A DNA stretch of 62,260 bases, filler included. It is 4 parts of 4 records of this genome, joined end to end, with 100 filler letters (N's around TTAATTAATTAA, not from the genome) between each part and the next. Parts side by side here need not be neighbours in the genome. Positions count along the whole stretch, not along the records: positions 17,059 to 40,678 come from DRR723986_6656; 3 more parts are not named here. One strand, written 5' to 3'. How positions within the stretch are numbered: position 1 is the stretch's first letter; every line of letters starts with the position of its first letter. The translations under genes and the position numbers were made by a program. Positions 1 through 62,260 of this stretch are shown piece by piece. The notes under the pieces were generated by a model. That model saw only the letters and a list, made by a program, of their open reading frames with translations. It was not told where the DNA came from and ran no database searches.

Positions 1-1308
1 GTCCATGCCGGTCTGGCGCATGGTCTCGATCACCTGATCAAGCGACACCCGCGCCTGATCTACGGAGTGCAGCGCCAGGCGCGCGGCATTGGCAGCCTTC
101 ACGGCGCCGATGGCATTGCGCTCGATGCAAGGGATCTGGACGAGGCCGCCGACCGGGTCGCAGGTCAGGCCCAGATTGTGCTCCATCGCAATCTCTGCCG
201 CGTTGCAAACCTGTTGAGGGTTGGCGCCCCAGACAGCCGCCAGCCCGGCCGCACCCATGGAACACGCAACGCCAACTTCGCCCTGGCAGCCCATCTCTGC
301 GCCGGAGATCGACGCCCGCTGCTTGTAGAGCAGGCCGATCCCCCCAGCCGTCAGCAGGAAGCGGCGAAGGCGCTCGCTCTTGTCCTCGGCGTCGGCGCAA
401 TAGTGGCGGATAACGGCCGGAATGATCCCGGCGGCCCCATTGGTCGGCGCGGTCACAACCTGTCCGCCGCTTGCGTTCTCTTCATTCACCGCCATGGCAT
501 AGACATTCAGCCAATCGAAGAGTTGCTCTCGTTCGTTCGATTGCGGAGCATCCTGCAGCTTCTTCCACAGGCCCGGCGCCCGGCGACGTACATTCAGCCC
601 GCCCGGCAGTGTGCCTTCCCGCGCAAGCCCCCGTGCGACGCAGGCGAGCATGACGTCCGCGATCCGGTCAAGGGCGGCTTCGGTCTCTGCACGCGGGCGC
701 ATCGCGTCTTCATTGGTGAGGATGATGTCGGCGATGCTGGAGTGATGTTCGGCGCAAAGGGCCAGCAATTCGGCCGCAGATCCAAACGGGTGCGGCACGG
801 ACGGCCCAACCGGCAGGATGTCATCCTCGATCGGTCGCTGCAGCTGGCGCTCCGTCGCAATGAAACCGCCGCCCGTAGAGTACCAGGTCTCGTCAGAGAG
901 AATCTCACCGCCCGCCCCAAAGGCACGGAGGCGCATGCCGTTGGGATGAAGTGCCGGGAGGACATCATAGGCAAAGACGATGTCCGTCGCCGGATCGAAG
1001 GCGATGCTGCGTCCGTCCGGCAACAGAAGCTGGCGGGAAGCTTCAAGGGATTCCACGTCCCGGTCGGCCGCGTCAGGGTCCAGGGTTTCAGGCTCGAACC
1101 CGAGTAGGCCGAGCATGACAGCTTTTGGCGTCGCGTGCCCTGCCCCGGTCAATGCGAGCGAGCCCTGCAATTCGACTTCGATCCGGGCGACGGCCCCGGC
1201 TCCATCGGCAAGGTTTGCCAGAAACCGGTTCGCGATCCGGATCGGGCCGACCGTGTGGGAGCTGGACGGGCCAATTCCGACGCGGAAAAGGTCTAGAATT
1301 GAAAGCAT
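1..1308 (-). CDS. sdaA: L-serine ammonia-lyase (Fe-S dependent), 3' end truncated by window edge
   Basis: Manual minus-strand translation from ATG at 1308: [22 protein letters not shown]...[11 protein letters not shown]...GCQGEVG...[20 protein letters not shown]. Absent from the ORF track because it runs off the edge. Confidence 0.95.
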
Positions 1309-1385
1309 TTTTCACCGGTTCGATTGCGCAGGGTCAGCCTTCCTGCCTGTAGGTCACTTCCGGGGCAAGGATAACCAGTGAAAAT

Positions 1386-2570
1386 CTAAAGAGACGTTTC
1401 GTCGTAAGCGTAAATCCAGTCCAGGCGTGAGCGGACAAAACCGGGCGCCGCGCGAGCCGCCATCGCCATGGGGACATAGGAGCCGAGCCGCGTGATCGGA
1501 TTTCCGCGGTGATAGAGCTTCGAATTGGCCCGCGCCCCTTCCTGCACCCGAGTGACACGGGGCTTGCGCCGGGCCTCATAGGCCGCGAGGGCAGCCGAAA
1601 CATCGTCTTCAGCCGCAAGGCATGCGGCGAGCGCCCAGGCGTCTTCGATGGCCATCGCCGCGCCCTGCGCCAGGAAAGGCAACATCTGATGGCAGGCATC
1701 CCCCAGCAAAGTGACCCGGCCATCGCTCCACTTGGGCAGTGGCTTGCGCCCATACAGGGCCCAGCGGTTCATGGAGTCAGCGGCTTCGATGATCGCCGTG
1801 ACGGAGGGGTACCAGCGTTTGAAATCCTTCAGCGCCTGTTCCTTGGCGCCCGTCGCGGTCCAGGATTCGTCGCCGGGCGTCTTATGTTCCACAACGCCGA
1901 CGAAGTTTGCGAGACTGCCCCGGCGCAGCAAATAGGTCACAGCATGGCGGCGCGGCCCAGCCCAGACGGTTGCTGTCGGCGGCGGGGCATGATCGCCGAG
2001 CGCCGTTACAGGCGCCGTGGCGCGCCAGGCGACACAGCCGGTAAATTCCGGTTTGTCCGGGCCCAGCATCTGGTCACGCACTGCCGAATGGATGCCGTCC
2101 GCACCAACAAGCAGGTCCGCCTCGATGACAGCACCGCCGGCAAAATAAGCCGCGACCTTGTCACCCCGGTTCTCGTAGCGCTCCAGCCGCTGTCCCAGGA
2201 TCAGCGCATCCGGCGCCCGCGCGGACAGTTCCGCGCGCAGGGCTTCGATCAGGTCTGCCCGGTGGACATGAATGTATTCGGCGCCCCAGCGGTTCGCGGC
2301 GGCCTTTCGCAGCGGGATCGAAAAGATCTTTGCGCCACTGCGCCCCCAGCGCATTTCAGCGGCCTGCGGGCGGAACGCATCCGTCATCACCCGGGCCCCG
2401 ACGCCCAGGGCGTTCAGCACTTTCATCGCATTGGGACTGAGCTGCAGCCCTGCGCCGACTTCGCTGATCACGCCGGACTGTTCCGCGACCGTGACGGTAT
2501 GGCCGCGTTTCTCAAGCGCTAGGGCGGCTGTCAGCCCCCCGATTCCACCGCCGACGACAAGAACGTGCAT
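1386..2570 (-). CDS. FAD-dependent monooxygenase (salicylate hydroxylase-like)
   Basis: GGGIGG, GADGIHS and GDACH...PFLAQG flavoprotein monooxygenase motifs. Confidence 0.9.
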   Translation of the reverse strand: MHVLVVGGGIGGLTAALALEKRGHTVTVAEQSGVISEVGAGLQLSPNAMKVLNALGVGARVMTDAFRPQAAEMRWGRSGAKIFSIPLRKAAANRWGAEYIHVHRADLIEALRAELSARAPDALILGQRLERYENRGDKVAAYFAGGAVIEADLLVGADGIHSAVRDQMLGPDKPEFTGCVAWRATAPVTALGDHAPPPTATVWAGPRRHAVTYLLRRGSLANFVGVVEHKTPGDESWTATGAKEQALKDFKRWYPSVTAIIEAADSMNRWALYGRKPLPKWSDGRVTLLGDACHQMLPFLAQGAAMAIEDAWALAACLAAEDDVSAALAAYEARRKPRVTRVQEGARANSKLYHRGNPITRLGSYVPMAMAARAAPGFVRSRLDWIYAYDETSL

Positions 2571-2598
2571 GATCAGCCGGCTCCGTGTTCAGGGAGAA

Positions 2599-2802
2599 TC
2601 AGCGACCCCGGCCGGGGTCTTCCTTGCCGCCGATCAGGACGAAGCGGCGGTCGCAGTATTTGCATTCGACGAAGTCTTCATCGCCCATCTCATACCAGAC
2701 GCGCGGATGGCCGAGCGCGCCGCCGCCGCCATTGCAGGAGACCTTGTGACTTGTGACCATCACGACTTCCGGTGGGTCGAATACATCGCGCTTGGAGGGC
2801 AT
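2599..2802 (-). CDS. zf-CHCC zinc-finger protein (NDUFS6-like)
   Basis: C-x-GGGGALGHP...CKYC motif. Confidence 0.85.
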   Translation of the reverse strand: MPSKRDVFDPPEVVMVTSHKVSCNGGGGALGHPRVWYEMGDEDFVECKYCDRRFVLIGGKEDPGRGR

Positions 2803-2922
2803 TGGGCCGCCTATTCAGTCCTGTAAGTGGGCACCGGCTTGTTCACCGGGTCTTACGGCCCTACCTAGAGCGCACCAGAGTGCCGCGCAAGCACCGCCAT
2901 GCCGCAGGGAAAGAAGGACTGG

Positions 2923-3876
2923 ATGACTGACCAAAACTCCGCCCCGGAATATGCAATCGAAGTCGACAACCTTCAGAAAGTGTACGCCGCCTCCGGCCGG
3001 ATGCCGGAAAAGCATGCCCTGAAGGGAATCAGCCTGAAAATTCCGCGCGGATCCATCTTCGGCCTGCTGGGGCCGAACGGGGCGGGCAAGTCGACCTTCA
3101 TCAACATTCTGGCGGGCCTGGTGAACAAGACGTCCGGCACGGCACGCATCTGGGGCCTCGATATCGACCAGCACCCCCGCCAGAGCCGCGCCGCCATAGG
3201 CGTGGTGAACCAGGAAATCGTCGCAGACCCCTTCTTCACCCCGTTTGAAATGCTGGAGCTGATGGCCGGCTTCTACGGCGTCCCGAAAGGCGAGCGCCAG
3301 ACCGACGAAATCCTCGCTGCCGTGGGCCTCGACGACAAGAAAGATGCCTATGTGCGCCAGCTGTCGGGCGGCATGAAACGGCGCCTGATGGTGGCCAAGG
3401 CCCTCGTCCACAATCCGCCTGTCCTGATCCTCGACGAGCCGACGGCCGGCGTGGACGTGGAACTGCGCCGCTCGATGTGGACCTATGTGCGCGAACTGCA
3501 CGAACGCGGCACAACGATCATCCTGACGACTCACTATCTCGAAGAAGCCGAGGAGCTCTGCGATTCCATCGCCATTGTGAACCATGGCGAAATCGTCGCC
3601 TGCGAGCCCACATCTCAACTTCTGTCGCGTCTCGACTACAAGACGCTGGTCATCAGCCCGAGGGAACCGCTGACGGAGGTGCCGGACGCCCTCTCTGCGC
3701 TGGATGCGAAACTCCGCGAGTCGGGCGAACTGGAAATCACGTTCCGGACCAGCGAAACCGGAATCGGCCGTCTTCTGGAACAGGTTCGCCAGGCCGGAAT
3801 CGGAATCGGGGACCTCGTCACCGAGACCCCCGACCTTGAAGACGTGTTCCTGGCGCTGACCAGCGAGCCAGCCTGA
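2923..3876 (+). CDS. ABC transporter ATP-binding protein (YadG-like)
   Basis: GPNGAGKS, LSGGM, ILDEPT; ATG at 2923 follows AAGGA. Confidence 0.93.
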   Translation: MTDQNSAPEYAIEVDNLQKVYAASGRMPEKHALKGISLKIPRGSIFGLLGPNGAGKSTFINILAGLVNKTSGTARIWGLDIDQHPRQSRAAIGVVNQEIVADPFFTPFEMLELMAGFYGVPKGERQTDEILAAVGLDDKKDAYVRQLSGGMKRRLMVAKALVHNPPVLILDEPTAGVDVELRRSMWTYVRELHERGTTIILTTHYLEEAEELCDSIAIVNHGEIVACEPTSQLLSRLDYKTLVISPREPLTEVPDALSALDAKLRESGELEITFRTSETGIGRLLEQVRQAGIGIGDLVTETPDLEDVFLALTSEPA

Positions 3877-3880
3877 CAGA

Positions 3881-4201
3881 TCAGGCCGACTGTTTGATCC
3901 AGTCGGCGATGGCCTGCTTGCTCATCGCACCGAGGTGCGTGGCGGCGACCTTGCCATCCTTGAAAATCATCAGCGTCGGCATGCCGCGCACGCCGTATTT
4001 CGAGCCGGTCATCGGGTTTTCGTCGACATTGATCTTGGCAACTTTCACCTTGCCGGCCATCTCCTCGGCGACGGCCTCCAGATGCGGAGACATCTGCTTG
4101 CACGGGCCGCACCATTCAGCCCAGAAATCCACAACAACGGGGACATCGGAATTGGCAATGACGCCGTCGAACTCGTCGTCTGTTACATCAATCGCGGCCA
4201 T
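3881..4201 (-). CDS. trxA: Thioredoxin
   Basis: WCGPC motif; usual position after addA. Confidence 0.97.
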   Translation of the reverse strand: MAAIDVTDDEFDGVIANSDVPVVVDFWAEWCGPCKQMSPHLEAVAEEMAGKVKVAKINVDENPMTGSKYGVRGMPTLMIFKDGKVAATHLGAMSKQAIADWIKQSA

Positions 4202-4258
4202 GGCGAGCTCCTCATAATTCAGTTCAACAGACTGCTAGATAGGGACTCCCGGCACAAG

Positions 4259-7200
4259 TCAAACCTCGCTGCCAGCACGCTTTAGCGCGGCTAAAAGCAT
4301 GTCTTCCGGCAGCGGCATGAGTTTTGGCCCGTCTGTCCAACAGAGCGCGGCCCGGACCGTCCGGTCCGGCCAGGCCTCGCGGAGCACAGCCCAATAGGCC
4401 GCCATCTGCAGCATGTAGCTCTCCCCGACCCCAGCGGGGGTGTCCGGGGCGGGCTGGTCTGTCTTGAAATCGACGATCAGGACTTCCTTGTCGGAGACCA
4501 CCAGCCGGTCGACCCGGCCATTGATCACCACGCCTTCCGGCAGGTGCTCTTTCGAGCTGCCGATGATCGCCGCTTCGGCTCGTCCGCCGGGGGCGAAGAC
4601 GCCTGCCATGGCTGGATCCTGCAGTACGCCCAGCGCAGCGGAGAGCATCTCTTGGCGCTCGCCTTCCTCCAGCGAGGCATCACGCGCGAGGAAATTGCGC
4701 CCGGCAGCCTCGCGGTCGGCTCCCGGAACATCCGGCAGGTATTGCAGCAGGGCGTGGATCAGGCGGCCGCGCTTGAGGCGGGCTTCGCGCCCCTCCCCGA
4801 ACGGCGCCATGACCGGCATGTCCCGGCCGAGCAGGCTGGTCGGCGCACTGAATTTGCGGCGGGCGGTCACCGGCATGTCTTCCACTGACTTCAGCGCCCA
4901 ATCGGGGTAGCCAGCTTTGGCTTCGCCTTCCTGCCCTCCCTTTGGCACTGTCTTAGGAACCACGCCGAACCGCCGGATCTCGTCGCGTTCATCGCCCTCT
5001 GCCGGGACGAGTTTGTCCATGGCGTTCAGGCAGAGCGAATACCAGGACCGGTCGTGATAGCCGCCGCCCTTCTGGCCGCCATGCCAATGGCCCGCAATGA
5101 TGAGCCGGTCCTGCGCCCGGGTCAGCGCCACGTACAGCAGGCGGCGGTGTTCCTCCTCGGCGCGCGCATCGGCCAGTGCGCGGGCGGCAGTCACTTCTGC
5201 CAGCTCTCCGTCCTTGCGCGGCGACCAGACCGGCACGCCGTCTATCTCATGAATGCGCCCGCCGGAGGGCTTCGGCGCGCTGGTTGTGTCCGGCAGGATC
5301 ACGACCGGGGCCTGCAGGCCTTTGGCGCCATGCACGGTCATGACACGGATTTCCCGCTCGGGCGCGGCAAGGTCGCGCTTGATCTCCACCTCGCCCGCTT
5401 CCATGCGTGCAATGAAGCATTGCAGTGAGGCGGGCTCAGTTGAGTCGAAGGCGATGGCTTCGGCAACAAGCGCCTCGACCGGGTCGCGCGCGGGATGACC
5501 GAGACGGGCGTTCAATTTTTCCCATCCTGTCTGTCCATCTGTCTGCGGAACGTCTAGCACGGCGGTCAGGAAATCGAAGGGCGGCAAGTGGGCATTGACG
5601 ATCAGTCCTTTCAGGAAAGTTGCAGCAATCTGAACATCAGGATCGGCGCTGGCCTGCACGCGCTGCCAAAGCGTTTCGCCTCGCCGGCGGCCGCTCGCCA
5701 GATCGAACAGGTAGCGGTCATCATCCAAGAGGCCGAGGAACGGTCCGCGCAGGATTTCAGCCAGCGTCAGGTCCCGATCCTGGAGTGCCGCGAAGCGCAT
5801 CAGGTTCAGGCAGTCCTGCACGCCGATATGGTCGCCGAGCTTCAGCCGGTCGGCGCCGGCCACCGGCAGGCCCTGCGCCTTCAGGGCACCAATCATCGCA
5901 TCGAACAGGCCGCCCGTTCGACCGCGCACGAGGATCAGGATATCTTCCGGCAGCACAGGGCGCTGGACCCAACCTTCTCCCGTATCGGCCCAGACGCTTT
6001 CGCCCGCATCGATCATGGTCCGTACGGCCTTTGCCACATCCGTCGCTAGCCGCGCCTTGGGTGAGGACGACCGCATGGCGTTCACCGGCCGTGCCCATGC
6101 GTCTTCGTCGGTCTCTTCTTCCTTCGGCTGGATGGGCCAGAGCTCAATGGAGCCGTGCTGGTCAGACCGCCAAGAGACGTGATGGACGAGGTTGCTTTCT
6201 TCTGCTGGCAACGCCGCCGGTGCATTCGGAATGGGCGGCGCTTCGTTCCAGACCGTGTCGACATATTCCAGCACTTCCGGTCCGGACCGGAAGGACATTT
6301 CCATCGTCTCTTTCAACAGGTCCGAATTGCGAGACTGGAACTGGTGGTACTGCTTGAGCAGCTGAGATGGATCGGCGCCCTGGAAGGAATAGATGGACTG
6401 TTTCTCGTCCCCCACGACGAACAGGGTGCGCGGGTCCTGTGCTCGCTCAATCCCCTGACCGGCGTCGAACTCCCCGGTCAGTGCATCAACCAGTTCCCAC
6501 TGCGTGGGGCTCGTATCCTGCGCCTCGTCCAGCAACAGGTGCGAGAGGCCTCCGTCCAGCTTGTAGAGCACCCAATCCGACATGCCGGTCGCGGTCAGAA
6601 GGATACGCGTGTGTTCGATCAGGTCGTCGAAGTCGAGCGCGGCGCGGGCCCGTTTCAGGGCGCGGTAGCGCTCCAGCGCAGGCAGGCCGACGCGGATCAT
6701 GGCGGAGGTACGTGCGAAGGCGGCAGCCCGGTTCAGCCGGTCCTCCAGTTCCAGTATCCGGTGCGCTTCCTCGCCGAAGCCGTCCTTCATCTGGAACAAG
6801 CCGCCGACCAGCGGCAGGGCGTCAGCCATGCCTTTCGTGTACGGATTGGACGCCCGGAGGTCGCCGCTCGCCGTGCGGAAGACAGACCGGTAGATTGCCC
6901 AGCGCTCGCCCACATCCTGTGTGGAGAGCACAGCCATCAGCTTCTCGCCTGTCGCAACGTCGGTTTTGGCGCCTGTCAGCAGGTGTTCAGCCACCGTACG
7001 AATATCTGCCACCGGCAGCGCCTCATCCATGGCGAACTCCAGCAGCTCGGTGACCGATGCCTCCGGCGCCTTCAGGCGGTCGCGCAGGACGTCGTCCATC
7101 CTGTCGAGGTCTCCGTCATGGTGCTCGGCGAAGCACAGGACGGTCGTGCCGATACTGCGCAGCGTGTCGAGCGCCAGCATTGCGCCTTCATGCCCGCCCT

Positions 7201-7795
7201 CCAGCGCCAGAAGGTCCAGCAGGTCAGGCAGGATCTCCTGCGCGGCCATCACCGCTTCGCTGCGCGCCTCATTCCACAGCGCGAAGGCTTGATCTTCCTC
7301 GATCTCCGTGAAGCCGGGGAAGACGCCTGCCTCCAGCGGGAAGCGCCGCAGGACTCGTGCGCAAAAGGCGTGGATCGTCTCGATGCGCAGACCGCCAGGT
7401 GTCTCAAGCGCGTTCGCAAACAGGGCCCGCGCGACCTGAAGGTCTTCGGCGTTGTAATCGCTGATCTTTCGGCCCTGCAGCTGGGCGAGCTTCTTCCGCA
7501 GCGGGTCATCTTCCATCACCGACCATTGGCCGAGTGTCTTGAAGAGACGCGACAGCATCTCACTGGCCGCGGCCTTCGTGTAAGTGATGCAGAGAATGGA
7601 ATCTGGCTTCGCGCCCGGGCGCCCGTCCGGCCGCCGCAGCAGAAGACGCGCGACACGGTCGATCAGTACCTTGGTCTTGCCGGAACCGGCATTGGCCATG
7701 ACGAAGGCCGAATGCATCGGATCGGCCGACCGCGCCTGAACCTGAACGGCCTTGCGGAAGTCCTCCGTATCCGGCGGTGTCACGATATCACTCAT
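4259..7795 (-). CDS. addA: Double-strand break repair helicase/nuclease AddA
   Basis: ANAGSGKT, LDEAQD, C-terminal GRVDRL...DFKT nuclease; start MSDIVT overlaps addB end. Confidence 0.95.
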   Translation of the reverse strand: MSDIVTPPDTEDFRKAVQVQARSADPMHSAFVMANAGSGKTKVLIDRVARLLLRRPDGRPGAKPDSILCITYTKAAASEMLSRLFKTLGQWSVMEDDPLRKKLAQLQGRKISDYNAEDLQVARALFANALETPGGLRIETIHAFCARVLRRFPLEAGVFPGFTEIEEDQAFALWNEARSEAVMAAQEILPDLLDLLALEGGHEGAMLALDTLRSIGTTVLCFAEHHDGDLDRMDDVLRDRLKAPEASVTELLEFAMDEALPVADIRTVAEHLLTGAKTDVATGEKLMAVLSTQDVGERWAIYRSVFRTASGDLRASNPYTKGMADALPLVGGLFQMKDGFGEEAHRILELEDRLNRAAAFARTSAMIRVGLPALERYRALKRARAALDFDDLIEHTRILLTATGMSDWVLYKLDGGLSHLLLDEAQDTSPTQWELVDALTGEFDAGQGIERAQDPRTLFVVGDEKQSIYSFQGADPSQLLKQYHQFQSRNSDLLKETMEMSFRSGPEVLEYVDTVWNEAPPIPNAPAALPAEESNLVHHVSWRSDQHGSIELWPIQPKEEETDEDAWARPVNAMRSSSPKARLATDVAKAVRTMIDAGESVWADTGEGWVQRPVLPEDILILVRGRTGGLFDAMIGALKAQGLPVAGADRLKLGDHIGVQDCLNLMRFAALQDRDLTLAEILRGPFLGLLDDDRYLFDLASGRRRGETLWQRVQASADPDVQIAATFLKGLIVNAHLPPFDFLTAVLDVPQTDGQTGWEKLNARLGHPARDPVEALVAEAIAFDSTEPASLQCFIARMEAGEVEIKRDLAAPEREIRVMTVHGAKGLQAPVVILPDTTSAPKPSGGRIHEIDGVPVWSPRKDGELAEVTAARALADARAEEEHRRLLYVALTRAQDRLIIAGHWHGGQKGGGYHDRSWYSLCLNAMDKLVPAEGDERDEIRRFGVVPKTVPKGGQEGEAKAGYPDWALKSVEDMPVTARRKFSAPTSLLGRDMPVMAPFGEGREARLKRGRLIHALLQYLPDVPGADREAAGRNFLARDASLEEGERQEMLSAALGVLQDPAMAGVFAPGGRAEAAIIGSSKEHLPEGVVINGRVDRLVVSDKEVLIVDFKTDQPAPDTPAGVGESYMLQMAAYWAVLREAWPDRTVRAALCWTDGPKLMPLPEDMLLAALKRAGSEV

Positions 7796-10700
7796 CAACG
7801 CCCCCGTCTTCCGTGTCGCCCGCCCACTCGGCCCGGCGGGCGAGGCGGTTATAGCCATTGTCGTATTTCACGAACTGGACACGCGGGGCGGACAGGAAAG
7901 CCGAGTCATCCTCGCGATAGGCGGCGATCAGGCGAAGCAGCCCCTCCTCGGCTGTCTTGGCGAGTTCATCCGGCGTTGCCTGCAGGGCGCGGCTTTGGCC
8001 GATCACGCGCGCATCAGGTTTCGCCTTGAACGCCACATATTCGAGGCCGGAGACACTGGCGGCGGGAATGCCTTCATAGCCGCCCTTGCCCGCGATCAGC
8101 GCCTGTAGCGGCATCTGCTGGCTGAGTTCGGTGGCGATCTCCTTGTCCGAGGGCGGATTGCCTGTCTTGAAGTCGATCACGATCAGGCTGCCGTCGGGTT
8201 GCCTTTCAATCCGGTCGGCCATCGCGGAGAGGGTGAACGGCGCGCCCTTAATATCGAAGTCAAGGCGGCCTTTGACTTCCAGCTTCGGCTTGCCATCGAC
8301 CCGGCGCGCCGCCCGCCAACCGAGATACCAGTCCGACATCTGCTCCAGAACAGCCCGGCGGGCCGCGAGCACAGCGTCCGGCTCTCCTGCGGCTGACAAG
8401 TTCTGCGCAAGCAGAGAAACGAGATGCCTTGCGGTCTTCGGGGCGCCATCTTCCTCGAAATCTTCCAAAGCCTTGTGTATCGCGGTGCCGCGCGGGGCTG
8501 GGCCAAGCTCGGCATTCATAGGATCGACCGTTTCGAGCTTCAGGACCTGTTCGGCCCAGATCGCATAGGGGTCTCGCTGCAGCGTATCGATCCGCGTAAC
8601 GGACAATCTCTGCGGCCAGCCTTCCGGGCGGCGGCGCGGCTTGGGCTCGACCGGAAAATCCTTGTGCAGCGTGTTCGTGCCACGGTCGCGCAGAGCGAGC
8701 GCCCATTCGAGCGGATTATCTCCATCCGGCGACAGAGCATCTTTCGCCGCTTTGCCAAGCGCGCCTTCGGCCAGCGTTTTCAGCCGCCAGACCCAGCGCG
8801 AGGCGACGGCAGGTGCATCGTTGCGGCGGAGCGAATGCAGCATCGTGACCTTCGGCGCGCAGGCTAGCTGCGCGAAGTCATGCGCTGACAGGCCAACCCG
8901 GTCTTCGGGATCACTGATGCCAAGATCCTTGCGGAACCGGCGCGGCAGAAAGGCATCCGCGGGTGGACGCTGCGGCCAGACATCCTCGTTCAGACCCGCA
9001 AGGATGATGTGGCTGGCAGACTGGAGACGTGCTTCCAGCGGGCCCCAGATCGCGAGGCGTGGATGTTCGGATACCCCGGCACTGACTGTGCGCTGCGCGG
9101 CGTCGGCATCGATCAGTTCGGCGAAAGCGTGCGGCGGCATCGGCGCGAGATAGTCTGCCAGTTCGGCGACGTGCTCCATCATGGTGGTGGCGGAGCGGCC
9201 GTCTTCTCCGGCCCAGGGAAATGGCGTCTGGCTCACGCGCGCGGCCAGCGCTGCAATGCGTTCGGCGATCTGGCGACCTGGCATGGGTGCCTGGCCGGAC
9301 AGGTCTGCACTTGTCTCATCAAAAACCGCGATGATCTGTTCGACCAATCTTTCGGCAATCGCCTGATCCTCGTCAGAGAAACCGGCATACGGATCCAACT
9401 CATTCCGGGACCGGATGGAATGGAGCAGATCGTCCAGAGATTGCCAGTTGCGCGCCCCGCGCAGGAAATAACGATCGAGCGTGTCGGCACCTTCGAAGCC
9501 GCGCACGAAGGGATGTTTCAGGATAGCGCTCAGGATGACCGGCTCCGCAGGGTCCAGCACCCAGCGGGCACAGAGGCCGATCAGGCTGCCGGCAGTGGTC
9601 TGGCCAAGCGGGCTGCCGGAGGATGGCGGCACGTCCAGTCCCCAGCGTTTCAGCACACCGCTGACCCGCCGTGCCAGCGTCGCATCCGGCGTGACGAGTG
9701 CAGCCGTCTCCCCCGGTTGTTCCATCACCTGGCGTAACAACAGGGCGGCTGTCTCTGCCTCAACCGCTTCGTCCGGTGCTTCGATCACAGTCAGGCCATC
9801 GAGTGCCGACAGCGCGAAGTCTTTCTTCACCGTGCCGAGCGATGCCGACAGCGTGTCGAGCGTGCGGCGCCAGTCCGCCGTGGACTCTGCCGGTGCCAGC
9901 GCCTCATGGATCATGCGGCGGCGGGCTTCGGATTTTCTCTCACCATCAGTGCCGGGCCAGATGCCGACGTCGGCTGGCGCAACGCCAAGATCGCTTAGTG
10001 TGTCGAACAGGATGTGCTGCGGGTGGCTGACAGACCCGCCGATTCCCGCGCGGGCATCTTCGTCGGCATGCATGTCGAGGCCGGGCAGCACGACAAGACC
10101 TTTCGGCAAGTCCATTGCCGCCTTCATCAGGATACGGCCGGCAGGTGTCGCGCCAGTTGAACCCGCGATCAGTACCGGCGCCGTCGGGGGAGCTTCCTCC
10201 CAACGTTTGGCCATGATCCGAGCGGCCGCGATATCGCGCAGGAAAGGATCACTTTCGCCGTTCTCGGCCAGCCATTCCGGCCAGCTCTCGGATATGATCT
10301 TCAGAAACTTGACCGACTGTTCCCAGTGCTGAGCCAGTTCCGCTGAGTCCGCGAGATCCAGCAAGCTGGACCAATCCACATGCTCACTAAGCGCGGCCTG
10401 CTCCATCAGGCGGCTCAGCTCCTGCGCGGCAGCCAGTGCCGATGCCGCAGGGGGTGTGATGCCATAGGCGTTCTCGTAGAACGCCTGCACCAGATGTGTC
10501 AGCGCGCCGAGACGGCGGGCGGCAGACATCGCAGGCGGAAGACCGGAACGGGCCGCATCTACCGATGGTGCTTCGTCTGCCTCAATGTCGCCCAGCGTGC
10601 GGATGTCCGGCGGCAGGATCGGCTTTTCACCGCTCGCGTCGTAGAGCACACGTGCCAGCACGCGCGCCGAACGCCGGTTGGGGACATAGATGATGGCATC

Positions 10701-10835
10701 CGCCAGCGCTTCGGGATTGTCCTTGAGCCCCGCTTCCTCCGCCAGCGTATTTGCCAGCGCCCGCAGGAAGTCTGTTCCCGGAGGAATCGTGTAAACGCGG
10801 GAAGCGCCGGAGAACAATCCGTCACTATCCGCCAT
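7788..10835 (-). CDS. addB: Double-strand break repair protein AddB
   Basis: PNRRSAR, AGSTGATPA, C-terminal ADRIE...IDFKTG; synteny with addA. Confidence 0.95.
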   Translation of the reverse strand: MADSDGLFSGASRVYTIPPGTDFLRALANTLAEEAGLKDNPEALADAIIYVPNRRSARVLARVLYDASGEKPILPPDIRTLGDIEADEAPSVDAARSGLPPAMSAARRLGALTHLVQAFYENAYGITPPAASALAAAQELSRLMEQAALSEHVDWSSLLDLADSAELAQHWEQSVKFLKIISESWPEWLAENGESDPFLRDIAAARIMAKRWEEAPPTAPVLIAGSTGATPAGRILMKAAMDLPKGLVVLPGLDMHADEDARAGIGGSVSHPQHILFDTLSDLGVAPADVGIWPGTDGERKSEARRRMIHEALAPAESTADWRRTLDTLSASLGTVKKDFALSALDGLTVIEAPDEAVEAETAALLLRQVMEQPGETAALVTPDATLARRVSGVLKRWGLDVPPSSGSPLGQTTAGSLIGLCARWVLDPAEPVILSAILKHPFVRGFEGADTLDRYFLRGARNWQSLDDLLHSIRSRNELDPYAGFSDEDQAIAERLVEQIIAVFDETSADLSGQAPMPGRQIAERIAALAARVSQTPFPWAGEDGRSATTMMEHVAELADYLAPMPPHAFAELIDADAAQRTVSAGVSEHPRLAIWGPLEARLQSASHIILAGLNEDVWPQRPPADAFLPRRFRKDLGISDPEDRVGLSAHDFAQLACAPKVTMLHSLRRNDAPAVASRWVWRLKTLAEGALGKAAKDALSPDGDNPLEWALALRDRGTNTLHKDFPVEPKPRRRPEGWPQRLSVTRIDTLQRDPYAIWAEQVLKLETVDPMNAELGPAPRGTAIHKALEDFEEDGAPKTARHLVSLLAQNLSAAGEPDAVLAARRAVLEQMSDWYLGWRAARRVDGKPKLEVKGRLDFDIKGAPFTLSAMADRIERQPDGSLIVIDFKTGNPPSDKEIATELSQQMPLQALIAGKGGYEGIPAASVSGLEYVAFKAKPDARVIGQSRALQATPDELAKTAEEGLLRLIAAYREDDSAFLSAPRVQFVKYDNGYNRLARRAEWAGDTEDGGVDE

Positions 10836-11550
10836 GGCAGGCCAGCCACATTTCGGCGTCCTTCAGCGCCTGCGAATCGCCGACATGAAGCCAGAACCGG
10901 TCCAGCACGACACCATGCAGGCGCTTCTGCTCGATCAGCGGTGCCCAGACGCGAAGCGCCGAGAAACGCTCGATTGGTTCGTTGTCGTAGAGCTGAGGCC
11001 GGATCATGCGCAGGCCGCAATAGGCATAAGGCGCGCTGGGTGCGTCGCCGCGCCGTGTCATAGCGCCATCTTCGTGGCGGAAGAAATCGCCCGGCCCGCC
11101 GAAACCCAGTGTGCGCCCAGTATCGGCGACCAGCAGCAGCGCATCCATCGCCGATGGGGCAAATGCTTCCGCCAAGGCCTGGATCGGTTCGGCGCCGGAT
11201 GGTTCCCAGAACGCGTCCGTATTGGCAACGAGGATCGGGTCGTCTCCCAGCAACGGTCGGGCCTTGGCCAGCGCGCCGCCGGTCTCAAGCACTTCGCCGC
11301 GCTCGTCCGAGATCATGATCTCGATGTCGGTGCGGTCTTTCAGATGCGCTTCCACCTGGTCTGCCAGGTAGTGGACGTTGACGATGGCGCGCTTCACGCC
11401 TGCGGCGACCAGCGGATCCAGCATCCGGTCGATGAGAGCCTTGCCGCGCACCTCTATCAGCGGCTTGGGGCAGTCATCCGTCAGGGGCCGCATGCGTGTG
11501 CCAAGACCGGCGGCGAGCACCATCGCGGTATGGGGAACTGGCACGCTCAT
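10825..11550 (-). CDS. murU: N-acetylmuramate-1-phosphate uridylyltransferase-like nucleotidyltransferase
   Basis: LAAGLGTRMRPLT...PKPL; follows amgK. Confidence 0.85.
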   Translation of the reverse strand: MSVPVPHTAMVLAAGLGTRMRPLTDDCPKPLIEVRGKALIDRMLDPLVAAGVKRAIVNVHYLADQVEAHLKDRTDIEIMISDERGEVLETGGALAKARPLLGDDPILVANTDAFWEPSGAEPIQALAEAFAPSAMDALLLVADTGRTLGFGGPGDFFRHEDGAMTRRGDAPSAPYAYCGLRMIRPQLYDNEPIERFSALRVWAPLIEQKRLHGVVLDRFWLHVGDSQALKDAEMWLACHGG

Positions 11551-12642
11551 TCAGAAGCCCTCAAAAACAAATGGGGTCGTCCGCCGCACGAAGGCGTTCA
11601 TGTCCTTAAGCGCCGGATGTGACAGATTTCGGGCGAGGATGGCCAGCTGACGCGGCTGGAAAAGGCCGTAGCGCGGCTTGCCATCGCGGTGCTGGAGGCG
11701 GGAGAAGACACCAGCGATCCGCAGGGCATTCAGCGCGCCAATCACGGCCAGCCGTTCATCGAACGCTTCGCGCGATTTGCCGGTCTGATCCAGATAGTGG
11801 CGGATCGCGGCTTCGGCAGCCTCCGGTGAAACGGCCCGGCGGGCATCCTGTGTCAGCATCGCCATGTCCCAGGCGTCCCAGCCGCGCACCGCGTCCTGGA
11901 AGTCCAGCAAACCGACTTCGCCATTGCCGAGCCAGAGCAGGTTTTCAGCGTGGAAGTCCCGCAGCGTAAAAGTCCTGGGAAACTCCATCGCCTGCGCGAT
12001 CAGCTGTTCGCGCACCTTTTCCCATTCTTCCCGTTCAGCCCCTTCCAGCGCCCCGCCGCCTCGCTCGGCCCGCAGCCAGTCGGCATAGAGATCAGCATTA
12101 GAGACGAGCGCCAGCCGGTCGAAATCGAGGATCGGCCAGACGTCAGAGCCGTTCGACAAGGCGCTAGGGGCATCTTCGCGGTGCAGGTCCGCAAGGATAT
12201 CCGCAGATGTGACATAAGCGGTCAGCTCATCGACGTTGCCTGCCTCGATCTGGCGGGCGATTTCGAGGTTCTCCCCGAAATCCTCGATCAGGGCGAAGCC
12301 GTGCGCGCTGTCATGCGCGATGATTTCCGGAGCCCGGAAGCCGCGATGACGGAGATAGGAGGCGATCAGGACAAAGGCATCCACCCGGGATGCAGCGAGG
12401 CGCGTCGAGGCATTCCAGCCCATGGCGATACGCGTCGCGTCATCAGCGTCCGGCGGGCAGGCGCTGTCCTCGACGTTCGGGGCGTCCATCAGCATCGCCC
12501 GCGTGCCATCCGGTCTTACGAGGCGGATATAACGCCGGGTCGATGCATCCTGCCCGAGCGGGAAACGCGTCGCATCGTCCCAGCCTGCGCGGGTCAGAAA
12601 GGCGTTCATGTCCGCCGCGCGGCCTGCTTCGTCAAAACCCAT
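11551..12642 (-). CDS. amgK: Anomeric MurNAc/GlcNAc kinase (APH family phosphotransferase)
   Basis: DASTRRY, RDFHAENL, LDFQDA motifs. Confidence 0.85.
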   Translation of the reverse strand: MGFDEAGRAADMNAFLTRAGWDDATRFPLGQDASTRRYIRLVRPDGTRAMLMDAPNVEDSACPPDADDATRIAMGWNASTRLAASRVDAFVLIASYLRHRGFRAPEIIAHDSAHGFALIEDFGENLEIARQIEAGNVDELTAYVTSADILADLHREDAPSALSNGSDVWPILDFDRLALVSNADLYADWLRAERGGGALEGAEREEWEKVREQLIAQAMEFPRTFTLRDFHAENLLWLGNGEVGLLDFQDAVRGWDAWDMAMLTQDARRAVSPEAAEAAIRHYLDQTGKSREAFDERLAVIGALNALRIAGVFSRLQHRDGKPRYGLFQPRQLAILARNLSHPALKDMNAFVRRTTPFVFEGF

Positions 12643-13087
12643 GGAGACGTGTCTGCCAGCCTTCGCCGCGCGGTTCCAGTGTCACGCGCCGGCCTTCCCC
12701 AAGGAAATCGATTGTCACGTCGAGGCGCCATTCCGGCAGATGGCTCCCTGCCCGGTCCGGCCACTCGACAAGGGCAATGCCGTCCTGCGTCTCGTCCCAG
12801 CCAAGCTCGATCAGTTCGTCAGGCGATTTCAGACGGTAGAGATCGAAATGCCAGATCGGGAGAGGCCCGGAATCGTACAACTGAACGAGCGTATAAGTCG
12901 GGCTTGGTACATCCATCGTCCCGCTATAGTCCGCGATAAGTCCGCGGGAGAACGTGGTTTTTCCGGCGCCAAGATCCCCAAAAAGGGCGATCACGTCCCC
13001 AGCCTGGAGCAATCGGGCAACACGTGCCCCAACGTCACGCAGGGCAGTCTCATCTGGACATTCAAGAATCACTATCATCTCATGCAT
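12632..13087 (-). CDS. tsaE: tRNA t6A biosynthesis ATPase TsaE
   Basis: GDLGAGKTT, VPSPTYTL, HFDLYRL, VEW; start uncertain (13087 or 13078). Confidence 0.95.
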   Translation of the reverse strand: MHEMIVILECPDETALRDVGARVARLLQAGDVIALFGDLGAGKTTFSRGLIADYSGTMDVPSPTYTLVQLYDSGPLPIWHFDLYRLKSPDELIELGWDETQDGIALVEWPDRAGSHLPEWRLDVTIDFLGEGRRVTLEPRGEGWQTRLHGF

Positions 13088-13215
13088 ATAAAGGCGCTGC
13101 GCCAATTCGTGCCATGGATTCACGGCGCCTTGCACTGTAACTGGCCTGCATATAAAAGGCTAAAAACGTGACGCATGCGTCATAAATAAGTTCGAGCCTT
13201 GAGGGAGGCACTAGT

Positions 13216-14463
13216 TTGGATCTTTCAGACGCATCGCAGATCGTCCTGATCGGCGGCGGGCAGGCTGCCGCGCAAGCTTTGCAGTCGCTGCGGATGGGAG
13301 GCTATACTGGCAAGCTGGTGCTTGTGGGGAACGAACCCGCGCTGCCTTACCAGCGTCCGCCCCTGTCAAAAGCCTATATGAAGGGAGAGTTCGCCGAGGA
13401 ACGTCTCTTCTTCAAGCCGGCTGCCTGGTACGAAGACAATGGCGTCGAACTGATCCTCTCCACCCGTGCCACGAAGATCGACCGCGCCGCGCAGATTGTC
13501 GAACTCGAACACGGCGCGATGCTGAATTACGACGCGCTGATCCTGTGCACCGGCTCCCGTCCGCGCCCGCTGCCCGTGAAGGGCGCAGACCTTGAAAACG
13601 TTTTCGATTTGCGTGGCTTGGCCGATGTCGACCGGATCCAGCCCAACATGGTGTCCGGCCGCCGGCTGGTGATCATCGGCGCCGGCTATATCGGCCTCGA
13701 AGCCGCTGCGGTCGCCCGCCAGATGGGGCTGGAAGTGACCGTCCTCGAGATGGCGGAACGCGTGCTAGCCCGCGTTACCAGCCCGACGATGAGCGCGTTC
13801 TACGAAAAGGAACACCGCTCGCAGGGCGCCACGATCCTGACCGGCGCCCGACTCGATCATCTGGAAGGCGAAGACGGAAAGGTCAGCGCCGCGGTCCTGG
13901 CTGACGGGACCAAGCTCCCGGCAGACATCGTGCTGGTGGGTATCGGAATCCTGCCGAATATCGAACTCGCCAAGGATGCGGGCCTCACCATAGATAATGG
14001 CATCGCGACCGACCGCGACGCCCGCACGTCCGATCCGCGCATCTTTGCGGCAGGTGACTGCGCCAGCCGGCCGCTCGTCCACTATGGACACGCCGGCCGC
14101 CTCGAAAGTGTTCACAATGCCATCGAGCAGGGCAAGCTGGCCGCGGCGGCCATACTCGGCAAACCGCGCCCGCCGGAAGACTGCCCGTGGTTCTGGTCGG
14201 ACCAGTACGACCTGAAGCTGCAGATCGCCGGCCTCAATCAGGGCCACGATGAAATCGTTGTTCGCGGCAATCCGGATGACCGGAAATTTGCCGTCTTCTA
14301 TCTGCGTAACGGCACGCTGATCGCGGTCGACGCGGTGAACAGCCCGCCGGAATTTCTGGCGTCCAAGAAATTGATCATGACAGGCGCAAAGATTGCACCC
14401 GACATGCTCAAGGATACATCCATCTCAATGAAAGACATCGCTGCGGCCGCCGCCACAGCCTAA
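13216..14463 (+). CDS. FAD-dependent ferredoxin reductase (putidaredoxin reductase-like)
   Basis: [28 protein letters not shown]. Confidence 0.92.
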
Positions 14464-14479
14464 GGAGACCAAAAAGCCG

Positions 14480-14800
14480 ATGCCGAAGATTACCTATATC
14501 GACCACGATGGAACCGAACGCACTGTCGAGGCGAAGAACGGCGAGTCCGTCATGGAAGCCGCAATCAAGAACTCCATTCCCGGCATTGATGCTGACTGCG
14601 GCGGCGCCTGCGCCTGCGCGACCTGCCACGTCTATGTGGACAACGCCTTCATGGACAAAGTGGGCGAGCAGCAGGAAATGGAAAAGTCGATGCTCGACTT
14701 CGCCGAGAACGTTCAGGAAAACTCCCGCCTGTCCTGCCAGATCACCGTTTCCGACGAGCTGGACGGCCTGCGCGTGACCACACCGGAAAGCCAGCACTAG
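14480..14800 (+). CDS. 2Fe-2S ferredoxin (adrenodoxin/putidaredoxin type)
   Basis: [11 protein letters not shown]...SRLSCQ; RBS TAAGGAG. Confidence 0.95.
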
Positions 14801-14823
14801 GCTTTTCGCATTCTGAAAATTTT

Positions 14824-14858
14824 GCGCCCCGGTCTATCAGACCGGGGTGTTTCATTTC
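14824..14858 (+). terminator. Probable intrinsic terminator
   Basis: CCCCGGTCT-ATC-AGACCGGGG stem followed by TGTTTCATTT, just after the ferredoxin stop. Confidence 0.65.
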
Positions 14859-14944
14859 TGCCGCCGTTCCCCTAGCAGTACGGGTTGGTTCCGAAAAGGA
14901 ATGCGGATAGGCAGGGAACAATTCCGCAACTACGGACGCCTGCC

Positions 14945-15733
14945 ATGAATTACACCGATCTCCTCGCCTCCATCGCCTTTGGCGCAGACCAGTCATCTCG
15001 CGTCACCGTGCCGGAAGACTGGATGCAGGGCCGCACCACCTATGGCGGGCTGACGGCGGCGCTCTGCCTTAAGGCCGCGATGCCGCTGGCGGGCGATCGT
15101 CCGCTGCGGTCTGCCCAGATCGCTTTTGTCGGACCGGCATCCGGTGAGCTGCTCTCCGTGCCGACCGTCCTCCGCGAGGGCAAGAACACGGCCTTCATCT
15201 CTGTCCGCATGACCGGGCCGGAGGGAATCGTTGCGGAGTGCATCTTCGCCTTCGGGGCAGCGCGGGAATCGAGCCTCGACTTCTCCAACATGATCGCCCC
15301 CGTTGTCACGCTGCCGGACGAGACAAAACAGTTCTTCCCGGATGAGCGCCGCCGCCCCGCCTTCTCGCATCACTTCAATGTGCGCCTCGCCAAGGGCGGT
15401 CGACCGATCAGCGGCGCGCAGGATGGTGAGATTGTCCTCTGGCTCCGTCACAGGGACGAAACGGCCCCGATGGATGCTGTCACCCTGTTGTCGATCGCAG
15501 ACTCACCGCCGCCGGCAGCCTTATCCATGCTGACCGCTCCCGGCCGCATCAGTTCCATGACCTGGATGGCAGAATTCCTGACGGATGATATCTCCACCGA
15601 AGACGGCTGGTTCCTGGCCCAGCACATCGCCCAGACGGCGCAGCAGGGCTATTCCAGCCAGGCCATGCGCCTCTGGAATTCGAAGGGCGAACCGATGATG
15701 GTCGGCCGCCAGACAATCGCGGTGTTCGGCTAA
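14945..15733 (+). CDS. Acyl-CoA thioesterase (TesB-like, double hotdog)
   Basis: WMQGRTTYGGL, LREGKN, GYSSQ motifs. Confidence 0.85.
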   Translation: MNYTDLLASIAFGADQSSRVTVPEDWMQGRTTYGGLTAALCLKAAMPLAGDRPLRSAQIAFVGPASGELLSVPTVLREGKNTAFISVRMTGPEGIVAECIFAFGAARESSLDFSNMIAPVVTLPDETKQFFPDERRRPAFSHHFNVRLAKGGRPISGAQDGEIVLWLRHRDETAPMDAVTLLSIADSPPPAALSMLTAPGRISSMTWMAEFLTDDISTEDGWFLAQHIAQTAQQGYSSQAMRLWNSKGEPMMVGRQTIAVFG

Positions 15734-15736
15734 GGC

Positions 15737-16699
15737 CTACTCGTCTTCCGGCGGCGTGGTGTCGTCGATGATCGGGCCATGGCCCATACCGAGATCGACC
15801 GGCCCCTGCTCGATGAACTCAACCATTTCGCGCGGCACAGTCCCGGCGGGACAGGCTGCGACGACCGGCTGGGCATTGCCGATGGCCGGCATCCGGGCAT
15901 CCACGCGCTCCACAGGCTGGGACCGGACAACGAGGCTGAACAGGAAGATGGCAGCAATGGCAGCGCCAATCGCAGCGATCGTCCAGTTGCCGTACACAGG
16001 ATCTTCGTCGGGCTGAACCACTGTGGTTGGGGCCGTACGCGCGCTCGCAGATGCGCGCGCGACCGCAGCGGAGACGCCGGTCGTGGACCTGGCCGCTTGC
16101 TGGCCATTACCGTTCCGGATCGTTGTCGCGGCTTTGGACGCAGCTTCAGCAGCTTCCTTGGCGGGTTCCGGCTTGATGCCAAGGGCCTTCTCGCGCTTCT
16201 GCCGCTCGGCAACTGCCAGCGGGTCATCGGCATGCGCTTCGAGCCAGGCTTCCCGGCCTTCGTCATCCTTTGAACCAAGCTTCATCCAGGCGCGAAGGTC
16301 AGACCGGCCCGTGCGCTCTGCGAGTTCCTCAACCAGCTTGTAGAAGCCTTCCGGCATCTTGCGGGAGGTGAACCCCTCAAGCGCGAAACGCTTGGCCTTG
16401 CGATAGGGTTCGTAAGGAATGGTCTTGTCGATGCCGGCATGCACCAGCATCCCATCTCTGGAATTGCCGACGGCCGCGGCCGCACGCACCCAGTCATTTT
16501 TCACAGAATTTTCGGACCACAGGACCAGCATGTTGCCGGACTTTCCGGCATCGCGCGCATCCTTCGCGTCGAAAATATCGTCTTCCGTTTGTTTCTGATT
16601 GAAACGAACGGTGAATTTCAGCGAGCGGAGACGACGGGCGACCAGTTTCGCCATGTCGAAATCTTCCGGCACAGTTACAAGAAAGACGTCATAAGCCAT
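15737..16699 (-). CDS. Degenerate TIR-domain protein with one TM helix
   Basis: N-terminal YDVFL...LVLWSENSVKNDWVRAAA resembles TIR_2; hydrophobic TIAAIGAAIAAIFLFSLVV. Confidence 0.7.
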   Translation of the reverse strand: MAYDVFLVTVPEDFDMAKLVARRLRSLKFTVRFNQKQTEDDIFDAKDARDAGKSGNMLVLWSENSVKNDWVRAAAAVGNSRDGMLVHAGIDKTIPYEPYRKAKRFALEGFTSRKMPEGFYKLVEELAERTGRSDLRAWMKLGSKDDEGREAWLEAHADDPLAVAERQKREKALGIKPEPAKEAAEAASKAATTIRNGNGQQAARSTTGVSAAVARASASARTAPTTVVQPDEDPVYGNWTIAAIGAAIAAIFLFSLVVRSQPVERVDARMPAIGNAQPVVAACPAGTVPREMVEFIEQGPVDLGMGHGPIIDDTTPPEDE

Positions 16700-16844
16700 G
16701 CATTCTGCCTTGCATTTCGTGGGCCAACCTTACTCAAAGCCCCCCTGTTGAACACCCAATTCCGCTCTCAGGAGAGAAAACCGCCTGTTTTTCCTGCGGG
16801 AATAGGGCTATGGCCCCTCGAAATCTAAGTTTAAGGAGGCCGGA

Positions 16845-16958
16845 ATGGGCTTCAAATGCGGTATCGTGGGCCTGCCGAATGTTGGCAAATCCACGCTTTT
16901 CAACGCCCTGACACAGACCGCCGCGGCACAGGCGGCGAACTATCCGTTCTGCACGATT
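16845..16958 (+). CDS. ychF: Redox-regulated ATPase YchF, 5' fragment (contig end)
   Basis: [23 protein letters not shown]...ANYPFCTI after AGGAGG. Confidence 0.95.
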
Positions 16959-17058
16959 NNNNNNNNNNNNNNNNNNNNNNNNNNNNNNNNNNNNNNNNNN
17001 NNTTAATTAATTAANNNNNNNNNNNNNNNNNNNNNNNNNNNNNNNNNNNNNNNNNNNN
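16959..17058. other. Artificial contig linker
   Basis: N-run + TTAATTAATTAA (stops in six frames) + N-run, 100 nt. Confidence 0.98.
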
Positions 17059-17476
17059 CCTGCCGCTCTGCGTTCATGTCCGACAGGGCCGTGCGCGCCC
17101 TCTCCGCCTCGGCCTTATGAGACGCAGCCTCCGCCGCGAGACCCGCGACCTCCGCCTCCAGCGTCCGGCGCTCTGCTTTCGCCGCAGAGATTTCCGCAGC
17201 GATTGCCTGGCGATCCAGGACAAGGGTTCGGCGGGCTTCCTCCTCCGCCGCTGTCTCGCCGCGCACTTCCTCGAGCCGAAGCGCATAGCCTTCGCGGTCC
17301 CGGATCAAGGCGCCGAACTCCCGGTCCAGCTGACCTACGGCGTACCAGAGGACGCCAACGCCGATGATTGCCAGAACCGCCAAAACGGCGGCGACGACAG
17401 TGAATTTACTCGACTTCCGATAGGTCTTGTTCGACGAGGTCAAGACAGGCCTCCATATTGCTTGAAAGTTCATCAA
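17059..17476 (-). CDS. Membrane-anchored coiled-coil protein, truncated; start uncertain
   Basis: TM segment VVAAVLAVLAIIGVGVLWY followed by E/A/R-rich heptad sequence; overlaps helicase stop. Confidence 0.6.
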
Positions 17477-20400
17477 CCCAGAAGCGGCGCACGCGCCAAC
17501 CCAAGGACTTCATTTGGTGATCGCGCCACAGGTCTGCGCTCTTGCGCTTGCCCTCCGGCGTCTGGTGCCAACGGCGGCCATCGACCTCGAGGTCGAGCTT
17601 GATACCGCCCTCTCCAAAGAGCGCGAAATCCAGCCGCCGACCGGCCACGTCATATTGCGGCTGGGGATCAAGGCCCCGCGCGCGCAGCGCGTAGAAGACC
17701 TTCGCCTCCCATTCGCTGTCGAAGACACCTTCGCCGCGTTTTTTCCGCGGCTCCGTCGCATAGGACGCCAGCCGAGCCAGGCTCTGGACACGCCCCGATC
17801 TGGCAAAGGTCAGGTCGCCCATGACATGCGCGACGGCGCGTGCCCTCGAGATCGCCACGTTGAGCCGCCGCTTGTCCCGCTGCACGAAAGTGACCGCCGT
17901 GGTGGGGCTAGACGGGCCGAGCACGGGCGAGAACAGGATGAGGTCGCGCTCCTGCCCCTGGAACCCGTCCACCGTCGCCACGCGGAACTCCGCCTTCGCC
18001 AAGGCGGCTTCGGGGACCTTCGCCTGTACCGCGTCGAGGATCGCCTGCACCTGTCCACGGAATGGCGAGATTGCCCCGAAGCTGCCGTCGTAGCCCTGCT
18101 CGACCAACAGCCGATGCACTTCGCCCGCCACGGCTTCCGCTTCCGCCGCGTTCACGTTGTTCCGGCCGGGCACCAAGGGCGCAGGAACGTGCGTCCAGGC
18201 GAGGCCGGGTTTACCGCCGTCCGGCACCCGTGCACCGGGCGGCTGTGCGACGACCAGCGCACCGCCGTAGAAGGTATCGCTGATGTATTCCACGATTTCT
18301 CCGTCGGACCGGTACTGGTGACGCAGGGTGATCCTCGGCACATCGCGCACGCGGCTCACGCAGTCGAAGAGCGACCGTTTGCTTTGCGCCATCCCGCCCA
18401 TGCGGGACGGGTCGATCCCCTGCGCCAACATCAGGTTGCGATCCTGGGCGAGCCCCAGTTGAGGAATGAACGACAGCTGCCGGTCATCGCCGACGACGAC
18501 CGCCCGCTTTGCCCGGGCGAAGAGCGGCATGGCCGAGGCGATGTCGCATTGGCTCGCCTCGTCGAAGATCACCAGGTCGAACAGCCCCGCATCCAGCGGC
18601 ACGCGTTTGCCTGTGCCCAGCACGGATGCAAGCCATAGGGGACGATGGCGCAGGATGGCCCGCGACAGATCACCGGTCATCGGCTGACGGTCGCCGGAGA
18701 TCTCGCGGATATCCGCCAGCTCGGCGAGGGCCAGCCGGGCATCTTCCGTCGGCGCCACGACCTGCGCCATCAGCGGCGGCAGCAATCGAGCAGCTGCATC
18801 GGCCAGCCGATCGGACATCTCCAGCAAGTCCGGGACCTCCCCGATTCCGTCACGCTCGTCGCGCAGGGCTGCAAGTTCGTTTCGCAGCTCCGGGAGCGAC
18901 CGCGGACGGTCGGCATCGTCCTGCGGTGCACCACGTCCGAAAACCACCCTGCGCAGGAACGCCAAGATGCGGTCCCAAAGGCTCGTCGATCCAGCCGCTT
19001 GGGTGTTGTCGACCTGAGGCTCCGTACTGCCGTGCTTTTCTCGCCCCTCGATCCTGTCGAGCACCTCGGCGATCGCTATCTCCAGCGCCGCTCGCCTGTC
19101 GTGGCGCTCCAGACCATCGCTGCGTTGCCCGGCCAAGCGGAGCAGGTCTGCCAAGTCACCGGGGGTCACACCCCGCCCGCCTGCGCCACTGTCGCCATGG
19201 ACCAGCGCCTTGAGGACATCATCGAAGGACGTGTCGATCTCCCTCGCGGGGTCGAGCGTCCGGACGACGAAGGGCACACCCGGCGCCATGCTGCCCAGGC
19301 GGTGCTCCACCGCATCCAAGGCCTGATGGTTCTTCGACGCCACCAAGACCGATCCGCCGCGCATCAACACCGAGGCCGCCATGGAGACAATCGCCTGACT
19401 TTTACCGGTGCCCGGCGGCCCCTGCACGACACTGAGTGGTGCCGTGCAGGCGCGAGAGACCGCGACGAGTTGTTCCCGGTTCAACGGGCCGAGGTTCAAC
19501 GGCAGAAGCGAACGGTCTTCGCCAGTCCATTCCAGGCCGAGGACCGGCGCCAGTGCCGTCTGCGACAGCGCTTCGACAGGCCAGGTTGCGATCCGGTCGA
19601 GGTCTGCACTGGCGCGTGCCGTGAAGCTGCTTTCCCCGGGCAGGAAGATCGCCGCAGCATCGTGGATGCCCACCATGGAGGGGTCGAGACGCCCCGCCAG
19701 GAAATCCCCCGTCAAACGCCCACGGAAATGCCCGGCCGCCGCTTCGCGCAACCGCTGGACGAAGTCATCATGCGCCAGCGGCGCGCCTTCCTCGGTGGCA
19801 AAGATCTCTGGCAGCTCCGCCCGGCTCCAGCCCATGTCGCGCGCGGCTCCGGACAGCCAGTCCGGGTTCACCAGGACGTCCAGGTCCCCGATCGTCAGAA
19901 CCAGCCTGCCGTCCACCCGCTCCCAAGTCGCAGAGAACAGGCCAACCGGGCGGATGAGGGGCATCCCGGCCCTGCGTCCTACGGCCAATGGCCACCCTAC
20001 TGCCACCGCGTTGTCCTCGCCATCGCGGCGAAGCAGGGCTTGGCGGAATTCGGGCCCGAGCGCCTCAAGGTCGATGCTGATCGTCGTCGCTTGCCTGTCC
20101 ACATCGACCAAGGGGCCTTGCCCGGCAAACAGGTGCCAATCCACGCCATGCAGGTCAGGCCGGGTGGTCGTCCGTCCACGCGGATCGGACCGCAGCGCGG
20201 ACCGCCAGTAGCGGATCAGGGCCGCAGGTTCGATGTGCGACGTCTCGGTATGCACGCCTTCTTCGGCGTCGGTAGCGGGCTCGCCCGCAAGTCCTCGAAC
20301 GATCGCTGGCGCCGCCAGCATCTCCGCGTCGGTTACCGCGTCGGCGGCACCTGCGGGTTTGCCTTGACCAACCGTGGCAGACCGAACAACGACCTTTAAT

Positions 20401-20576
20401 GGCCGCCATTTGCCGTCCCGGCCCTTGATGACCCGACCGTCTGCCAACAGTCCGTCCAGCTCGGCAAGGATCGACAAGCGCCGATCCGTCTCGAAAGCCG
20501 CTCCGCACAGGACCATCAGCTCTTCGGTGGTGCGCCCCCTCGGAAACGCTTCGATCGTTCTGAAAACACTTTGCAT
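17406..20576 (-). CDS. SF1 (Upf1-like AAA_11/AAA_12) helicase fused to C-terminal DUF559/Vsr-like endonuclease
   Basis: QGPPGTGKS, FDEASQ, VGDDRQL, TVDGFQGQE, RLNVAISRAR; C-terminal FDSEWE...RLDFAL...LEVDGRRWH...RD...GWRVRRFW. Confidence 0.88.
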   Translation of the reverse strand: MQSVFRTIEAFPRGRTTEELMVLCGAAFETDRRLSILAELDGLLADGRVIKGRDGKWRPLKVVVRSATVGQGKPAGAADAVTDAEMLAAPAIVRGLAGEPATDAEEGVHTETSHIEPAALIRYWRSALRSDPRGRTTTRPDLHGVDWHLFAGQGPLVDVDRQATTISIDLEALGPEFRQALLRRDGEDNAVAVGWPLAVGRRAGMPLIRPVGLFSATWERVDGRLVLTIGDLDVLVNPDWLSGAARDMGWSRAELPEIFATEEGAPLAHDDFVQRLREAAAGHFRGRLTGDFLAGRLDPSMVGIHDAAAIFLPGESSFTARASADLDRIATWPVEALSQTALAPVLGLEWTGEDRSLLPLNLGPLNREQLVAVSRACTAPLSVVQGPPGTGKSQAIVSMAASVLMRGGSVLVASKNHQALDAVEHRLGSMAPGVPFVVRTLDPAREIDTSFDDVLKALVHGDSGAGGRGVTPGDLADLLRLAGQRSDGLERHDRRAALEIAIAEVLDRIEGREKHGSTEPQVDNTQAAGSTSLWDRILAFLRRVVFGRGAPQDDADRPRSLPELRNELAALRDERDGIGEVPDLLEMSDRLADAAARLLPPLMAQVVAPTEDARLALAELADIREISGDRQPMTGDLSRAILRHRPLWLASVLGTGKRVPLDAGLFDLVIFDEASQCDIASAMPLFARAKRAVVVGDDRQLSFIPQLGLAQDRNLMLAQGIDPSRMGGMAQSKRSLFDCVSRVRDVPRITLRHQYRSDGEIVEYISDTFYGGALVVAQPPGARVPDGGKPGLAWTHVPAPLVPGRNNVNAAEAEAVAGEVHRLLVEQGYDGSFGAISPFRGQVQAILDAVQAKVPEAALAKAEFRVATVDGFQGQERDLILFSPVLGPSSPTTAVTFVQRDKRRLNVAISRARAVAHVMGDLTFARSGRVQSLARLASYATEPRKKRGEGVFDSEWEAKVFYALRARGLDPQPQYDVAGRRLDFALFGEGGIKLDLEVDGRRWHQTPEGKRKSADLWRDHQMKSLGWRVRRFWVDELSSNMEACLDLVEQDLSEVE

Positions 20577-20590
20577 CGGGCCGTCTCAAA

Positions 20591-22579
20591 TCAATGCGGC
20601 GTCAGGTCGACGAGAAACTCGCTCAGCGGCTCCACGCCCGACAGCCAAAGATGATCCCGGGCACGGGTCGCGGCGACGTACAACAGGTGCCGCTCGGTCG
20701 CGAGGATCTCGTCCAGCTGCGCCTCGTCCTGCGCCAGAAGGACACGGTCCTGATCCGGAAGGACATCCTGATCCAAGGCGATTACCGCCACGGCGCGGAA
20801 TTCGGATCCCTTGGCTTCATGCATCGGCAACACCGAGCATCCGTCGGGAAATGCCCCGCGCAGGGCAGCGGCCATCTGCGGTTGGCGGACCAAGACGGCC
20901 ATCTGTTCCACGGGAACGCCGTCTTCCTGCACGCGCTTCAACCATAGCGCGGCCGCTTCGATTTCGGTTCTCCGGCTCGCAAAGGATCGGATCTCAGGTT
21001 GCGGCCCCTCGAAGACCGAAGTGATCCCGCTGCGGCTGTCCTCCGAACCGTCGGCCTCGACCAGTTTCTCAGGCAGGAGCTTGTCGCTTTGACGGCGGAT
21101 CTGATGAGAGGTCCGATAGTTGACCTTCAGGCTGCGCGACCGGCCCCGCAATTCGATCCCGGCCGCCGACCACGGGAACGGTGCCCGAAAGATGCGCTGC
21201 CCGATATCGCCGGCAAAGAACAAGCCGTTCGGGGCCTGCCCCAGAAGGTCACCCAGCAGCATGAGTTCTGCCACGGCGATGTCCTGCGCCTCGTCGACGA
21301 CGACATGCGTGTACGGCAGGTGGCCCGACGCACGCAGCGCATGGGCCATGCCCGATTGGGTGATGAGCCCTTCAGCCGCCAATGCTTCACGGACATCCGC
21401 GAAGACCGACCAGAGCGCCTCGCGGCGAGACGCGGCCAGCCGCAGCTTGCGGCCGAGGCGTGGCAGGTCACGATACCGATCGGCGTCCCGGATGTCCCAA
21501 GCGTCGATCACGAGCGACCACTCGTCCCACAGGAAGTCCGGATCGAGAGACACCCCATGCCGTGCCGCCGTTTCTGCCAGCAACCCGCGCACATGGTCGT
21601 CGCTGGCCAGCCGAGGGGGCTCCACGGTCTGCGCGTAAAGGTCCTTGACCTTCTCGGCCAAGGCCGCCACTTCGATCCGCGCCACGATGGCGTGCTCTGC
21701 CAATAGAGGCAACTTTGCCGCCAATCGCGCGGCGAGCGTCTTGTTGAATGTCGTCAGCAGCACCCGCGCCTGCGGATCGCGCGCCATACGGATCGCCCGG
21801 TGCAAGGCGACCACCGTCTTGCCCGTGCCTGCCGACCCGATCACCCGCGCCGGGCCGTTGAAATCGCGGCCCACATACTCCCGTTGCGCCGGGTGCAAGT
21901 AGACCGACCATTTCTCCCAAGGCGCGTCCAGCGCCGCGCGCAGCTCGGCGAGGTTTTCCATGGTGCGGAACCGGCGGCCCGCATCCGGATGCGCGAAGGG
22001 GTCGCCGCCCTGCTGCACCGGGGCCACTTCCGGGCGCACGCCTGTTGCTGCCTGCAACACCGCTTCCCCGGCCTCGGACGGCAGCCGCCCCGCGATATCC
22101 AGCACCGTATCCTCGGTTGCCTGCCGCACGGTGTCGAGCCAATCCTCCGGCACGCCCCAGGACAAGAGCGTCTCGTCGCTCTCGCCCTCGAACAGCCGCG
22201 GCATCCGGATCGCTTCCTGCACATAGTGCTGGATCGTGATTTCCTCGACTGTCTCGCGGATCTCGACGATCTGCGCGGCACCGGTGCGCGGATGGGTGTC
22301 GATCCGCCGCGTCTCTGCCCATCTGTAGGCCGCGTCATGGTGGGCGACATAGGCCAGCAGCGTCGCGCCCTCCTGCTTGTGCAGCACCATGCGGATGTCG
22401 CGGTTCACCCGCGCGGTCCAGAAATGCGGATCGCGCGCTTGGTCGACCCGGTGCATCTTGAACCCGGGATTGTCCGGGTTCATCTGCACGTCGAAGGCCG
22501 CGGTCTTGACCGCCTTCTGTTCCTGCGCGGTGAGTTTCGACAAGCTGTCGGAGAAGGTGTCGGCGATGCGGAAGGTCAT
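20591..22579 (-). CDS. UvrD-like SF1 helicase with N-terminal RelE-like domain
   Basis: GSAGTGKT, VVDEAQD, NYRT, KGSEF, YVAATRAR; N-terminal TFSDSLSKL...WTARVNRDIRMV. Confidence 0.85.
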   Translation of the reverse strand: MTFRIADTFSDSLSKLTAQEQKAVKTAAFDVQMNPDNPGFKMHRVDQARDPHFWTARVNRDIRMVLHKQEGATLLAYVAHHDAAYRWAETRRIDTHPRTGAAQIVEIRETVEEITIQHYVQEAIRMPRLFEGESDETLLSWGVPEDWLDTVRQATEDTVLDIAGRLPSEAGEAVLQAATGVRPEVAPVQQGGDPFAHPDAGRRFRTMENLAELRAALDAPWEKWSVYLHPAQREYVGRDFNGPARVIGSAGTGKTVVALHRAIRMARDPQARVLLTTFNKTLAARLAAKLPLLAEHAIVARIEVAALAEKVKDLYAQTVEPPRLASDDHVRGLLAETAARHGVSLDPDFLWDEWSLVIDAWDIRDADRYRDLPRLGRKLRLAASRREALWSVFADVREALAAEGLITQSGMAHALRASGHLPYTHVVVDEAQDIAVAELMLLGDLLGQAPNGLFFAGDIGQRIFRAPFPWSAAGIELRGRSRSLKVNYRTSHQIRRQSDKLLPEKLVEADGSEDSRSGITSVFEGPQPEIRSFASRRTEIEAAALWLKRVQEDGVPVEQMAVLVRQPQMAAALRGAFPDGCSVLPMHEAKGSEFRAVAVIALDQDVLPDQDRVLLAQDEAQLDEILATERHLLYVAATRARDHLWLSGVEPLSEFLVDLTPH

Positions 22580-22797
22580 TTCTCGACGACGTATTGAGCC
22601 AAGTTCATGCCTTTTCGGACTTCCGTCTGATAGCTTGCAGGCAAGCCGGCCTCTTCCACAATCTCCAAGATCGGGGCACCTTCCAAAGCGGCAACATATC
22701 TGATCCCAAACAAATGAATGGACACGGCCTTCCCAGTTGAAGGGTCATCGTACATTTCGCGCAAAGCGCTCGCCAATTCCTTAATCTTCATCGTCAA
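22576..22797 (-). CDS. Small HTH-like protein
   Basis: IHLFGIRY...AGLPASYQTEVRKGMNLAQYV; 4-nt overlaps with both neighbours; lower GC than flanks. Confidence 0.7.
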   Translation of the reverse strand: MTMKIKELASALREMYDDPSTGKAVSIHLFGIRYVAALEGAPILEIVEEAGLPASYQTEVRKGMNLAQYVVEK

Positions 22798-24350
22798 ACC
22801 CCCATCACCTTCATCACTTCATCCCCAAGGTGGTTGATCACCTTCACCGCGATCCGCCCCGACTTCGGCCTCGCGAACTTGCGCGACACCGTGCGCTTAA
22901 GCGATTCCCAGGCCTCCTCGTCCACTTCCCCCTTCAACGTCGTCTTCAGCTGTTTGTACGGGATCTCCGCCCCCGGGAAATACGCGTGGCGGACGAAGAA
23001 CGACTCCTCGTTGTAGTCCGTGTCGATGAACCAACAGGCGATGTCGTCCGGCTCCGAGGACACCACCTCCCCCGTCGCGGGTTTGAAGATGTCGACGCCT
23101 TTCAGCTCGACCCGCAACCCATCGCCGTCTTCCGTCACCACGATGTCCGGCTCGCCGAACACGACGAACAGGTTGCCGCCCCCGGCCTTCAAATCCCCAG
23201 ACATATGCAGGTCCGGGTTCATCCGGGCGTGCAGCACGCGGACGCGGCCCAGCTTGTGGAACTCGGAAACATGCGCGTCGAAGTTGAAGGCGCAGGCGAT
23301 CAGGATGTCGAAGCCCCCGTCGGCGGCCTCGCGCGCGGCGGCCACCAAATCCGCACGCTGCACCGTGCCGTATTCCGGGCCGACGAAGATCGCGGCCCGG
23401 CGTTCCTCCTCGCCCTCCATGTAGCGCCCCTCGGCGATGACGTAGTCGCCACCATAGCCGGGCGTCAGCGCGGTGAAGTCGATCTTGTCCGCCTTGTCGG
23501 ACTGCTGCACCCCGGCCTTCCCGAGGTTCTCGAGGATCGCGGTCACGTAGTTCTCGCGCTCCTGCGCATCGCGGGAGCGGACCCCCGAGGCCGCGTCGAC
23601 CTCCTCGATCAGCTCGCCGTATTCGTTCACCGCCTGCGTGCGGTGGGGCGAGAGGCTCTCGACGGTGAACGGCCCCGCGACGCGGACGCGCTTCTTGTCC
23701 TCGTAGGGCTTGTCGTAGAGGTACTCGTAATCCGCCTTGGCGGCGATGGAGGCGTCGATCTCCCTTTGCCGGGCGATGCGGGCGGTCCAAAAGGCGTCCA
23801 GAGCCTTGGTCGCGGCCTCGGGCCAGCCGTCCGGTGCCTCGCGCGGGACTTCCCATTCCATCAGCCCGCCTGCGGGGGCGGGTTCGCCGCTGGGCAGGCT
23901 CACCTCGCCACTGGCGGTGAAGTCGATCTTTTCGCCCTTGCGGCCGCCGGTTTCCACGGTGAAGGGCGTGGTGTGACCGGACAGCGCCGCGTTGAGGTCG
24001 GCCAGGGCATCCTCGACTGCGGGGTGCAGGTCGGCCCAGATCTGGTCGATCTCGGTGTTGTCGGCGATGGACTTCAGCGTGATATGCGGCACGCGGTTGT
24101 AGACGAAGCCGTGGCGGATGTCGTTGTAGGTCGGCGTGGTGGCGGGGGCGGAGCGGGTGACCTCGGCCTCCTTGCGCTGGCCGTCTTCGCTGTCGGCCAG
24201 CAGGTACCAGGGGTATTTCGCCCCCATGATCCGCGCGCGTGCCAAGGCGAGGGCCACGCGGGAGGTGTCGATGGTGATCCAGCGCCGCCCCCATTGCTCG
24301 GCGACGTAAGCCGTGGTGCCGGAGCCGCAGGTGAGGTCAATCGCCGACAT
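22794..24350 (-). CDS. Type III-like DNA methyltransferase (Mod), C-terminal half starting at motif I
   Basis: MSAI-DLTCGSGTTAYVAEQWGRRWITIDTS (SAM-binding motif I) plus long Mod C-terminal region ending IAVKVINHLGDEVMKV. Confidence 0.85.
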   Translation of the reverse strand: MSAIDLTCGSGTTAYVAEQWGRRWITIDTSRVALALARARIMGAKYPWYLLADSEDGQRKEAEVTRSAPATTPTYNDIRHGFVYNRVPHITLKSIADNTEIDQIWADLHPAVEDALADLNAALSGHTTPFTVETGGRKGEKIDFTASGEVSLPSGEPAPAGGLMEWEVPREAPDGWPEAATKALDAFWTARIARQREIDASIAAKADYEYLYDKPYEDKKRVRVAGPFTVESLSPHRTQAVNEYGELIEEVDAASGVRSRDAQERENYVTAILENLGKAGVQQSDKADKIDFTALTPGYGGDYVIAEGRYMEGEEERRAAIFVGPEYGTVQRADLVAAAREAADGGFDILIACAFNFDAHVSEFHKLGRVRVLHARMNPDLHMSGDLKAGGGNLFVVFGEPDIVVTEDGDGLRVELKGVDIFKPATGEVVSSEPDDIACWFIDTDYNEESFFVRHAYFPGAEIPYKQLKTTLKGEVDEEAWESLKRTVSRKFARPKSGRIAVKVINHLGDEVMKVMGV

Positions 24351-25281
24351 ATCGGTTCTCGCGATGCCACGATAGGAATTCTTCGGAAGCCGCCCATTCC
24401 GGGTTCACAGGCAAACGCATCTCCTTTCCATGAAGCCGACGATACTCATGGCCGTTGTTAAAGATCACCTTGACCTGAGGAGAAACGACGAAGCGGCGTC
24501 TCTCATCAAACGTCGCGAATCCGGCGTCGAAAACGCTGTGAATGTCCTTGCGAAGAAGGATACCATTCTGGATAGCGTGACTGCCACCCTGAGAAAATGG
24601 TTTGATGTGGGCCGCTTCAAGCGCGGGAGTAACGCGCGTTTCTGATAGAACGCACTCATTCTGATAGGCGCGAGCTACGTTTATCCTAAATGTACCCTGA
24701 CCGATGCGCGGCTTCACTGGAATCGGGCTACCATAGCCTGCCTGAGGTTCCGCCGACAGTCCGGGAAATGTATGACGTGGCGCAATCGCCTCCGAAAAGC
24801 CTCCGGCACGCTCTTCCAAATCCTGAAGAAGCTTCTGACCCACGACTGTCTCGGTAGAATAGGTCTTGCCTTGAACTATATTACCGGACCAATCCGATGG
24901 GGGAGAAAACCACAACTCTTCGGGAAAAAAGACATGATGGACCAAGACACGGACGCCGATGAAGGAATATTGATTGACATCAGGTGACTTGCGGATTGTG
25001 CGGATTTTCTGAACGAATGTACTCAGATCCGGCACGCCGTTGCCTTCGCCGAACGCTTCCCATGTCATGTTGATCTGCGCGTCGGCACTCGTCGTCAGCA
25101 CTCCGAAACCGCCGATTTTATTGTAGGGCGCTTTCAGCTTGAAGGCAAATATGCCCCCCTCGCCGACAGCCTTGAACGTCTGCGGCGTCGGCTTCCAAAA
25201 ATTGATTTCGGGAAGCTGCGGACGCTGTCTTAGATAGTCGAACCATTCCGTATCGGTCACTGCACAGAAAACATCCCTCAT
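24337..25281 (-). CDS. HNH endonuclease inserted inside mod
   Basis: CVLS...LEAAHIKP...NGILLRKDIHSVFDAG (HNH_2); N-terminal AVTDTEWF...INFW...FAFKLKAP domain; AT-richer than flanks; likely ATG at 25281. Confidence 0.88.
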   Translation of the reverse strand: MRDVFCAVTDTEWFDYLRQRPQLPEINFWKPTPQTFKAVGEGGIFAFKLKAPYNKIGGFGVLTTSADAQINMTWEAFGEGNGVPDLSTFVQKIRTIRKSPDVNQYSFIGVRVLVHHVFFPEELWFSPPSDWSGNIVQGKTYSTETVVGQKLLQDLEERAGGFSEAIAPRHTFPGLSAEPQAGYGSPIPVKPRIGQGTFRINVARAYQNECVLSETRVTPALEAAHIKPFSQGGSHAIQNGILLRKDIHSVFDAGFATFDERRRFVVSPQVKVIFNNGHEYRRLHGKEMRLPVNPEWAASEEFLSWHRENRYVGD

Positions 25282-25282
25282 C

Positions 25283-25804
25283 TCAATACCCTGCACTGAT
25301 GCCATAGGGCGGGTCGATGTAGATCGCCTGCACCTGGCCTTTCAGCCCTTCGCGTTCCGCGAGGCTCGCCATGACCTGCAAGCCGTCACCGAGGATCATC
25401 CGGTTCGACCACTTGCGGTGGTGGCGGTAGAACTCGATCTCCGCCTCGTGGTCCTCGTCCGACAGGCCGAAGTGATCGAACAGGTCCACCCCCGCGCCTT
25501 CGCCGTTGCGGGCATTGCCGCGGCGCAGGTCCTCGATGATGGCCTTGGGGTGCACCTGCTCCTGCAGGTAGATCGGCGGCGCGTCGACGGTGACAGCGGC
25601 CGCGTCGATATCCTTGCCGCGCCAGATCAGCTGCGGATCGAGGTCCGGGCTACGCTGTTCATAGGCCACCATGATCGGCTTGGCATCCTCCGGGTCCATC
25701 ATCGGCGCCAGTTCCGGCGTGGGAATGTTCACGCGCTCCTCGGCATGGGTGATTGGGTCGATGCGGGTGCTTGCCTGCGGGGAGGCGGAGGGTTTGTCGG
25801 TCAT
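25283..25804 (-). CDS. Type III-like DNA methyltransferase (Mod), N-terminal half ending just after motif IV
   Basis: DPQLIWRGKD, WSNRMILGDGLQVMASL...IYIDPPYGI followed by SAGY-stop. Confidence 0.85.
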   Translation of the reverse strand: MTDKPSASPQASTRIDPITHAEERVNIPTPELAPMMDPEDAKPIMVAYEQRSPDLDPQLIWRGKDIDAAAVTVDAPPIYLQEQVHPKAIIEDLRRGNARNGEGAGVDLFDHFGLSDEDHEAEIEFYRHHRKWSNRMILGDGLQVMASLAEREGLKGQVQAIYIDPPYGISAGY

Positions 25805-25807
25805 TGG

Positions 25808-26119
25808 TCAGCCCAGAAAAAGAAAGATGACAATCAGCAGCGGCAGGATCGTTACAGCAAAGCTTACGGCGGCGGGCACCACGATTGCGATGAATTGGGA
25901 CAAGGCTGCGAGGATGATAAAAGTGTCGCGCAAGCCGCGCCCGATCTGCGGCAGCGCGGCATTCGCCGCCGCCCTGACATGCAGAAAGGTGTCCACGACC
26001 CGGGACATGCCACTGGCCAGACGGGCGCGGCGACGGTCGCCGCCTTCGGTCAGGGCCCGGCGCAGGTCGTATTCCGCCGTCAGGTCAGGGTCGTTGAGAT
26101 GCGAAGGGTCGGGTCTCAT
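25808..26119 (-). CDS. Small hypothetical membrane protein
   Basis: ATGA overlap with res stop; hydrophobic C-terminal half (about two TM helices). Confidence 0.55.
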   Translation of the reverse strand: MRPDPSHLNDPDLTAEYDLRRALTEGGDRRRARLASGMSRVVDTFLHVRAAANAALPQIGRGLRDTFIILAALSQFIAIVVPAAVSFAVTILPLLIVIFLFLG

Positions 26120-29100
26120 GCCGGGATCTTTCCGAGCATGTCGTCGATCGCCCGATCCAGGTCCGGGCCGAAGTCGTGCACCGCGCGCAGCTCGGCAAAG
26201 CCCCAGCGGCCAAAGCGTTTGAGGGAGTTGACCCCGGGGACCCACTTGGTCTGCATCGCGGTGGCCTTGAGCATGGCGTCATGGTCGCGCATGCCCTTCA
26301 CCTCGACCACAAGCGTCGTCGGTTCCGGCGCGTCGAGCCGCAGCAGGAAATCCGGGCGGTACATGTGCTGTTCGCCGTCCTTGAGGTAGGGCACTTCGAA
26401 GCCGAGGTTGTGGTTCTTGGCATAGGCGAGGACGGCGGGGTGCTGCTCTATCTTCGCGGCCAGCTTGTCCTCCCAACCGCTGTCCGTGACGATCCAGTTC
26501 ACGTGGGATTTCAGCGGGCTGGCGGCGTAGCGCGTCGCCTTCGAGGTGGTGAAGTTGACGTCCATGGTGGATCCCATGGGTGTGTAGGGATCGAGGACGG
26601 CGCGGATGACGCTGTCGCCCCGTGGCTTGTCGATGAGCGCGCCGAGGATGATGTCGCAGACCTCGTCGGTCAACTGGCGGTAGAGGAGCTGCGCCTCTAT
26701 CGTGCCGCCCTTGAGGACGAGATGCCCTTCGTTCAGCCACTGGTTCGCGAGGCGCTTGGCTGCCGGGAAGAGGTGCATCTTCGGCTGGTCATTCGCGTCG
26801 CGCAGCTTGTCGAAGACCATGTGCTTGGCGATATGCGTGGCGATCGTAGAGCGGCGCTGCGACTTCAGATAGTCGAGCGTCAGCAGTTCCTCGGCGCCCA
26901 CGATGCCTTGCATGGTGACTTCGGTGGCGTGGACCTTCTCCGGTGTGAGGACGTATTGCTCGAGGCCGGAAAAATCTGCTTCCAGCCGGTCGGGCGGGAT
27001 GTCGGCGACATAGCCCTGCACGCGCGGGAAGGTGATTTCCAAGTGGTCCCGCTGTGGCGAAACGGCGTGGACGGCGATCACGTCGCGCGGCTTCTGTGGC
27101 GGGGCTGTGCGCGGCTGGTCGGAGAAGTTCAGCCCGTCGATGCCCATGATATCGGCGTACTCGGTGGCGAAGTGGCCGGTTTCCGGGTCGATTTCGTAGG
27201 ACAGTCGACGCAGGGCGCGTCCGATCACCTGTTCGCAGATCAGTTGCGTGCCAAAGGCCCGCAGGCCGAGAATGTGGGTGACGTTGTTGGCGTCCCATCC
27301 TTCGGTGAGCATCGAGACGGAGACGACGCAGCGCACCTGTTCGCCCAGTTTGCCCTTGCGCCCGACGGTGTTCATGACCTCGCGCAGGATGTCGCCGTCC
27401 GTCAGGCCCTCGGCGCCCATGCCACGCTCGGCCTGCTCTCGACGGAAGGCCTCGATTTCCTCCGCATGGGCATCGCGGAACGACTTGTCGATGTCGCCGC
27501 CCGCCTCCAACGTCGCGCTGTCGATCAGCACCGTGCGCGGGCGCGGCAGGCGATCATCGTCCGAGGAAAAGTTCGAGAACAGCGGGCAATGGCCCTTTCG
27601 GACCTCGATCATGCCGTTCGCATCCTCGATCTCGTAGCCCGCCATGTAGTCGCGCAGCAACTCCGAGTTCGTCGTGTTGTTGCAGACCACGATGAAGACC
27701 GGCGGGATACCGACCTTCTCGGCCTCCCAGAGCTTGAAGGTCTTCTCGTAGTGACCATAGAGCGCGTCGATGGCGGTCTTCAGTTCCAGCGGCAGCTTCT
27801 GCGGATCCAGCCGGGTCTCGCCGCGCGCCTTCTTCGGCATCTTCTTCCCGATGGCCTTCCAGAGGTTGCGATACAGCGGCGCCGGTTGTCCCGGCATGTT
27901 GTCCGCCACCGGAACGCGCGGCAGCTTGACGATGCCGCATTCGATCGCGTCCATCAGCGAGAAGTCCGAGACCACCCAGGGAAACAGCGTACCCTCCTGC
28001 CAGCCGGAGCCGGACAGGAAGAACGGTGTCGCCGAAAGGTCATAGACCGTACGCACCTTCAGCTTGCGCTTGGCGGCCTCGAGGCCAGAAATCCACAACC
28101 GGGCCGCCTCTCGGTTTTCCTCGGCCTCCTTGCGCTCGTCGCCGGTCAGCTTTGGCGCGTTCGGATCTTCGCGCTCGCGGTAACAGTGATGTGCCTCGTC
28201 GTTGATGACGGTGATGGCCCCGGCCCCCATGAGTTCCGGCATGACGCGTTGCAGCATCTGGCCTTCGCTTTCCAGCGTCTTCACCTCGTCGCCATGACCT
28301 TCGAGCGCGGCACGCGTGCCCTTTGCCAGGCTGACCCGCTCCCGCAGCTTGAAGGCATGGTAATTCGTCAGCACGATCCGGGCGCGGTTCATGTCCTGCA
28401 GCATGTCCTGCGGCACGAGGTTGCGGGTCCGGTAGTAGCTGTCCGCATCGTTGGGCAGCAGGACGCGCAACCGGTCCTTGATGGTGATGCCCGGGGTCAC
28501 GATCAGGAACCCGGTACCGAAGGCCTTGGAATTCGGGCTGCGCACGGCATTCAGGACCTGCCAGGCGATCAGCATCGCCATGACAGTCGTCTTGCCGGCG
28601 CCGGTCGCCAGCTTCATGGCGATGCGGAAGAGTTCAGGGTTTGCCTCGGCATTTGCTGCTTCGAGACGCGCCTGGAACCGCTGGCCACGGGCCTTGTTCT
28701 TCGGCGCAACCTCGGCCAGCCAGATGGCGGTTTCGACTGCCTCCAACTGGCAGAAGAAAGGGCGAATCCGCTGAGCCGGGTCCTTCTGGATCGCGCGCCA
28801 GTGCTGCAGCAGGCGTTGCGTCACCGGGCTGACCTGCCATTGAGCCGGGTTGGGCAGGCTGCGCCAGGTTTCCACCTCGCGCCGGATCTCGTTCACCGTT
28901 TCGGTCGGGTTGTATTCGAAAGCCTGCCCCGTCAGCCGCCCGGTGCTGAGATCCATGCTTTCCTGGGCCGCACCCGCCGTCTTGCTCTTGGCCTGCGGCA
29001 TTGCAGAGATCAGATCCGAACGCCTGCGCCTTTCGAGAACCGTATCGGTGGGATGGCCGCCCTTGGCCATTTCCCAATGCCGATCGGGTGCGAAATATGG

Positions 29101-29133
29101 GGAGTTGAGAATTGGATCGTCGAAAAAACTCAT
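26116..29133 (-). CDS. res: Type III-like restriction subunit (SF2 helicase + PD-(D/E)xK; BPTD_3080-like family)
   Basis: MSFFDDPILNSPY, LATGAGKT, NDEAHHCY, MLTEGWD, YRPDF...VEVKG. Confidence 0.9.
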   Translation of the reverse strand: MSFFDDPILNSPYFAPDRHWEMAKGGHPTDTVLERRRRSDLISAMPQAKSKTAGAAQESMDLSTGRLTGQAFEYNPTETVNEIRREVETWRSLPNPAQWQVSPVTQRLLQHWRAIQKDPAQRIRPFFCQLEAVETAIWLAEVAPKNKARGQRFQARLEAANAEANPELFRIAMKLATGAGKTTVMAMLIAWQVLNAVRSPNSKAFGTGFLIVTPGITIKDRLRVLLPNDADSYYRTRNLVPQDMLQDMNRARIVLTNYHAFKLRERVSLAKGTRAALEGHGDEVKTLESEGQMLQRVMPELMGAGAITVINDEAHHCYREREDPNAPKLTGDERKEAEENREAARLWISGLEAAKRKLKVRTVYDLSATPFFLSGSGWQEGTLFPWVVSDFSLMDAIECGIVKLPRVPVADNMPGQPAPLYRNLWKAIGKKMPKKARGETRLDPQKLPLELKTAIDALYGHYEKTFKLWEAEKVGIPPVFIVVCNNTTNSELLRDYMAGYEIEDANGMIEVRKGHCPLFSNFSSDDDRLPRPRTVLIDSATLEAGGDIDKSFRDAHAEEIEAFRREQAERGMGAEGLTDGDILREVMNTVGRKGKLGEQVRCVVSVSMLTEGWDANNVTHILGLRAFGTQLICEQVIGRALRRLSYEIDPETGHFATEYADIMGIDGLNFSDQPRTAPPQKPRDVIAVHAVSPQRDHLEITFPRVQGYVADIPPDRLEADFSGLEQYVLTPEKVHATEVTMQGIVGAEELLTLDYLKSQRRSTIATHIAKHMVFDKLRDANDQPKMHLFPAAKRLANQWLNEGHLVLKGGTIEAQLLYRQLTDEVCDIILGALIDKPRGDSVIRAVLDPYTPMGSTMDVNFTTSKATRYAASPLKSHVNWIVTDSGWEDKLAAKIEQHPAVLAYAKNHNLGFEVPYLKDGEQHMYRPDFLLRLDAPEPTTLVVEVKGMRDHDAMLKATAMQTKWVPGVNSLKRFGRWGFAELRAVHDFGPDLDRAIDDMLGKIPA

Positions 29134-29254
29134 GTTTGCCCTCAATATCGCGAAGTATACCAGCATCGACCATTCGTCACGGTGTAGCCGCCGGGGCCAC
29201 CCGATCATTCTTCGACTGGTTAGACAACCGTTCCTGACGCAGTTCAATCCAAAG

Positions 29255-29273
29255 CGTGGCGGAAACTGTCACC
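29255..29273. promoter_or_regulatory. Putative WYL/DriD-type operator box 1
   Basis: CGTGGC-GGAAACT-GTCACC. Confidence 0.55.
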
Positions 29274-29533
29274 TATCGGAACCCAGTGTTGCATCCGGCT
29301 CACGCAGGACCGAACAACCTTCGGGAAAGCGGCGAGTCTCGGTCGACGCCAAAACGGCGCCGTCCTCTTCTTCCATCTTGGTGCAGGCTCACGGAGCCCC
29401 AAAAGACCGATAGATCGCAAGCCGCTTTCCAAAAACGATCTTTCGAGCCATTCTCCACCAGACGTCGCCGCCCAGCAAGAGATCGAAGATGCCTGGACAT
29501 AAAATCATGGTTTCGTCATGGTTGCATCGAAAG

Positions 29534-29552
29534 GGTGACACTTTTCGCCACG
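29534..29552. promoter_or_regulatory. Putative WYL/DriD-type operator box 2 (inverted copy of box 1)
   Basis: GGTGAC-ACTTTTC-GCCACG; 17/19 identical to the reverse complement of box 1. Confidence 0.55.
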
Positions 29553-29648
29553 GATAACTGTTAACTGTGTTTGGACACCGGCTTGGTGCCCCCCTCCGCA
29601 AATACCATCAAACCCTAGACCAACAGCAATTCATTCCAAATTCCGCAG

Positions 29649-32600
29649 ATGACAGAAGCAATACGACCCTTGAACGCCTTGGAACACATTTCCAAAAAAC
29701 TGAATCTTGAGTTGCACCTTGGTGCGCCCTTGCATTCCTACCGGATCTCCGACGCGCATTACACCTACCTCGAGCATTTTATCCGTGATGCCGTGCAATA
29801 CCGGCGTCTTGACAGCTGTGCGGCCATATTCGTCCTGTGGGCCGCCGAACGGTTCAGGCGCGAATATGCGGGCGGCGGCTATTCGTGGGAGTTCCTGACC
29901 GAACCGCTCCGCTTGGGAAAGAACTATGCCGAACTGCATCATCTGACCCGACGCGGGCTGAGAGAGTTCGGGCGCACCATTCGCCAAAGCGAGGAAGGGA
30001 CCACCTTCTACCTGATGACGCTGGCGGCGGAAGGCGGCTTTCCCGAAGCGCTGCTAGCCGCCCCGGACGGCCAGGCTCGGCGCGCCGTTCGCGGCATCAT
30101 GGCCGACATCGACAAGGTCGGGCGCGCGGCTCCGGTCGAGATCCTCGATCAGATCGTGGCGGACCGGGTCCGTGTCCTGAGCAAGGGGTTTCAGACGCGG
30201 GAATACCGCGACCTCCTTCGCGCCTTCTGTCTGGACATCATGACCCTGCGCGCAAGGATCCCCGAGACGATCCCGGTCGATGCAAGGCGGGACTGGCTCG
30301 ATGCCAATGAACCGGGATGGCAGGTTGCACTCCCCTTGCGGATCGAGTCAGCCGCAGCGCAGAGCCTTCTGAGCGATGTCGTGCGCGCCGAGAGCGGCGC
30401 CGGGACCGAGTCCCTGGCGGACCGTGTGTTGGTCCGGATCGACGATGCTTGGATACCCAAGGTGCGCATCGCGCGGGCCGCCGAGGTCCCCGAATGGCAA
30501 CTGCAAATCGGCGACACCCGGCTGCGGTCGATCCGCATCCTTCCCGATACCGACTTGGCCGGCTACGCGCCCGGCCTGGTGCTCTCGGCGGATCGCAGCC
30601 CGGATGCCAAGCTGTGGGACGTCCAGCGTGACAGCGCGGAACGCCGTGCGGAATTCGCGATGCCACTCAATCGGCCGGTCACCTTTCGGCTCATGGCGGA
30701 AGGGGTGCAAGTCGGATCGCACACGCCTTTGGGTGGCGAAGCGATCGACCCCGACGACCTGCCGACGCTGTGGGCGGGTGACGGGTCCGCCACAGGCGGA
30801 TCACCGCAAACCCTGCGTCGCCTCGGGTCGGGTGCGATTCGAACGCGGGCACCTCACGTCTGGGTCCTGCCGGGAAACGAGGGGGCCAGGTTCGACGGGC
30901 TTGACGCCGACGTCGATGGCACGGTGAACGGCAGTCCGCTGTACCGCGTGACGGGCCAAGGGCGCATCTTCGGTTCGGGCTGGAGCATGAAGGTCGTGAC
31001 GGCCAGTGACGAAGAGAGCAGCGACCGCCTGATTGCCTATGGGCCAATGGTGCCGGGAGTGCGCGACGCCCAGCGCATGGGGTTTCACCAAGGTGTGCCG
31101 CAGTTCCATGGCCACTGCGTCGACGGCGTGATCCGTGCCCTGTCGCCGAAAGATCTGCGCTGGCGTGCCACGGGACAAACCGCGTGGAAAAACGGCGTGC
31201 CACCGGAGGACGCCTGCCTTGGCCTCATCCAGTTCTGCTGGCGCGATGCAGAGGGCGCTGCGCGGGCCTTTACCTCCTGTCGCGTCATGCCGAAAGCGGC
31301 GCGCCTCGCCCTGTCGGAAACCGGGCCAGGCAAGATCGCCTTCCGCGTCTCGGGCATGCCGAGTGGGGTGACGGTTTCGCTGGGAGATGGCCGGGCCGCC
31401 CGCGTGAGCGACAGCGGGTCCGCGACCCTGCCGATTGTCGAAAACGTCGCGACGATGGGACGCGTCTCGGTGCATCTGCGTCCCTCCGAGGGCGCAGGCC
31501 GCCCTTTCGATGTCAGCCTGCAACGCCCGGGCGACCAAGGATGGTTCGCCGATGGTCAGGACAAGCTTCTGCAACGCGATATCGACCTCGACCTCGGCAT
31601 GCTGGCTGGCTGGCGCGTGCTGGCACCAACGGACCGCGAGGTGCATCTTCAGATCCGCCTGTTCGGGGACCATACGCCGGAACACCCGCTGGTCCTCACC
31701 GTCAGCAACGAGACCGCGCTAAGCGCGCTCCTGCCCCGGTTCCGTGGGCTCATGGCGGTTGGCGGGCCTGACAGCCGCCTGCATCTTCGAGTGCTCGTTG
31801 GCCCGACGCCAAGCCCGCGCATAACCCTGCGTCGGCATCTGCGAGAAGGGGACTGGCAGGGCGACACCTTTGTTCTCAGGACGCACGGCGGGATGGCGTC
31901 TGCGGAAAACCTGCCGGCCAAGGTCATCAACCTCAGCGCCCCAAGCCTTGTGCATCACTTCGATGCGCTGCCGATCGGGGAAGCCTTCTTTGACCATCTG
32001 CCCGAGCATCCCGGGCCATGGATGGTCTTTGCACGCGGCGACATGGGTCTGGTCCGACCGCCGAGGCCCCGGGCCAAACAGGTCGAGAATGCGCTTTCCG
32101 CGGCCCGCTTCTCCGACGACTTTCTTGCCTGTTCCAACGCGCGGACCCGGGACGGCAGGCTTGCCGCCTTCGGCAGGGAACTCGCCGAGTTGCTTTCCCC
32201 GATGCGGCAAGGCGACCTTGGGCTGTTCGAGCAACAACTCGAGGACCTTGGTGCCGACGAGACGCTGTGCAGCCTCGATTCCGTCGTGGCCCTAGATCGC
32301 GCCCCGGCGCTTGCCGCGCTGCTCTTGCTGCGCGCGACCAAGGAACAGCTGTCGGCCCGGATCGACCTCGAGAGCATCAGCCCGTTCTCATTGACGACGC
32401 TCCCATTGAGCAGCTGGAAACAGGCAATCCAGGCTCGAACCCGGCAGCTCGAAACGGCGATGGTCGCGGCCGGGCTCCCCCGAGACTCGGCGGTCCCATA
32501 CGCCCATGACGCGGTCGCCTCGAGCCTGCGCGCGATCCGCGACCGCCGCCCGGAACTCATCGGCCAATTGGTGCTGGCCGCCCTCGAGACCGGCACGTTC

Positions 32601-32942
32601 CAGGCCCTGCTCAAGGTCCTGACGTTCCCCAAGGCCCTGAACAATCCGGAAGCGGAACTGATGGCCGCCGCAGGAACCGCCGTTCGACGGCAGGACGGCA
32701 CACGCCATCCCTTCCCCCTGCGATCATCCTACGCTCCCGCGGGCTTTGCGCGATACGACGAAGCCATGCGCGACCTGCTCGACGCTCCCCTGGTCGCGGC
32801 GGAACACGTGCTTGGCCTGCAACCGCATCCGCCGAAGCCGGCCACCCTGATCGCGCTGCTGCACTACCGGCTGCAGCATCCCGACTACTTCGAAGCCGCG
32901 ATGCCCGCGGCGATCGCCTTCCTCAAGACAAAGAAAACGTGA
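29649..32942 (+). CDS. druH: Druantia type III DruH (STY4851/ECs_5259 family)
   Basis: 1097 aa; PLHSYRIS...FVLWAAERFRREY...YSW...LAAEGGFP N-terminus; directly upstream of and overlapping a DruE-type helicase. Confidence 0.75.
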   Translation: MTEAIRPLNALEHISKKLNLELHLGAPLHSYRISDAHYTYLEHFIRDAVQYRRLDSCAAIFVLWAAERFRREYAGGGYSWEFLTEPLRLGKNYAELHHLTRRGLREFGRTIRQSEEGTTFYLMTLAAEGGFPEALLAAPDGQARRAVRGIMADIDKVGRAAPVEILDQIVADRVRVLSKGFQTREYRDLLRAFCLDIMTLRARIPETIPVDARRDWLDANEPGWQVALPLRIESAAAQSLLSDVVRAESGAGTESLADRVLVRIDDAWIPKVRIARAAEVPEWQLQIGDTRLRSIRILPDTDLAGYAPGLVLSADRSPDAKLWDVQRDSAERRAEFAMPLNRPVTFRLMAEGVQVGSHTPLGGEAIDPDDLPTLWAGDGSATGGSPQTLRRLGSGAIRTRAPHVWVLPGNEGARFDGLDADVDGTVNGSPLYRVTGQGRIFGSGWSMKVVTASDEESSDRLIAYGPMVPGVRDAQRMGFHQGVPQFHGHCVDGVIRALSPKDLRWRATGQTAWKNGVPPEDACLGLIQFCWRDAEGAARAFTSCRVMPKAARLALSETGPGKIAFRVSGMPSGVTVSLGDGRAARVSDSGSATLPIVENVATMGRVSVHLRPSEGAGRPFDVSLQRPGDQGWFADGQDKLLQRDIDLDLGMLAGWRVLAPTDREVHLQIRLFGDHTPEHPLVLTVSNETALSALLPRFRGLMAVGGPDSRLHLRVLVGPTPSPRITLRRHLREGDWQGDTFVLRTHGGMASAENLPAKVINLSAPSLVHHFDALPIGEAFFDHLPEHPGPWMVFARGDMGLVRPPRPRAKQVENALSAARFSDDFLACSNARTRDGRLAAFGRELAELLSPMRQGDLGLFEQQLEDLGADETLCSLDSVVALDRAPALAALLLLRATKEQLSARIDLESISPFSLTTLPLSSWKQAIQARTRQLETAMVAAGLPRDSAVPYAHDAVASSLRAIRDRRPELIGQLVLAALETGTFQALLKVLTFPKALNNPEAELMAAAGTAVRRQDGTRHPFPLRSSYAPAGFARYDEAMRDLLDAPLVAAEHVLGLQPHPPKPATLIALLHYRLQHPDYFEAAMPAAIAFLKTKKT

Positions 32943-35900
32943 CAGACATGAAGACTTCCGGATACGGCTCTACCCTCGCGGCCGTCGCTGACCGCGCCGC
33001 CGCTGCCATCGTCGCCCGAGGCAACATTCGGTCCGACGCGGCGCGCGCCACCCTGACGCGCCGTCTTGCGGCACTGCCCGGCCATCCCGACAGCCTGATC
33101 GCGCCACCGGTCTTCGAGGCGGCGCGGGTCTGGCAGGCCGCCGAAACCGACATGCAAGGACTTGCCGGCAGCCTGCTGCGAGCGGATCTCGTCGATGCCT
33201 TGGCCAGCGCCGGGCCCGAGGCGATCCCAAAGGACCGGCACCCCTATTGGCATCAACACGCGGCTTGGACCTCTGCCGCGCAGGGGCGTAGCTACATGGT
33301 CACCAGCGGCACGGGTTCGGGCAAGACCGAGTGCTTCATGGTGCCGATGCTGAACGACATCCTCGACCAGTCGGAGACCGGTTCGCGGCACGGTGTCCGG
33401 GGGTTGATCCTCTACCCCCTGAACGCGCTGATCGATTCCCAGCGTGAACGTCTCAGCGCCTGGATTGCCCCGTTCTCGGGCAAGGTGTCCTACGCGCTCT
33501 ACAATCGCGACACCCCGGAGCGTCCCGGAATGCACAAGCCCCCCGCCCCGGCGGAGATCGGCAACCGCAAGGCGCTGCGCGAGACCCCCGCAAACCTGCT
33601 TGTGACGAACGTCACCATGCTCGAATACATGCTGACCCGCACCCAGGACCGCGGCATCCTCGAAAAATCCCAAGGCCAGTTGCGCTGGATCGTGCTGGAC
33701 GAAGCACACACCTATGTCGGCGCGCAAGCGGCGGAAATGGCGTTGCTGCTGCGCCGGGTGCGTCAGGCCTTTGGCGTCCGGCCCGAGGATGTGCGCCTCG
33801 TCGCCACCTCCGCAACCATCGGCGAGGGCGAGGCAACCGAGAAGGCACTGAAGACATTCGTGGCGACGCTCGCCGGTGTGGCGGAGTCTCAGGTCGACGT
33901 CATCATGGGGCGCGAGGCGCCGATGGCGCTGCCTCCACTGGGCAAGGACGGCCCGCTGGACGTCGAGGCATTGCGATCGGCCGACCCCGACGCGCTCTGG
34001 CAGACGCTTGCCCCGCACCCACGCGTGCGCAAGGCGCGCGAGATGCTCCGCTCGGGCGGGGCGCGCCTGGACGCCCTGTCGCGCGTGCTCTGCCCGGAGA
34101 AAGAGAACGACGCGCAGGCCGCAGCCGAGACCGTGCTCGATGCCATGGCGCAGGCGCGTCCCGACAAGGACCACCCGACGCTCGCGCCTTGGCGTTTGAA
34201 CGTGTTCGAGCGCTCTCAGGCCGGGCTCTGGGCCTGCGTCGATCCGCGATGCGCGCTCAGGGCGCCGGAACTGGCCGCAAAGGACAGCGACTGGCCGTTT
34301 GGACAGATCCACCTGTTCCAGCGCGAGACCTGTGGCTGCGGCGCGCCGGTCTTCGAGATCGGAGCCTGCAGCGATTGCGGCACGCCCTGGCTACTGGCGC
34401 GCGAGGAAAGCGGCGCGGAGCGCAAGCTGATGCAGCGCGTGCAGGACACCGAAGAAGACGACTTCCGTCTCGATGTCGAACCCGAGGAAGCCGATCAGGA
34501 TATTACCGTAGGCCATGACGTGCTGGTCGGTTCAGGGGCCACGGACCGTCCGACACGCCTCCTGCGTCACGCCGACGGCGTTGTGCGCGACATCGACACC
34601 GACGAGCCCCGGCACACGCCGATCCTGCTGACCCCGCAAAAGGAGCGCGGCTGCTGCGCGCGGGCGCATCACGACGAAACCCGCGTCACCCCGCAGCGTT
34701 TCGGCGCACCCTTCCTGCTTGGCGCGGCGATCCCGCAACTGCTTGAGGCGATGCCCCGCCCCGACGGTGTGAAAGGCGCCGCTCCGCTCGCCGGGCGCCG
34801 CCTGCTGTCCTTCACCGACAGCCGTCAGGGCACCGCGCGCTTTGCCGCGAAACTGCAGCAGGAGGCGGAACGCAACCTGACCCGCGCGACGATCTGGCAC
34901 GCGGTGCAAGCCACCGGCGCGGGCGATCCAGCCAGGGCGGCAGAGCTACGCGGTCAACTGGCGCAATTGCGCGCCATCGCGGGCATCGAAAGCGTCATCA
35001 GCGGCCTCGAAGCCCAGCTGGCCGAGGCCGAAGGCGGCTTTGCGCCCGTCCCGTGGTCGGCCATGGTCACATTGCTGGCAGAAAACGCGGAACTGCGCGG
35101 CTTCGCCGGGGAGGTCTGGCGCGGGCGCGTCGCGAGCCACGAATATGGTGGACTCACGCTCGCCGACGAGCCGGTCGAACTGGCGAAGCTCTTCCTGCTC
35201 CGCGAGATCTTCCGCCGTCCGAAGTTCCAGAACAACGTCGAGACCATGGGCATGGCGCGGGTGTGCTGGCCAGAACTGGAGCGTCTGCTGGAAGGCGGCC
35301 CGGTGCCCGCGCCCCTTGCCGAGGCCGGACATGGGGCGGAGGCCTGGATCGGTCTGGCGCTGATGGCGATCGACAACGTGTTCCGCACCCGGCTTGCCGT
35401 GCACATGCAGCGCGATCCGGTCGACCTTGCCCATTGGATTTCCCCCCGGCAGGCAAGCAGCCAGGTTGCCGCCCCCGGGCAAGACGTGGACGACACGCAA
35501 TCCAGCCGCACCACGATTCGATGGCCCTCGGCCCTCAACGAACGGTCCCGCCTCGTGCAGATGGTTTATCGTCTCGTCGACGGCACGCCTGAGTCCGCCA
35601 CGGACCGCGAACGCTGCCAGGCGGTATTGGGTGCCCTCTGGACTGCGCTGCGCACCTCGAAGGTGCTGCGAGATGCCGACGCCGGCTGCGTGCAACTTGA
35701 TTTCACGCGCTCCGCATTGGTGGCTTTGGACTCTGCCTGGCATTGCCCGATCACGCGGCGACTGCTGCCCTACTCCGTCGCGGGGATCACGCCAAACGAT
35801 CCGACCTGCGATACGACGATGCGGCGCGTGTCGCTGCCGAAGCTGCCGCTCGCGCGACCGGGCGGTATGGCGGAAGCGGACCGCGCCGACGTCAAGGACT

Positions 35901-38900
35901 GGACCAGAAGTGACCCGACCGTGTCCACGATCCGCGCATCCGGGCTCTGGACCAACCTCCACGATCGCGCCGCGACATTCGCCCCCTTCCTGCGCGCACA
36001 AGAGCATTCCGCCCAGATCGACCGCAAGAGTCTGCAAGGCTACGAAGAAGCATTCCGAAAGGGCAGGATCAACATTCTCAACTGCTCCACCACCATGGAG
36101 ATGGGCGTCGACATTCCCAATGTCGGCACCGTGGTGAACACCAACGTGCCGCCCGCACCGTCGAACTACCGCCAGCGCATCGGCCGGGCCGGACGGCGCG
36201 GAGAACCCTGGGCGCTGTCATTCACCTTCTGCAAGGACAAGCCGCTCGACTGGCAGGTGTTTCGCGCCCCGGAAACCCTGCTGCAGGCCGCGATCCCGGC
36301 GCCCGCGGTGCGCCTCGACAGCCCGGTCATGGTCTCGCGGCACGTCAATGCCCTGCTGCTGGGCATGTTCCTGCGGCGCGAAGGCGGCTTGAACATCAAG
36401 ACCTCCATCGGCTCCTTCCTCGGGGCGCGATCCTTCCGCAACGACGATGACGACCTGGCCGAGACATGGGTGGAAAATCCGATGGCGGACCAATTCCTCG
36501 ACGAGCTGGATAAGGGCTGGGGCGACACCCCCGACATCCGCGAGGCCATCGCTCTTCTTGTCCAGGGCACGGCACTCGCCGGACAGACCAACCTCGCCGC
36601 CGGAACGGCCAACGCCCTGAACGATCTCGTTCGCCACTGGCGGTCCGAGTATGAGCGGCTTGTCGATGGCTGGCGCGCCATGCCTGCTCCGTCGCCCGAA
36701 AGAGCGTTCTACGGCAACCGCGCCCGCCGCATGAGCGGTGAGTTCCTGATGACGGAACTGGCGCGCCGGGGCTTCACGCCGTCCTACGGATTCCCGGTGG
36801 ACGTGGTCAGCTTCGATCACATCGGCAAGGCCGGTGGCAACGGACCCAGCCGTCAACTCGACATCGCCATCCGCGACTATGCGCCCGGCTCCGAGATCGT
36901 CATCGACGGGCTGGTGCATAAATCCGAAGGCATCCTGCCGGCCTGGAGCAATACGACCGACGCGGAGAACCTCGAAGACCTGCGGACGCGGTGGAGCTGC
37001 ACCCGCTGCGCGGCCTTCGGGCTTTCCCGGGAGACGGTCCATAGCTGCCCGGATTGCAGCGCCGAGGTTCACACCGGAGAGCTGCTGCGCCCGTCCGGCT
37101 TCCTCGGCAAACGCAAACCGCACGCGGGATACGAGCAGGTCAGCTTCGTCGCGCCGGATCGCCCCAAGGTTTCGGCCAGTTCGGCCCTCTGGATCAGCTT
37201 GGCGGACCCTTCCGTCGGGCGCGTCCGGACGTCGCGACAGGGGCAAGTGCTGTTCTCCGCCTCCAGCCCGACCGGGCATGGCTATGCCATCTGTCTCGCC
37301 TGTGGATACTCAGAACCGGAAGGCGGGCCAAAGCAGGAAACGCCGCTGTCGAAATCCATGCTCACCCACTACCCGCTGCAACCGATCCGCAACAATCCGC
37401 GACACGATCGCACCTGCCCGGGATCGGATGACGCCTCGCGCAAGATCCGCCGCAACGTCGTTCTGGGCAACGCGATCACGACCGATGTCTTCGAATGGCA
37501 ACTGCGCGACCTGCCCTCGACCGAGACCGGAAAGATGAAAGCCATGGCCCTTGCCGCGGCCCTGCGCGAGGCCTTGGCGAAGTCCCTCGGGGTCGAGGCG
37601 GAAGACATGGGGATATCGGCCGCTCCGACCCCGCTGGAACACGAGGCCAAGGCGATGTCGATCTTCCTCTTCGATCGCGCTTCGGGTGGTTCGGGCTTTG
37701 CGCCCTTGGCTCAGGATGCGCTGACCGACCTGGTCGCGCGGATGACGGACATCCTCGACTGCAAGGCCGGTTGTGCATCGGGCTGTCCGGAATGCATCCT
37801 GCGGGGTGACATCCAGTACGATCAGAAATCCATGGATCGCCCCGGCGCGCTCGAGACCGTCCGCTCCATCCAGCAACGCATTGCGCTGCCCGCGGACCTG
37901 CAGGTCTTCGGCTCGGACAGCCGCGTCCTTCTTCGGGCGCTGCCGGACTGGATCGGCCCGCTCATGCGCAACAACCTGGCGACGGATGTGACCCTCTACA
38001 TGCACGGGGCGCCGGACTTCTGGGATCTGCGCACACTCGCCGCGCGCATGCCACGACGCGACGAGGCGAAGATCGCGCGCGTCGTTCTGGAAACGGCCCT
38101 GCTGCCGCGCATGGAGGCGGCTGAAAAGGTGGATCTCGTCCGCTTTCTCGCCGAATGCGGTGCGAGCTTGCACATGCTCGACACGCTGCCCCGGCGGCAA
38201 GGCATGCCAGTCCTGTGCCACCTGTCCTACGCGGGCCAGTCACAGGCGATCGTCGCTGCCGATGCCGAGGCTGCGATCGCAGACGAGGCTTGGGGCACCC
38301 CAAAGGACGGCCCGCTGATCCGCGGCCCCGACGCCGCCCTAGCCCTGGGCCATGCCCTGTCGGCCGAAAAACTGGCGCTCTACAACGAAGGCAACACCGT
38401 TCACGCGGATGTCGGCACGCGCCTGGATGGCACCATCGGCAAGTTCGGGCACGCTTTCTGGAAGCTGGTCAAGACATTGCGCCCGCAAGCCTTCCGCGAC
38501 GTGGCTCTGTCCAAGGTGACCTACACGGATCGCTACCTGCAAGCGCCCCTCCCCCTGCGCCTGCTCTTCGAGGTGCTCCGAACCACGCCCGGTGGTCTGC
38601 CCGAGGACATCGAGATCGTCACCGCGGCGCGACACGGGGACGAGCCGTGGAAACGGCACACCATCGAGGACAACTGGGCCGACGAGCGCCTGCGCCGAGA
38701 GACCATGCTGGCCCTGCTTCCGGGCACGAGGATCCACATCAGACCCAAGCGGGATTGCCCCCATCCGCGCTGTCTCACGCTCGAATGGCAGGATGGGCGC
38801 TCGCTGCGGATCAACCTCGACCAGGGTCTCGGAACCTGGACCGTCACCGGACGCATCGCACCCCGTTTCGACGTCGACGAGGCCCCTGCGACGCAGGCGA

Positions 38901-38980
38901 AGCAATTGCAGCAGATGGTCTTCGAAATCGGCAACCGGCACGGCGCTGGGATCGAAAGCCCGATCTGGGTGACATGGTAA
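32939..38980 (+). CDS. druE: Druantia DruE: DEAH-box helicase with Zn fingers, DUF1998 and C-terminal PLD-like domain
   Basis: SGTGSGKTE, YPLNALIDSQ, LDEAHTY, FTDSRQ, TTMEMGVDI, QRIGRAGRR, CKAGCASGCPEC, YTDRYL...HPR...LDQG. Confidence 0.85.
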   Translation: MTDMKTSGYGSTLAAVADRAAAAIVARGNIRSDAARATLTRRLAALPGHPDSLIAPPVFEAARVWQAAETDMQGLAGSLLRADLVDALASAGPEAIPKDRHPYWHQHAAWTSAAQGRSYMVTSGTGSGKTECFMVPMLNDILDQSETGSRHGVRGLILYPLNALIDSQRERLSAWIAPFSGKVSYALYNRDTPERPGMHKPPAPAEIGNRKALRETPANLLVTNVTMLEYMLTRTQDRGILEKSQGQLRWIVLDEAHTYVGAQAAEMALLLRRVRQAFGVRPEDVRLVATSATIGEGEATEKALKTFVATLAGVAESQVDVIMGREAPMALPPLGKDGPLDVEALRSADPDALWQTLAPHPRVRKAREMLRSGGARLDALSRVLCPEKENDAQAAAETVLDAMAQARPDKDHPTLAPWRLNVFERSQAGLWACVDPRCALRAPELAAKDSDWPFGQIHLFQRETCGCGAPVFEIGACSDCGTPWLLAREESGAERKLMQRVQDTEEDDFRLDVEPEEADQDITVGHDVLVGSGATDRPTRLLRHADGVVRDIDTDEPRHTPILLTPQKERGCCARAHHDETRVTPQRFGAPFLLGAAIPQLLEAMPRPDGVKGAAPLAGRRLLSFTDSRQGTARFAAKLQQEAERNLTRATIWHAVQATGAGDPARAAELRGQLAQLRAIAGIESVISGLEAQLAEAEGGFAPVPWSAMVTLLAENAELRGFAGEVWRGRVASHEYGGLTLADEPVELAKLFLLREIFRRPKFQNNVETMGMARVCWPELERLLEGGPVPAPLAEAGHGAEAWIGLALMAIDNVFRTRLAVHMQRDPVDLAHWISPRQASSQVAAPGQDVDDTQSSRTTIRWPSALNERSRLVQMVYRLVDGTPESATDRERCQAVLGALWTALRTSKVLRDADAGCVQLDFTRSALVALDSAWHCPITRRLLPYSVAGITPNDPTCDTTMRRVSLPKLPLARPGGMAEADRADVKDWTRSDPTVSTIRASGLWTNLHDRAATFAPFLRAQEHSAQIDRKSLQGYEEAFRKGRINILNCSTTMEMGVDIPNVGTVVNTNVPPAPSNYRQRIGRAGRRGEPWALSFTFCKDKPLDWQVFRAPETLLQAAIPAPAVRLDSPVMVSRHVNALLLGMFLRREGGLNIKTSIGSFLGARSFRNDDDDLAETWVENPMADQFLDELDKGWGDTPDIREAIALLVQGTALAGQTNLAAGTANALNDLVRHWRSEYERLVDGWRAMPAPSPERAFYGNRARRMSGEFLMTELARRGFTPSYGFPVDVVSFDHIGKAGGNGPSRQLDIAIRDYAPGSEIVIDGLVHKSEGILPAWSNTTDAENLEDLRTRWSCTRCAAFGLSRETVHSCPDCSAEVHTGELLRPSGFLGKRKPHAGYEQVSFVAPDRPKVSASSALWISLADPSVGRVRTSRQGQVLFSASSPTGHGYAICLACGYSEPEGGPKQETPLSKSMLTHYPLQPIRNNPRHDRTCPGSDDASRKIRRNVVLGNAITTDVFEWQLRDLPSTETGKMKAMALAAALREALAKSLGVEAEDMGISAAPTPLEHEAKAMSIFLFDRASGGSGFAPLAQDALTDLVARMTDILDCKAGCASGCPECILRGDIQYDQKSMDRPGALETVRSIQQRIALPADLQVFGSDSRVLLRALPDWIGPLMRNNLATDVTLYMHGAPDFWDLRTLAARMPRRDEAKIARVVLETALLPRMEAAEKVDLVRFLAECGASLHMLDTLPRRQGMPVLCHLSYAGQSQAIVAADAEAAIADEAWGTPKDGPLIRGPDAALALGHALSAEKLALYNEGNTVHADVGTRLDGTIGKFGHAFWKLVKTLRPQAFRDVALSKVTYTDRYLQAPLPLRLLFEVLRTTPGGLPEDIEIVTAARHGDEPWKRHTIEDNWADERLRRETMLALLPGTRIHIRPKRDCPHPRCLTLEWQDGRSLRINLDQGLGTWTVTGRIAPRFDVDEAPATQAKQLQQMVFEIGNRHGAGIESPIWVTW

Positions 38981-39041
38981 CGAAGGTTTCTCCCCTCCCC
39001 CATGGCCTCACGCCACGGACGTCGGGTCGGGACCGAAGGAC

Positions 39042-39091
39042 TTGACGTCTACGGAAAGCGCGGCAAGCATGACGGAAACAGTCGTGCTTGC
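39042..39091 (+). promoter_or_regulatory. Sigma70-like promoter overlapped by palindromic operator (box 3)
   Basis: TTGACG-N17-AAGCAT; GCAAGCATGAC-GGAAACA-GTCGTGCTTGC (11-bp arms, 1 mismatch) at 39063-39091. Confidence 0.6.
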
Positions 39092-39105
39092 CGGAAGGTC
39101 CAGGG

Positions 39106-40104
39106 ATGTCATTCGCCAAAGCTGCCGATCTGTTGCGTCTTGCCGACATGACGAGCGCCCGTTTCGACGGCGTCTCCCTGACCGACGTAGCGGAAGAATT
39201 CCAATGCGACCATCGGACGGCGCAGCGTATGATGCGCGCCTTCGAGCAGGTCTTTCCCGACGTCACCGTTCAGGACGGCGACGATCGGCGTCGTCGCTGG
39301 CGGCTCGGACGCGTGGATCAGCGCTGGCTTCAGGCGCAAGGTCTGCGCGACAGTGAACTGGTCGCGTTGGAAATGGCCGCCCGTCGTGCGAGGCGCGACG
39401 GGGCGCCCGACGAGGCGATGCGCCTCGACCGCTTGCGCGAACGGCTTCTCGCAGCCATGCCATCGAGTCAGGCCCGCCGGACCGAAGCCGACGCCGAAGC
39501 CTTGCTCGAAGCGCAGGGGTTCGCCTGCCGCCCGGGTCCGAAGGCGGTTTCCGATACGACCTTGCTCGGGACCTTGACCGAAGCCCTCCGCGCCCCCTGG
39601 ATCGTGTCGATGACGTACCAAGGCGCACTGGACGATGCGCCCAGGTCCCGTCAGGTCGAGCCCTACGGCCTGCTCCTCGGCACGCGACAGTACCTCGTGG
39701 CGCGCCCGGTCGACGGCGATGGCACGATGCGGCGCTTTCGCCTCGATCGAATTGCCGAAGCCGAAATCACGGCGCAAAGTTTTCTGCGCGACCCCGAGTT
39801 CGACCTCGCTTCTTACGCCAAGCTGTCTTTCGCCTCTTGGCACGATCCCAGAGAGTATGGTCCGGTGGAATGGCGGTTCTCCCCGGAAGCAGCCGAAACG
39901 GCCCGCGATTTCGTCTTCCACCCCGACCAGCACGTCAGCCTCCACTCGGACGGTTCGCTCACCGTCCGGTTCGAAGCGTCAGGGCACCTGGAAATGGCGT
40001 GGCACCTGGTGCAGTGGGGAGAGCATGTGACCGTCGTCACACCGCCCGCGCTGGCCGACCTTATGGCAAAGATAGAACCGGGCACCTTTCCCGCCCTGCC
40101 CTAG
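39106..40104 (+). CDS. HTH-WYL-WCX transcriptional regulator (DriD-like)
   Basis: KAADLLRLA...RTAQRM winged helix; VEPYGLL...YLVAR...FRLDRI WYL; FHPDQ...LEMAWHLVQWG. Confidence 0.9.
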   Translation: MSFAKAADLLRLADMTSARFDGVSLTDVAEEFQCDHRTAQRMMRAFEQVFPDVTVQDGDDRRRRWRLGRVDQRWLQAQGLRDSELVALEMAARRARRDGAPDEAMRLDRLRERLLAAMPSSQARRTEADAEALLEAQGFACRPGPKAVSDTTLLGTLTEALRAPWIVSMTYQGALDDAPRSRQVEPYGLLLGTRQYLVARPVDGDGTMRRFRLDRIAEAEITAQSFLRDPEFDLASYAKLSFASWHDPREYGPVEWRFSPEAAETARDFVFHPDQHVSLHSDGSLTVRFEASGHLEMAWHLVQWGEHVTVVTPPALADLMAKIEPGTFPALP

Positions 40105-40651
40105 ACGCTCTCGTTTCCCGAATACGGGGCCTGAAGGCAGACAATGACGGAAGTCCCGACGCATAGTGTCCCGCGCTTCCCAGAAGGGTGGCTCTGGGCA
40201 ATATGGACACGCGCGCCGTCTGGCCGCTCGTCACCCAAGCTTTCGCGGGGCAGCGATTTCCCTTCGGCCACCGGCTGATCGAACCAACCTCTTTCCCGTA
40301 GCGTCAGGCACCACGCATCCCGCGGACTACAACTCCCATCACGCATACTATGGGAGACGCCCCCCCTCGAGGTCGAAGCTCTTGCGATCCGCATAAAGCA
40401 TGTCGCGCGTCACCGCAGACATCCGCCGACCCTGAGAAGGCGACGCCGGTGCCGGCAACGTGACGCCCGCCGCCCGTGCCACGCCGACCATTGCCAAAGC
40501 CGGCGCGCTCAGGCTTGGCGGAGGATTGCGCCTCTTGATGCCCGGGCACCGCAAGATGTGACCCACGGCATCTGCCTTGGGCAGACCGGAGCCAAAAAAG
40601 CCCTTGTTTCCAAGGATTGCATCTGCGCGCTTCGCAATTTTTGGTGGCAAC

Positions 40652-40678
40652 TGGCTGGGGTGGTAGGATTCGAACCTA
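40652..40678 (-). tRNA. 3' end of tRNA, probably tRNA-Gln (truncated gene or att duplication)
   Basis: Minus strand TAGGTTCGAATCCTACCACCCCAGCCA: T-arm, acceptor strand and CCA; anticodon not visible. Confidence 0.8.
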
Positions 40679-40778
40679 NNNNNNNNNNNNNNNNNNNNNN
40701 NNNNNNNNNNNNNNNNNNNNNNTTAATTAATTAANNNNNNNNNNNNNNNNNNNNNNNNNNNNNNNNNNNNNNNNNNNN
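40679..40778. other. Artificial contig linker
   Basis: N/TTAATTAATTAA/N. Confidence 0.98.
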
Positions 40779-40938
40779 CGTCTAATTAAAGACACTAGGA
40801 CCTGAAGCGGTGCACACCGCATTGCACTGGAGTTGAGCAAACGTTGGATTTGTAATGAAGTGCCTTTCCAAATGGATGAAAAACGAATTTTACTGCACGA
40901 CTGAAATTTGATCTACATTGGGCTCAAATAGCCAATTC

Positions 40939-41081
40939 TGTCCCCGTTTTGTCCCCAAAATCCGGCCATGTACAATGCTTTGCGCCTGACGCTAGGTTTG
41001 CCGCCTCCATACGGCTTGCATTTCGGATACTGTACCCATTCTGTCTCCAACTCGGATCTGGGTGTCCCCATACTGTCCCCA
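40939..41081 (+). repeat. Six TGTCCCCA-like direct repeats in three pairs spaced 11 bp
   Basis: Copies at 40939/40950, 41031/41042, 41063/41074. Confidence 0.65.
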
Positions 41082-41215
41082 CGCCTGCATCAAAAAGTAT
41101 CCAATATTTGATGCAGCCATTTGCTCATCAAGCGCTGTAACTAGCCGATTTCAAGAGGCTTAATGAAGCCAAGAGCCAAAGTAGGGTTAGACCAGATGCC
41201 TAGAAAAGCTTGACG

Positions 41216-41476
41216 CTAAACCTCTATTTCGATTCCATACTCCTTCAGAAGACGAATGGCTTCCAAACGGCAGCTCATAGCGAAGTTACGGTCGTGCTCC
41301 GCAAATAAACCTGTCGGAATCCGATGGCTTCCACTCTCGTCAATTACGTGCTTATGGGATTGCAAGTACCATTTGTCGACATGCTGGTAGGCGACAAGTA
41401 CCATCTCAGTTTTAGGCGAGTCAGGGTAGGGGAATCGCATGGTCGAAGCAGCTCCCACATCTTTATTGATCAGCAT
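41216..41476 (-). CDS. Hypothetical protein
   Basis: 86-aa ORF 4 nt after the upstream stop, with AGAGGA RBS. Confidence 0.55.
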   Translation of the reverse strand: MLINKDVGAASTMRFPYPDSPKTEMVLVAYQHVDKWYLQSHKHVIDESGSHRIPTGLFAEHDRNFAMSCRLEAIRLLKEYGIEIEV

Positions 41477-41480
41477 CGCA

Positions 41481-42011
41481 TTAATCCTCTGTATTGATTC
41501 GCTCGGCAGGAAGTCCTGATTCTCTTACGTTGGGTGAAACATGCTCATGCATGATCCGCCAGATGCCATCCTCTTTCTTCCAGACATGAGTCACATGATA
41601 TGACGATTCGAGCGATTCAAAATTGTTTGAGTGGTAGCTCCAAGCACAGAGGTAGGAAGCGGCAAAGTCTTGTTGAGAAACAATCCTATCAAGCTCAACG
41701 ATTACCATTGCTGAATTGGGGTAAAGGCGATTCTTGGGCTTAAGTTTGGTGCCTGAGTAGCGGTTCTTGCCAACAATATGCGAATCGTACTCAAGTCTTT
41801 GGTCATAGAAGCAAAGCAGCTTAGAGTCGGATACGAACAAGTCCTCGTATCTGCGAATGGAGAAGTTCTCGTTTCCTGGCGAGTGCAGTTCTTGCCAGCG
41901 CACCAGCCGGTGGAAAATCTCTTCGTCGTCCTCACTGAAATCCCAAGGCTTTGGGATGGAGATGTCGAGGAGTTCATCATTGCCCTCTCGAAAGTGTTCC
42001 TGGTTAATCAA
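41481..42011 (-). CDS. NTF2/SnoaL-like fold protein
   Basis: C-terminal VTHVWKKEDGIWRIMHEHVS signature; 4-nt overlap with upstream gene. Confidence 0.7.
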   Translation of the reverse strand: MINQEHFREGNDELLDISIPKPWDFSEDDEEIFHRLVRWQELHSPGNENFSIRRYEDLFVSDSKLLCFYDQRLEYDSHIVGKNRYSGTKLKPKNRLYPNSAMVIVELDRIVSQQDFAASYLCAWSYHSNNFESLESSYHVTHVWKKEDGIWRIMHEHVSPNVRESGLPAERINTED

Positions 42012-43252
42012 GCTTCTACTCCTGCTTTTGCTCTTTGTTCTTTAGATACCGAGCGAATTGCTCGCTCAAACTTTGCTAAGGCATCGAATCCAAGGGACCG
42101 GCTGGGCATTGCCAAACGAACTACTCCATCGTCGTAGCAGGTCGCGATTATTCCGTGAGCGGCAAGTCGCTGTGAAAGCTCGGTACCGGTTAAGCTCCTG
42201 AGTTCACGGCTCTGAAGCTGTAGGAGTAGCACCGAAGCGCGAAGCTCATCGTTTTGGTTAAGAACCCGACAAGTGGATTTCTGAATCGCCAGCTCACAAA
42301 GCTTCATGTTTTGCTTGCGCTTGCGATAAGCATCGGACTCTTTTTGCTTGTCGTGTAGGGCACCGGCACAACTAAAGAGTGGGGCGAGATTGACTGTCTC
42401 GCCAAAAGCTGAGGTGTTTCCCGATAGCAGCTCTTCAGATAGCGAAAGCAGGGGATCGTCAACAAACCCCAGTTCTATAGCCTGCTCGAGCCTAGTTTCG
42501 ATGTAGCCCGCCGAGCGTCGATGACCGTAGAAGCCAAGGCCCATTGGAAGGTAGCCGCCTAGCCACTTATGGCAGCCCGCCAAAAAGAAGTCGCAGAAGT
42601 CTTGTTGAAGCTCAATCGAGGATTGGCAAAACGCTTGTGCTCCATCAACAAGCACGAAGCGAAGCTCGGCCCTAGAAGAGATGGCTCTAACGATCTCGCC
42701 AATAGGAAACGCTATGCCGAGGTTATCAATCGCTGGCAGAAACAGTCCGTCGCACTTAGAGAGCACAAAGGTTTGCACCAGTCGGTCTATCAATTCTTGC
42801 TTAGTCAGTTGCGCATCCAATAAGGCTCTTCGAACCCTGAGCTTGGTCAGCTTCCTGCCAGCATGACCAAGATTGCGTCTTAGCGTGTTTTCGTAGCTGG
42901 GCCATGTGCAATCGGTAATCAGCACGTTTTTGCATGGGCCAAATAACAAGCGTGAGGCAAACTTCATTAGCTGCGAAGAGCGATTTGCAAAAATGACCTT
43001 TGAGCTTGGATGCGACCGAGTGTGTTCAATCAGTCTTGTCTTGAGCACGGAAAGTCCAGGCCATACGTTCAAGCCTGGGTAGTCGTCTGCTAGGTCTGCT
43101 TGCCAGGAGCCGTAGCCACGCACGAGTAGTTCTTGATAGTGAGCTGCAGATCCATTGCCCCAGCTGTAGCGAAGCAGTTCGCACAGTGCTTGATTGGCTC
43201 GAGGTGTAATTTGACCGAGCCTAGCCGTGTCAAAATAGAGCGAGTCTCTCAT
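42008..43252 (-). CDS. Divergent class-V-fold PLP-dependent enzyme
   Basis: YFDTARLG, LVDGAQAF, DFFLAGCHKWLGG (PLP lysine), FGETVNL. Confidence 0.75.
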   Translation of the reverse strand: MRDSLYFDTARLGQITPRANQALCELLRYSWGNGSAAHYQELLVRGYGSWQADLADDYPGLNVWPGLSVLKTRLIEHTRSHPSSKVIFANRSSQLMKFASRLLFGPCKNVLITDCTWPSYENTLRRNLGHAGRKLTKLRVRRALLDAQLTKQELIDRLVQTFVLSKCDGLFLPAIDNLGIAFPIGEIVRAISSRAELRFVLVDGAQAFCQSSIELQQDFCDFFLAGCHKWLGGYLPMGLGFYGHRRSAGYIETRLEQAIELGFVDDPLLSLSEELLSGNTSAFGETVNLAPLFSCAGALHDKQKESDAYRKRKQNMKLCELAIQKSTCRVLNQNDELRASVLLLQLQSRELRSLTGTELSQRLAAHGIIATCYDDGVVRLAMPSRSLGFDALAKFERAIRSVSKEQRAKAGVEA

Positions 43253-43408
43253 GCTCGCGCCTCCCCTGAGTTAGAGGCAATACTTGGGCGGGAGCTTGGA
43301 TCGTATCGATCCTGCGACAAACGATCCAGTGTTTACAAGCTTTGGCCCTGAGATTCTCGAGATCTTATCACGTGGCAATCGATGCAATACTCTCTCAACA
43401 TCGGTATT

Positions 43409-44287
43409 TTAGTGCCCGAGCAATTCACGAAATGAAGTGCAGTAGACGCTCAAACGCTCCCAGGTATCTTCAGCAGCCTTTACGTCATCGAAGTCAAAAG
43501 ACAGAGCGAAGACCTGTTTCTTTGACTTCTGGTCGAACTCTTCTGACCCAACTGCTCGGTTTCCATAGATGCCAAGGTCGACCGCAAGCTCAGGTTCTCT
43601 CGATAGAGCGGAGTATCTAACGAGCCTAAGCCAGATTCCATTTCGATGCTGATTGCCTAACCAATCAAGAAGCTCTCCTACAGGAAGCCTCTCATTGGCT
43701 GGCCACAGTCGGTCATCAATGATGACGATCCGTTCGATGCTTAGTGTTCCCGACGCTTGTAGCTCAAAATTGAGTTGCATACTCCGGCGTGCAGCTTCGT
43801 TCTGCCAGTAGGCTGTCGAATCGACGGCTGCTATCGACCTGTAGGTATGAAGCCCAGGACTGCGTAAGAGCTTCTCGTAGGCGACCCGCCAGCTCTCCCC
43901 GTCTTCGTAAATGATTTTGCCCTCGCTGATTGGTTTTAACTCCTGGCTCAGCCGCTCGACGCGCTTGAGCGTCTCCTGCCGGTATATCGGATCATTGTGT
44001 TTGGAAGCCGCGACAAGCGACTCACCAATTCCCCAATAGTTTGCGCTAAGGTCCGGGTCTGATGCTAGCCGCAGAGCGGTGTGAATTACGTTGGGTTGTT
44101 GGAACTGAGCTTGCTGCATCTGACGCAGGTAGGCAGGGACAACTACCGCGACCACAATGCTGAGCAGTGTTCCCATGAACAGGAATTGTGCGGCAGCCGG
44201 TGCAAAGAGTGTTAGGGTGAGGACCAAGATCAATCCCGTGGCGCCAACTGAGACGGTGGGGAAATGCTTTGAGAGCGTTCTGTTCAT
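43409..44287 (-). CDS. Hypothetical protein with two N-terminal TM helices and a soluble domain
   Basis: Hydrophobic N-terminus; C-terminal IERIVII...DLGIYG reminiscent of PLD-like/DUF6879 folds. Confidence 0.6.
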   Translation of the reverse strand: MNRTLSKHFPTVSVGATGLILVLTLTLFAPAAAQFLFMGTLLSIVVAVVVPAYLRQMQQAQFQQPNVIHTALRLASDPDLSANYWGIGESLVAASKHNDPIYRQETLKRVERLSQELKPISEGKIIYEDGESWRVAYEKLLRSPGLHTYRSIAAVDSTAYWQNEAARRSMQLNFELQASGTLSIERIVIIDDRLWPANERLPVGELLDWLGNQHRNGIWLRLVRYSALSREPELAVDLGIYGNRAVGSEEFDQKSKKQVFALSFDFDDVKAAEDTWERLSVYCTSFRELLGH

Positions 44288-44480
44288 CGTCAGCGAATCT
44301 CCATGCTTAGTTTCCAGAGGGCGTAGCACAGGTAGTGTTGGAAAGCAGTACTTCGGAGCAAATCGTCGGGAGATTCTGTTCGAGCAACAACTAAATTCAG
44401 CGACAATGGTCTAGATAGAGCGGGAAATTCCGAGGAACTGGCGGGGCTGGGGGTTTTGCCGGATAAAGCGGCATTGCTCC

Positions 44481-44510
44481 TGTAAGAAAAAAAGGGTATT
44501 TTTTCTTACA
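44481..44510. promoter_or_regulatory. Perfect 12-bp inverted repeat, probable AbiEi operator
   Basis: TGTAAGAAAAAA-AGGGTA-TTTTTTCTTACA, 16 nt before the antitoxin ATG. Confidence 0.7.
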
Positions 44511-44526
44511 AACCGACAGGCAGAAA

Positions 44527-45135
44527 ATGACGCAAAGCATCGAAAATAAGGTGATTTCGACCATTTATGGTCACGGAAGGGGGTGGGCGTTCTCCCAGAA
44601 GGATTTTGCCCATCTTGGTTCCCGTGAAGCCATTGATGTGGCACTGCACCGTCTGCTTGAAAAATCGACGATTCGTCGCGTCATGCGCGGCATCTACGTC
44701 TACCCGAAATACAGCGAGTTGCTGGAGCAGGAAAGCGCGCCGGACATAAACCAAGTGGCATCTGCTCTTGCGCGAAAGTTTGGTTGGAGAATTCAGCCAA
44801 GTGGTGCGGCCGCATTGAACTGGGTTGGCCTTTCGACGCAGGTCTTGAGCAAGTACGTTTACATCTCAACGGGGCCAGATCGAACTTACGATGTAGGCTC
44901 AACCAGCATCCGCTTTGAGCACGCAGCTCCGAAAGAAACCGGCTTCAAACTTGACGAGAGCGGGCTAATCGTGCAAGCGCTAAAGGCGCTTGGTGAAACG
45001 CGGATCACGGACGAAACGATTAACCAACTACGACAGTGGCTTCCCGAATCCAAGCGAGCCAAGGTGCTCAAAGAGACCAAGATCGTAACTGGTTGGGTGT
45101 ACGAAGCGATTCGTCGCGTCTGTAGCGAGGATTAA
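44527..45135 (+). CDS. Type IV TA antitoxin, AbiEi-like (DUF6088)
   Basis: SREAIDVALHRL...RVMRGIY..PK, SGAAALN..GLSTQV. Confidence 0.85.
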   Translation: MTQSIENKVISTIYGHGRGWAFSQKDFAHLGSREAIDVALHRLLEKSTIRRVMRGIYVYPKYSELLEQESAPDINQVASALARKFGWRIQPSGAAALNWVGLSTQVLSKYVYISTGPDRTYDVGSTSIRFEHAAPKETGFKLDESGLIVQALKALGETRITDETINQLRQWLPESKRAKVLKETKIVTGWVYEAIRRVCSED

Positions 45136-45140
45136 GCAGC

Positions 45141-46154
45141 TTGGATAGCGTTGCCCAACTACCTGACTCGCAACGAAGCGAGCTATTCTCGGAGTCAGCC
45201 GCCAAACGCGGAGTCTTTCCTGCCATCATCGAAAAAGACTTCTGGGTGTGCTGGGTGCTTAAGAAGCTCTTTGACGATCAAGAACTTAGCGAGAGTCTGG
45301 TCTTTAAGGGCGGTACCTCACTTTCAAAAGTGTTCGGCATTATCGAGCGTTTCTCCGAAGATATCGACCTGGTTCTTGACTGGAGACTGCTCGGGTATGA
45401 CAGGGAAGGTGAAGACCCCTGGGCGAAGCAACCGTCAGCGACAAAACAGGATCGATTCAACAAAGAGTTTAACAGGCGGGCACAGTCGTATATTGCGGAT
45501 ACCCTTCAGCCGAGGGTATCTCAGCTACTTGCAAGTGTTTCAACAGTCGAAACGGTAGTCTCAGATCAAGATCCACAGTCGCTTGAAATCAAGTATCCGG
45601 CGGCGTTTGATTTACCGGCGCTGCGTCCTCAGGTGAAGCTGGAGATAGGCCCGCTTGCTTCGTGGGTCCCCTCGGTCAGAAAATCAATCACGCCCTATGC
45701 CGCGATAGATTTTCCCAAGCTGTTTACTGACCCTGAATGCGAGCTTGTCGCCATTACTGCAGAACGTACTTTTTGGGAGAAGGCAACGATTCTTCATCAG
45801 CAAGCACATCGAAGCACGCCAATGCCAAACGGATATTCACGGCACTACTACGACTTGTATCAGTTGTCAGCTACAGACGTTTGCAAGGCCGCTCTTTCTG
45901 ACCTCAAACTACTTGAGGCAGTGGTTGAATTTAAGAATCGATTCTATCGCTGTCCTTGGGCACGCTACGATTTAGCTTGCCCAGGCTCATTCAGGCTGCT
46001 TCCAACCGAGCAAGGTGGCCGAGAGTTGGCTTCTGACTACCGCGACATGCAAGATATGATCTTCGGCGCGAGCCCAAACTGGGAGGTGATTATTTCAGGG
46101 TTGGAGAATCTGGAGAATGAGATCAACTCCTTACATGCTCCTAAACGTATTTAA
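45141..46154 (+). CDS. Type IV TA toxin, AbiEii nucleotidyltransferase
   Basis: EKDFWV, FKGGTSLSK, RFSEDIDL, RTFWEK, SRHYYD. Confidence 0.92.
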   Translation: MDSVAQLPDSQRSELFSESAAKRGVFPAIIEKDFWVCWVLKKLFDDQELSESLVFKGGTSLSKVFGIIERFSEDIDLVLDWRLLGYDREGEDPWAKQPSATKQDRFNKEFNRRAQSYIADTLQPRVSQLLASVSTVETVVSDQDPQSLEIKYPAAFDLPALRPQVKLEIGPLASWVPSVRKSITPYAAIDFPKLFTDPECELVAITAERTFWEKATILHQQAHRSTPMPNGYSRHYYDLYQLSATDVCKAALSDLKLLEAVVEFKNRFYRCPWARYDLACPGSFRLLPTEQGGRELASDYRDMQDMIFGASPNWEVIISGLENLENEINSLHAPKRI

Positions 46155-46202
46155 TTTCGAATTAAGCCGAACACATAGCTGACCGGAACGATTGCCGTAC
46201 AT

Positions 46203-49200
46203 CTATTTCCACTGCTCCTTTCTTCGCCGCTCGAGTCTGTCGTATGCGTAGCGAACTTGATTTGGTGTCAGATATTCCCACACGTCAGGTCCGTATAGAG
46301 GCCATCTGTGGTGTTCGTTGATCGGATCTGCAAGCTCAAGTGCACAAACAAGCAGTAACCAGCGTTGCGATACGGTGGAGGCGCTGGTCAGTTTGGAGCA
46401 TAGCTTGATAGTCTCTTCTTGTCTTCGAAGTTCGACCAACGAACTAGCAGCCTCACGAGCCACCGAATCTATCGGATCGGCAAGTGCCTTTTGTAACTCA
46501 CTTTTTATCGACTCGGTTGGTTTTCTCCATCGTGCTAATGAGCAAGCGAGGGTACGTTTGCTCTCATTTTGATCATTGAAAAGTTCGCATAGAAAGTCGT
46601 CGTTTGCTTTTTCTGCCACCGCAAGACCGATCGCTGCTCGAACCTCTTTGTCTTCCTCACTTTCCATGATGTCGAGCAATACTTGGTGAGTGCTGTCGTC
46701 CCCAATACTGGTTAGGATCGAAGCATAGTAGCGTCTGTCGTGTGACTTTGGATTGCGAAGAGCGGCGGCCGCAGCTTCAATCGCAGAAGCATTGTCGAAG
46801 ACGTCAAGACAACTGATAGCAGCGGCTTTGCTGCCGGTGGACCATGATCGCCCTTCCGCCTCGAAAGCCTTCTGACGAATGAAACTCTGCAAATCCCGAG
46901 GGGAGAGCAAATCTCGAGCATCATCATCGTCCAGGTTTCTCACGAGATACAAGACATTGGTGTCGAATCGTGCGCTCTGCAGCATAGCATCCTGCATGCT
47001 TGCAATAGCCGACTTTCGCACTGCGTCTTCGGAATGCGTTGACCGGTGAATCAAGTTAATGCTGATCGCCTCGCTGTAGATGGCTTGATTGTGTTCGTGA
47101 AGCACGTCCCACGCGGCAGTACTCCCGTTTGAAATCAAAGCGTTAATCGCCGCATGACGGTGCTCTTCAACAATTAGTTGTGAGGAAAGGAACTCCACAT
47201 TCTCTGTCTTAGAATCGTCCAGCAAATCGAGTGCGATAGTACAAGCATGAGCTAGCTCGCCCACTGGCCTCTTGTTCGCGATGAACGATGTTAGAGTATC
47301 AGCACATTTCGAGGCACCAAAGCCTAGGACCAGTATTTGCCCAGGCGTTGCGTGCCCCTTGGAGTTTTCAATACTCGCCCGGAAGCCTTCTAGAAGCGCT
47401 GGGTCCGGGCGATAGTCCTGCTTCGGCAGGTAAGTAATTTTCAACTCGCTCCTGAGACCAATTCGACGAACGAGTTCAAGCACTGGCTCCCAAGAACCAG
47501 ATTCTGCCAGTGCTAGAGCGGCTTGGCATTGCTCATGGTAATGCCGTTGTTCTGAACACTCCTCTATCTCCGATACTTTCTTCAAGAGACTTAACGTTTG
47601 AGCATTCGGCTGCCTCAAAGCGTATTTGAGGCCTTCGAATCTCCCGACATCAGTTTCTGCACTAAGAAGGCTGTTGACGGCGTTCGGAAAGCCATCCCCC
47701 TGAATTCGCTGAAGCAATTGGATTGCATCTGATCTCGTTTGTGAGTCACTGTAGTTGCCTTTTGGGGGGCCAATTCTTACGACGTACTCAACTAGCAGAT
47801 TCTCTAAATCAGAATCACGGTAAGTCTCTAAATGTTTCAACTGGGATTCAGTATTAGCCTGTATCAGTAGCTGGAATTGTTGAAAAAACTTGTTGTTAGG
47901 ACATGCCTCTGAATCTGACAGCAGTTCTCTTAGGTCGCTGGTAAACTGATTGAGCATGAGGTCAAGAATTTTGACGTTTACGAAGTGGAAGCGCGCGTGA
48001 AAAATTTTGGCGACCGACCACAGTCTCTCAGGCTCACTCATCATGCTCGCAAGTTTTTCCAGCGTTTCTTCACGGCATGAAGTAAACAGCTGGTCAGAGA
48101 ACCAGCCGTTTGCCATCCGAAAACTCTGACTGTCAAGGTTGTCCAGCTGCTCAAGCGCGACTTGCGGCTGGAGCCTCGCAAGCGCTCTGAGAGCAGCTGG
48201 TCCTAACCAGTCATCTTGAATGTCGACACTTTCGGTTAGCCAATTGATTTCGTCTTTGTCGGCAAACCTATCTATGCACATAGCCAGTGATCTCCGCTTA
48301 TCCACAGGCATCTTTCGAAACAGAAGCGACTTTTGCCTAAGCCAGATGGGTCGACCTTCCTCATAGGGGAGATTGCCGAGGAGATAGGCTAGATCGCTTA
48401 ATGGCTCATGCTCGGGATCCGCTGCAATGATTTGCTCCTCCAACCAAGAAGCTGCTTGCTGCAAACACCGACGAAGTGGCTCAAACGTTCGATCGTATAG
48501 AAGGTGTTCCTGCTTCTCTTCGAATGGCCGGAGATATTCTCGATTGTTTTTTTGACTATCGGTATGCAGCTTCCAAAGCGCATCCATCGCGGCTTCGTCG
48601 GGTGACTGGGCTAGAATTGCGGCACCCCGCATTTGGACGGTCTTGTTGTCAGAATCCAATAGCTCACGACCGATCACTGCGGCATTTTCACCTCCGGCTC
48701 TACATACGGAAGTTGTCAGTAAGTTGCTTAACACAGGGTCATCGATATGTTCCAGAAGGAGCGCGACCAACGTCTCAACTACCGTATCACCAAGTGTAGG
48801 AAGCAGTTCTTTGAAAAGGCTTTCTTGATAGTTGTAATTCTCCCGTTCTAAACGCCGAATAATCTTTGGTACTTGACCTTTGAGCGGCTCCGCTTTCAAT
48901 GCGAGCCAAAGAAAGTCCATTGTGACGAAACCAAGAAACCGACTCTGTGACTCCCATAGGAAATCATGAAGGTATTGCTCAATCTTCTCCTCAGAGCCAT
49001 CCTTGCAATACTCCTCAATAAGAGACACCGCGCATGCCCAGTTGAGGAGTCGAAGATGAGTGAATTCGTATTTTGGAAGAAGCCCGGAATCCGCCATCCG
49101 CAGCCAACCATTGGTTTGAAGTCGCCTTAGATTCGTCTCGTTGAAGCCAGCATTTTTGAAGGCCTCGAATGTCCAGGAGGTATGTTCATTTTCAATGCAG

Positions 49201-50879
49201 TCCTGCGCCAAGGAGCAAAGGCAGGCTTTGTCTAACGGCTCGTATATTCGGTCCCAAAATGCGTCAAATATCTGATACTCGGTCTGCGGCGTCCAATCTC
49301 GTTCCGGGCTCGATTTGACAATGCTACTGTAAACAGACGCAAGAAGCGGTTTCTTCAGCGGGCTGCGAACAAAATGCGGCAAGCTTAACCAAGACTCTCC
49401 CAATACTTTTCGAAGGTAAGTCTCAATCTCTTCATTATTGAAGTCACCAACTTCAACAACCGAGCATCGACCATCAGTATCCCGATCCACTTGCTTTGCT
49501 ATGTCTTTATCGACTCCCAATACAACTCGAATTCCCCACTCTTCCCAGTCCTCAGCAACGAGGTCGCTTGCAAGTCTCAGGTCAACAACTCGATCTACAC
49601 ATAGCGTAAGCCAAGGTTGGCCAAGATTTTTGTTAACAACTGCCAGTCGGCGACCAATTTGAAACAACGGGATCGATTCGTCATGTCTCGCTGCCTCCTG
49701 CCATATCTCATCAGCTGCCTTTCGAAGGGTTGCCTCGCAGCTATCAGCTGCTTGCACACAAATCGAGAATCGGGAGGTGTCTTGCTCATGGTTACAAAGA
49801 CTGTAGCTCGTCCACGACTTTCCACAGCCGCTTTCGCCTGTCACCAAAAGTACTGGCGTCGAGTTCCTCCATCCACTTAGGATCTGCTTTGAAAAGCTAA
49901 CTCTCGCGTCTTCAGTTGGATCATATCTGAGTCTGGACAGCTTTCGAGTTGTGACTGAGCGCACTGCGGTAGTGAGTAGGCCGAGATCGGTCAAGGGTAT
50001 CGCTGATAGCCCCTGAGACTCAAAGAAGGTGTTACAGTCAATAGTAACTCCGCCCTGCGTAGCGAGTCTAGCAAGCTCCATAGCCAGCGCATCACGCATT
50101 CGCTCCACGTCGTCGTTTCGCCCAACAACGGCAAGAAGATGGGTATCTATTCGAGATTGGACGGATGCTTGGGTTTCGCCCCCGACAAATTCAAAGTTTC
50201 CCAGCAAAGCTCGAAGCCTTCTCTGTGTTGCAGCCGTAGATTCGGCCTTCGAAACAGTTTTTCGCTTGCGAAGCTGTGAAGTGATTTTTTCGAAAAGAGT
50301 CCGCTCGGTATAGTTCTCGTCGTTCCAAAACTCATCTTCTGCTTTCTTTGCTTTCCTTGAACTTCGACGAAACTTGAGCTGGATCGAATCTTCAAGATCC
50401 GCTAGCGGGTCATCCGGGCATTCTCGATTGCGCAGCGACCGAAAAAATCTGTAAACGTCTCTCCAATCGCCAATCCTACCTTCAGTGACGAATCTGAATT
50501 CGACATTCTCTACTTCCCTTGGCGTCGCAGCGTAGAGATCCGGTAAGACAGACTCGACAACCTCACGCAACGACCATGTTCCCAGATTAGGCCGCGCTTT
50601 CAGCTGCTCAACTACCGTCTTTAGCCCTTCTTTGAAGACGATATCGCCTCCGCCACCGGGAGGCTCAAGAACGAGGAGCATGTCTACTGGTTGACCCTTG
50701 TCGATGACAGGGGCGCGTGCAAGTCTTGCTTTCGAAGCCCTCAACAAACTCCAGAGGGTTTGATACAAGACTCCATTTACAGTAGCTGAGCCACCAGCGG
50801 GCACATATTGGGTTTGCTGTTTATTCACTGCCTGATCTTGGAAAACGCACGGATAACTTTCCGAGCCTCGGAAATTCAC
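46203..50879 (-). CDS. Avs-like protein: N-terminal Cap4-like PD-(D/E)xK nuclease + STAND-type NTPase + HEAT-like repeats
   Basis: GVLYQ...EP...GDI...EQLK; Walker A GESGCGKS; Walker B LCVD; PLLA; long helical C-terminus; true start may be 50828. Confidence 0.7.
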   Translation of the reverse strand: MNFRGSESYPCVFQDQAVNKQQTQYVPAGGSATVNGVLYQTLWSLLRASKARLARAPVIDKGQPVDMLLVLEPPGGGGDIVFKEGLKTVVEQLKARPNLGTWSLREVVESVLPDLYAATPREVENVEFRFVTEGRIGDWRDVYRFFRSLRNRECPDDPLADLEDSIQLKFRRSSRKAKKAEDEFWNDENYTERTLFEKITSQLRKRKTVSKAESTAATQRRLRALLGNFEFVGGETQASVQSRIDTHLLAVVGRNDDVERMRDALAMELARLATQGGVTIDCNTFFESQGLSAIPLTDLGLLTTAVRSVTTRKLSRLRYDPTEDARVSFSKQILSGWRNSTPVLLVTGESGCGKSWTSYSLCNHEQDTSRFSICVQAADSCEATLRKAADEIWQEAARHDESIPLFQIGRRLAVVNKNLGQPWLTLCVDRVVDLRLASDLVAEDWEEWGIRVVLGVDKDIAKQVDRDTDGRCSVVEVGDFNNEEIETYLRKVLGESWLSLPHFVRSPLKKPLLASVYSSIVKSSPERDWTPQTEYQIFDAFWDRIYEPLDKACLCSLAQDCIENEHTSWTFEAFKNAGFNETNLRRLQTNGWLRMADSGLLPKYEFTHLRLLNWACAVSLIEEYCKDGSEEKIEQYLHDFLWESQSRFLGFVTMDFLWLALKAEPLKGQVPKIIRRLERENYNYQESLFKELLPTLGDTVVETLVALLLEHIDDPVLSNLLTTSVCRAGGENAAVIGRELLDSDNKTVQMRGAAILAQSPDEAAMDALWKLHTDSQKNNREYLRPFEEKQEHLLYDRTFEPLRRCLQQAASWLEEQIIAADPEHEPLSDLAYLLGNLPYEEGRPIWLRQKSLLFRKMPVDKRRSLAMCIDRFADKDEINWLTESVDIQDDWLGPAALRALARLQPQVALEQLDNLDSQSFRMANGWFSDQLFTSCREETLEKLASMMSEPERLWSVAKIFHARFHFVNVKILDLMLNQFTSDLRELLSDSEACPNNKFFQQFQLLIQANTESQLKHLETYRDSDLENLLVEYVVRIGPPKGNYSDSQTRSDAIQLLQRIQGDGFPNAVNSLLSAETDVGRFEGLKYALRQPNAQTLSLLKKVSEIEECSEQRHYHEQCQAALALAESGSWEPVLELVRRIGLRSELKITYLPKQDYRPDPALLEGFRASIENSKGHATPGQILVLGFGASKCADTLTSFIANKRPVGELAHACTIALDLLDDSKTENVEFLSSQLIVEEHRHAAINALISNGSTAAWDVLHEHNQAIYSEAISINLIHRSTHSEDAVRKSAIASMQDAMLQSARFDTNVLYLVRNLDDDDARDLLSPRDLQSFIRQKAFEAEGRSWSTGSKAAAISCLDVFDNASAIEAAAAALRNPKSHDRRYYASILTSIGDDSTHQVLLDIMESEEDKEVRAAIGLAVAEKANDDFLCELFNDQNESKRTLACSLARWRKPTESIKSELQKALADPIDSVAREAASSLVELRRQEETIKLCSKLTSASTVSQRWLLLVCALELADPINEHHRWPLYGPDVWEYLTPNQVRYAYDRLERRRKEQWK

Positions 50880-50991
50880 GTTGGCTCAATTCTAGCAGGG
50901 ATTCCGGTGCGACGACTGCACCTGAGATTACCGCTCCCACTTCTGACAACACTTGGATTCGACTGAAACCCGAGTGGCCTAAGAAGTAAAT

Positions 50992-51900
50992 CTAGAACAT
51001 CTGAACGTTGTTGTTGATCCGATGCCGCACTTCCTCTAGCGCCTCAACCAAAGACTGCTCAACCTCAAAGTAGTTCTCAATCTTCGAAGCTGAGACCGTA
51101 ACCTTGATGCCATTCTCAGTTGAGAAGACTTGCTTCGTCCCGCGAGCCTTCGCCTTCGATTTCCCTTTATGCTTCCGAGCAACCGAGGCAGCTTGCGTAG
51201 TGGTAAGCTCTCCACGTGCGGCTCTCTCGGCCATTTCACGTCGGGCATCATCATCCTTGAGTTTGCTCAGTTCATACGCTGAGCGGGCTGCTAGCTCTCC
51301 AGAATCGACTTTCTCTTGAAGGTCTTTAGGAAGAGTGAGAAGCGACAGAGCACGACTGACCTTGGAAGGGTTAACTCGAAGCGCCTCAGCCACTTGTTTT
51401 CCGTTCCAAGCATTGAGTTCCATCAACTGAGAAAACGCCCTGGCTTCTTCCATGGGTTTTAGATCTTCACGAAGAAGATTCTCAACTAGCTGCTGCTCAA
51501 GAATCTCAGACTCAGCAAGCTCTCCGTCATGAAAGTAACAGTCAACGGTTTCAAGCTCCGCTGCTCTGCTAGCGCGCCACCGCCGTTCACCAGAAATGAT
51601 TAACCACTTCTGATGCGTGTCAGACCACCGGACGCGAATCGGATGGAGCTGGCCTTTGTCCTTGATACTCTTCGATAGCTCTTGAATCGCTTCTTCGGTA
51701 AATTCCGTACGTGGCTGACCAGGGTCTGGCATCACGCGATCGATTTCAACGCGGCCAAAGGTTCGAAGAGGCCGTCTTCCAACGTCTTTGGAATTTGGCA
51801 CTGGACTTAACTGCGGCCGGGTTTCAACTGTGCGAACTCCCATGGATTCATCGAGTTGAGCGCTAAACTGGGAAAGTGCGTTTCGTGTACTGGATGCCAT
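50992..51900 (-). CDS. parB: ParB/RepB/Spo0J partition protein
   Basis: PDPGQPRTEF, GQLHPI, ISGERRWRA, ENLLREDL, HTH. Confidence 0.93.
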   Translation of the reverse strand: MASSTRNALSQFSAQLDESMGVRTVETRPQLSPVPNSKDVGRRPLRTFGRVEIDRVMPDPGQPRTEFTEEAIQELSKSIKDKGQLHPIRVRWSDTHQKWLIISGERRWRASRAAELETVDCYFHDGELAESEILEQQLVENLLREDLKPMEEARAFSQLMELNAWNGKQVAEALRVNPSKVSRALSLLTLPKDLQEKVDSGELAARSAYELSKLKDDDARREMAERAARGELTTTQAASVARKHKGKSKAKARGTKQVFSTENGIKVTVSASKIENYFEVEQSLVEALEEVRHRINNNVQMF

Positions 51901-51907
51901 ACAGCCT

Positions 51908-52720
51908 CTATGCAATGTTTCTTCGTTGGATCTTACCTGCAGCGCGAGACATGATTTCATTCATCAGTTCTCGCATCACAATAGCTGCTCGAGTTTTTGG
52001 TCCGTACTGCTCTACCGGCTGCCGACAGGCGAGTGCCACTTTAAACGCAGACGCTTCAGGCACTGTGGTTTCAAGTGCCAGCTCGCGGTAGAGGTCTTTG
52101 AGCCGCTCTTTATATGAGCGGTGAACTAGAAGTCGCTTGTCATAGCGTGTTACCAAATGGCCTAAACGTCTGAGCTCTGGATTTAGCTTGCGAGCGTTAT
52201 CAATTGCTTGGTGAACGGCGCGCAGGCCTTGCGTTCCGAAATCCTCTGGTGGAACTGGAATCAACACATAGTCGGCTGCAATCATCGCGTTCCAACTACA
52301 TTGGTAGAGGTTTGGCGGACAGTCGATAAGCACGATGTCAAAGCCGTCCTGCTCTTCGAGGAACTCGCGAAGTGCATACTGCATCATCTCTCCGTATTCC
52401 GGGTTCGGTGAGTTGAAGGTTGCCAAGTGTTGATTAGTTGGAACGAGTGAGATGTTCTCGAACGGTGTTTGTCGAATCAGTGACTGGCGATCGAGGAAGA
52501 ACGAGTCTTCATCAAAGAGCGCAGCAAGGGTTTCGTTCTTTGGAAGATTCTCGACGAGATCTGATCCCAGAAATCCTTGGCTGAGTGAGCCTTGCGGATC
52601 TGCATCGATGAGCAACACTCGATGACCAGCTGCAGCAAATGTTCCTGCAAGATGAAAGCAGGTTGAACTCTTGCCGCAGCCACCCTTCTGATTGATTAAG
52701 CAAAATGCAATATGTGCCAC
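51908..52720 (-). CDS. parA: ParA ATPase
   Basis: NQKGGCGKSS, IDADPQGS, IDCPP. Confidence 0.95.
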   Translation of the reverse strand: MAHIAFCLINQKGGCGKSSTCFHLAGTFAAAGHRVLLIDADPQGSLSQGFLGSDLVENLPKNETLAALFDEDSFFLDRQSLIRQTPFENISLVPTNQHLATFNSPNPEYGEMMQYALREFLEEQDGFDIVLIDCPPNLYQCSWNAMIAADYVLIPVPPEDFGTQGLRAVHQAIDNARKLNPELRRLGHLVTRYDKRLLVHRSYKERLKDLYRELALETTVPEASAFKVALACRQPVEQYGPKTRAAIVMRELMNEIMSRAAGKIQRRNIA

Positions 52721-52748
52721 AGCGCCTCATTAGTATGGATGCGGGAGG

Positions 52749-53823
52749 ATTGCCCGTGGCAATTCCGTCTAACCCGCTGTATTTACTTTCAATACGCTGA
52801 CACGCGGTACTGAAGGTCGTCAAGGCAATTCTTTTGCGCTCAGACGCGACGGCTCGTCAGTACGTGTCGTTTGCGTCGCGCAAACGCTTAATTGGCTTGC
52901 TGCGTGGCAATTTCTAGCTGGGTGAGAGCGATTGCCAATGGCAATTCCGTCGAAGGCTTCGTAAACACTTAGCTTTTAGGCAATCTATGCCCAGAAGGTC
53001 TGGTGGCAATCGCACTGCATTTGGCAATTACCCGCCTGAGAGACGCTTTGAGACGAGTTCATAGAGATAGACATGAGTTTCTTTGACACCAGCCGGAAGC
53101 AGCGTCCAGCCGCAGACGACTGTAAACAGCAGAAGGCCAGTAGCTACAACAAGCTCGCTGCCACTTCCAACTCGAATGCTTGAGAACGAAAGTCTGCGCT
53201 GCGAGAACGGCGCAAAGCATGGAATGCCCGAACTCGTACAAGCGTCCCCCAGTAGATGGGCTGTGTAGCCGAGCGCAAACCACATCAGCCACTCAAGGCT
53301 AGACGCATATCCAAGAGCAAAGAATCCAAACGCGAGAAGCGGCGAGTGTAAAAGTCCTCGATGCCGAAAGAAGACATGAACCAGGGAAACGCCAAAGCTA
53401 GCGACGATATCAACAAACTCACCGAGTGTTCGACCGAGGAAGCGACGCAGGATCGTGCCCGGTTTTGTGATAACTCCGTTGCCATCGATATCCGGTGCAA
53501 GCGAGCCAACAAGCAGAGCAAGCAAGTCCACTGCACCGGGAGTAAACGCGGTGAGCCGACCGATGAGAACCGCGGCGGCTAGTCCAGAGATTGCATGCGT
53601 GGGACCAGTCAACTCAAGCCTCCCCTATTTCCTACCAAATGAGAATCAAATCTATACAGACACCCAATACGAAGGCTTACCTGAAGCGGGAACAAACAGA
53701 AACGCCTAAGAGAACTCCAAGGGCGAGAACGCACCAAAGAGGGTTGCTAAGTACGTGTCCTTTGCGTCGCGCTGTAAACATCTGCGCAATTGCGTTTTCA
53801 AAATCCCGATTGCCAGTGGCAAT
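52749..53823. repeat. parS-like palindromes ATTGCC-N3-GGCAAT
   Basis: Copies at 52749-52763, 52931-52945, 53809-53823, with degenerate GGCAAT half-sites nearby. Confidence 0.65.
53028..53612 (-). CDS. YdjM-like membrane-bound metal-dependent hydrolase
   Basis: TH, GSLAPDID, HRGLLHS, GYTAHLLGD. Confidence 0.85.
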   Translation of the reverse strand: MTGPTHAISGLAAAVLIGRLTAFTPGAVDLLALLVGSLAPDIDGNGVITKPGTILRRFLGRTLGEFVDIVASFGVSLVHVFFRHRGLLHSPLLAFGFFALGYASSLEWLMWFALGYTAHLLGDACTSSGIPCFAPFSQRRLSFSSIRVGSGSELVVATGLLLFTVVCGWTLLPAGVKETHVYLYELVSKRLSGG

Positions 53824-53956
53824 TCCCTGCAAGGTACTGATTTGGCGAAGCTTCTAGTCAACATCTGCTGCCAAGGTCTGCGGCAAAATACTTCGGTGCG
53901 GTACTTGGCAAAGCGTGCTACGTGGTGCTTTAAGAGACTTAAACTGAAGGCAAGCC

Positions 53957-55237
53957 ATGCAAGCAAAAAAGAAAGTTCAAAAGCGCCCTATTGGGATCGG
54001 ACAATTGTCCCTGGTTGAGCACGCACTCTGCCCGCTCGACCCCCGCTTATCGCTGGTTGAGAATCTTGTCTTTGATGCCAAGTATCAGTACACCGCAGCG
54101 GACCGTCAGCGAGAAGCCGCTCAAGCTAAAGTCTTCTCCCCGCTTGGGCTCTCCGCTGCTGATGAGCTCTACCTCTGGGGGCTGCTCGCGCTCACCCTTC
54201 AGCAGGCTGATAGCGACGGTGAGCTCTTTGCTACTCCGCATTGGTGCTTGAGGCAACTCGGCGTTATTAACCAGACGAACAAGCGCGGTGGCCGTCAGTA
54301 CAAGCAGTTTGCAGAAGCCATCAAACGCCTCTCTGCGGTGACCTACATGAACGATGCATTCTACGATCCAGTTCGCGGGGAGCATCGAAGAGTCAGCTTT
54401 CGCTTCTTTAGCTACAGCCTACCGGTGCATCTAAACTCATCTCGAGCCTGGCGCATCGCATGGGACCCGGTCTTCTATGAGATGGTAAGCTCATCATCTG
54501 GGCACTTCCGTTTTGACATCGCAGTGTACCGGGAGCTAGACGCGGCCAGCAGAAGATTGTTCCTGTTTGTTACCAAGGTGCTCTCTCGCAAGGTCCGGCT
54601 TCGAGCCCTGTCGCTTGAGCACGTTGCTGTTGATTTACTTGGCTTCTCCCCTACCCTGCGCCCACGCGACATGAAAGCCAAAGTCAGCCGCTGCCTCAAG
54701 AAGCTCCAGGAATTCCTAATTCTCAAAGACGCTGAAGTGTTTAAGACCTCAGCTGGAAACTACTTCGTAAAACTCTCTCGTGGCCCCTACTTCGAGCACC
54801 GCATTGCAAACAAAGCAGAAGCTGCCAAGACCACTGAGTGCCCACTGTTTGAGACACTGGTAAAGATTGGCTTTGAGCCTCTACCTGCCGCACGGCTCAT
54901 TAAGCGTTTCCCACGACGTCTGCTTAGCGAATGGGCTGACATTACGCAGGCCGCTGAGGAGCGACATGGTAAGAGCTTTTTTAAGAAGAGCCCGATGGCG
55001 TATCTCGTTGACTCGGTCACTAGCGCAGCTGCCGGCACACGCACTCCGCCTGATTGGTGGATGGATCTAAAGAAGGCTGAGTCTCAGCCAGTAGAACTCT
55101 CGGATGAAAGTCAGGAGCTCTTCTCAAGACTACGCCAAGAACTCTTTCAAGAAGAAGTCACTGATAAGTTGGTTGCACTTGATGGCGGTGCTTCTTCTAG
55201 TGTGTCTAGTGTTGGCGACATCCTAGCTGGCAAATAG
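53957..55237 (+). CDS. Probable plasmid replication initiator
   Basis: Divergent from parAB; followed by iterons and a DnaA box; sequence resembles planctomycete RepA-type proteins (from recollection). Confidence 0.6.
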   Translation: MQAKKKVQKRPIGIGQLSLVEHALCPLDPRLSLVENLVFDAKYQYTAADRQREAAQAKVFSPLGLSAADELYLWGLLALTLQQADSDGELFATPHWCLRQLGVINQTNKRGGRQYKQFAEAIKRLSAVTYMNDAFYDPVRGEHRRVSFRFFSYSLPVHLNSSRAWRIAWDPVFYEMVSSSSGHFRFDIAVYRELDAASRRLFLFVTKVLSRKVRLRALSLEHVAVDLLGFSPTLRPRDMKAKVSRCLKKLQEFLILKDAEVFKTSAGNYFVKLSRGPYFEHRIANKAEAAKTTECPLFETLVKIGFEPLPAARLIKRFPRRLLSEWADITQAAEERHGKSFFKKSPMAYLVDSVTSAAAGTRTPPDWWMDLKKAESQPVELSDESQELFSRLRQELFQEEVTDKLVALDGGASSSVSSVGDILAGK

Positions 55238-55398
55238 CTCTAAACTCCAAATTCCAAAAGCAGCTCCCCTTTGGTTGTACAGTACTCTTGTACCAAAGTA
55301 CTTTGTACGGCTGGTTTAACTGACCTTCTGGATAGCCCGAAAACATAGTGTTCTCAAGTGCTTAGGCGTGTTCGCGAAGGTTCTAGAGTTAAGCAAAA

Positions 55399-55518
55399 CG
55401 CGACGCCACCGACACGCCTAAATCACCAAAGCGCGACGCTCCCGACACGCATTTAGCCCCCTCAAGCGCGACGCCACCGACACGTCAATAAATCAGTCGG
55501 TTACTGGAGTTATCCACA
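55399..55518 (+). repeat. Iteron cluster plus DnaA box (putative oriV)
   Basis: CGCGACGC-CAC/TCC-CGACACG at 55399, 55432, 55467; perfect TTATCCACA at 55510-55518. Confidence 0.75.
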
Positions 55519-56116
55519 GGCGCAAAAAGCTCATTTTAGGGGCTTACTTCTCAGTGCAGATGCGCTAAGCAGGTCCCATGTAGCGATTTGCTACGTTGTC
55601 GATTTTGCTAAACGCGCTGCTTCGAGCTTAGTGCAAATTCACTTAAGCCAGGGGTGGCAAGCATGACAGACTTTGACAGGCAATCGCACCCGGTAAACCA
55701 GAACTCACCATTCTGACTAAGGGAAGCAGAGTTTACCACTGCTTAAGCGATTGACCCGTAGAGCTGGATGCATGGAGACGTGCTTGTCCAGTTCGACGGA
55801 GGCTTTGTCGAGTAATCCGACTGATTTCGTGGGTTCGCTGCTTCTGTATCGCAGCTGAACTTATCGGTCGAGTAATCCGACAATTCGATCCGATGCAATC
55901 GGTGACCGCCTAGCAGTACTGTTTAGCCTCGGGCGGGGGCGATGCGGACAGACCTAAGAGCCGACGTATGGCTCTTAGGCCGTCATCATTCAAAGCAGGT
56001 GAGGTGAGAGCTCATGAGAGCCGCGTAATCCTGCTCAGGGGGCTCAGGAGTGTTTAGAGAGCACTTCGTTCAACCTGGCCAGCGTGGGGAGCTTCGAGCC
56101 TGGTGACAGGCCGAAC

Positions 56117-56216
56117 NNNNNNNNNNNNNNNNNNNNNNNNNNNNNNNNNNNNNNNNNNNNTTAATTAATTAANNNNNNNNNNNNNNNNNNNNNNNNNNNN
56201 NNNNNNNNNNNNNNNN
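56117..56216. other. Artificial contig linker
   Basis: N/TTAATTAATTAA/N. Confidence 0.98.
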
Positions 56217-57143
56217 ATCCGTGCCTTCGAGGACAACGCCAACCAGCTTTACCTGTCGGCGAAGATGCCGGGCCTGACCCACATGTATTCCGGTCAGGAA
56301 GCCGTGGCCGTCGGCATCTGCGAAGCGCTGACGCCCGAAGACAAGATCACGTCGACGCACAGGGGGCACGGTCACTGTGTCGCCAAGGGCGCGCATTTCA
56401 AGGAAATGTTCTGCGAGCTTCTGGGCAAGGAAGAGGGCTATTGCCGGGGCAAGGGCGGATCGATGCATATCGCCGACCAGGCCAATGGCAACCTTGGTGC
56501 CAACGCCATTGTCGGCGGTTCCATGGGCATTGCCACCGGATCGGCACTCACCGCCAAGCGTCTGGGCACCGGGCACGTCACCGTGTGTTTCTTCGGAGAT
56601 GGCGCGACAGCACAGGGGCTCTGGTACGAGGTCATGAACATGGCCGCGCTCTGGAAGCTCCCTGTCATCTACGCCTGCGAGAACAACGGTTACAGCGAAT
56701 ACACCAGGACCGAGGAAATCGCGGCCGGTTCGCTCACCGCCCGGGCGGAAGCTTTCGGCATCGAGAGCTTCAAGGTCGATGGCCAGGATGTACTGGCCGT
56801 GAACAAGCTGGCGGGAGAGCTCGCCGCCCGCTGCCGAAAGGGCGAAGGCCCGTTCTTCATCGAACTCGACACCTATCGCTATCACGGCCACCACGTCGGC
56901 GACATCAACCGCGACTACTACCGCGACAAGGATGAAGAGACGGAGTGGAAGTCTGCGCGCGACCCGATCACCAACTTCGGCAAGTGGCTGATCGACCAGA
57001 AGATCATGACCGCCGACGAACTGGTGGCCATCGACAATGAAATCGCCGCCGATGCGGAAGCTGCCGTCAAATATGCGCTCGACGCGAAATATCCGGATGT
57101 GCGGGAAGTGGACATGCATGTCTACGCCGACACGGCCGCCTGA
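56217..57143 (+). CDS. TPP-dependent dehydrogenase E1 alpha (acetoin dehydrogenase-like), 5' truncated
   Basis: Open from contig start (IRAFED...); GQEA, THRGHGH, GKGGSMH, GDGA...NN, YRYHGH. Confidence 0.92.
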   Translation: MRAFEDNANQLYLSAKMPGLTHMYSGQEAVAVGICEALTPEDKITSTHRGHGHCVAKGAHFKEMFCELLGKEEGYCRGKGGSMHIADQANGNLGANAIVGGSMGIATGSALTAKRLGTGHVTVCFFGDGATAQGLWYEVMNMAALWKLPVIYACENNGYSEYTRTEEIAAGSLTARAEAFGIESFKVDGQDVLAVNKLAGELAARCRKGEGPFFIELDTYRYHGHHVGDINRDYYRDKDEETEWKSARDPITNFGKWLIDQKIMTADELVAIDNEIAADAEAAVKYALDAKYPDVREVDMHVYADTAA

Positions 57144-57154
57144 GGAGGGACGCC

Positions 57155-58153
57155 ATGACACGTGAAATCACCCTGTCCAGGGCCGTCAACGAGGCCATCG
57201 CGGAAGAAATGCGCCGGGATCCGTCGATCATTCTCCTGGGCGAAGACGTTGCCGAGGCCGGAACGCCGTTCAAGGTGCTGTCCGGCCTGGTGGAGGAGTT
57301 TGGAACGGACCGGATCATCGATACGCCGATTTCCGAACCCGGCTTCATGGGCATTGCCGTTGGTGCGGCGATGACCGGACTGAGGCCGATCGTCGACCTG
57401 ATGTTCGGCGACTTTCTCTATCTGGTCATGGATCAGCTCTGCAATCAGGCCGCCAAGACCCACTATATGTCCGGCGGCAAGCTGAACGTGCCGCTGGTCC
57501 TGCGTACCAACATGGGCGCGACCCGGCGCTCCGCCGCCCAGCACAGCCAGTCCCTGCAGGCGCTTGTCGCCCACATTCCGGGACTGAAGGTCGCCATGCC
57601 ATCTTCGGCTTACGAGGCAAAGGGCCTGATGAAGACCGCAATCCGGGACAACAACCCGGTGGTGATCTTCGAAGACAAGCTGATGTACAACGACAAGGCC
57701 CCGGTGCCGGAGGAAGAATACCTGATCCCCTTCGGCCAGGCGCACATCAAGCGCGAGGGCCGGGACGTCACGCTGGTGGCGACCTCCTCCATGGTGCAGG
57801 TGGCCGAGGAAGCGGCGGAAACGTTGTCCCGCGAGGGCATCAGCGCGGAGATAATCGACCCGCGCACGATCGTGCCGCTGGATGAGGAAACCATCCTGCG
57901 TTCAGTCCGCAAGACGTCGCGCGCCATCGTCATCGACGAAGGCCACCAGAGCTACGGCGTGACGGCGGAAATCGCAGCGCGGATCAGCGAGAAAGCTTTC
58001 TACCACCTCGACGCGCCGGTCATCCGCATGGGCGCCATGGACGTGCCGGTGCCATTTTCGCCTGCCCTTGAAGACATCACCGTTCCGAATGCCGCAGGAG
58101 TTGCCGACAACGCGCGCAAGATCTGCCGCGGGGAGCTGGTCCATGCCGCATGA
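57155..58153 (+). CDS. TPP-dependent dehydrogenase E1 beta
   Basis: GEDV, DTPISE, AAQHSQ, IDPRT. Confidence 0.93.
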   Translation: MTREITLSRAVNEAIAEEMRRDPSIILLGEDVAEAGTPFKVLSGLVEEFGTDRIIDTPISEPGFMGIAVGAAMTGLRPIVDLMFGDFLYLVMDQLCNQAAKTHYMSGGKLNVPLVLRTNMGATRRSAAQHSQSLQALVAHIPGLKVAMPSSAYEAKGLMKTAIRDNNPVVIFEDKLMYNDKAPVPEEEYLIPFGQAHIKREGRDVTLVATSSMVQVAEEAAETLSREGISAEIIDPRTIVPLDEETILRSVRKTSRAIVIDEGHQSYGVTAEIAARISEKAFYHLDAPVIRMGAMDVPVPFSPALEDITVPNAAGVADNARKICRGELVHAA

Positions 58154-59498
58154 GGTGATCATGCCCGCGCTCGGCATGGCCCAGGACAGCGGCCAATTGC
58201 TGGCCTGGCACAAGAAACCGGGAGAGGCAGTGGCCGCTGGCGATGTGCTTTTCGAGGTGGAAACCGACAAGGCCGCCATGGAAGTGGAGGCGCAGAAGGA
58301 AGGCTATCTGACCGACGTCTCCGTGGAAGCAGGCAGCGATGTTCCGGTTGGACAGGTGATCGCGATGATCTCTGAAACCCCGGAAGGGTCCGCTCAGGCA
58401 AACGGGAGCCCATCGCCGGACAACACATCCACTGGGGAACAGTCCGGAGCAAACGGTCGGGAATCCGGGGCAGACGCCGGGGGTGAAGCCCTTCCGGACG
58501 GGCACCAGGTAATCATGCCGACACTCGGCATGGCTCAGGACACGGGCCTTCTGGTTGCCTGGTGCAAACAGCCCGGAGAAGCCGTTGTGGCTGACGACAT
58601 TCTCTTCGAAGTGGAAACAGACAAGAGCACGGTTGAGGTCAATGCCGGCCGCGACGGTTTCGTGGCCGCGATTCTGGCAGAAGCGGGAGAGGAAGTGCCT
58701 GTCGGCCAGACGATCGCGGTGATTTCGGCGCAAAAACCGGACAAGGCAGTGTCGCGCAAGGCGGCTGGAGCACGAACCTCTGCAGCCGGTGAAACAGCGC
58801 CGGAGCAGCAGGAAAAGACGGAACCTGCCGACACGCCTGCACCTTCTCCTGAAAAACGAGTGGCGGCCAAGACAGCGCCCGGGGTGGCCGGGAGAGTTCT
58901 TGCGTCCCCCAAGGCACGGCGGCTTGCGCAGGAACAAGGGCTGGACCTGCAGCGTCTGGCCGGTGCCGGCCACCCCCAGCCGTTTCACGTCAAGGATCTG
59001 GAGACCCTCAGGACCCTGCGCGCGGAAACGCCGGCGGCAAGTGCCACGGCGCAGCGCTTCGAACTCAGGGCAGAGGTATCGGGTACCGGATTTGCAGACT
59101 TCGTGGCCTGGGCGAAGGACAACGGCGGGCAAGCCGATCAGGCAGCTCTGCTAGCCGGATTTGCGGCTGCCAGTTTCGGGAACTTTCCCGCCAAAGTCCG
59201 CGTTGAGAATATGTGGCAGTCGCAAGCCTACTCCGCTGCTTCGCTCTGGCTTGGTCAGGTCAAACCGGCGGACGATGATCAAGAAGTGGATCTGCTGGTG
59301 CGTGACCTGAGAGCAAGCCGCATCTCGGCGCTTCAGCTTGATGCAGGCAAATGCCCTGTCATCAGCATCCTGCGCCAGGGGGAGGATCTCGCTCTGGTGC
59401 TGGAATGGACCGGTGACCGAGTGACCACGCCTCAGGCGATTGACCTGCTTTCCAATTTCGCGGGTCGGATGGAGCAACCGCTCCGCCACCTGCTTTGA
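58143..59498 (+). CDS. E2-like protein: two lipoyl domains + peripheral-subunit-binding domain + degenerate catalytic remnant
   Basis: VETDKA, VETDKS, ASPKARRLA; no DHR motif. Confidence 0.85.
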   Translation: MPHEVIMPALGMAQDSGQLLAWHKKPGEAVAAGDVLFEVETDKAAMEVEAQKEGYLTDVSVEAGSDVPVGQVIAMISETPEGSAQANGSPSPDNTSTGEQSGANGRESGADAGGEALPDGHQVIMPTLGMAQDTGLLVAWCKQPGEAVVADDILFEVETDKSTVEVNAGRDGFVAAILAEAGEEVPVGQTIAVISAQKPDKAVSRKAAGARTSAAGETAPEQQEKTEPADTPAPSPEKRVAAKTAPGVAGRVLASPKARRLAQEQGLDLQRLAGAGHPQPFHVKDLETLRTLRAETPAASATAQRFELRAEVSGTGFADFVAWAKDNGGQADQAALLAGFAAASFGNFPAKVRVENMWQSQAYSAASLWLGQVKPADDDQEVDLLVRDLRASRISALQLDAGKCPVISILRQGEDLALVLEWTGDRVTTPQAIDLLSNFAGRMEQPLRHLL

Positions 59499-59514
59499 AC
59501 CGATGGGGACCATT

Positions 59515-60945
59515 ATGGACCATACCGATCTTTACATTAACGGCGCCTGGTGCGCGGGAGCGAGCGGCGAAAGGTTCGACGTTCTGAACCCGGCAACCGA
59601 AGAGGTGCTTGCCTCCGTCGCCTCCGCAGATATCAAGGACGCGGATGCCGCGCTGGATGCCGCGCAAGCCGCGATGGCAAAATGGGCCGCCAAAACGCCG
59701 CGCGAACGTTCGGAAGTGTTGCGCAAGGCGTGGGAATTGATGACGGCGCGGCTGGAAGACTTTGCCCGCATGATCACGCTGGAAAACGGCAAGGCGCGCA
59801 GCGATGCCATGGGCGAGGCGACCTATGCCGCCGAATTCTTCCGCTGGTTTGCCGAAGAAGCCGTACGCGCCGACGGCATCATCACCCATGCGCCTGCCTC
59901 TGGCGCGCGCATCATCGTGCAGCACAAGCCTGCCGGCCTTGCGGTTCTTGTCACGCCCTGGAACTATCCGGCGGCGATGGGCACCCGCAAGATCGCGCCG
60001 GCTCTGGCCGCTGGCTGCGGGGTGATCATCAAACCGGCCTCCGAAACGCCGCTGACCATGCTGGCGCTCATGCCCCTCCTGGAAGAAGCCGGCGTTCCGG
60101 CTGGCCTTGTCAATGTGCTGCCTTCCAAGCGCACCGGCGCGCTTGTCGACCACATGCTGCATGACCCGCGCGTGCGCGTCGTTTCCTTCACTGGTTCCAC
60201 GGCGGTTGGCCGCAAGTTGCTGCATTCTGCGGCTGATCAGGTCCTCAAACCGGCGATGGAACTTGGCGGCAACGCGCCGCTGATCGTCTTTGACGATGCC
60301 GACCTCGAAGAAGCAGTGCAGGGCACAATGCTGGCCAAGATGCGCAATCTCGGTGAAGCCTGCACGGCGGCCAATCGGATCTATGTACACGAAGCCGTTG
60401 CCGACGACTTTACCCGCCGACTTGTCGAGGCCATGAAAAAACTGAAGGTCGGTGACGGATCTGACCCGGACGTGGACGTCGGCCCGCTGGTCAATGCGGA
60501 AACCCGCGACAAGGTTGCGGATTTCGTTCGTGATGCCGTTGAGAAGGGGGCGAAGATCGAAGTCGGTGGCGACCTGCCGGGCGGAAAGGGCTTTTTCTAT
60601 CCGCCCACGGTTCTCTCGGGTGTGCCCGAGACGGCCGACTGCGTGCACGACGAAATCTTCGGGCCCGTCGCCGCCCTCCAGACCTTCACCGATCAGGACG
60701 ACGTGATCCGCAGGGCCAACGACACGGAATATGGTCTGGTTGCCTATGTCTTCACGAAGGACATGAAACGCGGCCTGCAGGTCTGCGAGAAGCTGGACTA
60801 CGGCATGGTCGGCTTCAACCGCGGCCTCGTCTCCGATCCGGCGGCTCCCTTCGGCGGCACCAAGCAGTCCGGCCTCGGCCGTGAAGGCGGCCACGAAGGC
60901 ATGCTGGAGTTCATGGAAACCCAGTATATTTCGGCAAGCTGGTAG
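59515..60945 (+). CDS. NAD(P)-dependent aldehyde dehydrogenase (SSADH family)
   Basis: PWNYP, FTGST, MELGGNAP, GEACTA, EIFGP. Confidence 0.92.
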   Translation: MDHTDLYINGAWCAGASGERFDVLNPATEEVLASVASADIKDADAALDAAQAAMAKWAAKTPRERSEVLRKAWELMTARLEDFARMITLENGKARSDAMGEATYAAEFFRWFAEEAVRADGIITHAPASGARIIVQHKPAGLAVLVTPWNYPAAMGTRKIAPALAAGCGVIIKPASETPLTMLALMPLLEEAGVPAGLVNVLPSKRTGALVDHMLHDPRVRVVSFTGSTAVGRKLLHSAADQVLKPAMELGGNAPLIVFDDADLEEAVQGTMLAKMRNLGEACTAANRIYVHEAVADDFTRRLVEAMKKLKVGDGSDPDVDVGPLVNAETRDKVADFVRDAVEKGAKIEVGGDLPGGKGFFYPPTVLSGVPETADCVHDEIFGPVAALQTFTDQDDVIRRANDTEYGLVAYVFTKDMKRGLQVCEKLDYGMVGFNRGLVSDPAAPFGGTKQSGLGREGGHEGMLEFMETQYISASW

Positions 60946-60954
60946 GAGGTGGAG

Positions 60955-61860
60955 ATGTCCGACGTGATCGCACCGCCTTCGGTCAGGGCGCTGGCCCGGC
61001 AGAAGGGCATAGACATAGAGAAACTCGCGCGCGACATCGGACGCACGTCCATCGCCCGCGAGGATGTGGAAGGCGAGGGCGGCACCGCGGTGCCGCCCTC
61101 CGCCGGGGTGTCTCCCGCGCAATCGGGCGACAGTTCCTACTGGGACGTCGACCACGCACTCTATGGCCCGGTCACGGAAGAGCCCGTCTCAAGGTTTGCG
61201 CAGGTCGCCGCGCAGAACATGACCGCCGCCCAGAGGCTCATTCCCGCCGTCACCCATCACGACCGCGCGGAAATGACCGCCATCGAAGCCCTGCGCAAGG
61301 AATTGCGGACGGAAGCAGGCGAGCGCGGTGTGAAGCTGACGGCGCTGGCCTTCCATGCCAAGGCACTGTCGAAGGCCTTGCGGGAGTTCCCGAAGTTCAA
61401 CGCCTCTCTCAGTCCGGACGGCAAGACTCTGTTCCTGAAGGACTACGTGCACCTTGGCATCGCGGTCGACACCGCCCACGGCCTGATGGTGCCCGTTATC
61501 CGGGACGTTGATCGCAAAGGCCTCTGGCAGATCGCGGCGGAAATCGTCGACCTTGCCTCCAGAGCCCAGGAGCGCAAGGTGCGCCCTGATGAAATGGGCG
61601 GTGCGTCCATGACCATCACCAACCTCGGCGGGATCGGCGGCACCGCCTTCACACCCATCGTCAACCCACCCGAAGTCGCCATTCTCGGCATCACTCGCAC
61701 CGAAGTGGCCCCCGTCTGGGACGGGGAGGTTTTCCAACCCGTCCAGATGGTGCCCCTCGATCTCAGCTACGACCACAGGGTCATCAACGGCGCCGACGCC
61801 GCGCGCTTCCTGAGCTATTATGCAGGTCTTTTGAAAGATCCTCGGCGGATGTTGATCTGA
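60955..61860 (+). CDS. E2 acyltransferase catalytic subunit lacking a lipoyl domain
   Basis: APPSVRALAR binding domain; TITNLGG, FTPIVNPPE, SYDHRVINGA. Confidence 0.9.
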   Translation: MSDVIAPPSVRALARQKGIDIEKLARDIGRTSIAREDVEGEGGTAVPPSAGVSPAQSGDSSYWDVDHALYGPVTEEPVSRFAQVAAQNMTAAQRLIPAVTHHDRAEMTAIEALRKELRTEAGERGVKLTALAFHAKALSKALREFPKFNASLSPDGKTLFLKDYVHLGIAVDTAHGLMVPVIRDVDRKGLWQIAAEIVDLASRAQERKVRPDEMGGASMTITNLGGIGGTAFTPIVNPPEVAILGITRTEVAPVWDGEVFQPVQMVPLDLSYDHRVINGADAARFLSYYAGLLKDPRRMLI

Positions 61861-62127
61861 CGGGCTGTCTGCTGGATTTACCTCACTGCAAGATTGAGGT
61901 TCCCGGAATGTGTGTAGCTGCCTGGGAGCTTGTGGACGCTATGCGGTCCTTGAAAAACCTGAGGAATAGCCGGAACGACGTTATCTCTGTTCTCCACGAA
62001 GTTACCGAAATCGCGTTTCCGACTGTCCAGCTGCGCTTCGAACAGGATTGGAGCCTTGTCCCGCGTGTGCCTCTCCGGGGGTGGTGAATGAGCCGCTTGA
62101 ACAGCGGACAACCTCTTCAGCACCAGC

Positions 62128-62260
62128 TCAAGGGCAGGGACTGATACCGAACGACAGCAGGAAACGGTCGATCGCTCTTGATATGGCCTCGGACGGATCG
62201 TCCGGGCAGGGGGTTCGGTAGATGTGCTGTCGGATGCCGATGTAGACGATGCCGCCGTGC
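62128..62260 (-). CDS. C-terminal fragment, possibly a TetR-family regulator
   Basis: Manual translation HGGIVYIGIRQHIYRTPCPDDPSEAISRAIDRFLLSFG...stop. Confidence 0.45.
   Translation of the reverse strand, partial: HGGIVYIGIRQHIYRTPCPDDPSEAISRAIDRFLLSFGISPCP

Follow-up and report, generated by a model that had tools for sequence, protein, structure and literature searches.

A predicted PUA-HNH nuclease gene in place of the methylase core of a Type III-like res-mod operon

In a bacterial restriction-modification operon, we found that the catalytic and target-recognition core of the DNA methylase gene (mod) has been replaced by a complete gene for an HNH nuclease, which has the architecture of enzymes that cut modified DNA. 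The same kind of replacement was evident at eight other loci, which suggests that one locus may alternate between two opposite modes of defence. The operon lies on the minus strand of the window, i.e., the whole 62,260-nt stretch of DNA that was analysed, and comprises a res gene, a 5' mod fragment (Mod-N), the HNH gene, a 3' mod fragment (Mod-C), an HTH_73 gene and a UvrD-like helicase gene. An earlier note, made from the sequence alone, had described this layout, and our analysis confirms that observation. The interpretation offered there, namely that the route of target-recognition domain (TRD) exchange delivered a nuclease gene and thereby generated a possibly repurposed defence system, is only partly supported.

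Anatomy of the operon

We first mapped the open reading frames (ORFs) on the minus strand. The res ORF spans 26116–29247 and starts at a TTG, but the likely start is the ATG at 29133 (MSFFDD...), where homologues begin to align (residues 35–41). Its product belongs to the BPTD_3080 family of SF2 helicase-nucleases, scoring 1208.5 bits on NCBIfam NF046055 (cut-off 800; residues 43–1033, profile positions 2–969 of 970) and 34.4 bits on ResIII (cut-off 22.5), with 1 of 220 family-invariant columns changed. A 311-nt spacer (25805–26115) separates res from Mod-N, whereas relatives carry here an ORF6N or NYN gene, or almost nothing. Mod-N (25283–25804, 173 aa) ends in IYIDPPYGI followed by SAGY and a stop; bases 25298–25804 correspond to Mod residues 1–162 up to motif IV (DPPYGI), bases 25286–25297 are four new codons (SAGY), and the TGA is at 25283–25285. 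The HNH ORF was listed at 24337–25305, but homologues, 314 aa long (about 305–316 aa across 792 homologues), align from its ninth residue. The real HNH start is therefore the ATG at 25281, one base after the Mod-N stop, as the earlier note had proposed, rendering a gene at 24337–25281 (314 aa) with its TGA at 24339–24337. Mod-C (22794–24350, 518 aa) begins MSAID-L-TCGSGTT from a new ATG (24350) that overlaps the HNH 3' end by 14 nt, and continues with Mod residues 449–965, that is, motifs I–III and the long family-specific C-terminal region. Downstream, the HTH_73 small protein gene (22576–22797; PF24718, E 2.5e-25) overlaps the Mod-C stop by 4 nt, and the UvrD-like helicase gene (20591–22579) overlaps the HTH_73 stop by 4 nt. 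There is no stop or frameshift in Mod-N, HNH, Mod-C or Res.

To delimit the loss, we aligned both Mod fragments with the full-length homologues from two relative loci, L003 (965 aa) and L002 (951 aa). In L003 numbering, which is used hereafter, Mod-N covers residues 1–162 and Mod-C residues 449–965, so residues 163–448 (286 aa) are absent. The Pfam N6_N4_Mtase domain (PF01555) spans residues 151–483 of L003, and thus 86% of it is gone, including the variable target-recognition part. The missing core was not found elsewhere in the window (best tblastn E 0.84). Both fragments match PADLOC PDLC03632, MTase_III (Mod-N, positions 77–199, E 1.2e-41; Mod-C, E 1.3e-194). However, Mod-C scores only 17.9 bits on the Pfam domain (cut-off 26.7) and Mod-N has no Pfam hit, while intact L003 scores 110.5 bits. 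Motif IV (DPPY), invariant among 61 intact homologues, is kept at the end of Mod-N, and motifs I–III (TCGSGTT...RRWITIDTS) are kept at the start of Mod-C, although the invariant Pro preceding motif I is changed to Leu. What is lacking is the continuous catalytic domain, with motifs V–VIII, the TRD and motif X between motifs IV and I. The locus therefore cannot methylate, as the earlier note had anticipated.

The junctions were further assessed with contigs of relatives from four metagenome runs. These stop matching the window at 25297 and at 24332–24338, and run on into sequence that, translated by eye, reads as intact Mod (FNSNFQWS... and ...TDPGDLVLD). The inserted segment (24339–25296, about 958 nt, GC 0.53) holds 16 nt of leader and the whole HNH gene, with nothing after its stop codon. 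GC content is 0.52–0.55 over about 24300–25350 against 0.64–0.70 on both sides, and GC3 is 0.58 for HNH against 0.88 for Mod-N, 0.91 for Mod-C and 0.85 for Res. We found neither direct or inverted flanking repeats nor a target-site duplication. A search of public runs returned none holding this sequence (best share of words 0.12), and no read support for the two junctions could be obtained; nevertheless, the independent contig L081 has the same HNH-to-motif I junction, which argues against a chimeric assembly.

The inserted gene encodes a predicted PUA-HNH protein

The C-terminal part of the HNH protein (about residues 190–314) matches the HNH_2 nuclease family (PF13391, 39.8 bits, cut-off 21). 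The His-Asn-His residues typical of catalysis are conserved among 60 sequences, with N239 invariant and H225 and H248 at least 90% conserved. In an AlphaFold2 model (pLDDT 87.7), residues 1–160 form a predicted ASCH-like PUA-superfamily domain, connected to the nuclease by a disordered linker (167–187). Foldseek retrieved VcaM4I (E 1.2e-9), ZmASCH (E 3e-4) and TagI (E 4e-4), and VIA-align yielded Z scores of 14.0 for TagI, 13.2 for VcaM4I and 12.3 for ZmASCH over model residues 1–160 (the latter with rmsd 3.0 and 137 residues aligned). This is the two-domain build of modification-dependent, Type IV enzymes such as VcaM4I (EVE-HNH), TagI (SRA-HNH) and ScoA3V (PUA-like-HNH), but the reader domain is closest to ASCH rather than to EVE or SRA, and sequence identity to the solved enzymes is 15–19%. 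On the other hand, the match to phosphorothioate-dependent endonucleases (NCBIfam NF045808) reached only 65.3 bits against a cut-off of 180 and was confined to the HNH part (profile positions 163–281), without the sulphur-binding domain. Comparison of the window with L081 gave dN 0.187 with synonymous sites saturated (pS 0.88, 312 codons). The HNH gene is thus intact and under purifying selection.

The replacement recurs in eight other loci

We next examined the surroundings of HNH homologues. Mod remnants lie downstream of 8 of 92 HNH-homologue loci and upstream of 4 of 97. The eight loci, from independent assemblies, carry a homologous HNH (39–77% identical) beside remnants of the same Mod family, whereas the other 84 of 92 have no Mod remnant downstream, and five sampled ones lie among unrelated genes. 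This agrees with the report that PUA-HNH enzymes are modification dependent and rarely lie next to methylase genes (PMC6765204). The earlier note had set a singleton layout as a condition that would refute its reading, and this condition fails. The junctions form a nested series (left 143–240, right 449–886), with left/right borders at 162/449 in the window, undetermined/450 in L081, 167/476 in L083, 197/535 in L125, about 143/668 in L097, none/about 565–611 in L082, 240/769 in L181 and none/about 883 in L180, whereas L086 retains only a scar at 460–472. A one-off illegitimate insertion or an assembly chimera, i.e., an accidental pseudogene with no wider pattern, is contradicted by this recurrence, by the right junction shared with L081 and by the homology breaks in contigs of relatives. 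We regard it as very unlikely, despite the lack of read support and of insertion footprints.

Nor does the locus conform to a gene in pieces made by a free-standing homing endonuclease, as in phage Aeh1 nrdA split by mobE. In both cases an HNH-family gene sits inside a host gene, leaving two translated halves, but homing insertions keep all of the host gene, lie at one fixed site, and the halves reassemble into an active enzyme. Here, 286 residues are missing, the junctions differ among the nine loci, and the HNH protein has a predicted modified-base reader domain.

HNH-bearing operons are interspersed with intact ones

To learn how the HNH gene reached this position, we compared intact relatives. 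Their central Mod segment (251–425) is only 29–32% identical, between flanks that are 82–98% identical, and the least eroded junctions (left 240 in L181, right 449 in the window) sit at its borders. The claim in the earlier note that the segment was precisely replaced needs qualifying, since in the window about 88 conserved residues (163–250) left of the variable segment are lost as well. On the Res tree, all 6 HNH-bearing rows lie in a 14-row set (support 100) together with 8 intact rows, at least 3 changes are needed, and the AU test rejects a single HNH-bearing clade (p 2.7e-34). The Mod-C tree is likewise polyphyletic. Although the L081 HNH is the sister of that of the window (SH-aLRT 99) and the right junction is the same, the L081 Mod-C is 89.6% identical in nucleotides to the intact L002 allele but 82.1% to the window (119 codons). 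These data support the idea, put forward in the earlier note, that the route used for TRD exchange also carries the nuclease gene. Type III mod alleles, such as modA of Neisseria and Haemophilus, exchange their recognition domains (PMC3311624, PMC1557822), and these too show a hypervariable centre between conserved flanks and alleles interspersed in the phylogeny of the flanks. In our case, however, the exchanged piece is a whole gene of another enzyme class with its own start and stop, which ends methylation altogether and splits mod into two ORFs.

Decay and conservation of the Mod and Res remnants

We then asked whether the remnants are decaying or maintained. The L083 Mod-C has one in-frame stop, and L086 has a stop inside its HNH and only a 13-residue Mod scar. 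L180 keeps 83–96 residues of Mod next to a leuB-like gene, with no res match in the 1.4 kb upstream on its 5,179-nt contig. Eroded loci also show more changes at invariant Mod-C columns (about 5 in L125, 4 of about 55 in L097 and about 5 of 35 in L180) than 44 intact sequences (0–4 of about 149). In the window itself, the motif I–III remnant of Mod-C (residues 1–51) is predicted unfolded (pLDDT 25–36).

Other findings point in the opposite direction. The window's halves show no relaxation: pairwise dN/dS is 0.11–0.34 against 0.07–0.40 among intact pairs, and only 0 of 24 invariant columns of Mod-N and 2 of 149 of Mod-C are changed (P6L at the junction and W299Y). This is also expected if the flanks are young or refreshed by recombination with intact alleles. 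L181 keeps all 33 invariant columns of segment 163–240, for which no use is apparent. Res has no stop in any of the six HNH-bearing operons (655–1006 aligned residues each), including L082, where Mod-N is gone, the Res stop overlaps the HNH start and the Res branch is long (1.23); a useless 3-kb gene should have broken there. Further, every remnant Mod-C has acquired a start codon at or within about 25 nt of the HNH stop (window, L082, L083, L097, L125 and L181), which looks like maintained translational coupling. The last 83 or more residues of Mod are kept in 7 of the 8 other instances, the exception being L086, whose contig ends 186 nt after HNH. A homologous UvrD-like helicase follows mod in intact L003 and is kept in HNH-bearing L125 and L181.

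These latter observations would fit an integrated, methylase-less system, in which Res (motor-nuclease), the Mod end-pieces and the PUA-HNH protein work together as a new modification-dependent or abortive defence complex, the Mod pieces serving as scaffolds that tie Res to the new sensor-nuclease. The data do not show such a repurposed system, and we consider it rather unlikely. The many HNH homologues without Mod indicate that the nuclease does not need Res or Mod, L180 and the stop in L083 speak against it, and the amount of Mod retained differs from locus to locus (Mod-C from 449 to 886, Mod-N from 240 to none), as decay rather than a fixed scaffold predicts.

An allelic switch as the most likely explanation

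Collectively, these data lead us to favor, with only moderate confidence, that this is an allelic form of a Type III-like res-mod operon in which a free-standing gene for a PUA(ASCH-like)-HNH nuclease replaces the mod core. The analysis itself establishes the loss of Mod residues 163–448 and hence of methylation, the integrity of and purifying selection on the HNH gene, the recurrence of the same nesting in eight other loci with nested junctions, and the interspersion of HNH-bearing and intact operons in the Res and Mod-C trees. The remainder is inference. In this view, an HNH gene once replaced the variable segment (about residues 241–448), although a single origin is not resolved against several independent captures, the flanked state needing 4 or more changes on the HNH tree. 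The cassette would most likely be passed between mod alleles by homologous recombination in the conserved flanking motifs; after each transfer the methylase remnants would erode from the junctions outward, and the HNH gene would sometimes end up alone. Dependence of cleavage on a modified base is likewise inferred from architecture alone. The HNH protein would act on its own, as its many solitary relatives must, so that the locus would switch from methylating self and cutting unmodified DNA to cutting modified DNA. Destroying mod would be tolerated because a Type III Res needs Mod to act, and may be required if the nuclease attacks DNA methylated by this Mod. The Mod halves in the window would be fresh remnants, and a function for them is not needed to explain the data.

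Antagonism between Type IV enzymes and methylases has precedents, since acquisition of Mrr drives loss of Type III Mod function (PMC3152355). In the pairs Mrr and StyLTI Mod, PcaRCII and PcaRCI, and McrBC and incoming methylases, a nuclease and a methylase that should not co-exist are reconciled by loss or silencing of one partner (PMC3152355, PMC8989522, PMC2993543). There, the two genes lie apart and resolution is by mutation or promoter methylation, whereas here the nuclease gene physically takes the place of the methylase core. A conflict is, however, inferred and not shown; a general m6A reader would clash with CcrM in Alphaproteobacteria, which leaves this motive unproven. We found no description of this arrangement in full-text searches, which did not extend to the supplementary tables of PMC6765204, which list the rare PUA-nuclease genes near methylases and may include similar cases.

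Restriction-modification and modification-dependent restriction are usually treated as separate, mutually hostile systems at different loci. A Type IV-like nuclease gene repeatedly occupying the slot of the variable core of a Type III-like methylase gives a concrete genetic mechanism by which a lineage can flip its defence logic in one recombination step and remove the methylase-nuclease conflict at the same time. It shows that the conserved motif-coding flanks of mod genes can carry cargo other than recognition domains, offers a natural series of progressively trimmed Mod proteins with Res kept intact that bears on which parts of Mod a Type III-like Res really needs, and gives annotators a reason not to dismiss split mod genes next to HNH genes as plain pseudogenes. 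A bolder possibility, which we deem unlikely although not excluded, is that the HNH-bearing operons are a working, methylase-less descendant of a Type III system, either because Res and the Mod end-pieces have been recruited to a modified-DNA sensor-nuclease or because the cassette is a selfish allele that eliminates the intact methylase allele and spreads through the mod family by the recombination route normally used for recognition-domain exchange. Either way, one chromosomal locus would toggle between cutting unmodified and cutting modified DNA by swapping a single cassette.

Base composition and frequency of the HNH-bearing allele

In the selfish variant, the HNH protein would cut DNA methylated by the intact Mod, so that when the cassette enters a cell with an intact allele only recombinants that replace the methylase core survive. 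The nuclease would thereby drive its own spread through this mod family, in a homing-like behaviour based on modification and not on a target sequence. The repeated association of one HNH family with one Mod family, with at least 3 gains or losses on the Res tree, the almost complete absence of non-coding flank in the cassette and the Mrr precedent are in line with this hypothesis, as is the low GC3 of HNH relative to its flanks in all 8 loci measured (0.37–0.69 against 0.79–0.96). However, low GC relative to the flanks is a property of the whole HNH family, solitary members included (58 of 78 with a difference above 0.05), and the junctions are not at one fixed site. The HNH allele is also rare, occurring in 1 of 18 genomes with a close Mod homologue in a sample of 401, and in 0 of the 80 best GTDB loci. 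In the absence of data on specificity, we therefore regard this hypothesis as improbable. Mod genes of this family are often broken in other ways, which would fit an accidental pseudogene: of those 80 GTDB loci, 61 have an open Mod frame of 850 aa or more, 11 are cut by contig ends, 7 show frameshifts or stops (L001, L014, L019, L024, L036, L042 and L066), and 1 (L016) carries a transposase.

A methylase gene split around an HNH gene

Six ORFs lie head to tail on the minus strand of the window, namely res (26116-29247, with a likely start at 29133, where homologues begin to align), Mod-N (25283-25804), an HNH ORF (24337-25305), Mod-C (22794-24350), an HTH_73 gene (22576-22797), and a UvrD-like helicase gene (20591-22579), the last three pairs overlapping by 14, 4, and 4 nt, respectively. 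HNH homologues are about 305-316 aa long and align from the ninth residue of the listed ORF; the HNH start is therefore the ATG at 25281, one base after the Mod-N stop. To map the missing part, we aligned both Mod halves with two full-length homologues from related operons, L003 (965 aa) and L002 (951 aa). Mod-N equals residues 1-162 and ends at IYIDPPYGI, whereas Mod-C equals residues 449-965 and begins at (D)-L-TCGSGTT, so that residues 163-448 are missing. As the Pfam methylase domain spans residues 151-483 in L003, 86% of it is gone, and nothing like the missing core was found elsewhere in the window. An apparent Mod similarity upstream of motif I, inside the HNH 3' end (tblastn from residue 426), proved to be an over-extension through a stop and not homology.

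Contigs of relatives from four metagenome runs further delimited the insert. These stop matching at 25297 and at 24332-24338 and continue into sequence that we read by eye as intact Mod, which fixes the inserted segment in the assembled window at about 24339-25296. The four runs contained only relatives with intact Mod, and the HNH part remained without coverage except for one short piece in X1. No public run contains the stretch itself (17 runs with some share, none of them RNA; best share of words 0.12), and a search of a plasmid collection yielded only three short, weak matches. The inserted segment has a GC content of 0.53 and a GC3 of 0.58, against GC3 values of 0.88, 0.91, and 0.85 for Mod-N, Mod-C, and Res, respectively. 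No direct or inverted repeats or target duplications mark its ends beyond chance-like matches of 10-20 nt. A promoter and terminator scan was uninformative, with 1 promoter-like site (1.5 expected) and 5 terminator-like sites (7.2 expected).

Components of the operon and their surroundings

Res is a full-length member of NCBIfam NF046055, 'BPTD_3080 family restriction endonuclease' (1208.5 bits, cut-off 800). The Mod halves match the 983-position Type III methylase model PDLC03632 of PADLOC, Mod-N covering positions 77-199 and the best stretch of Mod-C positions 616-981 (E 1.3e-194, two stretches). Structure prediction of Mod-C rendered a mediocre model (pLDDT 67.9, pTM 0.36), for which Foldseek returned no match with E at or below 0.001. 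A complex prediction of Mod-C with the HNH protein, run without controls, gave a score of 0.00 and speaks neither for nor against an interaction.

The HNH protein carries Pfam HNH_2 with conserved catalytic His/Asn/His. A confident AlphaFold2 model (pLDDT 87.7) resembles the EVE-HNH enzyme VcaM4I over its whole length (Foldseek E 1.2e-9), the HNH part of TagI (Z 14.0) and, for residues 1-160, ASCH domains (Z 12.3). It is thus predicted to be a PUA-superfamily reader fused to an HNH nuclease, which is the build of modification-dependent restriction enzymes (PMC6765204, PMC7897488); a dependence on modified DNA is inferred here from this architecture alone.

The window sits in a defence island. 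A Druantia type III-like pair (29649-38980, plus strand) lies next to res in divergent orientation, comprising a DruH/YjiT-family protein (29649-32942; PADLOC DruH3 E 1.7e-69 and NCBIfam NF038336) and a 2013-aa DruE3 helicase (32939-38980; 1980 bits). Directly downstream of the UvrD-like gene, a 1056-aa SF1 helicase (AAA_11/AAA_12) with a C-terminal MTES_1575/DUF559 nuclease domain (17406-20576, minus strand) gives partial matches to the Hhe, ProA, Mko, and PDC-S37 defence proteins. Farther away (4259-10835, minus strand), a 1199-aa UvrD/GajB-like helicase (4259-7858) is preceded by a 1015-aa ORF with no PADLOC match, and the 1558-aa ORF at 46203-50879 has none either.

The HNH gene recurs beside Mod remnants

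The operon res-(variable small gene)-mod-(HTH)-UvrD-like is widespread; a scan of one genome per species gave at least 596 confirmed Mod-C relatives. None of the 80 best loci has an HNH gene between the Mod-N and Mod-C matches, although one of them, L014, has a weak HNH-like hit 5 kb away on the other strand. We searched with the HNH protein metagenome contigs (131 relatives, 80 kept) and two samples of 401 genomes each (2 and 14 genomes with a hit), and screened every locus with the Mod and Res proteins. Mod remnants lie directly downstream of 8 of 92 HNH homologues and upstream of 4 of 97. These counts come from a census that covered only the best 80 of at least 596 Mod loci and 98 HNH loci. 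In a sample of 401 genomes of the family of the closest relatives, 29 carry the Mod C-terminal region, 18 of them closely related, and only one (G218) has the HNH allele.

In L003 numbering, Mod breaks off at residue 162 and resumes at 449 in the window, where all ORFs are open. The eight other loci are the following. L081 (HNH 77% identical to that of the window) resumes at 450, its left end being unseen because only 56 nt lie upstream. L083 (48-49%) has ends at 167 and 476, with one stop in Mod-C. L082 (52%) has no Mod-N, the Res stop overlapping the HNH start, and resumes at about 565-611. L097 (49%) has ends at about 143 and 668, and L125 (45%) at 197 and 535. L086 (49%) has no left part and retains only a scar at 460-472 together with a stop inside HNH. 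L181, from genome G218 (42%), has ends at 240 and 769, with Res upstream and a UvrD-like gene downstream. Finally, L180, from genome G545 (39%), has no left part, resumes at about 883, and lies beside a leuB-like gene with no res match on the contig. The HNH gene of L086 (314-1231) and that of L107 are near-identical metagenome copies sharing the in-frame stop (between GSIM and GKTY), and the 13-residue scar downstream in L086 derives from Mod motif I.

The other HNH homologues have no Mod remnant, and five sampled ones sit among unrelated genes (oxidoreductase/peroxidase/amidohydrolase, DarT-macro, NOV_C, an Xre-type antitoxin). Proteins beginning with MTTDPGD in the 50% library (P0139 and others) could be further split Mods or contig-edge calls and were left aside, while the truncated Mod frames in genomes G152 and G340 are contig ends. 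In a Nodosilinea contig (L008:1-140), Mod homology also starts exactly at motif I (PLSCGSGTT), right after a stop codon, and the 107 nt upstream, up to the contig end, resemble neither Mod nor the HNH C-terminus, which may reflect other cargo at the same junction. In Streptomyces coelicolor, the 6mA-stimulated PUA-like-HNH enzyme ScoA3V is Sco5330, and a predicted adenine methylase that leaves no 6mA in the genome is Sco5331 (PMC6765204). Their locus numbers suggest that the two are neighbours and may be a similar nuclease-beside-dead-methylase pair, although the control genomes examined here gave no such hit.

Histories of the HNH and operon genes differ

All junction pairs fit one ancestral replacement of about residues 241-448, followed by erosion outward. 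In intact relatives that interval is the hypervariable one, with residues 251-425 being 29-32% identical among L001, L002, and L003, while residues 163-250 and 449-560 are 90-98% identical. On the HNH tree (84 rows) the window, L081, L082, and L083 form a clade (SH-aLRT 99), L097 and L086 fall in its sister group, and L125 is more basal. The flanked state needs 4 changes on this tree, in which L162, a flanked locus among the most distant rows, was not counted as flanked.

The operon genes tell a different story. On the Res tree (54 rows) the six HNH-bearing operons all lie in a 14-row subfamily (support 100) together with eight intact ones, where they occupy at least three separate places. Forcing them into one clade, a group that we named after seeing the tree, costs 619 log-likelihood units (AU p 2.7e-34), and the Mod-C tree agrees. 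Res and Mod of the window are 77-83% identical to those of intact operons of Paracoccaceae and Roseobacteraceae, but only 52-69% identical to those of L083, L097, and L125. Over 119 codons next to the shared junction, Mod-C of L081 is 89.6% identical in nucleotides (dS 0.24) to intact L002, and 82.1% identical (dS 0.63) to the window. Dating HNH against Mod-C from dS for the window and L081 was precluded by saturation of HNH and by the very high GC3 of Mod-C, which caps its pS. The simplest reading is that the cassette, or equivalently its flanks, is exchanged between alleles by homologous recombination in the conserved motif-coding DNA, which is the process known for recognition domains of Type III mod genes (PMC3311624, PMC1557822). 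Nonetheless, several independent captures cannot be excluded.

Evidence for conservation and for decay of the Mod halves

We next asked whether the halves are likely functional. Mod-N and Mod-C of the window give dN/dS of 0.11-0.34 against intact relatives, in the range of intact pairs (0.07-0.40), and three-taxon arithmetic on these values puts the window's own branch at about 0.21, L002 and L003 coming out at about 0.19-0.20 for Mod-C. Mod-N keeps 24 of 24 family-invariant columns and Mod-C 147 of 149, whereas 44 intact sequences lose 0-4. Res is open in all six operons, and every Mod-C remnant has a start codon at the HNH stop. These observations favour retained function and an integrated system in which Res, the Mod pieces, and the HNH protein would work together.

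Other data point to decay. The retained amount of Mod differs in every locus, L083 has a nonsense codon, L086 is a wreck, and L180 has lost the rest of the operon. Eroded loci lose more invariant positions in Mod-C and in Res, the latter amounting to 5 of 220 in L125, 8 of 163 in L097, and 9 of 150 in L082, against a median of 1 and a maximum of 7 in intact sequences. The motif I-III remnant is predicted to be unfolded, and the similarity of L081 Mod-C to intact L002 shows that flanks can be young, so their conservation need not reflect selection after the swap. We also looked for shared signature changes in Res. An Asp that is invariant in 48 intact Res proteins (window residue 495 counted from the ATG at 29133) is Lys or Glu in four of the five non-window HNH-bearing operons, which belong to two separate clades (L083, L181, L097, and L125), and is kept in the window and in L082. 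However, a wider count gave only 4 such columns against 0-60 in five control quartets, and this change was thus dropped as evidence.

The HNH gene itself is clearly maintained (dN 0.187 with saturated synonymous sites). Its low GC relative to the flanks holds in all 8 nested loci measured but also in 58 of 78 solitary relatives, so it marks a mobile family and not one recent event.

Collectively, these data establish that the arrangement is real, that it is not a singleton (a singleton layout with relaxed selection on the Mod halves being one of the conditions that the earlier note had set against its own reading), and that HNH-bearing operons are interspersed with intact ones; the route of exchange, the fate of the Mod halves, and the activity of the nuclease are inferred. 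We found no description of the arrangement in the papers that we could search. More likely than not, it is an allelic cassette in which a stand-alone Type IV-like nuclease gene has taken the place of the methylase core and travels by the recognition-domain exchange route, the Mod halves being fresh remnants. A truly integrated Res/Mod-piece/HNH system is possible but unlikely on present evidence, and a selfish cassette that kills the intact mod allele is more doubtful still. The observation of the earlier note, a mod gene with its central segment replaced by an HNH gene and both halves kept, therefore held. Its interpretation is only partly supported, as the data favour the proposed recognition-domain exchange route, whereas a repurposed defence system remains a possibility.

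Other variation in the Mod family

Mod genes of this family often carry frameshifts or in-frame stops with no cargo, as found in 7 of the 80 best GTDB loci (L001, L014, L019, L024, L036, L042, and L066) and, as a frameshift, in genome G109 (L190), which could be real inactivation, phase variation, or assembly errors in MAGs. In a Vicinamibacterales genome (L016:1096-5797), Mod is cut at about residue 386 by a DDE transposase gene (DUF772 + DDE_Tnp_1), a GmrSD Type IV enzyme gene lies just upstream on the other strand, and no Mod-N or res was found within 6 kb. The slot between res and mod is also variable, as it holds an ORF6N-domain gene in L002 (3704-4693) and L125 (3343-4182), a NYN-domain gene in L083 (2108-2830), a 349-aa ORF without assignment in L003 (3320-4369), about 40 nt in two further loci (L006 and L007), and 311 nt without a gene in the window.
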